This document shows positions 1 through 64,000 of a DNA stretch of 64,000 nucleotides, piece by piece. The notes beneath the pieces were generated by a model. That model was not told the DNA's origin and did not search any database. It worked only from the letters and a program-made list of their open reading frames with translations. The stretch is taken from positions 3,529,648-3,593,647 of the forward strand of contig SMSO01000014.1 in the NCBI GenBank assembly GCA_004764695.1. Reading direction: 5' to 3'. The stretch is from Schizochytrium sp. TIO01 (Eukaryota > Protista > Bigyra: Labyrinthulomycetes). Positions within the stretch are counted from its first letter, which is position 1, and every line of letters starts with the position of its first letter. Position numbers and translations under genes: made by a program.

Positions 1-23
1 GAGAACTTGATCATCTCGACCCC

Positions 24-72
24 CAAGCAAGCAAGCAAGCAAGCAAGCCTTCAAGCAAGCAAGCAAGCAAGC
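24..72. repeat. (CAAG)n microsatellite, interrupted once by CCTT
   Basis: Direct reading; explains the KQAS repeats in spurious ORF 7..315. Confidence 0.95.
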
Positions 73-3000
73 CTTCGAGGCCTCTCCGATAGCGTTGCTC
101 CCGCAAGCCTCGACAATGAGCTCCTGAGACCGAGCTTTCATTCATTCAGTCAGCCACCAAAACAAAACAAAACAAACAAAGCACAATCCAAAGCAGTGCG
201 TACGAGTACGCACGAACTCACTGTTCTTTGGTCAGTGCTATGTATGAATGACATCAGTAGGAAGTACCTAATCAGGGCGTCTGTTGGGATTTTCTATGGC
301 GAAGAATGGGAATAGGGTATCGATGACTGACTGACTGATGCAAGGAGGGAATAAGATGATGCCAATGCCCTATCCATCGATGATGGCGGTGGTGGCGACG
401 TTCGCGAGGATGACGCATATACATGCATGCACGCATACCTACCCAGAGTGCTGCATTTGCATCGATTGTAACGAAGGAGAGCGTGGCCATCTCCAAGTTG
501 CAATTCGCGAACCCAAGAATGCGTGCGCTGAGAACCACAGAAGGCACGACGAGTCTGCGCATGAGTGAGTCTGTCTCTAGCTAGAGGAATGAATGCCAGG
601 CAGGTTGGTAACTTCGTACGTGCCTGATGGTGCTCCATTGGGTCTTCTTCTGGCGATGCACATACGTACGTCTGCTGATGAATGCTGCCTGCGAAGATGC
701 CTCTAGCTAGAGCTAGCTAGCTCGAGAAGTGTCGCTTGTGGTACGTATGCTTTCGTGTTTGCCACCAAGACCACTCGTCCCCGGCAATCCAAGAACCAAC
801 GCATGCGTAGAGGCAGACTCTTGCCAGTCAGACGAGGTTTCGACCATACATATTTTCATCCATCTGCTTCCGGAGCGAACAGTCTGCTACATCCAAGTCG
901 CCGTCAGGTGCTTCGAGTTCTCTTGGTTTCCCTGATCAGCTTCCCGTAGGTACAGACAGGTACATGGCGTACTTCGACAGAGAAGGACCTCGCAGAGTAG
1001 TAGAAGGAATGGGCACTTTGCCAGCTAACTGACTATGATAGCTATAGGAGGCGAACTTGACTTGATCAACTCGAAGCTCGCACGCCTATCGAGTCTTACG
1101 TCACCTCGAGTTATCTTGCGTCATCACAATCTAATGCATGAGATTTTGATTGAGAGTCATGATTATTTTCTGACTGCTAGGCTTAGATGCCTACTTTTAT
1201 TCATTAATTTAATTCGTGTTTCGGCACATATATAGTTTTTAAAATTATATATTTTTTTAATTACTTTAACTTTTAACTTTTAACTTTTAACTTTTAACAA
1301 AAACCAAAATAAAAAGCAGAAAACGGTGATAGACCCATAGTAGGGATATATTTTCATTTTTTCAGATGAACAAATTTAGATACGACACTGGCAAACCAAT
1401 CCAAGAGATAGGTACTAGTAGGTTCTCTCTTTATAGCTTAGTGCCTACCTGGTAGTAGCTATGCCTAGTAGATGCTACTAAATACTCCCTGTCTGTTTCA
1501 AGAGTGCTACCATGTGAGAGGAAAGAGCTCTTTGCGAATGAGACGGAGTTCTTTCTCAGTTCACCTGCACATTGCCACGAAAGCTGAGGCTTTATTCTGA
1601 AGCGAGGAGGTGACACAGTGGCAGACACAGACAAGGTGCTTTCGCGCACACAAGCCACTTTGGCGACTTCGAACTGGGGTGGCATTCAGCCTCAAGGTTC
1701 GATGGAGTCCGAGGTGGTTTCCAAACAGCTTGAGCTCCTGCTGAAGAATGCAACCTGCCTGCACGAAGTCCTCCTTGGCACCACAGAAAGAACGAAGGAA
1801 GTGAAGTGAGAAGCGCAGTGAAAGAGGCTGCTGGCGTTCTACTACTCCTTCTCGTCAAAAAGAGTCATCGTGAAGGCTCAACTAGCAAGCTGGTACTCAC
1901 CAAGGGCGTCTTGCACGCTGACTTGGGTGTGAGCTGCACCAAAATAGGCATCATCTAACGATGTTCGCCGTCAAAGTTCGCTGCCAAAGTTCGCTGTTAA
2001 AGTTCGCCGCCGATTTCTGCGCACAGAATTAAAGATGTCTAAAACGCGTCGAGCTGAGAAGCAAGCCATCAGGCCGCGTATCGCATTCACACCGCCGCAG
2101 GCAATCTTCGCACGGAGCAGTCGAACACTCGCCACTACGTAGTACGAAGGCATCTCGTGTTGCTCTGGCAAGTCTGAGACTGTCACACAGTGAATTCGCT
2201 CAGGATGGGCTAGCAAGAACCAAGCACCTACGCCCAGACTTCACGAAGCGTTGCTTGTGCAAGTGACTGGCATGCTGACTGGCTGACACAAGTTCGCAAC
2301 GTGAGGTGTTTCGTGGGCGGAGATTTACCCAGAGGGTCCCAGAATCGAGCACCTGCGCCAAAACATAAAAGCTGAAGTCTTCACCTGCCGATGTGGCAGT
2401 TGCTGCATGCCAGGCAGGTTGTTGACACGACCTCAGCCTGGGCGTCCCAGACTGCAAGGCCTTTCGATTGCTACGTTGTACTAGGTACTACGTCTCACGT
2501 CTCACGTCGTCCTGAGTTTCTTGTCATTACCCGGTTTGAAGAAGATGAATGAATGAATAAATAAGTAAGTTCACAGCTTCTATGACGATGATGGCGGTGA
2601 GATATTCTGCGGGTGGCAAAACACGAGCGAGCAAAGCAGACAGACACATCCGCGCGGAGCTGAGCCTGTCTGAGTCAGCGGCTTCGACTTCATGATTCTC
2701 AGACTTCTTCTTTCGCGGTGTGAGACCAGGATTCAGACACCTTCAAAGTTCGAGACTCAGCCAATAGATTTTTCGTACCACTTCAGCTCACTCAAGGAGA
2801 GATCGTGGATGCCTGTCCAGATGACTTGGTATGGTGCTGCGTTACAAGGAGCGATCCATCAGCACTTTGACAGCGATACCGCGCAGATGCTGAAATCAAA
2901 CAGTTATCTGGCTTCTTCAGGGCTCCAAGTTCTTTCGGAATCTCTTTCGGAATCACAGCCTTGGGATGCCGAAGTCATGAGCATTCTGTTCCGGCGGTGC

Positions 3001-3611
3001 TATGGATAATTTGCTTTTGGAGGTGGCTTTCGCTCCTTGTGAGGAGGTTTTCTTTCTTCTCTGTCATTTTGCTCGCTTAGATCAGGGCAAAACTTGACAC
3101 GTTTGACTACGTGACATTGCGCCATAGCATTCATTGCACAGTGCGGCAAAAGGTTCTCTGTCACACTTTATTATAATTCTCGCAAACTCGAATTGTGTTG
3201 AAGCTGGCGTTGCTTAAGCTTTCGCTGTCCAACAACAATAGTCAGCGCATCTTCGTCCCCGGGGCTAACCGTAGCCGCTGCCAGATCCCAGAGCGGGGTC
3301 CAGTCATTTCCGTTTAATGCTTTCCACGCTGGTTTCAATGTTTTTCGCGGCGCCATGGTTGCAATGGCCACGTTTGCGCACGTATCGAAATCATTGGCCG
3401 CTCGGACGAGTTTCAAGTTGTGCGGAGCATTAGCACGAAGGTCTTCTTTTGAGTATCTTTATGCAACGCCGCCGTGTCTGTGGCCTTCCACTCCAACATT
3501 TATGACGCCAGTAATTGGCTTCTTTTATTTTATTTTATTTTATTTTATAAATAATAAATAGATTAAAAATATGTTAAAATTAAATTAAATTCAACTTTTA
3601 ACTTTCTTTTC

Positions 3612-3668
3612 CTCTTCTTCTTCTTCTTCTTCTTCTTCTTCTTCTTCTTCCTCTTCCTCTTCCTCTTC
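3612..3668. repeat. (CTT)n / (CTCTTC)n polypyrimidine microsatellite
   Basis: Direct reading. Confidence 0.9.
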
Positions 3669-4590
3669 AAAAATAAGCAAAAGAAGAACAACAAAGAAAA
3701 ACAAAAGCTTTTATTATTTATTTCCTATTAGTCAAATTCCAACCAGCCTGTGGAAAAACCTAGCACTACCGAGATCACAGAGAGCCAAGCTATCTTGAAT
3801 GTGAAACCGTACGCGCTGATATGTCAGGCCTCCGCCCTCTTCCTTTTCTGAAGCCAATCTGCCCACCATGGCAGTACCCAAGGTACAAATCGCATTGTCC
3901 AGTACACCACCCAGTTCCCAAAACTTCCACGCAATTTTTACTATTCATGTAGACTACTATGATCCACCACCGTACCTTCTTCTTTCATCTTTTATCTAGG
4001 GAGTAGTAGTACCTCGGCAGAAGTCGGTAGCAGGTGAGTACCACAGAACACGAAGTCTCTTTCGCTCTTCTCTCCACCTTTACAACTAGTTTCAGATGGC
4101 CTATAGAATTCATGAATTCACTCCAAATGAGATGAAGTAAGCTAAGCAATCAATCACACACGAAGCTCTCCGCTCCCCGCTTGCCGCCCAAGAGGTCCCC
4201 TTTCCAATGTTGCTGTCTTCTGCTGCATCTGCTTCGGATCACGATTGCCACAGTACGTACATCCATCTTGAAGCTGGCATCGTTGCGGATACACCTAGTG
4301 GGGCCAGGACCAAAGTGGTCCATGGTGGGCATTTGCAGAGGCAGGTCCTGGCGAAATAGGAATCAACATCGTTGCAAGAAGGCGAAGCAAAGGATATCGT
4401 GATCAGCCGGCAAAACCACAGAATCCAGGCTCGCTCGAGGGTCCGAGGTCCCTCGACCGATCAGGGAATTGCGTTGACCACAAGCGTCAAAACGCGGGTT
4501 CCAAGACACGCTCTCAGCGGAAAGGGACCAAGGTGTACGTGCGTATGTAGCACATGAACCTCTGCATTCATGGAGCATATACATAAATCT

Positions 4591-4756
4591 GTATGTATGT
4601 ATGTATGTATGTATGTATGTATGTATGTATGTATGTATGTATGTATGTATGTATGTATGTATGTATGTATGTATGTATGTATGTATGTATGTATGTATGT
4701 ATGTATGTATGTATGTATGTATGTATGTATGTATGTATGTATGTATGTATGTATGT
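4591..4756. repeat. Perfect (GTAT)n microsatellite, about 41 units
   Basis: Direct reading; generates the MYVC-repeat artefact ORFs in all three + frames. Confidence 0.98.
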
Positions 4757-4906
4757 CTCAGAGATGTACGTTCCTCTGAAGAAGAGACGTGGCCTGCGCA
4801 GAACTCGGCTTTGGGGCTAATGCGGCATGGCTTCTTTGGCTCTGAGTAGGGATGGCGGGTTAGAGGACCGCCCCAAGGACTGCTCGAAGTTGATCTTGCC
4901 TGAAGA

Positions 4907-4942
<36 letters not shown>
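4907..4942. repeat. (CTG)n microsatellite
   Basis: Direct reading. Confidence 0.9.
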
Positions 4943-4943
<1 letters not shown>

Positions 4944-5333
4944 CTGGTGGCTACAGGGTGTTTGGTTCCCTTTTCGTCCGAGTTACAGACACTGTTTTCT
5001 ACCTGATGGCGGCCTCCTACCAAAAGACCTCGAGCTTCGGAAGACCACTCACTGGTTTTACAGAAGAATGGAAAACCAATCCATGATAGTTCGACTCCGA
5101 AAGTTCAGGGCTCCAGCCCACTTGGGCCACTTATCTCTAGAGGAGAGGACCGCGCAGCACACAGAAGGGCAGAGAAACGAACATCACGCATTCATAAAGC
5201 CGCTTTTGCACGCACGATTAATTGCGCAATCCTCCTTTGCGGCCAGAGATCATAAACGCAGTGCTGCCTAGGAACGGATGAATGCGTGAGTGAAAGAATG
5301 CAACATGAGTGCACAGTGGGTCAATGAACGAAT

Positions 5334-5423
5334 GTATTATCGTATTATTGTATTATTGTATTGTTGTATTGTTGTATTGTTGTATTGTTGTATTATTATA
5401 CTATTGAACTATCGTATTATTGT
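5334..5423. repeat. Degenerate 8-bp tandem repeat (GTATTRTT / GTATTATC)
   Basis: Repeated gtattatt / gtattgtt / gtattatc units. Confidence 0.8.
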
Positions 5424-8400
5424 ATGCATGCATCTTCTGCTATAAATCGAGGCAGTTTTGGTTTATTTTATTTGGTCAGAATTGGGAGAAGAAGCCTGTG
5501 CCCAATACCTTGGCAAGGATAGAAGAACGGCTCAGAGCTTAACAGCGTCGCCGTCGTAGTCGTGGCAGCCCGTAGGAGAGTCGTGATGCTCGTATCAGAA
5601 GCGCTGTGGCTCCGTAGTGTACGAACAGAACACGAAAGAAGACATGAGTTGAGTTAGGTAGCAAACACTGAGTCCCGCGAACACACCGTCACTAAAGGAA
5701 TCTTTAGTGCGCCATAACGCGCCTGTAAGGGAAAAGACACCTAAGTAGTGCCCGGTAGGTACCTACCTACCTACCTGCCTACCTATCATTTGGCATCGTT
5801 GCGGTATGGGGGGAAGCGCAGAGGTAATAATAGGTATAAACTTCTTCTTTGTCTCCGACGGTCAGTCCTCGAAATTTTTTGATTATTATTTTTCACTCAC
5901 TTTTTCCATCGTTCTCGTCGGCAGATACGTTCAAGAGGGCAAAATTCTTTCTGGATTAAATTTTAATTTCATAAAGAGAATAATAATCGTAGTTTGAGAG
6001 TATAATTAGCAAAGGTAAAATAAACATTTTTAAAACTTCAAAAATATGTTGAAAATGCAAATACTTTGGCTTTTAGAAAAGAAAAAAAAAAATCAAATGG
6101 AAATTAATTTTCTAAAATAAATCTGTTGACATACTTATAAAATTTTAAAATTTAGCAAGAAAAAGAAAAATGTTATTTTAAAAGTTCATTCCTTGCAATT
6201 TACGACAGAGTAGCGCGAGCAGTTTGATGAGAATCAACAGGAGCATTATCATAAGATCATTGGGTCAACTTTTAGCAGTCATGCTGTCTCCATCATCCAT
6301 TGATTGCCCCATAAATACATGATGTTTTGAAAATTCATGTTCTTGTTTTCAGAGCTGGCGTTTCTATTCTGTGTAAACGATGATCAGAGCATTTGCATAC
6401 CAACACAATGCATTGTATCAAAAGCAACAAATTCTAAAATAATCAATACCAGTCTAAGCAATAGGCAATAACTAAAGAGACAGTAAGAAAACATAAGCAG
6501 TGTGGATAGAAGGATCAAACAAGAATAAATCTATTCAATCTCCAAAGGTTGCATGTATCAAACTTAAATTCTGCGACAAACCTATAACTCCTTGGCGATC
6601 GCGATATATGTCGTAGAGGTAATCGGAACCATATAGCGGAAATTTAGCAATAAAGTCTTGATTGCTTAAGCAATCAGAATACGTTATCCCCCCATAATGC
6701 ATGAAGGACAACTTTGAAGCATCTCGTCCGGGCCTCTACTTATGTTATACTCGACTAAATGCATTCATTTTACATAAAGTCGTTTTACATCTCTTGACAT
6801 ACACTATGTATTCTTGTTCATTTCAACTCAGATGTATAAAGTGTAATTGTTGTGATGCTTGCACGAATCTGACATGTGTTATATATTCTTCAGTCGTGCG
6901 ATGAGGCCTCAACTGAAATTCGCACCATGAGACACCAATCATTTCACAACATATGTAATTTGAGTATTTGATTGATACTGCTAATAAATCTTGGCTAATA
7001 AATCTTTTTGTAGGAGCCTTCGGTGTAAACTCAATTGAGTATAATGATCCTAAATACACAACTTACATATTTTTTCCTAATGACATTAGTTGAACTCGAA
7101 ACTAAGTTTACGACATAGTAGAAAGCATAATCAATTTAATATTCTGTACTTAACAACTTATGTTGATTAAGGAGTGTAAGCTTGAATTCTTTAATACTAA
7201 TTTAAGTTGTTTTATAAGCCACTTAGAATTAGCAAAAGTGCAATCAAAGGCATGTCTTAGCTGATAGAATAAAACAATTTTCCAAACAAAGAAGTTTTCT
7301 AAAACAAAAATATATCTGCCACTCTCGTTGAGAACAGATCACTCGCAATAATTTTTCTTACCCACTTCGAAAACATGTTCCTCTTCTTGTCTTCCACACG
7401 AGTTTATATTCAGCCGGGCTACCAGCTATGATGGTTGGGGCCGCGACTTTTTTGCAAGCTATGGCTAAATGTTCCCAACATATTCTTGCAGAGATCGTAG
7501 TTATTCTGTGTTATTCAAGTAATGTGGACGTTCAAGATTATTTCGTTGCCCCCTCCCTTCGAAATCACGAGGTACATTCGTAGATTCCAATGTGAAGATC
7601 GCACGAATAAGGCCAATCCAATACTTATTTGATCAATGGCTCGCAAACCTTTTAATCATAGGTTGAGCAGTGGGTCTGCCACTCGTTCATTTTCCTATGA
7701 AAAGAGAAAGGCGGGAGGTACTAGCAGACATGATAAAATATAGGTTGCTATAGCTTAACAGATTGCGTTTGTTGAATTTAACCAGTATGTTCTTGCGAAG
7801 CAGTGTACGCCATACAAACATGATCGATTCAAGGTTCATAGATTGCTATCATGATTTCCACTTCTACCATAGGATTTGATATTATGAAAGAAAGCCAAAA
7901 AGAAATCAAAGGACTTCACGAAGGTTGGCTGGCTCTTAAAGTCTTAAAAATTCTGGTCATCAAGTTTATTTAATCAAGTCTTACAAAGCTCACTCGGTGA
8001 AAACCTACGCTATTTCCCAAATAGAACGTGGAAACTGAGCAATGCAGGCTTCTTTAAACACAATACTAGTATTTGCGAAGAAATGAATTAAACAGCAAGA
8101 ATAGTATTCATCCTATTTCACAAAATGATCACAGAATCTTTTAGTAAAGATAATGGAAGTGATATAAATAATCAGCGCTATGCTGCACTAAACAGCTAGA
8201 ATACTCAAGCTTCGCTCTTTTATCTCCTTCTGAGGAAGCTTTAACTGAGAATTATAGATAGAAAGGAAGTTACGATGTTGAGCTGAGGCACGAGAGCCAA
8301 TTAAGAAATAATTTCGGAGTGCTATATGTCTTCTTTTCAAAGGTTTCTTCGAGACGGAACAAGCTTTATCATTGCACTGCTACTAGTACCTAATACATAC

Positions 8401-10690
8401 TGCTTCTCGCGCCATTCATTGACCTGGGTCACGTTTTGATATCGCTTTCTCTAAGCATAGTTAACCTTATGCCTTTGTTCGTCGATTTTAGCTGCCCCCT
8501 TTTGGCGTCCTGGGTTCAGTTTGCAAAAAAACATATATTCATAGGACCCTATGTAACGGGGAAAAGTTGGAATCAATGGAGGGGTGAGCGAGAGACAGAC
8601 TTTGAAGTCTTATCTGTGAGAAGTTCTAGGTAGTAGTAGGTATCCTCATCCTTTTGTATGCTCGATGTTTTGGACACCTTTTTCACTGCACGGAGACCAC
8701 CACGAAGGATCGAAGAACGACGTTAAACAAATTAGCGCTCTCTTTTGACCTTGCAATTCCATAGCATCGGCGTGAAGTCTTGGACAGTTTCACACGAGCA
8801 AGTATTTATTTCTATATTCTATCATTGTACATCGAACACATTTGGTTGAGCTTAGTCGTGTGGACCAATTATAAGGGCATCCATCCAATCTGGCAGTATT
8901 GGCGATATCTCTTGCTAGTTTTGATGGGGAAATAGAGTACCACAGATTCGCTTCAAATTCAACGTGCACCCGTTGCAATGGCTGCATATAACCTAGAGGT
9001 GTAATTCTTCTGGCACACGAGGATCGCTCAACCACTCGAGCTCGAACGCAAGGAAGAGCCATTACAAGACAAGTCAAAACAGCATTCTTTTTCTCATCTT
9101 CAGGAAGACCTTGAACAGAGAAAAGGGCAATGGTGTGCGGACTCAGGCCTTCTCGGACACTCCTTGAGGTGCAATATGCACTGAGAAATAGGGACAAAGC
9201 ATCTTAAGACAAAGCCGTACGTATGTTACCGTGTAAACGCAACCAGGCAATGCTCAAAGAACCGAGATAACAGACAGCTGTCGTCACGAAAGGATAGACG
9301 GGTGGACTAAAGGTGCGGCGTGCTTCGTAAAGTTCGAAAACTAGTTTCAACCACTGTCCCCGAGCTCTTGAGTAAGACGAAAGAGATGAAAATTGAAAGA
9401 CGTTTTGTTAATGAATAAAAAAACGTATTTTAAAATGGTCTTTTCTTCTTTAAAGAAATAGTAAGAATAAAATATTAAAACAAACTTTAAACTACAAGTC
9501 AAATTTCTAGCTTAGCAGAACGTTTGAATAAATGCAAGTTTAGAAGGAAAAAGAGAACGCCGAACATCGAACGTCGAACATTGAGATATGCTAGTATTAA
9601 GTAGAAACCCCTCGCAAGAGACTCGCTTGAACTAGAGTACCATGAGCAAAATATCCACCCCAGCTTCCTTTCTTTTATGTATACAATCTTTGAACCCTCG
9701 AAGAAGCGATTTTGTATGGTTTCATCTTTCTAAATAGGTCTTACAATTCGTGTTTTCTAGAGTTAGATCTCCTTCTCTGTTCTTTCGCAAAAGAACAGTA
9801 CGTACCTTTTATCGAACATCAAGTCAAAACACCCTTCAAGGACAAAAGCAATGACTCCGAGCAAGGTATGATTGGGGGGAGGGGGGGGCTAGAGGAAGCT
9901 CGGAGCTGCCATCCCAGCGTCCCATTCTCGTGTGCCTTTTTGTTATAATAGTTCTCTGCTCGATTCAATAAACCTGTACCTACCTACCCACCCTCTTTAT
10001 TGATAATAGAGTACTAGGAGAGTAAAACGAAGCACACTAAGCACTTGAGAAAACTAAATAGCTGTAAAAGTAATTGTGGGAAAGGCTGGAGGTGAAGTAA
10101 GCCTAGCTGAATCGCTGTTTTAAAGTGTAGACAAGTATTAGTGGAGATTGCAACTGTGATTCCTTGGATGACTTTCGAGGTAGAAATAGAATAGCATCCT
10201 TGTGCGGAATGTCAAGATTTAGCAGGCCTGCCTTTTGTAGCTCCGAACTCAGTTATCGATTGCTGCAAGACTAATGTGCGATCACCTGCCCTTGGAGCAC
10301 TGGCTTTCCTCAAGAAAACAGATAATAGGGTAGTAAACCTCTCTTCACATGACACTAGCTTTAGTGCTACCGGGTTCGACCCAGAGTTTTTATGTCAATC
10401 AAAGTCAACTTCATCATTTCGAAGGATCTTAGAATGAAATTTTGCGAGGAACAAAAACCGTGCTGCATTTCGCAAGGCCAGACGACAAGTGTCCAATCAC
10501 AATAATAAAAAATCCTTGGCAATGCCATGACTTATTAATTACTCACATTACATTATTCACCAATTGTAAAATTCTCAGAGTATTCTCGTTTAAGATCAAG
10601 CAGCAAAAAATATATTTGCAATACTCAAATAGTCTACATATACATGAGAATACAAAGTAAATGTTATAACAGCTATTAACATTTTCTTCC

Positions 10691-13600
10691 CTATGATACT
10701 CTGGTACTCTCAATAGACACGGGAATGCGATGATGTTGAGAAGGTGGTTGCTTCTTTCGACGCGCCGGAAAAGATTGTTCTAGTGCTTGCTCCTTTGGAA
10801 TCTGCTCGTCTATATCCTGCCGCTGCCTGCGACCAGATATGGACCTTGCTCTTGTTAGACGTTTTATCTCATCGATAGAGCGAGTCTGGTTATTCAAGTC
10901 AAGGCCGGTCGCAATCCAGTGTTTTAGAAGATCACGCATACTCCAAATTGTGCTATTAGAGCCAATTCTAACAGGGTCAGATATATTGTTGTTCCCCATC
11001 ACATCAGTCCATGACAGACTGAATCTGCGAGAATTTCGAGGCAGTTCTTCCCAAATTAAGGCTTCTGCAGCTTCTAGACGCAGTTGCCGCTGCCATTCTG
11101 GCCAGGTTTCTAGCCAAATTTCAAAATCTGCACCCGAAACATCAAGAGCGGCACGCCGTGCCTCGTCAATTTCTTCATCAGAAACGTGCATATACTGTGG
11201 GAAAAGCATATCTTCGCTGGATACGGGCAGCTCTAAATCATCCTTCAAGGATATTTCAAAGCGCAAAAATACACAAACGTCGTCTGCAGCAGAGAGACTT
11301 GAGATTTTTCGCACACAGTGCTGATGCACGATTTCGAGACGCATGACTCCAAGTCCCAAACGCCTAAGAGCATTTCTGTCACCTCGTGCTTGACCAATCA
11401 GACCTACAAGAGTAAGTTGATTGAGGGCCCATATTGGTTTATCACCGCAAGCGTCGACAGAATCAACCATATGCCCAATGATCTCGGAGCGAGCATATTC
11501 GTCATTAACTACCGAATTGAGAGCATTCAGGACTCGGCGAGCTAATCCAACCTGCAGATTCTCGTTGCGGAACTCCTTGGACAAACGAAGCTTCGAGAGA
11601 AACTGCAAAACCCCGCGTCGGTCACTAGGCTCAATGTATTGCTCAAGTGGAAGTGTATCCTCTGGTTCTTCACGCCCAGCTTTACGAAACCAGAATGCTA
11701 AAGCGTGCTCAAACGAGGAGAACTCACCACCATTCAGCATGTCTAGCTCTACCCTAGATGCTCGACTACCGGCAAGCTCCAATGTAAGTATATCACCAAC
11801 TGTGCTACGCATATCAAAATGAAATCTTAAGTTTCGTGTCTGGGAAGATCGTAGCCTTGATATCATAGCTTGGGTAATTCCCGATCCAGCAAGGTAAATA
11901 TTATGCTTACCCCCGGAGATTGTAGGACCCCAATCAAATATACAAGTGGGCAGCTCAGTAATATTTAAGCAACCCTCGATGCTGAGATCTTCGCCGACGG
12001 TGAATCGGCGGGGTAGCTTGCAGAGGGCCACACAATCTCGCAGATTTAGTGATTGACCAACTTCAATCGACCGGAGTCTGGCAAGAGCAGTGCAACCACC
12101 CAGATCGAGATTACCCCCTATTTGAAGGTGTCGACCAAGGGAACGAAGATTTCTGCACTTCGGTAATAAGAGGCTACCAGGCACGTGTAGGTCGTCGCAC
12201 AGAGTCTCCAGGCACTCCGCTTCAGACGAGTAGACATTTAAATGAGGTTTAAAACCCTTTGGGAACTTTGTGAGAGAGTTGGCAATAATCCACACGTCAC
12301 CAAAGACCTCAAGGTGCTCTGGTAGGTAGGTCAACTCATCATACAAGGTAAGATACAGATCATCGTTCACAATCCAGCCGTTTGGAAGCTCAAGATTAGG
12401 ACAATTCCATGGGTGGATACGGCCCTGTACCCGCTCCTGAATGTCACTTTGGAGTCTGCGCAGGCCTGTACACCCGAAAAGGTCTAAGTCGCCATCCACA
12501 CGTAAGTCTGCAGGGAGCTCTTCAAGAGCTGTACAGCATCGCAGTCGCAGGTTCCCCGTGCGCAATCGTGAGGGTAGCGAACGAAGACTTGTGCATCCTG
12601 ATAAGTTACATGAACGCTCCACTCGCAAACCTGAGGGAATGCGCTCTAGAGAGGTGCAACGACTCGCATCCAGCATACCCACGCGACGCAGACGAGACGG
12701 TAAGCGCCGAAGCTCTGGGCAATTCGAGAAATTTAAAACATCTTGAACAACTTCAAGAATGCGCGGGGCTGTCTCCAAGGATGCCATATTCGCAGCAAAT
12801 AGGCTCCCTTTAATCCGCGAGGTGGTAAAGTCTAGAGCTTTAATTGAGCTGCACATGCTGACTCCAAGGCCATTGATAATCGGAAGACCAGCGGGAATAG
12901 ATGTTAGACTCGTGCAACCTTGCATCTCAATGTAAGAACCTACATCAATATATGTGCTGATTCGTTTCAGCGATGTGCAATCACGCAAAGTTAACGCACC
13001 ACCAACCATTAAATCATCACCAAGCTCCTCGAGTGATGTGCAATGGTCTAAATCAAGATTTCCCTTAACTTCAAAGCGAGCAGACGTGCGCAGCTTTCGA
13101 ATCTTAGTACACCTTGAGAGATTCATATCGCCTTGTACGATAAGGCGTATCAGAGGCTGTCGTAAATACAAATTGGCACAGCGACTGGCACACAGGTGTC
13201 CGTCAACTTCAAGACTTTCAGGTAAACTTTCCAGTCCGGTTTCAATAAGTCCAAGCGAACCTGTTACGTGCATACTACCAGGTAATTGTTTAAGCTTATC
13301 CAGTCCACTCACATTGAGCGTGCCGTGCAATTCACCAAAATCTGGGAGACTTGATAAAAGCTTAAATGATGTGAAGTCAAGCACTGGTTTTTCAGGGCAT
13401 TTCTTAAGCAGCACGCACAGGGCTTGGTCATTGGCATCTTCTTCTGGAAGGTCAAGGTTCAAGTCCCAGAGTTGCATTAGTGTAAGAGATCGAAGGGCCT
13501 GCACCGTAGTGAAACCACCGTGTCTAAGCGCTTCGCAGACACGCTCGGCCATTTCTATAATCTTTTCTGATGAACTTGAGGACTGAAAATGTTGCATTAG

Positions 13601-13891
13601 AGCCCATCGTATCTTTGCCTCTTCCAGATGCCTTCGCCCGGTACTGTCTGCCTGATCTTCGAAGAGAAAGTCATACACACGTTTGCAAGCTTTCACTCGT
13701 TGTTTACGCTCATTTTGAGGTATGTCCCGTTCCTCGGACCAAACCTCACAGCAAGTCATAAGTTCTTCAGCGTACATTTTGGCAGACTTACGCCGTAATT
13801 CTCTCCCAGATGTTTTTGTTGAAGGTTTTCGTAAGTCTTTCAGTTTGTCTGCAATCACGCTTGGCCGTGACATTTGGCTGGACCTTGGCAT
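10691..13891 (-). CDS. LRR-containing NEL-type (IpaH/SspH-like) E3 ubiquitin ligase, about 1066 aa
   Basis: Uninterrupted ORF. First ATG is at 13891 (the track start 13909 is TTG; in-frame stop at 13976-13978). Many ~21-22 aa LRRs of the LxVxGxLxLxxCTxLxxLP type. The C-terminal region DACGDKPIWALNQL...RLEIV...DDVCVFLRFEISLKDDLEL...DMLF...FEIWLETWPEWQRQLR parallels the IpaH NEL consensus (SCEDRVALTWNNL...RLEIL...DEIEVYLAFQTMLAEKLQL...EMRF...FTDWFSLWGPWHAVLKR). Catalytic Cys codon at 11447-11449. Confidence 0.85.
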   Translation of the reverse strand: MPRSSQMSRPSVIADKLKDLRKPSTKTSGRELRRKSAKMYAEELMTCCEVWSEERDIPQNERKQRVKACKRVYDFLFEDQADSTGRRHLEEAKIRWALMQHFQSSSSSEKIIEMAERVCEALRHGGFTTVQALRSLTLMQLWDLNLDLPEEDANDQALCVLLKKCPEKPVLDFTSFKLLSSLPDFGELHGTLNVSGLDKLKQLPGSMHVTGSLGLIETGLESLPESLEVDGHLCASRCANLYLRQPLIRLIVQGDMNLSRCTKIRKLRTSARFEVKGNLDLDHCTSLEELGDDLMVGGALTLRDCTSLKRISTYIDVGSYIEMQGCTSLTSIPAGLPIINGLGVSMCSSIKALDFTTSRIKGSLFAANMASLETAPRILEVVQDVLNFSNCPELRRLPSRLRRVGMLDASRCTSLERIPSGLRVERSCNLSGCTSLRSLPSRLRTGNLRLRCCTALEELPADLRVDGDLDLFGCTGLRRLQSDIQERVQGRIHPWNCPNLELPNGWIVNDDLYLTLYDELTYLPEHLEVFGDVWIIANSLTKFPKGFKPHLNVYSSEAECLETLCDDLHVPGSLLLPKCRNLRSLGRHLQIGGNLDLGGCTALARLRSIEVGQSLNLRDCVALCKLPRRFTVGEDLSIEGCLNITELPTCIFDWGPTISGGKHNIYLAGSGITQAMISRLRSSQTRNLRFHFDMRSTVGDILTLELAGSRASRVELDMLNGGEFSSFEHALAFWFRKAGREEPEDTLPLEQYIEPSDRRGVLQFLSKLRLSKEFRNENLQVGLARRVLNALNSVVNDEYARSEIIGHMVDSVDACGDKPIWALNQLTLVGLIGQARGDRNALRRLGLGVMRLEIVHQHCVRKISSLSAADDVCVFLRFEISLKDDLELPVSSEDMLFPQYMHVSDEEIDEARRAALDVSGADFEIWLETWPEWQRQLRLEAAEALIWEELPRNSRRFSLSWTDVMGNNNISDPVRIGSNSTIWSMRDLLKHWIATGLDLNNQTRSIDEIKRLTRARSISGRRQRQDIDEQIPKEQALEQSFPARRKKQPPSQHHRIPVSIESTRVS

Positions 13892-16365
13892 CGTTACAAA
13901 TATCTCCAATTCTTCGCGACGACCGTCACTCGGTGTGCCCTCTTCCTGAAGTTGATGTTGCGAACTCCTTTGATACTACTATTCTGAGGAAGTCTATGTC
14001 CTTCTGTGTTAAGAAGGCTAGAGTTTGACTTAAATTAGTTTGCACGAATGTCTACAAATAACCGAACTCGAGACGACTAAAGAAGAGGGTTGAAGGGCAC
14101 CTTAAGACGGTATACTGCAACTGTCAAGACCAGTAAACACTAATGTAATACCTGGTAAAACCAGCTTTCTCAACGTGAAGAGTCGTGCGTATATTTCTCT
14201 CTCCCGTGCAATGCAGCAACTCTGATGCTTTCTGGGGCGATTCGTAGCACCCTAGCAACGGGTTTCAGGTGTGTCGTTCTCCCTTTCTTTTGAGGTTGCC
14301 TCAAGATGAACCAGCCTTTCGTTGGTCTCTTCGCTCCTGGGCTTCCCTCGCCCTCGACTCTGCTGTCGCTGCTCCTCTTCCCCACTGCAGCTCGTACGTT
14401 GCTTTGCACTCAGCCTTGCGGCTCTCTGCAATTGCACGTTTGCACAAGTGCAAGAGGCCAAAGTTGTGAAGGGGCGATTTCGTAGCTGTCCAAGTTGAGC
14501 CTTTAGGGATGTAATTTGTGTAGGTAATTCATTGATGTAGTGATCTTGGAAGTAAAACAGCGCTCCGACAACAACAAAGAAAACTCGCTCTTTCCATGAA
14601 AACGACGACCTTCAGATTAGTGCGTACCTGCCTGTGCCCGACTACCCTTGAAACCTGCGTCCAATAGCAGAGCACACTGAGCTGCAGCTAATACGTGCAG
14701 GTAATTCTTTCGAGGCTGGGCTTGTATAACTCGAAAATGGCACTCCGAGGATTCAAGCGGGGCCCAGAGGGTGTGTACTACGATCTGTACAAGAAACGTG
14801 AAGGATTCTTTCCAGTTTAGGGGAAGTGAGGTCCTGGTTTCAAGGTGGTGCGATTCCCTTTCAGCCTAAGCACATGCCGACGAATGAATCGAAGCAGATC
14901 GAACTCGGTGTTTCCAAGCTTCGCCTAGCCACACTGCGTGTGCTTGGAGCATCAGAAGTACTAGTAGCCGGACTATTTGGTACAGGAGCGCAGCTCGATT
15001 CGGCGGGGCAAGCTGTGCAGTACGAAATCGGTCTAAATCTTGAAGCACATTATTCTGCATCGGTGAGGATCGATTGCGTTGGCACGCGCTGCGGCCTTGC
15101 AAGATTGACAACTCCAAGTGCATGGATGGCAATAACTGCCTAAAAGCTGAGTTTCGCCAAACTCCTCTGTACAACTTTGCAATTGGCGCTTCCCAGAAAA
15201 GTCATGAAAATAATAATTCTTCGTGGAGCTCAGGAGCGTCTAGGAGTGGAATGATTATAATGTAGGCCAGAAGGAGTTATTGCCAAAGTTTCTGTACTAT
15301 CTCCTATCGCCTCGATGTTTGGGCTCTGATCCCATATTATACTTCCCAGCGCTCTCACTTCGTCATCTTCCTGACAACTGCGCCGTCACCGTAGATCGGC
15401 GACGCGAAGGTCAAGCACAGCTGACCTCCCTCGGCGCGGACTTTATCTAATTGAAAATTGAATTGCGCTTGGACACAGCATTCTGAAACAGGCTTGAGTT
15501 CAGACGTTCATATGTTCTGCACTTGCACAGGACAATCGCGAACTGATCTCGAAGCCCGTGCCTTCAGCGACGCCTATCCGAGAATGAAATGCGAGTGTCT
15601 TCTACTTTTGATCTCCTTCCTATAACACCAGACACCCTCAAAGCCCGTGAACGCTCGAGCAGGCCTCAAAAGATGTTGTCGAAGGCTGGCCGATTGACCG
15701 CCTGCTTCAAACGCGCGGGCTGCGAAGAAATGCGCATGAGGGTAAGGGGTTTGTAAGTGATGTTGGATCCGAGGTGAGATACAACTTGAGAGGTCAGCAT
15801 GTCAGATCTAGATTCTCTTAAATCAGAACAGCCAAACAACAAGGTTGGACTTGAGAGACATCGTTGCAATCGCGCTGCAGCTTTGCGACACCGAACAGAC
15901 TTATCCCTGGATTCCATACGAGGAGGCATTTGATATGATTGTTTTGATCAAAGGATATATGGGATCCATTCATGTCAAGGGCTCAGCTAGAGGGTGGGGG
16001 GGGGGGGGGGCATTTCCCCCCGTAGAATAACTCTTGCATTGAGGAGCGGGGCAAATGAAGCGTATAAATTCCTCAGCACGGCTTCGAGGAAAAGCCTGCC
16101 GAGCTATACTCCACTACGATGCTAATTGGATAGAACTAATTTTTGGATATGAAAATCACTCAACTTATATTTAGTTTTATTGTCAAGTTTACATAACTTT
16201 GTACTTCCTTTGCTTCAATCTAAGAAAAGTAAGAATAATAGGTTACAACAACAAATATTGCACGAAGGCAGCCGCGTATGCATTCTGCAACACTAGACGT
16301 TGAAAAGTTATGAACTGCTACCCTGCAGGCCGTAACAAACGAGGCCACGCTTCTTTCCCCAATAT

Positions 16366-17586
16366 TTATGTTTCTTGAAACTCTAGAATCTCAGCAGCTT
16401 CAGGATAAGAACTCGGCTCGCGATGGGTGAGGGCTATACGGGTAGCAGCAATGCGTTTCTCATAACGTGAAAGCTGCATTTTTGCGCTGACCATATCCAC
16501 ATCGTGGTCTAAATCACGCTTATTGAATGGTTGACAGCCAAACATACGCAGAGTTAGGTCAAGTTCGCGGTACGGTTGCACATTAAATTTTTCGTAGAGT
16601 GAACCCGAGCGCATCGTGCTTATGCTACCGACGTGGTTTGCAGGGGTTACATCGATAGATGCAATTGGGGGAAATCGCAGCAAATGTACCCATAGCCAAT
16701 CCAAGCCCCATCCGCACCGCGTATGATCGTTCATAATGGTAGGCAGGATGTAAAGAAATGCATCCATACGAAAGAATGGTGCCATTATCTCTACAAAGTT
16801 TACATGGTGCATAGCGACACCCCTTTTCACGCGCAAATGAGCGTAGTGGCTTTGTTCTGGATTGATCGATGGTTGGCCCAGCCGGATATCGAAGGCAGCT
16901 GCAAGCCGCAACATCAGATCAACATCCTTTGAGCGCATTTCTACATCATCATCAGGAAGCCAGATATACTCGTAGGATTCTAGATCAATGCTCGGAATCA
17001 ACTCTCGATATACTTGCCACTTGATCCCATGGGCTTGCTTGAAGTACTTTGCATTTGATTTGTAGAAATCTGCAATATCAGGATTATTTCCGTAGTATGC
17101 AACTGCTAAATCTACATTAGGGAGGGACCACCAAGGGTCACTCGCCAGAGCATGTGTTGAATGGTCGCCCGCTGCAATGAGAATTAAGTAACGACCGTGA
17201 ACTTTCGCGAGCTGTTCCAAGGTCCACCAAGCAGGAGGATCGCTTGCATCAAAGGGCGCTGGAGGTACTGGTTCATCATCTACATAAAGCGGATTCCAGT
17301 TGTAGATCACGTCAATTGGCTTACACCAATCTTCCCGCTGATTTGTTTTGATCTGCTTGCCGTGTGGCTGGGTAGGTCGATGCGTGTATGCGAGATGTCT
17401 TAGGTTCAAATAGCCCTCCGGATCAGCGTCCCCCAAAAGAACGACAGAGTCCTGACTCCCGTGTAGACCAGAGAGAGCATAACGTGCTGACTGCTCAGAG
17501 CTGACAATAGTTGACCAGAATTTGTATTCACAGCGACCTATATATAGAACTAGCAGCACCAGGCACGAATAAAAAAGAATGCGCAT
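16366..17586 (-). CDS. DUF707-family putative glycosyltransferase, type II membrane/secreted
   Basis: Likely ATG at 17586 (MRILFYSCLVLLVLYIG hydrophobic anchor). Motifs YEYIWLPDDDVEM, LGQPSI, FVEIMAPFF and GWGLDWLW are typical of DUF707. Confidence 0.8.
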   Translation of the reverse strand: MRILFYSCLVLLVLYIGRCEYKFWSTIVSSEQSARYALSGLHGSQDSVVLLGDADPEGYLNLRHLAYTHRPTQPHGKQIKTNQREDWCKPIDVIYNWNPLYVDDEPVPPAPFDASDPPAWWTLEQLAKVHGRYLILIAAGDHSTHALASDPWWSLPNVDLAVAYYGNNPDIADFYKSNAKYFKQAHGIKWQVYRELIPSIDLESYEYIWLPDDDVEMRSKDVDLMLRLAAAFDIRLGQPSINPEQSHYAHLRVKRGVAMHHVNFVEIMAPFFRMDAFLYILPTIMNDHTRCGWGLDWLWVHLLRFPPIASIDVTPANHVGSISTMRSGSLYEKFNVQPYRELDLTLRMFGCQPFNKRDLDHDVDMVSAKMQLSRYEKRIAATRIALTHREPSSYPEAAEILEFQET

Positions 17587-19977
17587 GTAATTTACAGAGA
17601 AATAATGAGCTTTTTGTGGATGGTGAAAAATGCTTAAGCTCGTTCCTCTCTCAGGGGGTGCGCGCAAAGACCCCCTGCTATGCGATGAAGTACGATAGTG
17701 AATGGTAAGTTTGAGCTTACAAACCTTGGGTGTGATTGCTTGATCGCCTGGAGATTACGCAAGGCCAGGATTCGAGTTTGTTATAATCTTTTCAAACGTG
17801 ATGAGCTTGTATGACTGTGTCGTATAATTAGCTTTTGCTTTGGGGGATTGTTGTTAGAAAGTTGGTCTCCGCTACTAAGACACGCTTCTATTCAGGTTTT
17901 GAACGAATAGAAGTAACTTCGCACAGAGAAAGCATGTACTATTGAAAGAAAGTTGTCGCTGTCTTTTCTACCTCCCAACGAGTTTGTACTGTTGGCCTTC
18001 CTTAATGTAGTCGCCCCGAATTCGTTTTTGCAGTGCCAAAAAGATCTAGGTTTGCCACCCAACAATTTTGGCCACTTGGACGCGCACTTCGAAAGTGCTA
18101 CTCTACGGAAGCTTCAGTCTTACGCTAAACCAGAAGGGGATTAGATAAAGCGAAGAGAGCAGCAAGCGCCTCACAAGGTCAGCAAGAAATGTTTAGAGAG
18201 CTTCAGACTCAAGTCAAAATCTGCGCTGGACAATGCAATTTATGATATTGGATGACACGAACGAGCACCGGAATTCGACAAGACAAGTCAGTGCCCTTTC
18301 CGTTCACGGCTAAGTGTCAGCTATGACACCGCAGGTAAACCTAGCTTCGGTGCCACAGGCTTTTGCCACGGACCTCGATCTGAACAAGAGCGCTCGTCCT
18401 AGCGCTGCGGTTCACGACCTGGTCTACTGAATTTTGGGTGCGCTAGAATCAACCTTTGAACGATGAGACAAACGCAGCCCAACTTAAAAAGTCCTCCCCC
18501 GAACGATTCAAGGTAGGGGCGGGCAACACAGCTGGCCAGCTGCAACAGCCACCTGCCTGGCGCTGGCAGCGAGGGATCCCTCGCTAGGCCTAGCGGAAGC
18601 AGGTTTGCTTGCAAGTTGCTAGCACTTAACTTGCAAGCTTTATGATGCTGTCATAGGACTCTTTTAGAGTATTCTATTAGTAGTACGAGTGCTTCGTGTT
18701 CACGCTTTTAAACAACAAAGTCAAGAAAGAAAGTTGTTGATTAGAAAGACTTGAAGAAGAAGACATCTGAGAAAGTGGTCGAGCGTGGTATTGAGCTCAC
18801 TCGTACGGTGGTGGCGTAAAGAATCTAAAGGAGACTATTCACATGATCTAGCAGCTGCAGGTGAATGATTGAAAAGAAGTGCAAATAAGCACATGCTTTT
18901 GTGACATTGTGCACAACTCAATGTAGAATGACGGTACTTAGGCCTACCTACTTTGGCGACGTGTCACAGGAAGAAGAAGACAATGATGGCTATCGCTCGT
19001 TCATAATGACAATGTCACCAAGAAAGATTTCTACCATAACAAGGAGCTGCAAAAGCTTGTTCTCTACCAAAGGTAGAGGTGACACAAGGACTGCAATTAG
19101 TCGACTAGGTTGCTTTTATTCTACCACCCAAGTGCCGCAGAGCATCTTACGATTCGTTAGAAATGATAGCAAGTGATATGAGTGATACCTGCAAAGAACA
19201 GAGGGCTTATGACATATGCAAGCGCTCAAGATCGCCAGATGTACCTACACAGTTCAACAGAGAGATGACCACCACTATTCATGCGAGTCGATCAGGATCT
19301 GTTTCCGAAAGTGGGTGTTGAATTTTTCGCTGGGTCTTTTTGATGTATCGGTGCGCATTGGGTTGTGCACAACTCAATATGTGCTGCTAGCTATTTCTAC
19401 TCTAGGGCAGTTGTCAGTGACTATGAACCGCCGGTATTGCTGTATTGCTGCTGGTCAATACAAAATCTCAAATTCATAGGAGTGATTATCCTGAGGTTTA
19501 TCTTTTCAAGGGTAAATCAAGTTAAATCTCGCACTCGAAGCTGATCCTAGGATCAATGTAAAGCAATAACCAATCCCTAATTATATGGTCGAGGACCATG
19601 AGTGATTGTTTTGGCTTGGGTTTTTACCCAAGCTAAAAGATGAACTTATATCTGTTATATCTGACTGTGAGAGTGACCTCTAATTAGACATAATCTATCA
19701 TTCGGGCCTAGATAGTCTAAACAAACTCTACTTAATGGAGTTTTGCAACTTCTAATGTTTTTGGTAAGAGTAAAGTTGTTTCAATGGATAATCTATGATT
19801 ACCCAAATGCCGGACTTAGGCCACTTGACTCGACGTGCTGTGGATCTACCCCACTACGATACTTGAGCATATTCGATTTTTACAGGAGATTCCTGCAAAC
19901 ATTCTACTGCCAACTGTTGCTGCGCTCTTGAGGTGTTATTGAGGCCTTGGGGGGAGCATAAGTAATAGATTGCCACG

Positions 19978-21313
19978 ATGGCAGCAACACGTGCAACTCG
20001 TGGGATCTTGGGAGGTCTTGTAGTAGTTTCCCTCGAGCAGGCAGTCGCAGCGCCCTTCTGTACAAGCAAACTTGCAGATCAAGGAGCTCGAGTGATCAAA
20101 GTAGAACGCAGACCTCAAGGCGATTTTGCTCGCCACTATGACCGCAACGCAGGAGGAGCGAGCAGCTACTTTGCATGGCTCAATCGTGGTAAAGAATCCT
20201 TTACAGCAGATATTAAAGATGCTGGAGATAGAGAAGATCTACTCAAGTTGATCTCAGGAAAAGCCGACATTTTTGTGCAAAACCTTGCTCCTGGGGCTGC
20301 CGAGCGAGCGGGTTTTGGGAGCGAACATTTGCGTGAACTTAACCCACGGCTTATCACGCTTGATATTTCAGGATATGGAGACGAAGGACCGCGAAGCACT
20401 TATAAAGCGTACGATCTTCTTGTAGCTGCAGAAGCTGGGCTTTGTGATGGTAAGTTTACACCACAGATACATAATTCAAAGCTTGAACCTTTTTAAAAGG
20501 GGTGGTCTATGTATGCGTATATATATATATGCATACAAGCGGAGGTCATCAAGAGCAGGATGGATGGAGCTCGGCTCTGTTTCAAAGAAAACTAACCAGA
20601 TTCGTCGGGTTTTATTTTTTTGGATCAATGTGATAGTCACTGGGTCTCCAGAGGAACCTGGGCGTGTAGGCGTGAGCATCTGCGACATCACTACAGGGAT
20701 GAACGGATATGCTGCGATTTTGCAAGGCCTCTACGAACGTGAGCGGACTGGGCTTGGATCAAGTTACAAGGTTTCTATGTTTGACACCATGGCAGAAATC
20801 ATGAATGTACCCTTTATCCAAACAAAATATAGTGACAATAAAGTCAAGCGCGTAGGCCTTAAACATCCTAGTATTGCACCATACGGAGCATTCACCTCGA
20901 AGGATGACCGAAAGATTTTGATTTCTATCCAAAACGAGCGGGAATGGGTAAATCTCTGTCGTGATGTGCTTCGCGATGTTGATATTTCCACCGATGCCCG
21001 CTTTTCTAATGCCACCGATCGCGTTTTAAACCGCGACGCTTTAGACCAGATTGTTGCGGATGCATTTAGTAAACACAAGGCGGATGACTTAACAAAACTT
21101 CTCCTTGAATCCGGCATTGCATTTGGCGAACTGAATACAGTGGAAGGTCTAGTTTCTCATCCTCAGCTACGCACTTGCTCATACCACACAGAGGAGGGTA
21201 ATCTAATTGAAATTCCGGCCCCTGCCGTGCAACCATTGAAAAGCACTATACGCGATGTCCCCAAGCTCGGCGAACACGACGATGCTATTCGTGACGAAAT
21301 TAGCCGCATTTAA
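19978..21313 (+). CDS. CoA-transferase family III (CaiB/BaiF), two exons 19978-20449 and 20637-21313, 382 aa
   Basis: Motifs VVSLEQAVAAPFC, LADQGARVIKVER, NRGKES, ADIFVQNLAPG, ISGYG and catalytic Asp in SICDITTG. Splicing gives the in-frame sequence GLCD-VTGSPEEPGRVG. Confidence 0.93.
20450..20636 (+). other. Spliceosomal intron (187 nt, phase 1) in the CoA-transferase gene
   Basis: Donor GTAAGT at 20450, branch-like ACTAAC at 20591, T-rich tract and acceptor TAG ending at 20636; removal restores the frame. Confidence 0.9.
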
Positions 21314-21509
21314 GTGAGTGAGAGATATCTTAGTTCTGGAAACATTCTTGATGAGAATTATCAACTGCATCTTCAAACACTCACTATCGTTTAACCCTGT
21401 CAGGAACAGAAGCGATAAACAAATACAGTCGCAAACCGTGTAAGAAAATAGAGAGAGAAATACAGCCCGTTACCCTTTCTCTATTAAGCTGTTTGTTTTC
21501 ACCCCAGGC

Positions 21510-22376
21510 TTATTGTTGTTGCTGCTGCTGAGTGCGAATCTTTTCTCGAAACGCCGCCTGTGCTTCAGCCCAAGCCTGTTGAAAAGCTGCGCCTCCATGG
21601 TTAGCAGATTGCAAACCTGTAACATCAACATCATTTTCTGCGCCATCCTCAAAAACTCTGCGCCACCACACTGTGCGGAGCATATCGGAAAGAATATATT
21701 TAGTCAACGTAATACTCACGCACCTTGTCTCATCTGCTGACGGCTGCAAAGTTGAAGGGAGATCTTGAAGTTCCCACTCCATTTCATTATCTTCTTCATT
21801 TGCTTCACTTTGGCGCCGGCTTGCGGGGATCTGACCTGCTTTATGACGCACAACCGCTCCCCAAACATCCTCAGCAAGTTTTCTATGTAAAATTTCACAG
21901 CTCCCGAACTTGACTATAAGTTCACCTGAAGGTAATAGCTTCACCTTAATATCCTTCGCCTTGGCGCTTTTAGCCACGAAGACATGTACGACGACCTCCC
22001 GTTCACTTTGTGACCAAGCGAACTTTTCCTCCTGGCGACCATTCTTGACAAACTTATCCACACTCGTATCTACCAATTTTGCAGCTGACATTTTGCTGCT
22101 TACGAGTGCTCCTTGAGTCGGTTTTGATACTGCATTGCTTGTCAACAATGTACGCTCATTTGCATCACCACTGTGGTGCTCTAGTGGAGCAGCGTTTGTC
22201 TCAGACGCTTGGACACGAAGGGTTGGCTCTGCGGAAGACCCTCCAAATGTGACAGCAGACGGTGTTTCCAGACGAGTCACACGCGGACCGCTGGGGTTAC
22301 CGTAGGAGTCTCCGAGATCGCTGTCACTGTCGCTGTCATCAAGCTCTAGTTTGTCCCATTTGGAGTAGTCCACCAT
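21510..22376 (-). CDS. CS (p23/NudC-like) domain co-chaperone with N-terminal Cdc37-like DYSKWD motif, 288 aa
   Basis: N-terminus MVDYSKWDKLELDDSD. CS-domain pattern FAWSQSEREVVVHVFV...KAKDIKVKL...WEL...VSITLTK...WWRRVFED. Confidence 0.75.
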   Translation of the reverse strand: MVDYSKWDKLELDDSDSDSDLGDSYGNPSGPRVTRLETPSAVTFGGSSAEPTLRVQASETNAAPLEHHSGDANERTLLTSNAVSKPTQGALVSSKMSAAKLVDTSVDKFVKNGRQEEKFAWSQSEREVVVHVFVAKSAKAKDIKVKLLPSGELIVKFGSCEILHRKLAEDVWGAVVRHKAGQIPASRRQSEANEEDNEMEWELQDLPSTLQPSADETRCVSITLTKYILSDMLRTVWWRRVFEDGAENDVDVTGLQSANHGGAAFQQAWAEAQAAFREKIRTQQQQQQ

Positions 22377-23910
22377 CTTTGCAAGAACGAAGTCGAGTAG
22401 ATTAGGTTTTGAAGAATTGCAGGGACCATTTTTTTTAATTCTCTTGTTCTTCTTCTTCTACAATTCTTATTTTTTAAATTAATATTTATAGGCCAAGGCT
22501 AGGCTAGGCTAGGCCTGTATAGAGCATCTATAGGAGTTTCTCAATCGAGACTTGACTGATGTATCTATCATCTTTGAGTTGTAGCCGGACTCGCGATCAT
22601 TTTAGATGTTTGTTTGTTCGCGTTGCATCCGAAGACAGCTCTTGGTCGTTGCAATCTTGGGATTTGCATTTTGCAACCATGGAATTGCTTGCGTTTTTCT
22701 TTCTTTAGGCCATTGCAAAATTATGTTGTAGCTCGACCTTCGCAACGCGCGCGGAGCGTGCTTAGTATGTGGCCTTGCTCATCGAGCATTGTTTGCGTGC
22801 CTCCTACTCTACTTCTTGACTTGGCCGTGTGATCTTGAATTATGGAAAAATGGAGAACTAGCTTTCATAGGTTTGGTTGCATAAATAAACATATGCTCCA
22901 TACTTCTTGTTCCTCAACGGTTTCTCATTGGGTTTTGGCGTTGCATACACTATGGTTGCGCAAAGCGGCATTGTATTCGTCGTGTTTTTATACAAGACCC
23001 CGATATTGAAAGTTTGGGATGAAGGAATTGGCAACACATCAGACCCATTTCAAGTTTATGGATATTCACATTAGGGAACTTGCACTTGTTGCAAGCGGTC
23101 CAGCAAAGTTGACAATATCCATGCTTGCAGACCTTTCGTGCATTAACAAGTTGTAGTTTCTAACCAGTTTGAGCTTTCTTACGTTTGTGTTTGGTTATAA
23201 TGGTCGCAAAGAATCGTTTTTTATGTTCAACAAGATATTTGCTACAGCACTGAGCGTTATGAAGCTGTATAATGTTTACCGGGGTAGCTTTTAACTGTAA
23301 GAAGCAAAGTTGTAAACCTCGAATGTAACGAAATAGACCTTTATTGCTTAGCTGTTCTGTCATTGCTACCGCCCGCACCCTCAACCCATCTGTCGAAATC
23401 CTGTATAAAATTGTTGAACTCTCCCCGGCCTTCTTTAACATCTTCCCCTTTAAGCAGGATTATAAAATCGCATTTCCATTTCATATGAGCCTCTTATTAG
23501 CATACTTAATGGAGGGCGATGCTCTGATATTGAAGTGGAAGTATTCTTAACGCCATCCCAAGAATTCTGAGCGGGTGAATTCTCAATCAAATAGTGAACA
23601 TTCGCATTTGCTGCCTGCCATGGTTCAAAAGATGGTTTTTGACCTCCAATCTTCATTTTCTTCAATTCCTTTTCATTCGATGGTGAAGTGCAAACTTGTG
23701 AAAGTGCGCAAGTTCATCCTGAAATTGCTAGAAACTGTAATATTATGTATGATCAGGTTTTTTTTGGTGTTGTTGTTGTTAAAATTATTTACTTCAAGCT
23801 ACAGGACTTGAGATGAGTTACGATCTAAGAAACACATAAAACTCTTCAGGAGCGTAAGCATGTACAGTGAACTATCGGCACATGCGCGAAGAGCTCCAGA
23901 AATAATAAAA

Positions 23911-24645
23911 TTACACGGCAGTGAGAGCCTCGTTTTCTTCTAACATAGAATCTTCACCCTGGATGGGGAGATGGAGCTTTTTGCAGAGACGCAAGAAACC
24001 CTCAGGATCGCGGAGGACAAATCGAGTGTGAGAGTTGCAGATGAAGCAACAGGAACATTTCTTTTGTCGAATTTCGATGCAAAGGTACGGACCTTGGACA
24101 AACGAAAAGCTCTGCACCAGCAGCTGTTGAAAGGAAGAGAGCGCACCAACGTGAACAGAGTAGTTGTCTTGGTTAAAATCACTCATCGTGCAAACAGAAA
24201 GGATGCCAACTTTAATACGGAGAATAGCGTTCTCAGAAGAAGACATGTCAACCTCAACGTAAGGAGGATAGCGAATGGTGATTAAGGCGATTAAAATATC
24301 GAAACTGAAGATGAATACGCACAGTGATGGAAGCGAGTAGAATACATCTCGAACTAGCACAGTACTTTCTTCATAATTCAGAGTGCCAGACGCAATAAAC
24401 AAGGCATCCTCAACCAGTACTAGCACATACCCAACAATGATACCCAGTAGGCTTGACAAAATCAGTCCAGTTGCGGTCTGCTTTAAGTTTCCAAGCAAGA
24501 AGGGAAATTGTGTCAATCCAAGGTTGCTTACTGGGTTCTCTTCAGGAATGTAGTCATCGTCCACGCTGGAGTGATTGTCGATGTTCTCCTGCTTTTGTAG
24601 AAGCCCGTGGCCTAGTTGCTCTGTTTCGATTTCAGGGCCCATCAT
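23911..24645 (-). CDS. Hypothetical membrane protein (2 predicted TM segments), 244 aa
   Basis: ATG-started 244-codon ORF with protein-like composition. Hydrophobic stretches GLILSSLLGIIVGYVLVLV and LPSLCVFIFSFDILIALITI. Confidence 0.65.
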   Translation of the reverse strand: MMGPEIETEQLGHGLLQKQENIDNHSSVDDDYIPEENPVSNLGLTQFPFLLGNLKQTATGLILSSLLGIIVGYVLVLVEDALFIASGTLNYEESTVLVRDVFYSLPSLCVFIFSFDILIALITIRYPPYVEVDMSSSENAILRIKVGILSVCTMSDFNQDNYSVHVGALSSFQQLLVQSFSFVQGPYLCIEIRQKKCSCCFICNSHTRFVLRDPEGFLRLCKKLHLPIQGEDSMLEENEALTAV

Positions 24646-25608
24646 GATAATATTCTAAAGTGGGTTCTCTACTGTAAGCGATGAGAGACTTGTCTCAACC
24701 TAGATATGCCGAAGAAGACAGTCCCTTCAGGGTTTTAAGTCCCTAGCCCACAACAGACTGCCCCTGCTCTCTACTGCGCTAAGATAGAAGGGGGCACAAC
24801 CTCGTTCGAGAAGAGCACGGATGGAACTGCGACGGCTGCAGTTGCAGGTTTGCTTTCCGACAACACACACGAAGAATTGAATATGAGTCCTTTTTTAAAG
24901 AAACAACAAAAATCAATCAGAAGAACTTGATTCATACTCCCTACATAGGAGTCACTAGTTGCCAACGACATGAAAAATCGGAAAAGCAACTTTCCCCTTC
25001 CTATCATAACCCTCTCACCGCTCTACCACTCTGATCCACTACTAGGCAGTAGCACCTCTTATCTGCTACCTAGCACTCGAACCCCTGTGTTTTCTCATTC
25101 TCTTTTTTTTCTTTTTTTTCTTTTCTTTTTTAAGATAAGAAGATTGAGAACAAACAGCCTCTTCTAATACCTATTTTAAATTTAATTTAATTTAAAAAAA
25201 GCAAAAAAAAAAAAACTTTCTTTCTGATAAAACCAACAGCGTGACTAGACTCAACTCGATTTGATTTCTTTCTTTTCCCCTCTGTCTCAAGTTCTGCTTT
25301 CCTTCTCAACAGTAGATTTAATCACGCACACTTGCGCCCAAACCCGCCCTTAACAGAAGTACTTCCTTGACTCCCTAGGTAGGTAGAAAGTGCATTTGTT
25401 GAACTTGACAGAAAAGAAGAAGAAGAAGAAAAGAAGAAGGAGCAGACGCATTTGGCCTTTGGTAGTGCTGGTTCGATTTAGACTCGCCTTTGAGCAGCCA
25501 TGCAGCCACCCATCCCATCCATGATAAGCCCAAACCCAACTCTTTTAAGACTTCAATTGCCTCTCTCAATCCATTACTTAATTAATTGGACTAAACGAGT
25601 TTTTCTCT

Positions 25609-25610
25609 TT

Positions 25611-25654
<44 letters not shown>

Positions 25655-25656
25655 TC
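25609..25656. repeat. (TTTC)n microsatellite
   Basis: Direct reading. Confidence 0.9.
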
Positions 25657-25962
25657 AATTAAAGCTCCCGTTCCTCGGCCTTTACTGCTATCTATCAATC
25701 AATCAAATCCTTTGGAATAGCACCAAAAAAGAATGAAAAAAACTCAATCAATCAATTACAATAAATAAAATAAGGATGCGAGAAAACCACAATATCGGCA
25801 ACCCATGACAACCAAAGTAGAAAACAATAACAGTCGGAGCTCTTCAGCAAACGCAATGAAACCATCGAACAAGCGAACGAAAGAAACTCGTGGAAGTCCT
25901 TCGCAGTCAATGAGTGGCGCAAAGGCACCATCGCGATAGGAGTGGCTCGTCTGACTGCCTCA

Positions 25963-26013
25963 CTCACTCACTCACTCACTCACTGACCGACTGTGAGTGA
26001 GTGAGTGAGTGAG
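25963..26013. repeat. Inverted microsatellite (CACT)n/(GAGT)n: 21-bp perfect inverted repeat with 9-nt spacer
   Basis: 25963-25983 ctcactcactcactcactcac is the exact reverse complement of 25993-26013. Confidence 0.9.
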
Positions 26014-26474
26014 CGAAAAGAGAAAGAGAAAGAGAAAGAGAAAGCTCACCAAAGTCAATAAGCAGCGCCAACTCTAACTCTTTAGAGAGAGGGAGAGAGA
26101 GCTTTGCTCTGCTTACGAAGCTGCTTTTGCAAAGAGGGAACTAATTGGAGCATAGGAGCACTAAATGGCACGCATGCACAGCATGAAAAAGACCAGAGCA
26201 GGAAAGGATGGGATTGAGTTAGATTAGATTAGATTGGAGTGGAGTGAGTGAGTGAGAGAGTGAGAGAATCAATCGGTTCCCAAAGGATTCGGTCGAGGTG
26301 AGCTGAGTCCCAAACTGAGCGGAACTTTGCGCTCGAGCGGTCGATCGGTCGTGCGTAGGAAACACAGCGCTCCTGCGAAGGCCGGTCGAGTTCCCGCAAA
26401 GCAGCCAGCCATCCCAATGGTCTGTCTTGGCGGCATCGCTCGAGGTGAGATGATCGATTCATCCATGTAAACTC

Positions 26475-26633
26475 ATCAATCAATGAGTTATTCAATCAAT
26501 TGATTATTCAGTCTATCGCGTTATTCAATCTATCGTTATTCAATCAATCGATCATTCAATCTATCGATCATTCAATCAATCGATCATTCAATCAATCCAT
26601 TATTCAATCAATCGATCATTCAATCAATCAATT
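26475..26633. repeat. ~16-bp minisatellite (TTCAATCAATCGATCA consensus), about 10 degenerate copies
   Basis: Direct reading of tandem units. Confidence 0.85.
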
Positions 26634-29600
26634 GCACATCAATCGGTGAATGGACTCTTTCCCGTTAATTCATTCATTCATTCATTCATTCATTCGTTCA
26701 TTTGTCCATTCACAACGTTCCAAACATTCCAGTAGGAGTTTCTCCTAACCACGTGTAGTCGACCCGTATCCCGTATCCACTCCTACCTTGCAAGAGGTTT
26801 TAGATCGCGTCTGTTTCCCCCTTCAAAGCAGGTGTCTGCCTGTCTAGGCAGAACTAGTAGTAGTTCGTTATACTTTCTGTTGTTTCTTTCACAAATTAAA
26901 GATAAATAGAGAAACGGAGAAGTGAGTCCTGCTCTTTCGAGGTCGTCTGTAGAGCTGGTTAGGGGCGCACTTAGGCACTTCTTTTCTGTTAGATGAAATG
27001 ATAAATGAATAAATCACAAATTTATTGATACTTAAAGATTATAATAATCATAATTTCAAGGACACGTTGAGAGAGAGAGAGAGTTCTTTGTTAACTCTTT
27101 GCGTGTGTCCTCCCGAATGCTCGAGTGCGACTGGACTGGTAGGAAATGCTAATGGAGTGGTAGCAGCAGGTCCTCAGGGGTAAACAAAGGAATAAACAAC
27201 TCAAATGAGATAATGAGAAAGCACGGATATGTATATATAGAGAGAGAGAGGTTCAGACGAAAGTAATCATTTCCGCTCAGGACTGAAACGAACAAACGCT
27301 GCGTTGGGCTCGGGCCCAGAAGAGAGCTGCAGACCTGCCTGTGTCCACGCGAGACCAGCGCTGCGGATGGATGCTGGCTGAGAGCGCCGTATGCCTTGTC
27401 TCCTCAGGGCTGGCTGACTATCCATCCATCCACTCTTGGTCCACGGTTAGCTCTGCCATGAGGAATCGACCAATATGTGATGTGCAGGATCTCATAACTT
27501 CTTTAATTAATGAATTAACTTTTTAAATTAAAAAAAGGTTTTAAAAGTGCGAGAATGAAAGACTGATCGCAGATTTATTTATTTATTTATTTATTTATTT
27601 ATTTCTGCGATCTCTCGCTTCGTCCATCTTGGATTATCCATCTCTCGTCGTCCTCGAGAATGGGACTTTTCGGCGCGAGGCCCCTCGACTTGGCGCAATG
27701 CGCTGCTCACCACAAGCTTGGGGCCCGCACAGAGGGCGCAACACTTCAGCGAACGGGCCGAGACCACGCCAATCCCATTCTGAGTACGCGAGGTCCTTGA
27801 TTAAATCTCAAGACGCAAAAAGGGCGCCATCTTTGAATCGCCTCACAGTTAACATGCCCGCTTTGAGTTGTTGAATGACCATGAAGAAACAATCAAACAA
27901 TCAAACAAAGAAATAATCAAACAATCAGACAATCAAAAAATCAAACAGGCGTACACACAGCGACTGGTGCTCGAAAGTCGGAAGACCTGCGAAGGTAGCT
28001 CAGATGAACGCGACCAACGCTCGCCAAAAAGCCTAACTTGGCCTGTTATAACTTTCGTAGGATTTTAGCTTATTTTCCCGTTTCCACCGTGTTACTGTGT
28101 CATCAAAAACCTTCAGCGAAAGGGTTAAAAACGCTCATCATATGTGAGCGACCATCTGTACAGGTAATAGCAGCCTCTTATTGGGTAATAGGGTGCTTCC
28201 TTGCCCCCTCTTTCTTTTCGGGTTTTAACTTTTATGGCCCTGTTTAGTTTATGACTTAACAGTACCACTTCTTTCAAGGTTAAAATAAATGAAATGAATC
28301 ATACCAAAACAAACTTCGAATAAGGAAGGTAAATAAACAAAAACTGGTTAGTCAATGCTCGCTACCATAACTTGGGTAAAAGCTCTTCATCTATTCAACA
28401 AGAATTCAATAAATTAAGGGGAAACAAATAATAATGTAATGGAGTTGGACGTTCAAGTTCCGCATCCCTTCGTGAAACTCTTCGGTTGCGTTTACTTGAA
28501 GGTTCGCCCGGCTAAGAAAACAATCGTCATGCGATTGCGCACTGCGATAGTAAAACATGCCACTTTTTTCGGAGTCTCGAAACCTTGGCAGGATTGTATT
28601 CTTGATCTCCAAAGCCCTCCTGAAACAGCAAGGAGCTGTAGAACGTCCTCGGCTGAAGGTGGGCAATTAAGCAGAAACCCAGGAATGAGAGGACCGGTGG
28701 GTGCTATTCTTTGCGGGTTTGGCAAAGCACTCGAGTCACTATTCAAGCTTCGCTAGTTTTTAGAGTTGGCACCATTTTTTCTTTCTTTATTTCTTTATTT
28801 CTTTCTTTCTTTCTTTCTTTCCTTTTTGAATTTTTTAGTTGCATTCACTTTTAATTAATAATAATAAACGTAAAAAAGGAGATCAAGTTTTAAATTTATC
28901 TGAAAATATAAATAAATAAACAAATAAATAAATAAAAGTCATAAATTATGGGTTGTTGTAGCTTCGCTATAACCTCTACCTGACTTGCGCGAGGTTCAAC
29001 TTCGAGTTCGTTACCGCGCGGTCCCAGGGCGTGACGAATCGGGTGGCTGCGATGACATGCCTGCTCGTACGCACGCACGCACGCATTGGCCTGACACGCC
29101 AAGCCTGCATCAAACCAGTACGCGGGCTGTAGTTGCCACGCGAGGCGCAGATCGCGATACCGGAGCCCACAGAACCGGCCGCCGTGAACAGCTCAGGTTG
29201 GAGATCGAACAGTCAAACAGCAGCGATCCTTGAGCGAATGGCTGCCTTTGCTGGCGGCAAGGATGGCCAAACCGCTGCGAAGTGGAGGGTGCCTGGGTAT
29301 CAGATCGTGGTCAACCGCCGGGCATCATAGGCGGCTCGTCCGTCAAGAAGCCTGCTCACGATTCGTCGGAGAGGTGCCGTTGCAGCTTGGATCATTTGGC
29401 AAGGCTCTCCAGAACCTGTTCGTGAATTATGGCGAGGCCGAGAGAGAGGTCGAGAGAGACACGGACTAGACTGATTGGAATTCCGCGCTTGGTGTCGGCA
29501 ACATTTGAGAACTCACTCACGAGATCACGAGGTCACGAACTCACATAATCTTCTGCTTCTGCATCTTCTGCTTCTGTTACGATGTGGCTGCCATCTTGAA

Positions 29601-31140
29601 TTTCACGAGTTCGGATCCGCAGATTTGAGGAGTTTGATTGCAGCGTCAAATGCCAACCTGCTCCGCTGATTCGTTGGTTTGTTCAACAACATCACATCTC
29701 GTCACGCACAAACGACGTCTCACCTGCCGCCTTCACTCGATGTTCGCATGTGCGCAACGAGGTTGATTTCGACGGCGATGACGATGGCGCCAACGACGAT
29801 GGTGATGATGATGATGATAGCGACGACAGCGATGCTACTTTGTCTCGTGAAGCGAGAGACGGAGCTTGGAGTGCCAGGGCGCTGCAGACTCTGCGAGAGA
29901 GCCAACCTCTGTGTCACGTCCACGCCGCAAGAGCAGGTCGCGAGTCGCCAGATCGTGGCCTCCACCTGCGCCCGTGTTCTCGTGCAGCTCGAGCGCGGCA
30001 AGTGCAATGCAAACTTCACGCTGTCGTTCAGGAGGTTTACGAAGATCTCGAAGACAAACAAACACAGTGTGCCGTGATCAATTGCAATTGATTGATCGCT
30101 CGCTCGCTCGCTTGATCGAGGAAGGGAACCCGAGGCGAGTGATGTGAGGGCCTGTTCGAGCTGAAGAGCTGTGCCTTCAAGTGGAAGGGCTCTTCCACAC
30201 ACTGAACGTGTATACGCAAAGAGAAACTCGCGTGATCACCATGAAATGATCAACATGAAAAGGTCACCATGAATCGATCAATCAATCAATGCATCAATCA
30301 ATGCATCAATCAATGTATCAATCAGTCGATTCAATCAGTCAATGCGAAGCTGGAGCACCTTGACTTCCTACCTCCCCACGAACTATTTACATGGCCTTGG
30401 GCGAATGTGGAAGGGCGAATGGTGGCTCTCGTGGCGAACGTACTCGTGACCAGGACCCATATGGCAGGCTCGTGCCAGCTTCGCTACGCATGCGAACCCG
30501 CAGGATCTCAAGACAAGACCAAACAAACAATCAAACAAACAAACAAACGGTGAGGAGCACTCCCGCAGCTCCCAAAGGCAGATCCAAACGAATGGCTCTG
30601 CAAAGGAGCTCAGCGTGCAGCAGTTCGGAGCCCTTGTTGGTTGCCTCAAATCGTGAACCTCCATCCCAGAAAGTCTACCTACGATCTATATTTTCGAGCT
30701 TGCTCGAAAATTACCTTCTGGGGTGTTCCCGTACATCGGCAGGGAGTCTGTTTCCTGAAAGGTCTACCAAGAGTTTTGCTTTTACATCATCCTCCTACCG
30801 TTTTCGGACCCCTTCGTCTTTGAGGAACTGCGAGAATGGCAGCTGTCGGCAGAAGATAAGCAGTATTATTTTGTGGATCTTTGGGGTGGAGGCCTCGAAT
30901 GTAAAAGAACCACTGCAAAGGAAAGACTGCTTCGTTACCTCGCATTTCATCTGTTTTTATGCATGCATCAGATCAAAGGTTCGACTGAAAGAGTGGTTCT
31001 CCTTTGTGGCGTTTTGTAATTAAATCTAAATCTTCTTTCTTTCTTGTTCCTTCTTCTTTTCTTTCTTTTTCCCCGTTCTTTCTTTTTTACTTGACGAGGT
31101 GAAAAATTGTCGCTGAGCCCTTATTCGTAACTACATCACA

Positions 31141-31410
31141 AACAAACAAAATAGAAACAAATAAATTGAAACAAACAAATTGAAACAAATAAAATTGAAA
31201 CAATAAAATAGAATCAAGTAGAAATAAATATTGAAACAAATATTAACAAATAGAAATAAATATTAACAAATAGAAATAAATAGAAACAAATAGAAACAAA
31301 TAAAAACAAATAGAAACAAATAAAACAAATAAAACAAATAGAAACAAATAGAAACAAATAAAACAAATAGAAGCAAATAGAAGCAAATAGAAACAAATAG
31401 AAACAAACAA
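31141..31410. repeat. ~10-bp A-rich minisatellite (AAATAGAAAC consensus)
   Basis: Direct reading; produces the FLFVSICFY artefact ORFs on the minus strand. Confidence 0.9.
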
Positions 31411-33197
31411 ACCAACAAAAAGAGAAAGGGGAAATGGCCTATTCACAGAGAGACGAGATAAGAAGGTTTCTCTGCTTTGCTCTTTTGCAAAGGGAGGAAG
31501 TCGACCTTCGCAGATGCCGCTGCATATGCCACAAAGCCTCCCGTTCTCGACGAAATTCTCGCATTCGTCGAGCAGCTTCCTTCAGATTCTTCAGCTGCAT
31601 TCGAAAGAAACTATTCTTGCTGAAGCGTGTGTTTTCTTACTCGCGAAAGAAAAGGAATCCCAGCGATGCTAATACATGGAAAGAAAGCAATGGCTTGGCA
31701 AAGGCCATGCACGGTCTTGGCCGCGTTGCAGTACGTGGCGCGAACAGCGTTTGACTGTCTAAACTTCGAGGCGGCTCTGTATTGTGAAAGGCGAACGCTT
31801 CATGGCAGGAGCGAAGAAGACGAGAAAGACGGTCCTTGGGGGAAGATAACAACGCCACTTACAAAAGTGGGTCCAAGTCCCTGAAATTGAATGTCCCCGA
31901 ACTTAGCAGTCTGAGCCAAAACGAACCCGGAATAACTGGGACACCGTTTTGCCCTTTCCCTCGATGATGAGGATTGAGATTGAGATTGAGGACGACGCTG
32001 GCATCAACGCTGTACCATTGCTTAATCAGACCCGAAGCTGAAATTCTTCATCAACGAACCAAGGTAAAACCAGGCCTGGAAACGAGGTATACCTAGCTGG
32101 GCAGTGAAATTTTCTGCATCGTGTACATTGACGGAATATATAGCAGCGAGATAGGGGATTACGAGAAGCACCGAATAAAAAGATGAACGGATGTTGCTGG
32201 GTACTACAAGACCATACGAAACGTTCATGAACCTTAATATGGGACGATTTTGGATGTCACAGATCAAGATAAGTGAGACTTTAGCTCGGTTCATTTGCAT
32301 TTCGTGGGACTCGATCCGAAATTGCTGGCTCTGAGGTGGAATAGAATACACATGGGATTTAGAGCTCCTCTTGTTAGCAAACACAGCTTTGCACCAGTCA
32401 TAGTTGAATCCAGCCTCGGTTTGTGCTCCGTTGAACGAGTGGGTGAAAATCGAAGTACAAACCTTCGGTTCAACAAACTGTCATATGCATAAGATACCTT
32501 TCGTATACTTTAATATACGGCTAGTCTCAGTGAAAAAAAAAAAGAAAACACGCTCATCTGGTCAGTTCTTTTGTAGAAGCAAAGAAAGAATATCAGGAGT
32601 ATTAAAGTTAACATGAAGAAACTGAGCATGAGTATGCGTCACTTTCCTACGAAAGACTTTGAAGAAACAGAAATGCTTACTGGTGTTCGAAATTTTGTAA
32701 ATCTTCAAGCGTTAAGGCAAATAAGCAATCACAGGAGTTCGCGATAGTTATCCATGCTCAGATCTTGCTGTAAAACAGCGCTCTAGTTAGTTCGGAGCCA
32801 CCAAGAGCTTTTCTGTTGGTTGCATGTAAGCTCATGTTAGAGAAAATATCAACTGTACTCTTAGGGAATTACATATGGAGGCACTAGCTAATAGTAGATG
32901 CATAGGTACTAGTATTGGAGCTAAAATAAGCCCGGATAAGCCGGTTCTATTGAATATAAAATGGGTAAAAGAATGAAGATGTCTCAACGGCCGTATTGGT
33001 TAAGTTTCACCTTTTGACGAAAAGCATATCAGAAGAACCGCTGTGCAGATTGTCGAAGATATCTGCGAGACCTTCGGCAAAGCTTATACATACTGTTGCG
33101 CTAAAAGAGACAATTGTGGTTAGGCCCAGGACGGGCTTTGCTTGCGAATAGGCCTGGCAAGTTCTTTGGAGAAGTCAAGTTTCTGCGTTTAGCCGCG

Positions 33198-35486
33198 ATG
33201 GAGCTGTGCAGAAGCGACCTAGCCACCGTGGGACCGGTGTCTGGGCTGAACACGCTAAAAATTTTACCATTTGGCAGCAAGAGTAGGCGACAGCGAATCA
33301 TTGTAGGTGATGGTGCTGGGTTTATCACATGCTTGCAGTCAAAACGAGGAGAGACTTCTGCAGTTTTCAAAGCTCGTGCTGGTGAAAATAGCAACCCTGT
33401 TGCATCACTCACCTTAGATGGCGACAATATCTTTGCAGCAGAAGGTAGAGCAGTTCGAGGTTTTAACAAGAAAGGCAAAGAGACCTATGTGTACAACACA
33501 AGCCTTTCGGAATCTATTCGCCATTTAGTCAACTCAGGATCAACGTTCTGGGTTGCAGGCCAGCTTACTTATACTTCTTTCGAAGGTAGCTCTGAACGAG
33601 AATACTTGAAGTTTGAGGATTCAATCACAAGCCTTGCTGTAATGAATGCATCCACCTCGGAGAAGAGTATTGCTCTTCTTGGAGGCAGTGGTCATAAGAT
33701 TCGCTCTGTGTTTCATGGCGCTATCGTATCTACTCTTGCCACGTCTGGTGTCCCAACAAGCTTACAAGCATATGGGGAAAACTGCGAGCAAGGCCTTTAT
33801 GTGTACGGAACAGCGTCAGGATGCCTCGGGATGCTTCAAGTCTGCGAGTCTGGTCAATTGAAACGTCTATGGGAACTTGCTGGAGAAGGGAGCATCAATT
33901 GCATAAGTACATATGACTTTAATAAAGACGATATTCCGAACATTCTAGTTGGCCGAGACGATGGAAGCGTTCAGGTATTTGCTGTACATGGCACTGATGG
34001 AGCATCCAAGACACAGGAGAGTAAACAAAATGCATTATTCATACCTGAATATGCTTCACTTAAATATGAATGCCAAGTTGATGAGAGTGTTCGAGCAATT
34101 CAGGCAGGTGTGGTCAGCACCCCTGGATATGATGAAATTGTGCTCTGTACATATTCTGGAAATGTCATTAGCTTTAGCACTGAGGCCCTCGACACAGCAG
34201 AGACTGGAGATAAACAAGGGCGAACAAAGGCTGACGTCGATGCCGAGGGTCGCACCACACAACTTCGTGAGGAGCTCAAGTCAGTTCAAAAGCAAATTGA
34301 TGCAACACGCGCCAAATTACTCAAGCTGAATGGGGATACACAATCGAGCCTTGCAATCAACTTTGATCAGTTACATATTAACCACCGTCTCGAATTGCAA
34401 CCTCGAAGGAGCACGTACTGTCTCTCTTTAGAAATGGTAGTTCCAATGTCACTTGTTATTCTTCAGTCAGATCTTCCTATCAAACTCATCGATACTGATG
34501 AAGCGAACATTGATGGTAGCCGTTCATCCCAAAGCATAGTTATCACCAAAAAGGAGTTGCCAACGGGCGGGGTTCATGCAGTATATCGTCCAGAGGAAGC
34601 ATGCAAACGAATCGAAATTCGAATTGGCACCTTAGAAGGTCAATATGGTGAGATCCGGGTCACCGTAGTGGCTGCCACGAAGCCCCAACTTGGCCGTCAA
34701 CTCACGGTAGAGATCAAGCCTCTGTCTTTGCACCAACGATGTGACGTAATTGAAGACTTGGCCAAAATTCCTCTGAGCCACGTACGATTCACAGGAACAT
34801 TCTCGCTTCACCAAGTTCATGAATGGATTCAAGCGTGCCTCCCGTACGTGCCAGCAAGTACACCCACTCCTGAAACTATGAAAACCTTCTCAAAGTCACG
34901 CGGTATGGACGGCCGGGAAGAACCAGGTCAAGAGCAGCCAATGGCTGTACTATACTATCGCAACACTCTGGTAAATAGCGTACTTGTCGTTCGTTATTGT
35001 TCAGGGTTTATTGAAGTGGAGTCTGATTCGATTTCTGCTATCGCGATTGCTCGCGAGGTCATAACAGCTGTGGCGAACAAGAGAAAAGCAAACATCGTCA
35101 TGCGCTTCGAAATTAACCCTGCAACTGTACCATACTTTCTTCAGCGATTGGATGCTCCATTGCAAAAGTACACGAAACTCCATGAGCGCACACTACTTGC
35201 TGATGCCTTGCGTGAAATCTGTAATGACGCAGATGGATCTGCCAATGGAGCGTTTCTTGTACCTGAACATCGCAGTATTCTAGCCAAACCTGAAACCTCT
35301 TCAGTACAGCAAAATCAGTTTACATCCACACTCCAGGCCCTTCAAGGTGTTGTCTCAGATTTGTATGTAGATATAAAAAAGTTTGCAGGAAGCGACATCC
35401 GCAACCCAAACTTTCATGCAGGTCTCTCCCGGATTCTCGATAACTACTCTCTTGATGCACTGCTCAATTTTTTCTCTCAGAATTAA
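33198..35486 (+). CDS. BBS7: Bardet-Biedl syndrome 7 protein (BBSome subunit), 762 aa
   Basis: First ATG at 33198. MELCRSDLATVG...TLKILP...QRIIVGDGAGFITC...KRGETSAVFK matches the BBS7 N-terminus. Also ILVGRDDGSVQV, GYDEIVLCTYSG, IGTLEGQYG, IKPLSLHQR, GTFSLHQVHEWI and SDSISAIAI. Confidence 0.95.
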   Translation: MELCRSDLATVGPVSGLNTLKILPFGSKSRRQRIIVGDGAGFITCLQSKRGETSAVFKARAGENSNPVASLTLDGDNIFAAEGRAVRGFNKKGKETYVYNTSLSESIRHLVNSGSTFWVAGQLTYTSFEGSSEREYLKFEDSITSLAVMNASTSEKSIALLGGSGHKIRSVFHGAIVSTLATSGVPTSLQAYGENCEQGLYVYGTASGCLGMLQVCESGQLKRLWELAGEGSINCISTYDFNKDDIPNILVGRDDGSVQVFAVHGTDGASKTQESKQNALFIPEYASLKYECQVDESVRAIQAGVVSTPGYDEIVLCTYSGNVISFSTEALDTAETGDKQGRTKADVDAEGRTTQLREELKSVQKQIDATRAKLLKLNGDTQSSLAINFDQLHINHRLELQPRRSTYCLSLEMVVPMSLVILQSDLPIKLIDTDEANIDGSRSSQSIVITKKELPTGGVHAVYRPEEACKRIEIRIGTLEGQYGEIRVTVVAATKPQLGRQLTVEIKPLSLHQRCDVIEDLAKIPLSHVRFTGTFSLHQVHEWIQACLPYVPASTPTPETMKTFSKSRGMDGREEPGQEQPMAVLYYRNTLVNSVLVVRYCSGFIEVESDSISAIAIAREVITAVANKRKANIVMRFEINPATVPYFLQRLDAPLQKYTKLHERTLLADALREICNDADGSANGAFLVPEHRSILAKPETSSVQQNQFTSTLQALQGVVSDLYVDIKKFAGSDIRNPNFHAGLSRILDNYSLDALLNFFSQN

Positions 35487-36407
35487 ATTTTAAAGTGATG
35501 AAATTCTTTCATCTCTTTGAACTTTATCCTTTGAGAGTAGTTTGCAGTAGTGGCGAATAGTTAGTAACTCTACGCACTAAGAACACGAGCAACCTTTCTT
35601 AAAATCACCTTTATTTGAAGTATGAGAACAGCTCATCATAAAAGGTGCTGGAAGCATTCAACAAAGGTAGAAATAGAAAATATACCTTGATATAGAAAGT
35701 ATCCCTGTCAACAAAACAACAATCTATATTCTTCAATTAACCACTTCGGGCATAAGTATCCATAGAACGCAAGATTTTCTATTATTTTGGTTTCCGCTTC
35801 AGTGCACAGAAAAATTTTCAAGCAACTCAAAGTTTGAACAAACATGCTGTGTCTCTCTACACACTCACTGATGATAGAAGTTCGCATTATCCTTTATTTT
35901 AGGCTTTCGACGTTGAGATTTTGAGCATTTCGTTTGAGTAGGACCTTCTTTAATTAAAATAAAAAATAAAAAAATAGAAGGGGTAGGAAAGGGTCAACGC
36001 CGTAGTGGCAATGATTCAAGAAAGAGCTAAATTTAAATCGTGGTCAAAGCTAATTTCCTTTACATAAAATGAAGAGAAGCTTGAAACTATGCAGAAGTAG
36101 TGAGTATGCAAGATCCCCTTCTGAAATAACCTCGACACAACGTGAATATGCATAGTAAAGTGTGAGCCTATGTGCTCAACAGAGATTTGAATGGTAAAAG
36201 AGAGAAGAGGGTAAACGAAAGGCATAAAAAGAAAGGAGCCTAGCTGAAGTCGCGATCTGTGAAAAAAATAATGAATGCTTTGCCCGAGAACTAGTTCTTA
36301 ATCAACAAAAGCACCCACGTGCACCCCAGCAAGGGTCTAAGTCACACCGATTGAGATTGAGGAGAAGCAAAGCATGTCAGTGATATTATTGTGCTCTGCA
36401 GTCAAAT

Positions 36408-36851
36408 TTAGAAGTTAAAAGTGCGTCCTGCGGAACGGTTGATCTTATCGAGGACATCGTTGACATCATCCTCATTGAGCTTGTTTTGAAGGCTGGGAAT
36501 TAATGACACAGCCTCATCATATTCTTCAGGTTTCAGGTTGATGAGCGAGACAAGCTCAAATGGTGCAAGTTTTACAACACCCACGTTGCCCTCAGCGTCG
36601 ACTTTCTCCCAAGTCTTCGCCTCAAGCTCACTTTCAAGCTCCTGAACGACACCCTTGTTTACCACGGGGTCCTTAATTTGGCTAAAACGGTTGACATAAG
36701 CGAGAGTCTGCTCGAATACCTCAGGCACAGCCTTATCGTCTTGCTCAAACTTGATCTTGGCTTCCTGCAGCACAATGGCAACCTCAGCGTTGGAGAGGCA
36801 CGGAACGTTGTCAAACTCCGGACCAAGTCGAAGCTCTGAGGCGTCCTCCAT
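36408..36851 (-). CDS. RPB4: RNA polymerase II subunit RPB4 (POLR2D), 147 aa
   Basis: EDASELRLGPEF..CLSNAEV, VFEQTLAYVNRFS and FELVSLINLKPEEYDEAVSLIPSL are Rpb4 hallmarks. Confidence 0.93.
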   Translation of the reverse strand: MEDASELRLGPEFDNVPCLSNAEVAIVLQEAKIKFEQDDKAVPEVFEQTLAYVNRFSQIKDPVVNKGVVQELESELEAKTWEKVDAEGNVGVVKLAPFELVSLINLKPEEYDEAVSLIPSLQNKLNEDDVNDVLDKINRSAGRTFNF

Positions 36852-37763
36852 CTTAGCTATCTATGGCTTAGCGCTGTGTTGATGCAAGAATTACCGCTGT
36901 TCTTGGCGAGAAGAGATGAATGTGCTCTCACTTTGACCAACAGGGACCTCTCTACTTCTCCCCCTTCCTACGGCAAACGTCCAAGGAGGCAATTTGTTCA
37001 AAGCGGATCAAACTACCAGGGTAGCCAACCTTTGTCCCCCAGATTAGTGAAGCTTCGCGAGCGCCGCAAGCTAAACGGATTGCGCTTCGAGCGGACGGTG
37101 ATGACCAACTGTTGTTTGCCTGAAAATTAATACCTCGCTAAATCCCTAATAGAATATTAAGATTGCTAGAAGGTAGAGAAGGTAGGCGACGATTAATGAA
37201 AGGGGCTTAGTTTATTAGGTAAGAGGCTCCTACGTAGCAAGTACCCAAGCCAAAGAAAATATCTTAGAGCTTAATCATCAGGATGTGCTTGTATTAGCTT
37301 GCCAAGTCGAAAGGGCCGAGCGTATGTGATTTATTACTCATTTTCTGGAGCTAGATGAAAAAAGATCACCCCCTTTCAAGTTGAAATTACGACTGGGATC
37401 CAAATTAGCAAACAATGTGAGAGTAAATGAGGTTATTTTGGTGCAGGAATTTGTGAGATACCCACTGGCGCTTGTTTCTTTAAATAAAGTCAAAGAGAAG
37501 CTTGCTGGCTCAAAGTGATATTATAGACAAGAAGGTTCGCAAGGTACTAAAGGATAAAGATTTCAAGGTAATCAAGGAAAGGATAGGAACTGATGAGGGT
37601 GTAAAGTAGTGATAATTGAAAAGTCCCAAGTCTCAATGGTTAGTGCAATGCAATAACGCCGGTGTATGGCTATCAGAGCGGGAATGGACAGGAGAACCTT
37701 GAACAACGACGTAGCATATAAATCGGCAGTAGGCAGACGAACATGAGGAAAGTTTTATTGTAT

Positions 37764-38591
37764 TTACTCCTCGCAGAGCTTCTTGTAGGCGTCCTCGTCG
37801 AGGAGGCTGTCGAGCTCAGACTTGTCGGTCATCTCCATCTTGATGAACCAACCGTCGCTCATGGCGTCAGTGTTAACGAGCTCAGGGTTCTCAACAACGC
37901 TCTCGTTGACCTCAAGAACCTTGCCGGAGACCGGGGCGTACACATCAGATGCTGCCTTAACGGACTCAACGGAGCCGAAGGAGTCACCCTTGTCGAAGGT
38001 GTCACCAACCTACACGTTAAAACATATTATCACAAACATATCAATCCCACCGATGCAGGTCAGCCCATCAAGACCACAATTTCCATGTGCAGCACACGAT
38101 CAACAGATCGAATGAACACATATTCACACGCGCCATTCCATGAAGAGCAACATATCGCATTGAAGGATTTTAGCAGAAAAGCAGTCCGAGTTAGTCATTC
38201 ATGCACTTAATAAAATCCCGTGGATTCACCTAGAGTATACGCAGGCATAGCCCATCAACGCCGTCCCTAGATTAGAGCTTTCTGTTGTGGCTATTGTCAT
38301 ATCATCATTGGCGTCCGAGTGAAGATTTCGACTCAATCAAATCGAAGAAAAGAGCTGCAAACGTACCGAAGGAAGGTCGACGTAGACTACATCACCGAGC
38401 TGGGTCTGGGCAAAGTCTGAGATACCAATGACGGCCTTGTTGTCCTCCACGCGGACATACTCGTGCGACTCGAGGTACTTGAAGGTGGAGAAGGAGCGAG
38501 CGGAGGCCGCCATAGGGCGAACCGCCGGGGCCCAGCGAGAGGTCGGGCGCGCCGCGAAGGAGCGGGCGGACTGTCTCATAATCTGCATCAT
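37764..38591 (-). CDS. GCSH: Glycine cleavage system H protein, mitochondrial; exons 38591-38367 and 38009-37764, 156 aa
   Basis: Exon 1 has an Arg/Ser/Ala-rich presequence and [26 protein letters not shown]. Exon 2 has the lipoyl-Lys motif [16 protein letters not shown] and GWFIK; stop TAA at 37764-37766. Confidence 0.96.
38010..38366 (-). other. Spliceosomal intron (357 nt, phase 0) in GCSH
   Basis: Minus-strand donor GTACGT at 38366 and acceptor TAG ending at 38010; splicing gives [13 protein letters not shown] in frame. Confidence 0.93.
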
Positions 38592-38737
38592 GGTTCCTGG
38601 AGGAGAGTTGAGCGCGAAGAGCGAGATGACTTGCGGCGGCGAGAGGACTTGCGCGGCTTGCTGGACTGCTGGACTGCTGGAGCGGCGGCTTCTTCTTCTT
38701 CTTCTTCTTCTTCTCTTCCTCCTTTTTATTTACTATA

Positions 38738-38768
<31 letters not shown>

Positions 38769-39129
38769 TAATTTATTGTAATAACTATTGTTATATTATT
38801 GCTACCATGTAATAGGTAATGTATGTAGTAGAGGCCTATTTATCGTTCACTATTGTTCACTGCTTCAAGTCGCCTTTCTCGCAGACCCCATTTACTACTA
38901 TAGCTTTTATCCTCCTCGATACAGTGATTTATAACCACTATAGTTCACTTGCGTGGATCCAACGCGCTCATCGAAGTGAAGAAACAAGTTTGAAACAAAC
39001 ACAAACATGTAAATATTTAGATCAACAATCCACAAATAACAAATAAACCAAAAATTAAATCGGTGTGCCTTAATACATAGAAAGAAAGAAAGAAAGAAAG
39101 AAAGTAAGAAATAGAAAAAGAGTGATTCG

Positions 39130-39168
39130 TTCATTCATTCATTCATTCATTCATTCATTCATTCATTC
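39130..39168. repeat. (TTCA)n microsatellite
   Basis: Direct reading. Confidence 0.9.
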
Positions 39169-40658
39169 CAGCAGGGAGGAAGGGTAAGCGGCGGATCTAA
39201 GTGCTTGCAAGGGCTTTCTTTTTACGAGGGTGCGCACGGTAGGCGGTGTAATGGTTGTTTCCTCACTTACTCAGCCTACTTCAGAGTTTATTTCACATCG
39301 CTTTTTCCTTTTGGGATTATTCACTGCTTTTGTTGAGGACTGTTGGTATCGCTATTGGGTATCACTCGTGTAGAAGTCGTATAGTGCAAACACTAGCAGG
39401 GCGCTGAGATTACTTCTCGAGAGTCCAAAGGGACAGACGGACGCAAACATACATAGAAAGGCACAATCAGAAATAAAAATACATCATGGATCGAGCACGA
39501 TGGATCAGCGTAGAAAAGCTTGTGGCGATCCTCCTCGCTCGGAGATAGTGTGGTTTAAAGGGCGCGTTTGCATCGAGGCATCTGGCCCAGGCCGAGTTTT
39601 GTGAATTGCAAACCAATCTCTCATCGTGGGAAATAAGATGGAGTGGTACAAAGGAAAAACGAATCATTCATTTCCCTCAATGTCTTTTCATTTCCAAGTC
39701 CATTTTTTCGATTAAAAACAATTAAATCGACGACTGCAGAAAGAACGCCAAGCACTAAGAGCGACTAGGAGCTGGTAGGGACGAGAATAAAATGAACACG
39801 TGAGAACAAGGTGAGTGAGTGTTCTAGGATAGATCTAAAAAGGAAATGGACGGTGAGTTAGAATGTTCGGTATTACAATAATGCCAAAGAGGAACAGCGA
39901 AGAACACTTGGAGGCATAAAGTACGAGGCAGTGCGGATGAGGAGGAAGATGAGAGAACAGGGTGAACTTGAACTTGGAGTGGAAATTGCAGATTGAAAGC
40001 GACTGAAGAAGCCGCCAGAGGAGAGGCAGCAGAAAGCTGAAAGAAAAGCAGCGAGGGGGAAGGTGGCATGAGGAATGGATGGGAGGGTTTGCCAGATTAA
40101 GACGAAGAAAGCAACCATCGTGTTGCCAGACTTCTTTTCTTTTTTTACTACTCATCGTCTCCTCTGTATCCTCAGCTTGGGGTTGCTTTGGGTAAGTAGG
40201 TATTTTTTTGGTTTTTTCGATGATGGGAAGAGTTTGCACAGCTTTGTAGCATATGGTGATGCCGAAGGAACTCGATGTACGCCAAACCACCAGACCTAAG
40301 GCGCGTTTCGGGCAGTCTCTTATTTATACAGCTCGGCCTATGGGTGGGCTGTAAGCTCTATTCTCGTTCAATTTAGTTTACTCAGGAATGAATGAAGGAA
40401 TGAATGATAGAGATAGCTCTTCCATTTTAGTTTCTGCTAAAGTCAAAAAATTAATTTAACATGAAATAAAAAGAGAGATTATAATTGTATTGGTCATGTT
40501 CGCTCGATGTGCGATCGAATCAGAACAGGGGCTGACAAATAGACCTGCCGAGCAAGCATACTTCAAGCGTACTAGAGTTTTGTGCAGCTAAGGCTATGGT
40601 GCAAATGCTGCTGCCGTCTCTCTCATCATGATCTACGTGCATGCTTATAAGCATGCAT

Positions 40659-40734
<76 letters not shown>
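40659..40734. repeat. (AAGC)n microsatellite
   Basis: Direct reading. Confidence 0.95.
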
Positions 40735-43512
40735 AAATAAACAAACAAATAAGCATACCTTACCACCGCTTAGACACCTGACACAGTTGTAATGCGTTGA
40801 AAAGCGAAACTGCTGACGTGGGCCACAGAAGATGGCAAACTATCGAACTTAAGATCAATATCATGTGAACGCATATCTTCTTCGTAGCCTTGGATTATAA
40901 AGAGCGTTTCCAGCTCGAACAGCTGCTGTTTCACGGAGATTCGAGACATGGGTTTACAAGAAAAGATGAGGCCGCCGCGGTCCGTGCTCTGTGACGACCG
41001 TCGAGTTTTTAATTCTGCTTCTCCCTTGGGTTCTGAACGTTGTGATAAATTGTAGGGCAGCAACTTTGTGGAATGTAATGCAGCATAAAACAGCGAAAAG
41101 TCTGCACATGTCGTGAAAGAGGGAAGAGTCATAAGGCATCTCCTGTCGTGGCTCCGTCCTTGTCAGCGTCCCCTGTATGCCAGTAAGTTCATGAGACTTC
41201 ATGCTTTCCTTTTTGTACTTTTCTGAACGTCAGTATCAATTAGAAGTATATACGCACCACTGTCCATGCATGCACATGAAACTTCGAATTGAAAGGTCTC
41301 TCTAGAAAACACAAGTTGGTTTTGAAGGACTCCATGGGAATACGAGGGAACAATTCCAGGAGCAAGATGTGCTTGAAGCGGACAAGTCGGAGTTCTGGCC
41401 CGTTCTCACAGTTGGTGAACTGGTTCTTTCATGTAAATGAGCAGAAGGACTGCTCTAGGCAAATAGTCAAGGTATATATATTAATTTGCCCGACTGTTGT
41501 GAATGTGGATAGCTACAACGCTGATTTTCTTCGCCCTAATTACAATCCATCAAAGAGTTTCATTGAATACTTTACATTTTTTCAACTCATTTTTATTTTT
41601 ATTTTTTTAATTAAAAGAACCCCAGAAGACAAGTATTTCAAGCTTTGTTTCAAGGCTCTGGATTGCAGCGGGGTGGCTCCTGAGACTTTGGGAAAGGGAT
41701 ATTAGTTCAAGATATTTGGAGTCTCTCCGAAGAGTTTAAAAGGAAGATATTGGTCCAAGTTGTTCAAGGCTAGATTTACAGTTTTGGAGTAAGCGATCCA
41801 TCGGGAAAAGATGTAATACCTAGTACTACCTAGGTACGTACTTTCGCTGTAAGCAACCATTAGTAGTACGTAGTCCTGATATTGCTAATGAACCAATCGT
41901 GAATTTCTTGGAGGCGCCCTTACTTTCCCACAGAGCCACAATTGTAGATTCAAGTGAGCAGTGGATTTTTAATAAGTAGTGTTGCTGGTTTATTCCCACG
42001 AGCCTTATTCGGTTTCAACGGTGGCGAGAGATCGCCTACAAGTAGGGTCAACGCCAGTTTTCCGATTAATGAAGAAAATGTTATAAAACTGAGACCGACC
42101 GGCTGGCTGGCCGGCAATTGAAAACCTTCTAACTTAGCGTATAAAGGGAATACAACGATGCTAGAACGGGGCTTTTGGCAAGGCTGAAATAAAACACACA
42201 TTTTAATTAAAACAATAAGTATAGTAGCGATAGTACCTACTGTAATGTCGCGGTGCTCTCGCAGACGATAGAAACATCTTATGTGAACAGGCGCTGCCTA
42301 CCTACAATAGAGATGTATCAAGAACATTTTCCTACAATTTTATAGACAATAGAAACCATAATGTGCCATGGCACCTTATTTAATTTTTGCGAGCCTGTGA
42401 TGATGATAAATTATTTCATGCTGCAGCAGTTGGGTAGAGTGAAAGCTCAGCCAGTAAGCCTTGATAAGCTAGCAGCGGGAGCTTGCAAGACCATTCTCAA
42501 CTCGACGAGAATACAAAAACTTAGGCAAGGCGACAAAAACTAACCTGTTGCCATTACGTTTCAGACAGAGGCCCGGCACAAAGAAGATAGGACACAATAT
42601 TAGTAGGTAGGTAGCAGTATTAGTATTGTCCCGCTACCATTCACTATCAAATATCTGTCTATCATTCTAAACTAAGAATGGTGGTTTCCTATCTATCCCA
42701 TTTCGTAAGCTAGTGGATGCAACGGTGATACAAAAAGTCCTTCTTGGTGTGAGCCCTGTGCAAAGCTTGCAAGCCAAAGTGAAATGCGGCTACCTAGGTG
42801 TAAGGTTGAGATAAGACAGAGAACCTGTACCCAACCACAGCGTAAGGACGACGATAAGGAAGACGCAGAGAAAGACTTGTGTTTCTCGGTTTACCCTGCA
42901 CGTCACCATCGCAAAGAAGTGGTGCTAGTTCCAGAAACACTAATATAGTGGGTAGCTAGCTATCTATCTACCTACCTACTTTCCTTGGTATTATCTTCGA
43001 AAAAGTTATATTTAATGTGCGTTATGAAATATGGTACAACTTATAAAAAGGATCAGATAATTAAGTCACGAACATGGCGGACGAACATATATACATATAG
43101 ACGTACGGATTTCCCTTTTATACATATATGATGTAACTGTGCCTTCTACAATGATCATGAGAATGATTGACTAAATGAATGATTTGTAATTTTCATTGCA
43201 TCAGAACCAGTGCTTTCACCAGTGAAAAACACTTCACTTCAATTGCTACTACGGATCGCGAAACCTCTAAACACGTTCATGAGAAACCCAAAGATAAGTT
43301 TCGCCATGCCTCCTGTTTATTTAAAGTAGCTCTAACGATACATTGTGTGCGCAATAATAGAGTAGCACGTCATCGAGTGTCATAGAATGTTTGATCCTTA
43401 GTTCCCCCAAGAAACATATTTGACCTCCTTGAACTTGCACACGATCGATAGATCAAACATTGAGGGAATGGCAATGACCACAGCATTTGAATTCTTCCTC
43501 TTGAAACTATAA

Positions 43513-45801
43513 TTAGTTATCATATTCGATTGTACCATTCATAGCAGATATTAATGCAGATTGAAGGGCCGCAGCCCTAGCAAGATCAAAGATTGTCCCA
43601 TCAGACGATGAATTTTCCAATGAATTAAGCTCAGCAAAGGCACGCTGGAGTTGATCTACACGCATACAATGCTCATTTAGCAAGTAAAGATAGTTGGCAC
43701 TATTCTCTACTGTCTGCGGGTCTAAAAGCTGAGCACGCAATTCATCAGCGGAATGTTGAAGTGCCCGGCGAAAATTAGTCTGCTTACGGATAGTTTCGGA
43801 CCTCCGCAGTAGTGCCCGACGTGTCGCTGCTAATAGATCAACAGTTGGGATTTCTTGCAAATGAATAGCTTCTCGTCTGATATGTGATACGAGAGTTTCC
43901 AATGGTTCTCTTTCCATACTACCCACAACCCAACGAGTACTACCACTACCGGTATCAATCATCAGCTCGTGCCTTTGAGAGTATACGTGCGTTCCGTCAT
44001 GGGACATACTCGGTATCGATTCCAATTTTATTTTCATAGGTTCTTCAAGAATTGTACAGTGTGCCATAGATTGCTCCATGTCGCTTTCAAAAGCCAAGAG
44101 GCTATGACCAACGCACACAAGCCATACAGGCTCGACACCGCTAGCAGACGATGAGGAGTCTGCTGTAGGAGACGGGACAGTAGTAGACTCACGTGCATTT
44201 GAAGGCGAGTTCGAAGAAGAGGATGAAGACGAGGATGCGGTGTTATGTATCGGTAAGATCGAGAGTTCGAACCATCCCCGGAATGCTGTGTCTGGAATCT
44301 CGAGTGATCTCGAAAGTGGCAGACTAGTTCTATTTTTCATTGATAAACTGGGTCGGGGTTGATTCCTTACGTCATTCGATGGATTCTTGTTTTGTGCTTG
44401 TGCTAGGGCCTCTTGAAGCCGTGCATTTTCGACTGCAATTCGCTCGAACTCGCTAAGAACGCTATCCATTTGGTCTTCGAAAAAATTCCTTTCGTCAATG
44501 CGCAAAATTTGTTGTTCTTGGAGCAGCGCAAACAATTGCTGGCGATTAAGTGATTCTGTTTCTGGAAATGTTGACCCGAGAGAAGCCATGGATATTGACG
44601 ACCCTTGGCGGACCGCGGCTCGTCCATCAGAAAACGTGGGTACAGGAGTACTTTGACTTTGTGAAAGACGGATTGGAGTCTCGCTGGCAATTGTGGATGA
44701 CTGAGCAGCACCAGCAGAACCACTAACACCGACGCCAGATGGTGGATTTATCAGCCCTACGCCAACGGAGGAAAGCCGACCAGGAGTTTGCAGCGGGGAG
44801 TAACCTGCTAAAGGTGGAACTGCCACGAGGCCGCTACCTTCGCGACTGTGAAAGCCTGAAGACGGCGTCCCATTCGCCGTTGCAGCTGTAAATGTCGCCA
44901 ATGATCGTGGTGAAACGGAGTTTCTATCGGTATAAGCTGATGTGGAGCTTGCTCTAGACTCCGCGTCCCGTGCCTTCTTGCGTTCCTTTTTACGCTGCCG
45001 TTTAAGCTCCTTCTTTTCTTTTTTCTCACGCTTACGCTCCTTCTTAAGACGGTGTGCTCTCTCCTGCTCGGTTTCGTGACTCGCGAGTTCAGGGGACTTA
45101 AGGTTGCTCACGTCACTTTTAGTGTGTATAATCTTTACGGTATCACTGTCATCTTCATTCTCATCATCATCGTCATCTTCGTCGTCATTATCACCACCAC
45201 TGCCAAAGTCATGTCGAGACGCCCTTCCATGTGGGGGCTCTGGGTCGCTAACAGTATGTTTTCTCCTCAGCGAGGTTGGCGTTCCTAGTCGTCTCTGTGT
45301 TGTGATTTGAGGTATCTGCTGATCTTGCACTTGCGGGTCTCCCTGCAGAGTGTCCATTCTAGAAACCTGACTCTGCTGCAAAAAATTATTCTGATATTGG
45401 TGCTGAACCTGCTGATTTTGAGGATTTTGCAATCTATATTGCAGAGAGCTCTGCCCAGGATGCTTTGGAGGCGTTAGCCTCGATGTCGACGATCTCGAGT
45501 TATCATCTTGCAGCTCATTTCGGATGCCAGGACTCAATAAGTTTCTGCTCGATACCCCGATGCTAGATCCGCGAGTGTCAATCGCTCCTGGAGATCTCGA
45601 AGCAAGGGAATTTGACCCTGTTATTGAGCTGCGCGAGTTGACTGCAGAATTACTCCTAAAGGAGTCGTTGTTGCCTTGAAGATTCGAGGAGGGTCTTAAC
45701 GCAGCTGAGGAGGAGGATCCAGAGTCAACGCTTCGCACAGAGTCCAGGCTTGAGCGGTCCTGCGAACCCTGACGCCCAGAAGGGCCCGTGGGACTGGACA
45801 T
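43513..45801 (-). CDS. Hypothetical protein: low-complexity N-half, Lys/Arg-rich patch, coiled coil, PH-like domain, helical tail; about 762 aa
   Basis: Long ORF, first ATG at 45801. Coiled coil LSEFERIAVENARLQEALAQ. PH-like strand/helix order FRGWFEL...VWLVCVGHSLLAFES...HELMIDT...RWVVGSMEREPLETLVSHIRR. Confidence 0.75.
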   Translation of the reverse strand: MSSPTGPSGRQGSQDRSSLDSVRSVDSGSSSSAALRPSSNLQGNNDSFRSNSAVNSRSSITGSNSLASRSPGAIDTRGSSIGVSSRNLLSPGIRNELQDDNSRSSTSRLTPPKHPGQSSLQYRLQNPQNQQVQHQYQNNFLQQSQVSRMDTLQGDPQVQDQQIPQITTQRRLGTPTSLRRKHTVSDPEPPHGRASRHDFGSGGDNDDEDDDDDENEDDSDTVKIIHTKSDVSNLKSPELASHETEQERAHRLKKERKREKKEKKELKRQRKKERKKARDAESRASSTSAYTDRNSVSPRSLATFTAATANGTPSSGFHSREGSGLVAVPPLAGYSPLQTPGRLSSVGVGLINPPSGVGVSGSAGAAQSSTIASETPIRLSQSQSTPVPTFSDGRAAVRQGSSISMASLGSTFPETESLNRQQLFALLQEQQILRIDERNFFEDQMDSVLSEFERIAVENARLQEALAQAQNKNPSNDVRNQPRPSLSMKNRTSLPLSRSLEIPDTAFRGWFELSILPIHNTASSSSSSSSNSPSNARESTTVPSPTADSSSSASGVEPVWLVCVGHSLLAFESDMEQSMAHCTILEEPMKIKLESIPSMSHDGTHVYSQRHELMIDTGSGSTRWVVGSMEREPLETLVSHIRREAIHLQEIPTVDLLAATRRALLRRSETIRKQTNFRRALQHSADELRAQLLDPQTVENSANYLYLLNEHCMRVDQLQRAFAELNSLENSSSDGTIFDLARAAALQSALISAMNGTIEYDN

Positions 45802-47511
45802 CTGGTGAACGGCGCTGTCCACGCGACGGGGGACGACGGCGTGCAAGCAAGAGCTGCGCTTTCTTGCCTCAAATAAATTTTTGTTGTTGTCGATCGTTTA
45901 TTCCTGCATCTCACTCGCTGATCTCTTTATCTCTTTTGTTTTAGTTTAAAAAGAAGAACGAGGTTCTTCTTCTTTCTAAGGTTGAGAAAGGAAAAAAAAA
46001 AGGAACACTGGAACAGAACGGAACGGCAGACGATCGAGCGAGCCTTATATGCTCGCTCAAGAGTACTGCACTTGCAATGGTCTAACGATTTTATCAAAGT
46101 GCTCTCTCCTACATCACTGAGGCAAACATATGTGAGATTAGTAATTTACAGCATTTCTGGAGGGATTCTGCCGTCTTGATATATGCGTCAGGCAGTAATA
46201 TGCACAGTGCAGCAATATTTAGAGTGAGTATCTAATAATCAATGAATTCTACTGTTTGTGGAGATGATATCAACGCCAAGGTTTTGGTCGCGAGTTCTTA
46301 TGCTACTATATATGGAGAAGACCTTCCGTATAGTCGCCACATTTTGCATTGGTGCTCCCCCTTTAGATGGCTTCAAGCTCGGTGGCGTGTGCTGCTCCAA
46401 GAAGATCAAGAAAGGCCCTTTCCTTTATCTTTCGCCGCACCACGTGTGTGCACATACAATATCTCTTCTGAAATGGGGGGAAACTCTTCAGAAAATACGG
46501 TTTGGCAAGAAGCTGCACAAAACCTTGAAGCCCTCGCTCGCCGTGAAGTGGGGTCGAGCTGGTGCACGAGCTAGCTTGCAATAGAATTCTGCGAGGAAAC
46601 CGTCTCTCGACAGCAGGTACGAGTAGGAGCAGCTCAGCTCAGCTCAGCTCAGCTCAAAGTCCAAATGGCCCAGCTAGTCACTAAGCCTCCCGTATTCCTA
46701 AGCCGCTTCTGTGTAGGTCCCCACAGCGGCTGCCGAAACAAATGCACGAGATAGTCCCAACTCGAGGAGTCTCGTGGCGTGCGTGGCCTTCTTGCAGCAG
46801 CCCGTCAAGAACGCGAACCAGGCAAGTTCGCGCCGCCAAACCAAAGCAGCCAGCGTCTCCAGCCGCCCCGGCACTCTCGTGCGGACGTCGGTCTGCGGCG
46901 AAGAGGAAAGAGCCCGTCCAAAAGCAGTGACGTCTTTCTCTTTTTGGATGGCGGACAGATGCAGATGAATAAAAGATACTGCTCACTCCCAGTTTGCGGC
47001 ACGTGCTCGAGACGACCAAAGCGAGGCAAGTCCTTCGAGACAGCGCGCCAAGCCCAAGGCGAAGGCAACCAACCGCAAAGCGCTGCCCAGCGTGCCTGAA
47101 GAAGAGACATCTCGGGACCCGAAGACCTGGCTACGCGAGACCTTCCCGAGCTCGGCCTTGGGCTGGCAAGCTTCAAGTTGGCGCAGATCGTTGATTTGAT
47201 TAAGAAGGCGCTTTCTCTGTGAAGAAGCTAAGCTCGTGTGAGAAGAAGAAGGCCATCTGCGTGTTCCTGAAGCGCTCTCAGAGTGTAGGGTGGCGCCTCT
47301 GCCACGCTCGGTCGTTCACTTGTCTGCTGTGTCGCGGGTGTGTGGAACGGAGCGGAGGCGGCCCTGAGCTGCACAACGAAGGCACAGGCGACAGGTGCAG
47401 GCGGAGGGAAGGAGCACCTGCGCAGCTGCTTGTGCTTGACCGTCTAGCTAGCACAGAAAGAACCAAGGAGCGAGTCAAGGAGAAGGAACTGGAGAAAGGC
47501 TTTCTTGTTGG

Positions 47512-47621
47512 AAACAAACAAACAAACAAACAGACAAACAAATACAAACAAACAAACAAACAAACAAACAAACAAACAAACAAACAAACAAACAAACAAA
47601 CAAACAAACAAACAAACAAAC
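47512..47621. repeat. (AAAC)n microsatellite
   Basis: Direct reading, two imperfect units. Confidence 0.95.
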
Positions 47622-47745
47622 GAGCTTGACCTCTGGCAGCCGTCGCAGCGACCAGAGGCAAAGCAAACAGTAGGAGCCGCGGCAAGTGGGGTCGATCTCA
47701 GCGCATTGCGATGGCTCAGGAAAGGACGATCGACCACTTTCGATT

Positions 47746-47790
<45 letters not shown>
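47746..47790. repeat. (AATC)n microsatellite
   Basis: Direct reading. Confidence 0.95.
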
Positions 47791-47792
<2 letters not shown>

Positions 47793-48574
47793 CGATTCAT
47801 TGATCCAAAGAATCGACCTAAGTCTGCAAAAGCAAAAATCGAGGGCGAAAAGAAGTGCAGAAATCCAACGGGCCACCCTACAGACGCCCTCTCTCGCACA
47901 CTGCCTCTGAGGCCCTCAGTGGGCTGTGAGGAGAGGATTTGCGCACACATGCACCGTGAGCCACCCTACGGAGAGGCCTCGATCCGCTCCAGCTGAACCA
48001 CGTTTCATAGAACCAAGGCAGTCTTGAAGACCTGTTGAGAAAGAACCACGACTTGGAGAAGACCTGAAGACCCGAAGCAGAGCTGAGCAGGGCAGAGCAA
48101 AGCGACCGCTGGAGACCCGGGGTTGCAGGCAGACAGGGCAGAGAGGAGGCTGGAGCGAGGGAGCGAGCGGCCGACGTGGCTTTTTTGAAGAAGGAGGCAG
48201 AGAAGGTTTGGAAGAGCAGCGCAGAAAAAGAAGGAAGGAAGGAAAAAAGAAGTAAAAAGAAACCTTTTAAAAGGTGGCCAAGAGAGTTAGTTAGTTGAGA
48301 GAGAGAGCAGAGACTCGTTGGTTCTTCTTATTCTTATTCTTATTCTCCTCCTTCTTGTTCGTCTCCCTCGAAGCCCTCCTGAAGCCGAGGAAGACGAGCA
48401 GACGAGCAGAGAGGTCCTCCGCAAAGGCCTCGAGCGGGGTGCCTGAGCTCGAACGTCTGCGGCGTGGCCCTCCTTCTGTGGCGCGAGGGTGGTTACCGCT
48501 AACAGCGCCACCCTATGAAGTTGGAACATGTTGGCTCAATCTTCGCCACTTTTCACTTTACTTTTTAATTAATT

Positions 48575-48705
48575 AACTCAACTCAACTCAACTCAACTCA
48601 ACTCAACTCAACTCAACTCAACTCAACTCAACTCAACTCAACTCAACTCAACTCAACTCAACTCAACTCAACTCAACTCAACTCAACTCAACTCAACTCA
48701 ACTCA
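48575..48705. repeat. Perfect (AACTC)n pentanucleotide repeat, about 26 units
   Basis: Direct reading. Confidence 0.97.
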
Positions 48706-49679
48706 GGTGAATGCAGATCCATCTTAGCTCCTCCCAAGAAATCGAAAGAAATCGAGAATGCATCGAAAATGCAAGTTCAATCATCGAAGAGTTCAATCAT
48801 CGCCTGCGTGACGGGGAAAGAGAAGACCTTGAGAGCCGCGTGGGCTCAGGAGACGAAAGCGGCGTGCCTGACACGTCTTAGGCCGCTTCCTCTGTGCGCG
48901 TGAGAGCCCGTGGATCGACTTCGAACTGCGATTAGAATGGCAGAGCAGAAACCGCTTTCAGACCCGTGGGAAGCGCGGGAAAAAGAAGGTCCTGGGCGAA
49001 CGTGATGGCAATCATCGCTCGCTCGTTAGATTGATAGACCGCTCGATCGACCGGCCGGCCGTCCATAGTTTGCATCGCAGCGCGGTCGCTGCGAAGGAGG
49101 CGTCCGTCTGATCTGAAATAAACGGGTTTGGTTGGCACTCACTCGCGCTGCTCGAGCCTCTTCTTGAACTTCGTTGAATTTGTTCTTGTTTTGCTTTTTA
49201 TGCTGCTCACGTTCAGGTTTTCCAGAGAAATTATATAAGATAGCAGAAGAAAGAAACTGTAAATTGTCAATCGTTGAAACGGGTAGCAGCGGATAGGCGG
49301 AGCTTAGGCGGTGTGCAGGATGACAAAGTTACCTGGGATTTGTTAGTTTTCTATTTAAAGTTAAGTTAGAATGACTCTAAACCTTAGGTCAATCAAAGCT
49401 TCGCTTCCGTAGGGTGGCGCTGCTGTGAAGAAGTTGGTCATTGGGAATTAGGAAGGTACAGCCTGTTAGTTTTATGAAAGGAGGTCGTCGTGATCTTAGG
49501 ACCTCGAATTCCCTTCTGCAGTTGCTGCGTGGAAGACTTGATGACAAGAGGAGCAAAACCTAAATAGAGCAAGGCCACGCCGAATTCAAGAGCAGCGACC
49601 TGCGACCGAGGGCTGGCTGGCTGGCTGGCTGAGAAGTACTGCTAGGACACTGGGGAGGCCGAACAAGAGCAGTGGAGAC

Positions 49680-49718
<39 letters not shown>
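49680..49718. repeat. (CAAG)n microsatellite just upstream of the RING gene
   Basis: Direct reading. Confidence 0.9.
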
Positions 49719-49800
49719 CGCAAGCGACGATCAGCGAGAACTGACGGAAAGCGAAAGTCACGAGGTGACAGTTTAGTTGGAAACGAAGTGGTTTTCAAGG

Positions 49801-50940
49801 ATGGTCGGCAGGAGCAACAGCAGCAGCAGCAGCAGTGGTGGCGGCGCAAACAGCCATGGCACAAGATCTCAGGCAAGCGGGTCGGTGGTGGTGAGACCAG
49901 AAGAAATGTTTGGGTCTGAACTAGGCACTGTTTCATGGACTTGGAACCCAAATGCATTTGCACACCGGACCCAGTCAACCCTTTCTGTAGTGGAGAGGCA
50001 AGGTGGAAATGGGGAGTCCTCCCCGGAGAACAGGTATTACATTCATGTGGAGGATGGAAAGCGAAGGGAAAGGACACTTTTCGCCCGGTGCTTTGGCCCT
50101 GAAGGGCAACTCATTGCCCAAAGCATCCTCTTGATCTCTGTGCTTGCTACGACAATCGTCTTGCTAGTACTCTATGCAAGCGCTAAAGAGGTTGGACCGA
50201 TTGCCTGCTGCGCAGTGATGGTTCTCCTTATGGCTTTCGATGTCCACCGTGCTCTTGTGCTTGTCCTGGCTCGCCGCAACGCGTGGTCTGCACCGACATG
50301 GTACCTGTCAACGGTGGCAGTCTTAAACTATGTTAGCTGCTGTGGTGCCGCTGGCTGTTTCGTAGCATTCATGTTCACTGCCATCAGTGTATCATCTCTG
50401 GAAGTCATCCTGCTCTTTGTTGTGCAGGAAATCTTCTATATTCTTTTCTTTGGATGGTTTTTTGCCTTTATGGAGATCTTTCTACCTGTTAGTGCTGGTC
50501 TCATGTTGCCAATCTGGCTCATTCTTGTGCCATTCCGATTCCTCATGAACGCCACTACCTTCTATTCAGACGAAAAGAAACCTGAAGTAACCGTGACCCA
50601 AGAGGAGGTAGATGAATCAGTACCGACCTCTTCTTTCGAAGGAGGCTCGGAAACAGGCGTGCCAAGTGAATGCGCAATTTGCATTGTTGATTTCGAAGCA
50701 GGTGACCCAGTACGCACTCTACCATGCCACCACACCTTTCATAAGGAATGCATTGACCCATGGTTCCTGTCGCACCATACCACATGCCCTTCCTGCCGCG
50801 CACCATTTCGACCCGAGCCTAAGGATGAGGCTAGCAAGGATACGCATGATATTATTGAGGACCCTGTAGAGGGGAATGGCCCTCAAAGTGACTCTGAGGA
50901 AGACCTTGAAGCAGGAAGATCGACGCATGCACAAGTCTAA
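49801..50940 (+). CDS. Multi-pass membrane RING-H2 E3 ubiquitin ligase, about 379 aa
   Basis: First ATG at 49801. Several TM segments, then the canonical C3H2C3 motif CAICIVDFEAGDPVRTLPCHHTFHKECIDPWFLSHHTTCPSC. Confidence 0.92.
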   Translation: MVGRSNSSSSSSGGGANSHGTRSQASGSVVVRPEEMFGSELGTVSWTWNPNAFAHRTQSTLSVVERQGGNGESSPENRYYIHVEDGKRRERTLFARCFGPEGQLIAQSILLISVLATTIVLLVLYASAKEVGPIACCAVMVLLMAFDVHRALVLVLARRNAWSAPTWYLSTVAVLNYVSCCGAAGCFVAFMFTAISVSSLEVILLFVVQEIFYILFFGWFFAFMEIFLPVSAGLMLPIWLILVPFRFLMNATTFYSDEKKPEVTVTQEEVDESVPTSSFEGGSETGVPSECAICIVDFEAGDPVRTLPCHHTFHKECIDPWFLSHHTTCPSCRAPFRPEPKDEASKDTHDIIEDPVEGNGPQSDSEEDLEAGRSTHAQV

Positions 50941-51756
50941 ATACCCCACTGCATTCTCCCCCAACCTCAGGGGTAGCATCCTCCCAAGGCACGATTGTTC
51001 TTTTCATCTTCATTTCATCTCGTTTCAGTTTGTTTCCTGGAATGCGTATATATGTATTTCGAAGATAGCAGTACCAATTTGGAGGTTTTCTCTTCGCAAA
51101 TGCGACATATTAATGCATGCAAAACACACAGTCAAAAAAAAAAAAAGAGAGAACAAAATACAACAGACATGTTGTTATGCAGTCATTGAGTGACTATTAT
51201 TTTCGCTGGCATACCCTTGTGTGGTCTTCACGCAAGCTACTTTGTTCTAGTATGTGTCTTTTCTGATCCATTCACGCGTCTTATTGTTTTCTGTAGTTTT
51301 AACAACATGTCTATACAGCCAGCGAAATATCGCGCACATAACAAGGGGATGTGACAATTTTGCGCCAAAAAGGTCGTTGCATGGGTTGCAGTGACTCGCA
51401 AAGCCCACCTCTGTTTGGTTCATTGTATATTCTTCAAGAAAAAAAGCTGGTTGTATTAGGTATGTAATAGCGAGAGGCAAGTAAATCGTCTAAACACCAA
51501 CTTGCCCTCATTGTAGAAATTGTTTATAAGTAGAGTATAGATAGCCTTATATTATTTGTTTTGCATCCTCTTTTTCCTCCCTAAGGTTTTAGACGTTCTG
51601 TACCGGCGATCATCAAAAGAATGATAGCAGAATGTACGGGATGCTCCGCCATTCGTCAGATTTCTTCGCCTTTGATCTTATTTCTTTTATTTCTTAAGTA
51701 TTGCTTAATTGTGTCATGATCAGGCGGTGTGGTGGCGTGATCATATTCAATACTGT

Positions 51757-54348
51757 CTACTTGCGAGCAAAGTTAAAGAACAAGCAGTACCAATGCGAGT
51801 GCATAACTTGAGCAAACGACCCAGTAGGGTTAGCACGCAGTTCGGGAATGAACTTATCGTAAATAGCTGTGCGATGAATAGACAACATACGCCGCAAGCT
51901 AGCATCTGTGGCTGTGAAAGCCCAGGTGGAAATAGTCGGGCAAATCTCCGGTTGCTCCTCGTCGCGAAACAACATTCGCAATGCTTGCATTGAGTCTATA
52001 GCCTCAAGCTTGTGCTGACCAAAGGAGAGGCCGGGCTTGCCGAGAGGCAGGACATGTAGAAGGTTGCCATCTTTAGATGTGCTTGAAGAAGGGAGCTTCG
52101 AGAACCTACCCGAGGTTGACCATTCACCATTCTTAGGACGTGAAGCAAGTCGAATGTTTGTCTTCAGAACATTCGGGTGGGCAGCGCGGGTCTTGCCTTC
52201 GCTGAAGAGCTTGAGAGCTTGCAAGTTCAGGGCAGCAGGAACGTCTCCCACCACACTAGCAGCAATGCTACTGTCGATGAAAACATTGGAATCACCAAAG
52301 GCAAAGCTGTGTGCGGAAAGATGTTCAAGCCATACAAGCTCCAGACTTTGAGTCGGTGCAATGTTGCGAATCACAATGCCCTTACCAAGGCGAGTATCAA
52401 GAGCGCAGCGGTTGTGCTGCGCGATCTCGCGCACCTTGCCAAGCAGCTCGTTATCAAGAGAGCGATCCATATTGTAGAGAAAAACCGTGTTGCGCACAGC
52501 TGTTGAGCCAGCAGCTGACTTCCAAGTAGGAGAGGCGCAAAGAGCAGAAAGCCAGTCAAGGCCCTTCGCGTTCCGAACGGCAACGACATAGTGCACACTC
52601 ATTTCAGTTTCCTTGGGAAGCTTGGCTTCGCGCAAAGCTGCATTAAGACGCTTACGACCCTCAAGCTTCACGTAAAGATCAAGAGCGTTTTGAATAGCAT
52701 CATCCATGTTGAAGTACTTGTAGTTGGCCAGACGACCCACAAAGTGCACATTGTTCACCTCCTCTTCGTCCTTGGCAAGTTCACGGTATTTTTCAAAGTG
52801 ACGCTGGTTCTCCTCTGTGGGAAATGGATAGTAAGGTTCGGCGCCATCCTTAATGTCTGTGGAGTACTCACGAATCAAAATAGACTGGGCAGAATCCTGG
52901 TGATACATGTGCTTGTACTCTGCGGTACGTGTGTGGTTTCCATCGCGGAACTGAGGAAAGTTCACCACAAAAGCAGGCTGGTTTACTGCAGGCTCGTCAA
53001 CCACAATGGTCTCAAACTTAATGGATCGGTACTGCAAAGGCTTCAAGTCCACGCCACGGTTGCGAAAAAACTGATCGATCTGGCCGGTAAAGAAGGTTTT
53101 CTCAAACTTAAGATTCGCGAACTGTTCGTTTTTGAGCATCTCAAAGTAGTCAGTTGAGGTAAACACGCGAATGTTCGGGTGATCTAAAGCTTCCTCAAAC
53201 CACCGAGTGTAGCCATCAGCAGGGAGAGCCTGGTGCTTATCATTGGGAAAGTAGCGGTCATCCCAATCAGTGCGCACAGGGATACGGGACAGCACAACCG
53301 GACCAAGATCCTCAGGGTAGACATTCCACTGCTTCTTGGTATACTCCTTGAAAAGTTTGTTATACAATCGCTCACCCACGCGACCCATACCCACCTCGCG
53401 CGAGTTCTTGGCAGTGGAGACATCGACCTCACCAACAGGGCTGTTCTGGCGTTCGGCCTTGAGCCAAGCCTCCATTTCCTCGACAGACTTAATATCCTCC
53501 CCCAACAAAGTATTCACAGTGTCAATGTTTACTGGAATAGGGATGAGTTTTCCATCTACGCGACCGATGACGCGGTGCTCATACGGTGTCCATTCGGAGA
53601 ACCGGTGTACATAGGTCCACACATCAGGTTTACTGGTGTGGAAGAGGTGAGCACCATATAAATTCACCAAAATGTCGGTGCGCTGCTCACGAAAGTCATA
53701 GCAGTTGCCACCGATGTGCGGGCGGCGCTCAATGATGAGGACGCGCTTGTTGTGATGGCGAGCGTACAAATCTGCAAGAACGGTACCCGAGAGACCAGCA
53801 CCAATGATCAGGATATCATATCCCTTCATCTCCTGGAAAGGTAGTACATTGGGAAATTGTTCAGACGCCAAGTCAATCGTCTCGGGTTGTGCTGCACCGG
53901 CGCGGCTTGTGAAAGGCACAACATGCTCCATATCAATGGGCTCCAAAGCATCGTTGGCGCTGGTTTGCACAGAGCTGGGCAAAACAAAATCATCGCCCAG
54001 ACTCTTCGCGTTCACGCCGGCATGCTGCAACCCGACAGGACTATTGGGGAACTTGCGATGAATTTTAGGGAGCTTGATCAAGTTTGACGATGGGTTAAGG
54101 TCGCAAGGAGCACTGGTTCCAAGAGAGTATCCCCGCGCAAACCAAGTTGCGAGAACAGCACTTGTGACAATAACCAGGACCGTCCAGAAGTCACAGCTTC
54201 TGCTGGTCAAACGTTTAAATGTTTGAGAGGAAGAAATGCCAAGACCGCCCATTCCGGAGGCGTGGCGTCGAGGCACGCGGGTTGGGAGGCTGTTTGAGAT
54301 ATTCAGACTGTGCCCTGACTCGCCTCGAGCGCGACGTTCGATAGCCAT
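51757..54348 (-). CDS. glf: UDP-galactopyranose mutase (prokaryotic Glf type) with N-terminal TM anchor and C-terminal DUF3431-like domain, 863 aa
   Basis: FAD motif YDILIIGAGLSG, ERRPHIGGNCYD, YGAHLFHT, YTKKQW, RIPVR..DDRYF, LQYRS, EPYYP and GRLANYKYFNMDDAI. TM segment FWTVLVIVTSAVLATWFA near aa 55-72. Confidence 0.92.
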   Translation of the reverse strand: MAIERRARGESGHSLNISNSLPTRVPRRHASGMGGLGISSSQTFKRLTSRSCDFWTVLVIVTSAVLATWFARGYSLGTSAPCDLNPSSNLIKLPKIHRKFPNSPVGLQHAGVNAKSLGDDFVLPSSVQTSANDALEPIDMEHVVPFTSRAGAAQPETIDLASEQFPNVLPFQEMKGYDILIIGAGLSGTVLADLYARHHNKRVLIIERRPHIGGNCYDFREQRTDILVNLYGAHLFHTSKPDVWTYVHRFSEWTPYEHRVIGRVDGKLIPIPVNIDTVNTLLGEDIKSVEEMEAWLKAERQNSPVGEVDVSTAKNSREVGMGRVGERLYNKLFKEYTKKQWNVYPEDLGPVVLSRIPVRTDWDDRYFPNDKHQALPADGYTRWFEEALDHPNIRVFTSTDYFEMLKNEQFANLKFEKTFFTGQIDQFFRNRGVDLKPLQYRSIKFETIVVDEPAVNQPAFVVNFPQFRDGNHTRTAEYKHMYHQDSAQSILIREYSTDIKDGAEPYYPFPTEENQRHFEKYRELAKDEEEVNNVHFVGRLANYKYFNMDDAIQNALDLYVKLEGRKRLNAALREAKLPKETEMSVHYVVAVRNAKGLDWLSALCASPTWKSAAGSTAVRNTVFLYNMDRSLDNELLGKVREIAQHNRCALDTRLGKGIVIRNIAPTQSLELVWLEHLSAHSFAFGDSNVFIDSSIAASVVGDVPAALNLQALKLFSEGKTRAAHPNVLKTNIRLASRPKNGEWSTSGRFSKLPSSSTSKDGNLLHVLPLGKPGLSFGQHKLEAIDSMQALRMLFRDEEQPEICPTISTWAFTATDASLRRMLSIHRTAIYDKFIPELRANPTGSFAQVMHSHWYCLFFNFARK

Positions 54349-54909
54349 GCTGGCTGTTGTATTCGAGTATGTCTCGGCTCAAGTTTACCGGTTTCAAGAC
54401 TCCCTTGCTTCTGTGTTTGCAAGCAACGTCAAATGCGAGCAATCAGGCCAATGTCCCAAGACGGCAATAATAGCACGCTAGTGTCCACAATGCTCTCGAG
54501 AACGAGAACGATATGCAGAAATATGCGATGGAATCGCTTTGATTTCGTAAAGATGTATCACGTTTACGGGGTCCACGTGGAGCCCTGGGATAGCAAACGT
54601 TAACCGCTCGATGAGACAGACCTCTCGCGGCGCAGAGTCCGGCGGACTCCAAGATCAGGCGAAGACGAAGGTTGCGAACTCGCACACGGCGCCGTGAGGC
54701 ACCGGAAGAGAGTGGTTGCACCGGACGAGATGTGCAAAATGGGTTTGGCGGCGGCGATGAATAACTTCGACTACACACAATCCTTCACGTTTAATCGTCA
54801 CAACAGATTATAAAATTTAATTAAAATCTAAATTCTGATTCTTTCATTTATATTCTTTTTTTAACCCAATAGTGCTCCAATACTCGCATATAAGAGTTTC
54901 CACTTTCTC

Positions 54910-54948
<39 letters not shown>

Positions 54949-57900
54949 CTTAGTTTTCCTCCTCACTGTAGATAGTTCGTTCTATTTACTCTTGTCGGCA
55001 ATTAGGAGTACCAAGAGCTTACTCATTCTTGGGAGGAGGATGGAAAATGTTCTTGAGAGCAAATCTTCACATGAAGTTGTCGGTGAAAGTTCACGAAACG
55101 ATCATCAATTGACTCGAGTGGCTCTCCAAGCTGTGCCCAGGCAGTGCACATGCACCGAAGAGATTTTCCCATTGTGTGCAACTGAGAGCCATGAACAAGT
55201 CCACTCCTGTGCAGCGAAAGGTTGGGCGAAAAGAAAAAAACGATTTAGCCCTATTCCCTAATCATCAACGATCTTTTTTCTTTACGGCTCTTAACCCTAG
55301 CGAACTAACTAGGAAGGCCTATGTGCCACTAATTTGGAGCCTCTGAGTATTTTATAAAATTAGTTAATGTTAATTAAAAAGCCAAGTTATTTCCAGTTTA
55401 TGCAACCCCTCCTCCCTATTTCTCTGCCATGTCGGCCCATCATCAAAACTCAAGGAAAGGATTTCCAGCTTTCCAGCCTCTCAAGAGTGAAAGTTGCATT
55501 CTGAACTCCTTGCTTCTGGGCCTTACCTCTTGACTAAATCCACCATGTCCTGTTGCGCTAACCTTTTCTGAAAGAAGCTGTCTGATACTGCCTGTATTCG
55601 GCAGATTGAAAATATAATGTAAATTAAAGAATCACTTGTAAGTAGGTACTAGATAAAAGGATAGGCCTTGCTTGCTTGCGGTCAGATAATTAATTATGTG
55701 CCTTTCCATCGTTGTGATTGGTTGGTGGTTTGCAAAGAGCTGAGGTCGTAAGTTGCAGAGGATCTTCGCGCTGGGGAGACTCGAAAGGCCCTGCTGGTGT
55801 TGCTCTGCGAGGACCGTTGAAGCTTCAGCCCAATAATAAACGGAAAGAGGAAAGAAGCGGAAGATTTCAGACCTAGCAAATTACCATAGGCACATTAAGG
55901 ACCTTTATAAGTAATTTGCAATTCTGCTCTTTAGAAAGTTGGCGAATCAGTCAAATGGCTGAGATGGCATTTATTGTGGTGGCGAACAAGTTCATCTTCT
56001 CCCCTCTAGTAGTCGCCGCCATTGTTTTGCACAGAACATACTGCATAGCCATTCGTGAGTGCGTGGGAGCTGTCAACCTTCGTTCCACTAATGATCATTT
56101 TATTTGCCACATCGTTCTCGCAAGAATCGACCTGTACAAAGTTCTTCCATAAACACCCTTAGGCTGGCAGAGTCGACAAATGAGTGTTCTCGGAAGGGCA
56201 TTATCAGCTACAGAATCAACATGAAACTGCACAGACTGTCAGGTTTTCTTGGATTTTAGCAGGGACGGAAGTGGATCAAGGCGACAACTTTTGATAATGT
56301 TTACTCCTACAATTGGGTTCCCAGTTGGTGAGTTTTGATATAGTTTCTGGCATTCATCAACTCGAGAATGTAGGAGCATTATTGCTGTCCATGTGTATTT
56401 TAATGGGCTCTGTATTTTTATCTCCGTTTCTGTTCTTTCATTAGAAACCTACGTTATGCCAGGACACAGACGGGTACTACTCTCCACCTACCTAGTTAGA
56501 TATGAGGTAGATGTCAACAGCTCCATCCATCATCGTGCTGAATAGCGTCTTCTGTGGGTGCTCTTGTTTTTTAAAAGGGTTCCCGTTGCATATTATGAAT
56601 TGCAGGAGCGCATGCGGTCAAGACTGCCAATGCACCTAAGTAGTATGGACAATATGGACAATATTAATAAATCTTTGTTCTGATTAAGTTAAATTCGATA
56701 GAGGAAATGAAACAATCGATCAATCCTTTCTCTGTCAAAACTGAAAGGGTGTCCGTCCGAAAAAGAAACGTTTGTTTGGTGTTGCACTTTTTGCATTTTT
56801 TTAAAGAATCAAATTCGCCAATCCGAAAGCCTTTGTATGGTTTGAGAGTTGTACAAGCCATTCTCTTCATGCAATTAATGGATTATTCGGATTTAGATTT
56901 TGCCCAACTTAATTAGCTGGAGGAATTAATTCTGACTGGTGAGAGTGGTTCTTCTTGGGCAAACTTGTACTTTACGCAACCAAGTAGAGCTGCCTCTCCC
57001 TTTAAAAAACAACAAAAACAAAAAAAAAACTTGTGGCTACTGTAAATTCAGAAAGGCCCTTAGTCTCTATGGGCACGCGGATGAGGTTCGTGCTGAATAC
57101 ATCGCGTTGTAAACACGCTAGTGCTGCGTCAAACCAAAAGGGCAACCCTATGCACAAGAAACTAAGGAGTTCTGTCTTTTGAAGCGGAGTTCAAACTCTG
57201 GTTGTGAGCATCTTTATGATGTTTTTGTCATGCAAGTTTGCACGCAATTGTAGAGTCTTAAGAGAACAAAGTTTCACTTTTCAAGGTTGACATAAATATC
57301 AGCATTTGCACACCTTGCACAACTGAAGTGTACGTACCTACCTACTCGAGTCATATGCAAAGTGCTAGGACACATTGGAAGGATATTTAAGAACACATAT
57401 GTTTGCTGCAAAGGCCGACTTTTTTCAAGATGTCATGCCAGACTAAAGAGTATATGTTGGTTCTCGAATTGAAAAGTAGGTCTTCGTTACAAATTGGGAG
57501 TAGGTATATGAACAAGTCTTTTTTTCAATCTCCTTCGTGAGTGATTAGACATGGTGCTCTAATTGATCAACCTTACTGGCACTGTCAGAAAATCTAGGCT
57601 CTGAATAGCTCGAGGTAGGCAAGGCAGGCCTGGTACGTAGAGGTGAGATTTCGTGCACGTCACATAATAGAGGGTAGTAGTCACCCATTTTCATATGTAC
57701 CTCGCAAAAAGATCAGTTCATTCTCATCACTCCCAAGTTCTGCTCAAATGCCGTCCATTGAGATGCCTGGAGAACAATGCGCATGGTCTCGACGGATGGC
57801 ATCTGCAAACTGCTCATGAATGAATGCTCCAATCCGTATATTTCTTAATCAAATTGAATTCGGAGCTGAGTGACGGCGAATTGTTTCTCATCGTATCTAG

Positions 57901-57978
57901 AAGAAGAAAATGATCGAACGAATGAATAAATGAAAACTAGGACTGAAGAAAGGTCACATCGCAATCTGTGATTCGCGG

Positions 57979-58465
57979 ATGGCAGCGCAAAAGCCTGCCC
58001 CCCATCGTGCCATGGGCCTCCGTCGAAGAAAATGCGACTTTGCGTGGAGTTCCGTGCTGCTGGTGAACTGGTTTGCCACCAGAGGAAGCGGCATTGTGCA
58101 TGGGTTTCCAATCAATGCTTTGAGGATTCCGAACGGGCGGGCTTTTCCGGCGCTGGGACATCGCAGGGTCACTGGAGGTGGACCGCTGTCCGAGTTTGGA
58201 GAAGATTTTTTGAAGTGCGAGGGCACATGGTACGTGTGAATATTCTAGTTCGAGTCTTGTAAAGAATCGATGAGGAATTAAGTTGCATCTAAATACGTCC
58301 GCGATGTTATATCGATGACTAACAAAAGTAGCGATTCCATGAAGGTAAATTCAAACTGCATTGAATATTTATGGTGTCTTATTCCTGCTTCTCGATGTTT
58401 TATCATGGTTGTGTGGTCTATGATTTTTGCAAATCATCTGGACTCTTGGGATTATTACCCCCCAC

Positions 58466-58512
<47 letters not shown>

Positions 58513-61246
58513 AAACAACAACAAACAAACAAACAGGGCGGAGTGTCTTTGTAGACTGGACTCTGATAATGATGGTGAGACGAACGGGCTTGAACTAGGA
58601 GACCCCTGTTGCGAGTGGAGATTCAACTCTGAACGTCAAATTTTGCCTCGCAGAACTCGGATGCTATCGAATCCTTCGGATTCCTCGTCAGTTACAAATT
58701 TTTCTTTAGAAGCTATAGACTGCTCAGCACCTTTCAGCCCCGGAGAAGGCGTTCTACGTGGCAGCAAAAATTGGGATAATCACTTTGATGAACAAACTGT
58801 TAGGAGTACTCAACCTTCTGATGGTATCAGCCGCTTATTGGAACTTGTTACAGTTGCTCTTTTTGTACGACTACTCACCCTTGCTGAGCAAAATTGGAGA
58901 GCTAAACAGCTTCAACGACAGCAAAGCCTTGGCAAATCCAAAAAACTTCAGTCAAACATTCCATTCTGGTTCATTGCTATTTTGGCCTATCTTTGGGGCG
59001 ATTTGGGTAGTGCAATATCGCATGTTGTGCTTGATAATCCTGAGATTATTCGTCGCTGGCCTCTGCTTAAAGACTGCGCCTCTTCATTTCAAGAGCACCA
59101 CATCAATCCAAAAGTTCTTTCAGCACCCCCATTGTACTTTTTGTTACCTATGATTGCATGTACACTTCGCGAGCCGCAGCTTTATATCTTCTCAATCTTA
59201 GCATGCTTCTTTTTTGTTTTCGCATACATAGGACACATGTATTCTCATGCCGCCCAAGGCTGGGACTTTTTTCTCTTCGATCTAATTCTTCTCTCACGGT
59301 CGCATCACCATGTTCATCACACCACGTTTGCAAGCAACTTCGCTTTTCTTTCTGGATGGACTGATCCGCTTGTAAATTCTATTCTGCTTATTCTTCCACA
59401 AGCTTACGCTGGAACTTGGCTTTTCGGCCTGGGAGGACTATGGAGCGTGTTGCCGAGGCTTGTTGCTTCATTTACAAGATCGGCTTGGTGGATCACACAG
59501 AAGAATCGTCTCGTGATTTATATCCCCTTCATCTTGTTGTTACTTACATATTTTGGGCAAATTCAGCAAAACCGCCATGACTATACAGTTGCAGCACTGA
59601 CATCAGCGGTCGGCCAGGAGGTGGCAACATTATCGGTGCAGGAGACATCTGAGCAGCTATCGTCAAGACTATATGATGACCTTTTGCAAGACACACTATC
59701 CGAAGATATGGGCCTTTCACCTGCTAAGCAGTATTCTGCCATAACGATTGCAGCACATAATCAAGCATCAGATGGATGGCTGGTCTTAGGACAGGATGTC
59801 TTAGATGTAACTGACTGGATCAAATTTCATCCAGGAGGTCAAGAAGTCATGCTTCCTTATTTAGGGTTCAATGCGACCCTTGTGTTCCTAGAGCAAGGTC
59901 ACTCTGATGTTGCTGAGGAGACGACTCGTTTATATAAAATAGGGCAAGTGGCACCAGGTGAAACTGTCCCAGAACCTGAAATTAAGATGGATGTACTTAC
60001 AGATGCGTCTGGTGATGCATTGGGCCTCAAGCGTCCTATATTTTTACAGCCCATACAGGGAGAACCGTGCTTTGGACCTCCCCATCAGCTTGCTGGTGTG
60101 CCTGGTGGTCGTTGGCATCTAGACACAGTAATCCCATTTCTGGAAAAGTATGCACGTGGACGTGGAAGTACATTCGGAATTGTTCATAGCTCTGAACTTG
60201 CTATGCGGCTTTCGATTGATCTAGCCCTGCTCACTCCAGACCTTTTGGAGTCAACCCCGAACAATGCCTTTTACATTCGCACAGGACTGCCTGGCACTTT
60301 GAATCCCACCCAGCTTTCAAGAGAGGCATGGAAATTTGAGTTACGTCGAAGTACCGATGAAGTCCTGCGTGTCTACACCGCCCAGGAAATCCATGAGGCT
60401 GGATCAGTGATGGGTACTGGTGTGATGGAGTGCTCTGGAAATACAAGAACTTGGCACTTTGGTTTGCTGTCACAGGCTCAGTGGACGCGAGGTGTTCGTT
60501 TGCGAGATTTTTTGAAACCCTATGTTGATAAAATGGGTGCAGCTGCATCCACAAAAGATATTCTTGTGGAGGGATATGATGACCACCTGCGAACTGCTGG
60601 AGGCACTAAAGGAGCAAGCTGGGTATTCACGTGGGAACAAGTTGTGGAGACAGGTATGTTTCTTGCGACAGAGCTCAATGGTCAGCCCCTCCCACCTGAC
60701 CATGGCTTCCCTATTCGCCTTGTTGTACCAAATTGGTATGGTTGTACATGTATTAAATGGTTAAGACTTATCAAATTTGTCGACTCTCATAGAGTAAAAC
60801 CAACGGGCCAGATGTTTGAGTTTCGCACAAGAGTTCATATGCAAAGTGCATCATCAACGACTGCATATGGGTGGCACGCAAAGCAAGGCTTATCTGCAAC
60901 CGCCACACGAGCTGAGTTATGGCGACACCTTCCTTCAAACTCAACTTATCTTAAATTTGTTGGATTATTTTGGGGTGGTCAAGCAGATGCAGTTAACCCG
61001 CTCATGGACATTGATTTGCAGTCTGCATCTAAGAGCCTACTTGAGCCTGTCCAAGTCATCAAACCACGTTCGAGAATAACTGAATGGTCTACTTTGTGTC
61101 ATGCAATCCCTCTCGATACAAAATTGTTAAAAGGAAGTAAATTTACTGTCACCTTCCGACCACGCGATTCCAACATCTTGGCCCCGCGGTTACGTTCAAA
61201 AACGAGGTCGACCCCGGCGTGGTACACAAGAATGTTTCAACTTTAG
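57979..61246 (+). CDS. Multidomain fusion: temptin-like + TMEM189/CarF-type lipid desaturase + cytochrome b5 + molybdopterin oxidoreductase (sulfite oxidase family); exons 57979-58229 and 58537-61246, 986 aa
   Basis: Exon 1 RIPNG..LGH..GGG..FGEDF..TW joins exon 2 AECLCRLDSDNDGETNGLELGDPCCEW (temptin consensus). His boxes SHVVLDN, FQEHH, HMYSH, HHHVHH, then NFAFLSGWTD. Cytochrome b5 motifs HPGG (59828) and GHS (59897). Moco domain TPNNAFYIR, ECSGN (Cys 60431) and NGQPLPPDHGFPIRLVVPNWYG..IKWL. Alternative ATG at 58012. Confidence 0.85.
58230..58536 (+). other. Predicted spliceosomal intron (307 nt, phase 2) splitting the temptin-like domain
   Basis: Donor GTACGT at 58230 and acceptor CAG ending at 58536. 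TG+G rebuilds the conserved Trp in frame and removes the poly-T/poly-N microsatellite translation. Confidence 0.85.
58464..58534. repeat. Compound (CAC)n(CAA)n(AAAC)n microsatellite inside the intron
   Basis: Direct reading. Confidence 0.9.
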
Positions 61247-61599
61247 TTTTTAATATGTATACTTTTCATGTGATGAACCTGGGGGAACGTGCATTTACTG
61301 AAGAACTTCCATACTGCATACAAAATTCTAAGGAATTCTGAAACAAACGAAGAAATATTACATTTTCTTTAATGTAACTTATCTTTCCACTGCATGCACG
61401 CATGCAGCAAGTAAATTAAGGAAACACATAAGTTTGTTTGATTTTTTTAATTATAAAGAGAAGAAAGTACTACTACTGTTAGTGAAGATGCTGCAGCGGC
61501 GGTATTCTTCTATTAAGTTTGAAGCAACGATGAGAAGACCAGCAAAGGACTTTGTAGTAGATAATGGTGTGATATAATATAAAAACCACGAGGTCGCGA

Positions 61600-61935
61600 T
61601 CAGCTTGAACTCTGCTTCTTCTTCTGTAAGTTGATGGACTCGCGTTTGAGCACGTTGAGAAGAGTTTGAGATGATTCGAGAATCTTCATGTAGGCAGCCT
61701 CGGTCTCCTGGATGGTGGTGTCGTATTCCTTGCGGGCCTGAACATGGCGTGCAAGTGACTCATTGACTTTGGACAGGCGGTCAGTCAAAATACTGAGATC
61801 CTTCTGGATCGCTGCTTTCTGCTCCTCGTCCTTAAGAATCTGACGGTTTACTTCTTCTCTCTTGCTGCGAAGATCCTCGATACATTTGACAAGCTCGTTG
61901 TTATAGTTTTGCAGCGAAGCACCCTGCTGCGCCAT
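61600..61935 (-). CDS. SSNA1: SSNA1/NA14/DIP13 microtubule and basal-body coiled-coil protein, 111 aa
   Basis: [22 protein letters not shown]...[23 protein letters not shown] is near-identical to the family consensus. Confidence 0.97.
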
Positions 61936-63679
61936 CTTTGCTGTTCCCTAATGTGCAAACGTTGTTATACCCTGTTATACCCCAGTTCAAAGAGAATTTG
62001 CCAACCTGTAAATTTGATTCATTCGCATGTTGTTATTGTTAAACAGCAATCAGTGTATGTTCACGTCGTTAGTGTTTCTTCTCTATCAAAATATCGTGCA
62101 CACGCTTGGGTAGAGCCATAGCACTTCCAGGCCATTGCTACGATCATCAAAGAGTTGTTTCCGCCATAAGTCAAACTCAACAGAGCTTTACTCACGAACC
62201 AATACCCGCAAAGTAAACCTGAGAAGGTCGAAACTCCTCCTCTTTGACAACTAAATGCCACTACAAACAACGAAGATGTGGTCTTCCTCCAGGCGTCCGT
62301 GCGGGCCCGTTACTCAGTGTAGCTGAGAGAAGCTAAAACTCACCTAAGCAGCTGGTAATGCTTCTACTTGTCGCTTTGAAGAGGCAAATCCTGCACGAGG
62401 CTTTGACGCGCCGTGCGCAAGAGATATAGTAGCTGTCGGAGACTGATTGAACTTTGCACGCCTTGAAAACCCGCCAAAAAAAGACAATGCAAAACTTACT
62501 ACTAAAGTATACCTTTTCAACCTTTAGTGGAACCACTCACGTACACACTGCATTTTTTTACCTCTCAATACACTACAAATAACTAGGAGGTAAAATTATT
62601 ATTGTACACCGATAATATATTAGTGGCGTGTGAGGGGAGTTCATGTCAGTCTTATGTGAGGTAATATTATAAATTTATGATATATATCCATATTAGTAAA
62701 TAATTAGTGTGTTGAGTGATACAGATGAAACCTTAGACAGAGGGAATACCATTTTGTCCGTTGGAGGTAGATAAAAGGTGAGAGAATGCGCGCGCTCATG
62801 GGTAGGGGAGAATAACGTGCGCAAAGTGCACTGCAAATAAGATAAAGAAAAAAAGAAATCGGAATTCGAAAGTTTATACATGTGGTACAGGGGGGTTCAT
62901 GTGCACTAAAGTGGCATGTCGATTAAGAATCAGATGAAAATGAAGTGACAAAAATAAAAAACCTCGGCATCAATGTCAATGGTGACTATAGTATCTATAG
63001 TATGGTCATTCCAGCTTGATTTAGAGGTGCTTAAAACGTATGTATCTTGATTAGTTAAAGTTTGATTCCTAATGAATTCCTGACTCCCACATAAGGGGCA
63101 GCGAATTCTTACAATAAAATATAGTGAAATGCGTAAATGTATGTGTGACCAGGCCGTGAGGGACCTATCAGTGTGAAATGCCAACAAACAAAAGCACCGG
63201 TTACATATATGGAAGATAAAAAAGCAATCGCGATCTCAAAACTAGTACCAAATTATAACCTTCCTTCCCACCAACTAGCAGAGCATTTAGTTTTGTGATT
63301 GTAAAGCAGCTGTATACTAATAGCCAAGTTAAGGCCCATCCTTGACTATTAGAAGGGCTTCAACTTAGCCAAATCAAGCAAAAGCCTTCGAGTAGAAACT
63401 AGTATTGCAGATATCCCCCGAGAGGCAAAGCTACACTTCTCTAGCTATGCAGTTGCGGCACCAAAAACAGACAGCACCAAATGCTTGTGCGAGTATATCT
63501 TGCTCGGAGCTTAGCAGCGCGTTGTTTGGTCTCTGAATAAGTATCACGTCTTTTGCAACCACTCCTTCATGAATATTATGAAGCAATACTTAATAGCTCA
63601 ATTAGACGGTACAACCATGCGTAGGTTTATTTATTTATACACTGGAATAATAAGTAATCTTGAAGAGGAACGTAATTGT

Positions 63680-63980
63680 CTAATCATCATCTTCGGCAAG
63701 TCTTTTGCGTTTGTTGGGGACTCGTTTTCGCCCTGTAGTAGTTCCAGATGAAGCACCCCCAGTTTTGCTACCCCGCTTAAAAGAAGGGCTTTGTGCGCGG
63801 TTGACGCCCATTTCTGTTGCAAGATCTTCTGGAGGAGAAGCGGACGAAAAAGAAAAGATACGTTCACTGGGCTTCAGCTTTCGCTCCTTCTTCGTCACGA
63901 GCGTCGCGCGAGGCTTGCTGTCAATATATCCTTCCCATCCGCGGACAACATTACCCGTGGTGCTCGTTTCCTCGAGATAC
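63680..63980 (-). CDS. EAF6: 3' exon of chromatin modification protein Eaf6/MEAF6 (NuA4 subunit); gene continues beyond the window
   Basis: YLEETSTTGNVVRGWEGY...RKLKPSERIFSFSS matches the Eaf6 consensus YLEdT..GNiirGw.gY...ERiFS.SS. Minus-strand CAG acceptor at 63981-63983; stop TAG at 63680-63682. Confidence 0.85.
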
Positions 63981-64000
63981 CTGTTGCCACAAACATAGAA

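Follow-up and report, generated by a model that had tools for sequence, protein, structure and literature searches.

The gene analysed here is best read as a resident, vertically inherited thraustochytrid gene for a predicted cytosolic LRR-NEL ubiquitin ligase. We consider it likely, with a probability of roughly 0.7, that a whole effector gene was transferred long ago from an intracellular bacterium and was then domesticated and expanded as a native family of Cys-dependent E3 enzymes.

NEL ligases are textbook bacterial inventions that hijack host ubiquitination. In a literature search combining NEL or IpaH with thraustochytrids, protists, and chlamydiae, no description of eukaryotic NELs was found. 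A review treats the family as bacterial alone (PMC9320238), and a NEL-like region has been noted in NLR-like genes of charophytes, by superfamily resemblance only (PMC7145615).

The window (the whole stretch of 64,000 nucleotides that was analysed) corresponds to C13:3529648-3593647, inside a contig of 7.46 Mb. The ORF analysis gave a single unbroken frame on the minus strand at 10691-13909, with 1072 codons from the listed TTG start. The gene product is 1060 to 1066 amino acids long, depending on the start ATG; the public gene calls (P0001) use the ATG at 13871-13873, which gives 1060 residues. In independent Logan assemblies, P0001 and P0026 matched the window protein over the full 1060 residues with 99.9% and 99.7% identity, respectively. 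In order, the parts of the protein are a helical cap at the N-terminus, some 23 cysteine-type LRRs, a linker, and the NEL domain, encoded as follows.

10691-13891, minus strand: single-exon LRR-NEL coding sequence (stop codon 10691-10693; first ATG 13889-13891)
13403-13807, minus strand: N-terminal helical cap (model residues 23-157; AlphaFold helices, pLDDT 84-93)
11894-13384, minus strand: LRR solenoid of about 23 units of about 21 residues (AlphaFold, regular beta strands, pLDDT about 90)
11714-11893, minus strand: LRR-to-NEL linker with the motif WG...H.IYLAGSGI (GSGITQ at 11870-11887), with one loop modelled at low confidence
11063-11713, minus strand: predicted all-helical NEL catalytic domain (Pfam match spans 11063-11623)
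11441-11449, minus strand: putative catalytic Cys-Gly-Asp (C-x-D), aligned to CED of SspH1 and SspH2
11264-11287, minus strand: acidic motif ADDVCVFL, equivalent of the bacterial NEL motif VDEIEVYL/VDDVEVYL
11093-11116, minus strand: WLETWPEW motif; its Trp and Glu are family-wide invariants in the paralogue alignment
10841-11062, minus strand: C-terminal beta/alpha subdomain past the Pfam model (IWSMRDLLKHWIATGLDLNN at 10889-10948; AlphaFold pLDDT 77-89)
10694-10840, minus strand: disordered, poorly conserved basic tail (AlphaFold pLDDT 30-41; no alignment to counterparts)

The NEL family is defined by Pfam PF14496 (InterPro IPR029487), and a score above the curated cut-off was taken as membership. 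The window protein scored 87.5 bits with this model, for which the cut-off is 24 (E 1.1e-24, ORF residues 763-949), and covered profile positions 25-222 of 223; in the genome-wide NEL search the locus scored 91.9 bits. A sequence search of solved structures matched SspH1, SlrP, SspH2, and IpaH1.4/2.5/3/9.8, with E-values from 1e-10 to 6e-7. The AlphaFold model of the NEL domain (pLDDT 79.8) gave a Z of 20.2 with SspH2 (3g06; rmsd 3.0 A, 212 residues) and 9-15 with seven other NEL entries, against 5.5 for the best unrelated row. With the same model, Foldseek returned exclusively NEL structures at E<0.01. Judging from this predicted all-helical fold, the window protein carries a true NEL domain. 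The initial annotation had described an intronless gene with a long LRR array followed by a NEL domain, and the single open frame, the Pfam match, and the modelled solenoid agree with it; the profile search and the structural comparison with IpaH/SspH2 that it had suggested both came out in its favour. Its C-x-D was located exactly at 11441-11449, where ACGDKP of the window protein aligned with the catalytic TCEDRV of SspH1, and its acidic motif, which had been put at about 11265-11285, was found at 11264-11287. The putative catalytic Cys has number 821 in the ORF and 809 in the 1060-residue protein. Conservation of motifs and predicted fold makes the protein a candidate ligase, and a UBE2D-like E2 is encoded in the same genome (L092:1489-1929).

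Reading of the N-terminal sequence of the window protein revealed no hydrophobic signal peptide. Ahead of the LRRs, the N-terminal cap contains a W..E..R motif (CCEVWSEE, 13730-13753); in the consensus lines, W...E...R is common to the protist and bacterial relatives. The repeats are of the LxVxGxLxLxxCTSLxxLP type, with 14 exact C-x2-L-x2-L units in the pattern listing, and the modelled solenoid is unbroken across model residues 164-660. With the full-length model, Foldseek matched LRR proteins, full-length SspH2 and IpaH3, and the LRR of plant RPP1; the best full-length matches were SspH2, SspH1, IpaH3, and SlrP. In the predicted structure and in these fold matches, the LRR array is followed by a C-terminal NEL domain, which is the IpaH/SspH/SlrP-type architecture; the full-length AlphaFold model has a pTM of 0.53, and the mutual placement of the domains in it is uncertain.

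The gene resides in a eukaryotic chromosome and is not contamination. Its neighbours in the window include BBS7 (33114-35486), a RING-finger gene, and a UDP-galactopyranose mutase gene. As the initial annotation had stated, the surroundings are rich in microsatellites, for example (TGTA)41 at 4590-4756, and BBS7 lies on the contig. The GC3 of the LRR-NEL gene was 0.42 and that of BBS7 was 0.41. Its codon usage correlated with that of the neighbours at 0.70, and the neighbours' own range was 0.43-0.77. The single-exon structure is normal at this locus and is no sign of foreign origin, because BBS7 and further genes nearby likewise consist of one ORF each.

The profile search found 18 NEL loci on nine contigs, including three copies in tandem on contig C24. 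Family members combine NEL with LRR, armadillo (ARM), or SPRY+LRR modules. C-x-D was present at all 18 loci, and it was retained together with the acidic and W..W.EW motifs at essentially all of them. In 12 aligned paralogues, whose NEL domains were 42-55% identical, the Cys and Asp were invariant. Expression is supported for the family by transcripts of two paralogues: MMETSP transcript P0029 was 99.5% identical to the C34 paralogue over 1671 amino acids, and P0028 was 97-99% identical to the C35 paralogue. The MMETSP0958 transcriptome comes from a source close to this organism, presumably Aurantiochytrium limacinum.

The search for orthologues in related protists, also suggested in the initial annotation, yielded counterparts in Hondaea and, in Mucochytrium quahogii, a less closely related NEL protein (UniProt A0A7S2RJX0, 'NEL domain-containing protein'). 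The window gene paired with Hondaea P0004 (SH-aLRT 82 in a quick tree), and three pairs of counterparts between the two genomes had 100% support. P0004 aligned collinearly with the window protein, with identities of 49% in the LRR, 56% in the NEL domain, and 64% in the C-terminal subdomain. The LRRs aligned with those of the Hondaea counterparts over 497-500 residues (43-49% identity), and the C-terminal subdomain was the best-conserved part between the genera, with 64-68% identity to the counterparts. The paralogues are older than the split of this genus and Hondaea.

In the maximum-likelihood tree (IQ-TREE, unrooted), all labyrinthulomycete NELs formed one clade (100/96), and the classical bacterial NELs of the IpaH/SspH group formed another (99/97). 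The window gene lies inside the labyrinthulomycete clade and has both DxC.DKPIWAL and the C-terminal W(S).xDLLxHW subdomain. A bacterial 'mid group' sits between the two clades and is paraphyletic around the protist clade. It spans at least two bacterial lineages, one contig being placed with confidence and the second from model names. The former, Ga0207686_10000058 (L047), encodes RecD, MreC, MutY, and an RpoD that shares 99% identity with that of Rhabdochlamydiaceae MAGs; the latter, Ga0209309_10000007 (L053), looks gammaproteobacterial (gltBD, hemE). The Rhabdochlamydiaceae LRR-NEL protein was 29% identical to the window protein over 608 residues (E 8e-62) and also contains the linker motif. 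Protist and mid-group proteins reached profile positions 268-275, whereas the classical NELs ended near 210-240. Four unnamed sequences (P0067, P0085, P0137, and P0089) joined the tree close to the base of the protist clade, and Pfam scans of them gave no sign of their origin.

The protist clade accounted for about 90 of the 1951 representative NEL clusters. Of 401 sampled Pseudomonadota genomes, 6 had a NEL; the 14 control genomes yielded none. A scan of species-representative genomes with the paralogue-alignment pattern gave one distant Pseudomonas locus (26% identity) and nothing closer; therefore, there is no close bacterial donor among the species representatives reachable in this way. 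The likeness to chlamydial-type LRR-NEL proteins that the initial annotation had pointed out was borne out, as the nearest bacterial relatives share the repeat, the linker, and the C-terminal extension, and the phylogeny it had called for placed a Rhabdochlamydiaceae member in the mid group adjoining the protist clade. The parts of the initial annotation that could be checked were supported, and its proposal of horizontal capture is refined on one point: the transfer would be an ancient one and not a recent capture of this gene, in view of the Hondaea counterparts and the age of the paralogues.

One might suspect contamination with bacterial DNA, a chimeric assembly, or the capture of a single gene in very recent times, since the NEL domain has been studied elsewhere in bacteria alone and the gene has no introns. 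We rejected these explanations, which we regard as scarcely credible: the NEL loci are spread over nine chromosome-scale contigs, the flanks on both sides within the 7.46-Mb contig are eukaryotic, the codon usage is host-like, independent assemblies contain near-identical proteins, Hondaea has counterparts, the closest bacterial protein is at most about 29% identical, and the neighbouring eukaryotic genes are likewise intronless. A reversed direction of transfer is a more serious proposal. The LRR-NEL subtype with the C-terminal extension could have arisen in eukaryotes, in labyrinthulomycetes or others, and could have been captured by intracellular bacteria as a host mimic. Intracellular bacteria do acquire eukaryotic ubiquitin-system domains (F-box and U-box effectors are examples), classical NELs lack features that are common to the mid group and the protist clade, and the tree has no outgroup, so that we argue the direction from breadth of distribution. 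We nevertheless consider this direction unlikely, at about one chance in ten, because bacteria account for every classical NEL on the far side of the tree, the protist clade is surrounded by two or more bacterial lineages of the mid group, the 14 control genomes had no NEL, and the named eukaryotic members are labyrinthulomycetes, except for 'Durusdinium trenchii' records, which are probably contaminant.

Two further alternatives concern function. The ligases might be delivered into prey, hosts, or competitors, mirroring their bacterial use; thraustochytrids feed via an ectoplasmic net, and Mucochytrium, which has the family, is a clam parasite. The size and modularity of the family, which recall effector repertoires, and the tandem copies on C24 would suit such export. 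The N-terminus without a hydrophobic signal peptide and an LRR that is alignable from end to end between two free-living genera speak against it, and we think it improbable. We hold it equally improbable that the protein is an LRR adaptor or sensor devoid of ligase chemistry, in which NEL survives as a scaffold or pseudo-enzyme. The residue after C-x-D is Lys throughout the protist clade and Arg in classical NELs, and the protist NELs score lower with the Pfam model (74-109 bits) than those of Pseudomonadota (128-259 bits), which would fit a loss of activity; however, the three motifs have been conserved despite 42-55% identity, as expected of an active site that works.

For the favoured reading, ancient transfer followed by domestication, we propose the following course. 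A thraustochytrid ancestor would have acquired an LRR-NEL effector gene in its entirety; the donor would have been an intracellular bacterium, either chlamydia-like or gammaproteobacterial. The gene may have been retained since its product was already compatible with eukaryotic E2 enzymes and ubiquitin, and it would then have been duplicated, with exchange of recognition modules. By analogy with IpaH/SspH, the LRR would bind a cellular substrate, substrate binding would free the NEL domain from autoinhibition, and a UbcH5-type E2 would charge Cys821 with ubiquitin in a thioester linkage, from which the ubiquitin would move to a substrate lysine. For the window copy, the LRR suggests an endogenous target that stays constant, not one that changes quickly, because it aligns end to end with its Hondaea counterpart. 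The idea of an immune-like LRR sensor, raised in the initial annotation, thus finds no support for this copy, given that end-to-end alignment at 49% identity. More broadly, with odds slightly better than even, we suggest that a chlamydia-type effector became a native fourth class of eukaryotic Cys-dependent ubiquitin ligase, in which one NEL module is carried on LRR, armadillo, or SPRY domains in about 18 genes per genome; some copies, such as those in tandem, may be pathogen-sensing or effector-triggered.

If this is correct, the view that NEL ligases have no eukaryotic counterpart would be overturned, and a tractable eukaryote would be available for finding natural, non-pathogenic NEL substrates. 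The finding itself shows a eukaryotic lineage that owns a predicted NEL enzyme, has preserved the active-site motif in 18 copies since before the genera diverged, and has combined NEL with recognition domains of its own. A virulence effector would thus have become host machinery, and chlamydia-like endosymbionts would be pointed to as gene donors for stramenopile protists. NEL regulation and substrate choice could be studied free of pathogens in a free-living, genetically tractable organism. Misleading database names are also corrected: the relatives in Hondaea fermentalgiana are called 'Disease resistance protein TAO1', 'Importin subunit alpha', and 'LRR containing protein', and the names of the Hondaea and Mucochytrium relatives are automatic alone, mostly derived from the LRR or ARM part.

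Among known systems, the eukaryotic HECT, RBR, and RCR ligases share the expected chemistry, in which a Cys takes ubiquitin from an E2 as a thioester; this step is established for bacterial NELs. Their folds are unrelated to NEL, and no HECT or RBR structure was among the fold matches of the NEL model at E<0.01. The environmental bacterial LRR-NEL proteins of L047 and L053, the nearest bacterial neighbours in the tree, resemble the window protein in their LxVxGxLxLxxCTxLTxLP repeats, WG...GSGI linker, and C-terminal extension. They differ in being encoded by bacterial genes in dense bacterial contexts, in being shorter (650-700 amino acids), and in carrying the SCGDR(V/I) and VDEIEVYLA variants of the motifs, as in classical NELs; presumably, they are secreted effectors. 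With Salmonella SspH2, SspH1, and SlrP and Shigella IpaH, the window protein shares the order of N-terminal cap, LRR, linker, and all-helical NEL domain, as well as C-x-D, the acidic motif VD(E/D)(I/V)xV(Y/F)L, and the W..W motif. The NEL identity to SspH/IpaH is about 21-22%. The window protein has about 23 cysteine-type repeats of 21 residues, whereas SspH/IpaH proteins are much shorter (540-640 amino acids in total). Unlike them, it has Lys after C-x-D, is encoded by a eukaryote outside any type III secretion context, and continues past the Pfam model into a conserved beta/alpha subdomain at the C-terminus; within its family, ARM and SPRY modules are in use as well. The effector class comprises bacterial genes whose products are delivered by type III secretion; the window gene is located on a eukaryotic chromosome and is therefore a homologue of the LRR-NEL effectors, not a member of their class.

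The putative ubiquitin ligase gene at 10691-13909 on the minus strand is a single unbroken open frame in the window. Its earliest ATGs are at 13891 and 13873. In independent public assemblies the same protein is called from the start at 13873, with 1060 amino acid residues; these versions, P0001 and P0026, are 99.9% and 99.7% identical to that of the window, respectively, over the full length. We found that the C-terminal part is a NEL (novel E3 ligase) domain (PF14496 in Pfam, 87.5 bits against a cut-off of 24). When the NEL part was searched by sequence against solved structures, only Salmonella SspH1, SlrP, and SspH2 and Shigella IpaH were matched (E-values from 1e-10 to 6e-7), with ACGDKP aligned to the catalytic TCEDRV. 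Motif mapping placed two motifs exactly where the initial annotation had read them.

11441-11449, minus strand: CGD, aligned to the catalytic C-x-D
11264-11287, minus strand: ADDVCVFL, aligned to VDDVEVYL in the same search

The AlphaFold model of the whole protein (mean pLDDT 82.5) consists of the following parts.

Residues 23-157: helical N-terminal cap
Residues 164-660: regular LRR solenoid
After the LRR: linker, disordered in part
Residues 721-937: all-helical domain
Residues about 960-1010: small beta/alpha C-terminal subdomain
After the C-terminal subdomain: disordered tail

In Foldseek, the best ranks for the full-length model were SspH2, SspH1, IpaH3, and SlrP, all full-length. The NEL region modelled alone (pLDDT 79.8) matched only NEL structures at E<0.01, and its VIA-align comparison with SspH2 gave a Z of 20.2 (rmsd 3.0 Å, 212 residues), against 5.5 for the best unrelated row. 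The initial annotation had proposed, from the sequence alone, a bacterial-effector-type LRR-NEL gene here; with the Pfam match and the predicted fold, the observation of an LRR-NEL gene is confirmed in full.

The gene is eukaryotic, as the initial annotation had held, and is not a contaminant: it has eukaryotic neighbours, it lies on a 7.46-Mb contig (the window is C13:3529648-3593647; the assembly has 64 Mb in 37 contigs), and its codon usage is within the neighbours' range (correlation with the pooled neighbours 0.70; the neighbours' own range 0.43-0.77). Its GC3 is 0.42, against 0.41 for BBS7. The flanks on both sides are non-coding and AT-richer, and no bacterial features were found in either of them. 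The other ORFs in the window encode BBS7, a RING-finger protein, UDP-galactopyranose mutase, a CoA-transferase, a DUF707 protein, and a desaturase/cytochrome b5/molybdopterin fusion. As most of these neighbours are single long ORFs, the lack of introns in the window gene is normal here. Further features of the window are as follows.

33114-35486, plus strand: BBS7, one 790-codon ORF with all four BBS7 domains
43513-45846, minus strand: 777-aa ORF, no Pfam match at E<0.01
58427-61246, plus strand: the fusion ORF, combining temptin, lipid desaturase, cytochrome b5, and molybdopterin oxidoreductase domains
4590-4756: perfect (TGTA)41 microsatellite
24-76, 3604-3668, and 5333-5425: further short tandem repeats

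BBS7 as a single ORF shows that genes here usually lack introns, and its presence shows that this organism possesses BBSome-dependent flagella.

Searched in six frames, the genome gave 19 PF14496 matches, all above the cut-off; they correspond to 18 loci on nine contigs, whose open frames range from 517 to over 3300 codons. The C-x-D is kept at all 18 loci. In the NEL domain, twelve paralogues share 42-55% identity with the window protein, and in their alignment the catalytic Cys, the Asp, and 31 further columns are invariant. The modules that precede the NEL domain differ (cysteine-type LRRs, armadillo repeats, SPRY with RI-type LRRs, or no Pfam match), and the public homologues have the same partner modules. 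The sole apparent pseudogene is at C31:2872556-2873105, where a TAA and a frame change lie inside the NEL domain and the C-x-D is still present. Three NEL genes lie within 17 kb at C24:1949952-1966773 (loci L034 and L044); two of them are close paralogues, with N-terminal regions of about 600 residues without a Pfam match, and the cluster may be evolving more rapidly than the window gene.

The closest named homologues are from Hondaea fermentalgiana (Thraustochytrida), in keeping with a labyrinthulomycete as the source, and MMETSP transcripts are 97-99.5% identical to paralogues of the window gene in this genome. We take MMETSP0958 to be Aurantiochytrium limacinum. The header of its protein P0027 (MMETSP0958 / EukProt) gives taxon id 87120, which is Rhizopogon burlinghamii in the NCBI taxonomy; the id of A. 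limacinum is 87102, which suggests that two digits were swapped in the source file. Another MMETSP0958 transcript, P0028 (873 aa), maps to C35:1853821-1856658 as two pieces in different frames with an overlap of about 47 nt; transcript and assembly differ here by a frameshift, which stems from an error in the assembly or from a difference between strains.

A profile built from the paralogues and run against 1.84 billion representative proteins (E<0.001) gave 1951 NEL proteins, and the score falls after about 87 protist-type clusters. In the tree (IQ-TREE, 73 rows, LG+C20+F+G4, no outgroup), all sequences from this genome, Hondaea, MMETSP, and Mucochytrium quahogii (a UniProt 'NEL domain-containing protein'), together with records labelled Durusdinium trenchii, form one labyrinthulomycete-type clade with 100% ultrafast bootstrap and 96% SH-aLRT support. 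Inside it, copies from this genome have one-to-one partners in Hondaea, with 100% support for three of the pairs; therefore, the duplications are older than the split of the two genera. P0004 is the Hondaea partner of the window gene (SH-aLRT 82 in a quick tree). These two proteins are collinear, with identities of 31% in the N-terminal cap, 49% in the LRR (500 aligned positions), 56% in the NEL domain, and 64% in the C-terminal subdomain. Such a pattern indicates long purifying selection with a fixed binding partner and not a rapidly diversifying sensor; the conservation of the LRR argues against the earlier idea of an immune-like sensor for this copy.

The Durusdinium trenchii (dinoflagellate) records (P0007, P0008, P0018, P0022, P0075, and P0090; CAK9111844.1, CAK9009910.1, CAK8987604.1, CAK9011385.1, CAK9112310.1, and CAK9086939.1) are thraustochytrid-type and scattered among several subclades of thraustochytrid paralogues; their contigs are short (5-28 kb). 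Multiple independent transfers seem a less likely explanation than labyrinthulomycete DNA in the assembly.

Classical (IpaH/SspH-type) bacterial NELs, from Pseudomonadota loci, Paraburkholderia, and one Chlamydiales MAG, lie beyond a branch with 99/97 support and match the protist profile no further than about position 210-240 of 275. A paraphyletic group of unnamed metagenomic proteins (550-850 aa) falls between these and the protist clade, and its consensus has the protist features: the LxVxGxLxLxxCTxLTxLP repeat, the WG...GSGI linker, and the C-terminal extension. At 45 loci of this group, ORFs cover 0.85-0.98 of the contig, against 0.30 for the window. One LRR-NEL gene lies among recD, rpoD, aminotransferase, mreC, and mutY on a 101-kb contig (L047), whose RpoD shares 99% identity with proteins of Rhabdochlamydiaceae MAGs and 90% with its counterpart in a Rhabdochlamydiaceae symbiont of Dictyostelium giganteum; the gene (L047:9656-11683) is directly downstream of rpoD. 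Another, on a 468-kb contig (L053), has der, gltB, gltD (gamma-type models), hemE, and galE as neighbours, and these model names suggest a gammaproteobacterial contig. A 21,463-bp JGI contig carries a tandem array of four bacterial LRR-NEL genes (P0164, P0097, P0168, and P0170). P0100 (KAK1548475.1), labelled Acer saccharum (sugar maple), falls inside the paraphyletic bacterial group in the tree and is probably from a bacterial contig in the plant assembly.

The window protein and the chlamydial protein of L047 align along a stretch of 608 residues that runs from the LRRs to the C-terminus (29% identity, E 8e-62); therefore, the whole gene is homologous, beyond the NEL domain alone. Since the diversity of NELs is overwhelmingly bacterial and all named proteins in the protist clade come from labyrinthulomycetes, except for the probably contaminant Durusdinium records, the simplest history would be a single, ancient transfer in which a thraustochytrid ancestor acquired an effector gene of an intracellular bacterium. 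Transfer from the protist to bacteria is formally compatible with a tree that has no outgroup.

By homology with the IpaH/SspH enzymes (reviewed in PMC9320238), the LRR would bind the substrate and, until then, restrain the NEL domain, whose cysteine would take ubiquitin from an E2~Ub thioester and pass it on to the substrate. A typical UBE2D/UbcH5-like E2 is encoded in this genome. Because inspection of the N-terminus revealed no hydrophobic signal sequence, the role is likely cytosolic or nuclear.

Public databases name the family automatically ('Disease resistance protein TAO1', 'Importin subunit alpha', 'E3 ubiquitin-protein ligase SspH1', 'NEL domain-containing protein'). Full-text literature searches turned up no description of a NEL family in eukaryotes, and a 2022 review treated the family as bacterial (PMC9320238). 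What is new here is the unreported setting of a known enzyme: a family that has been domesticated, expanded, and domain-shuffled.
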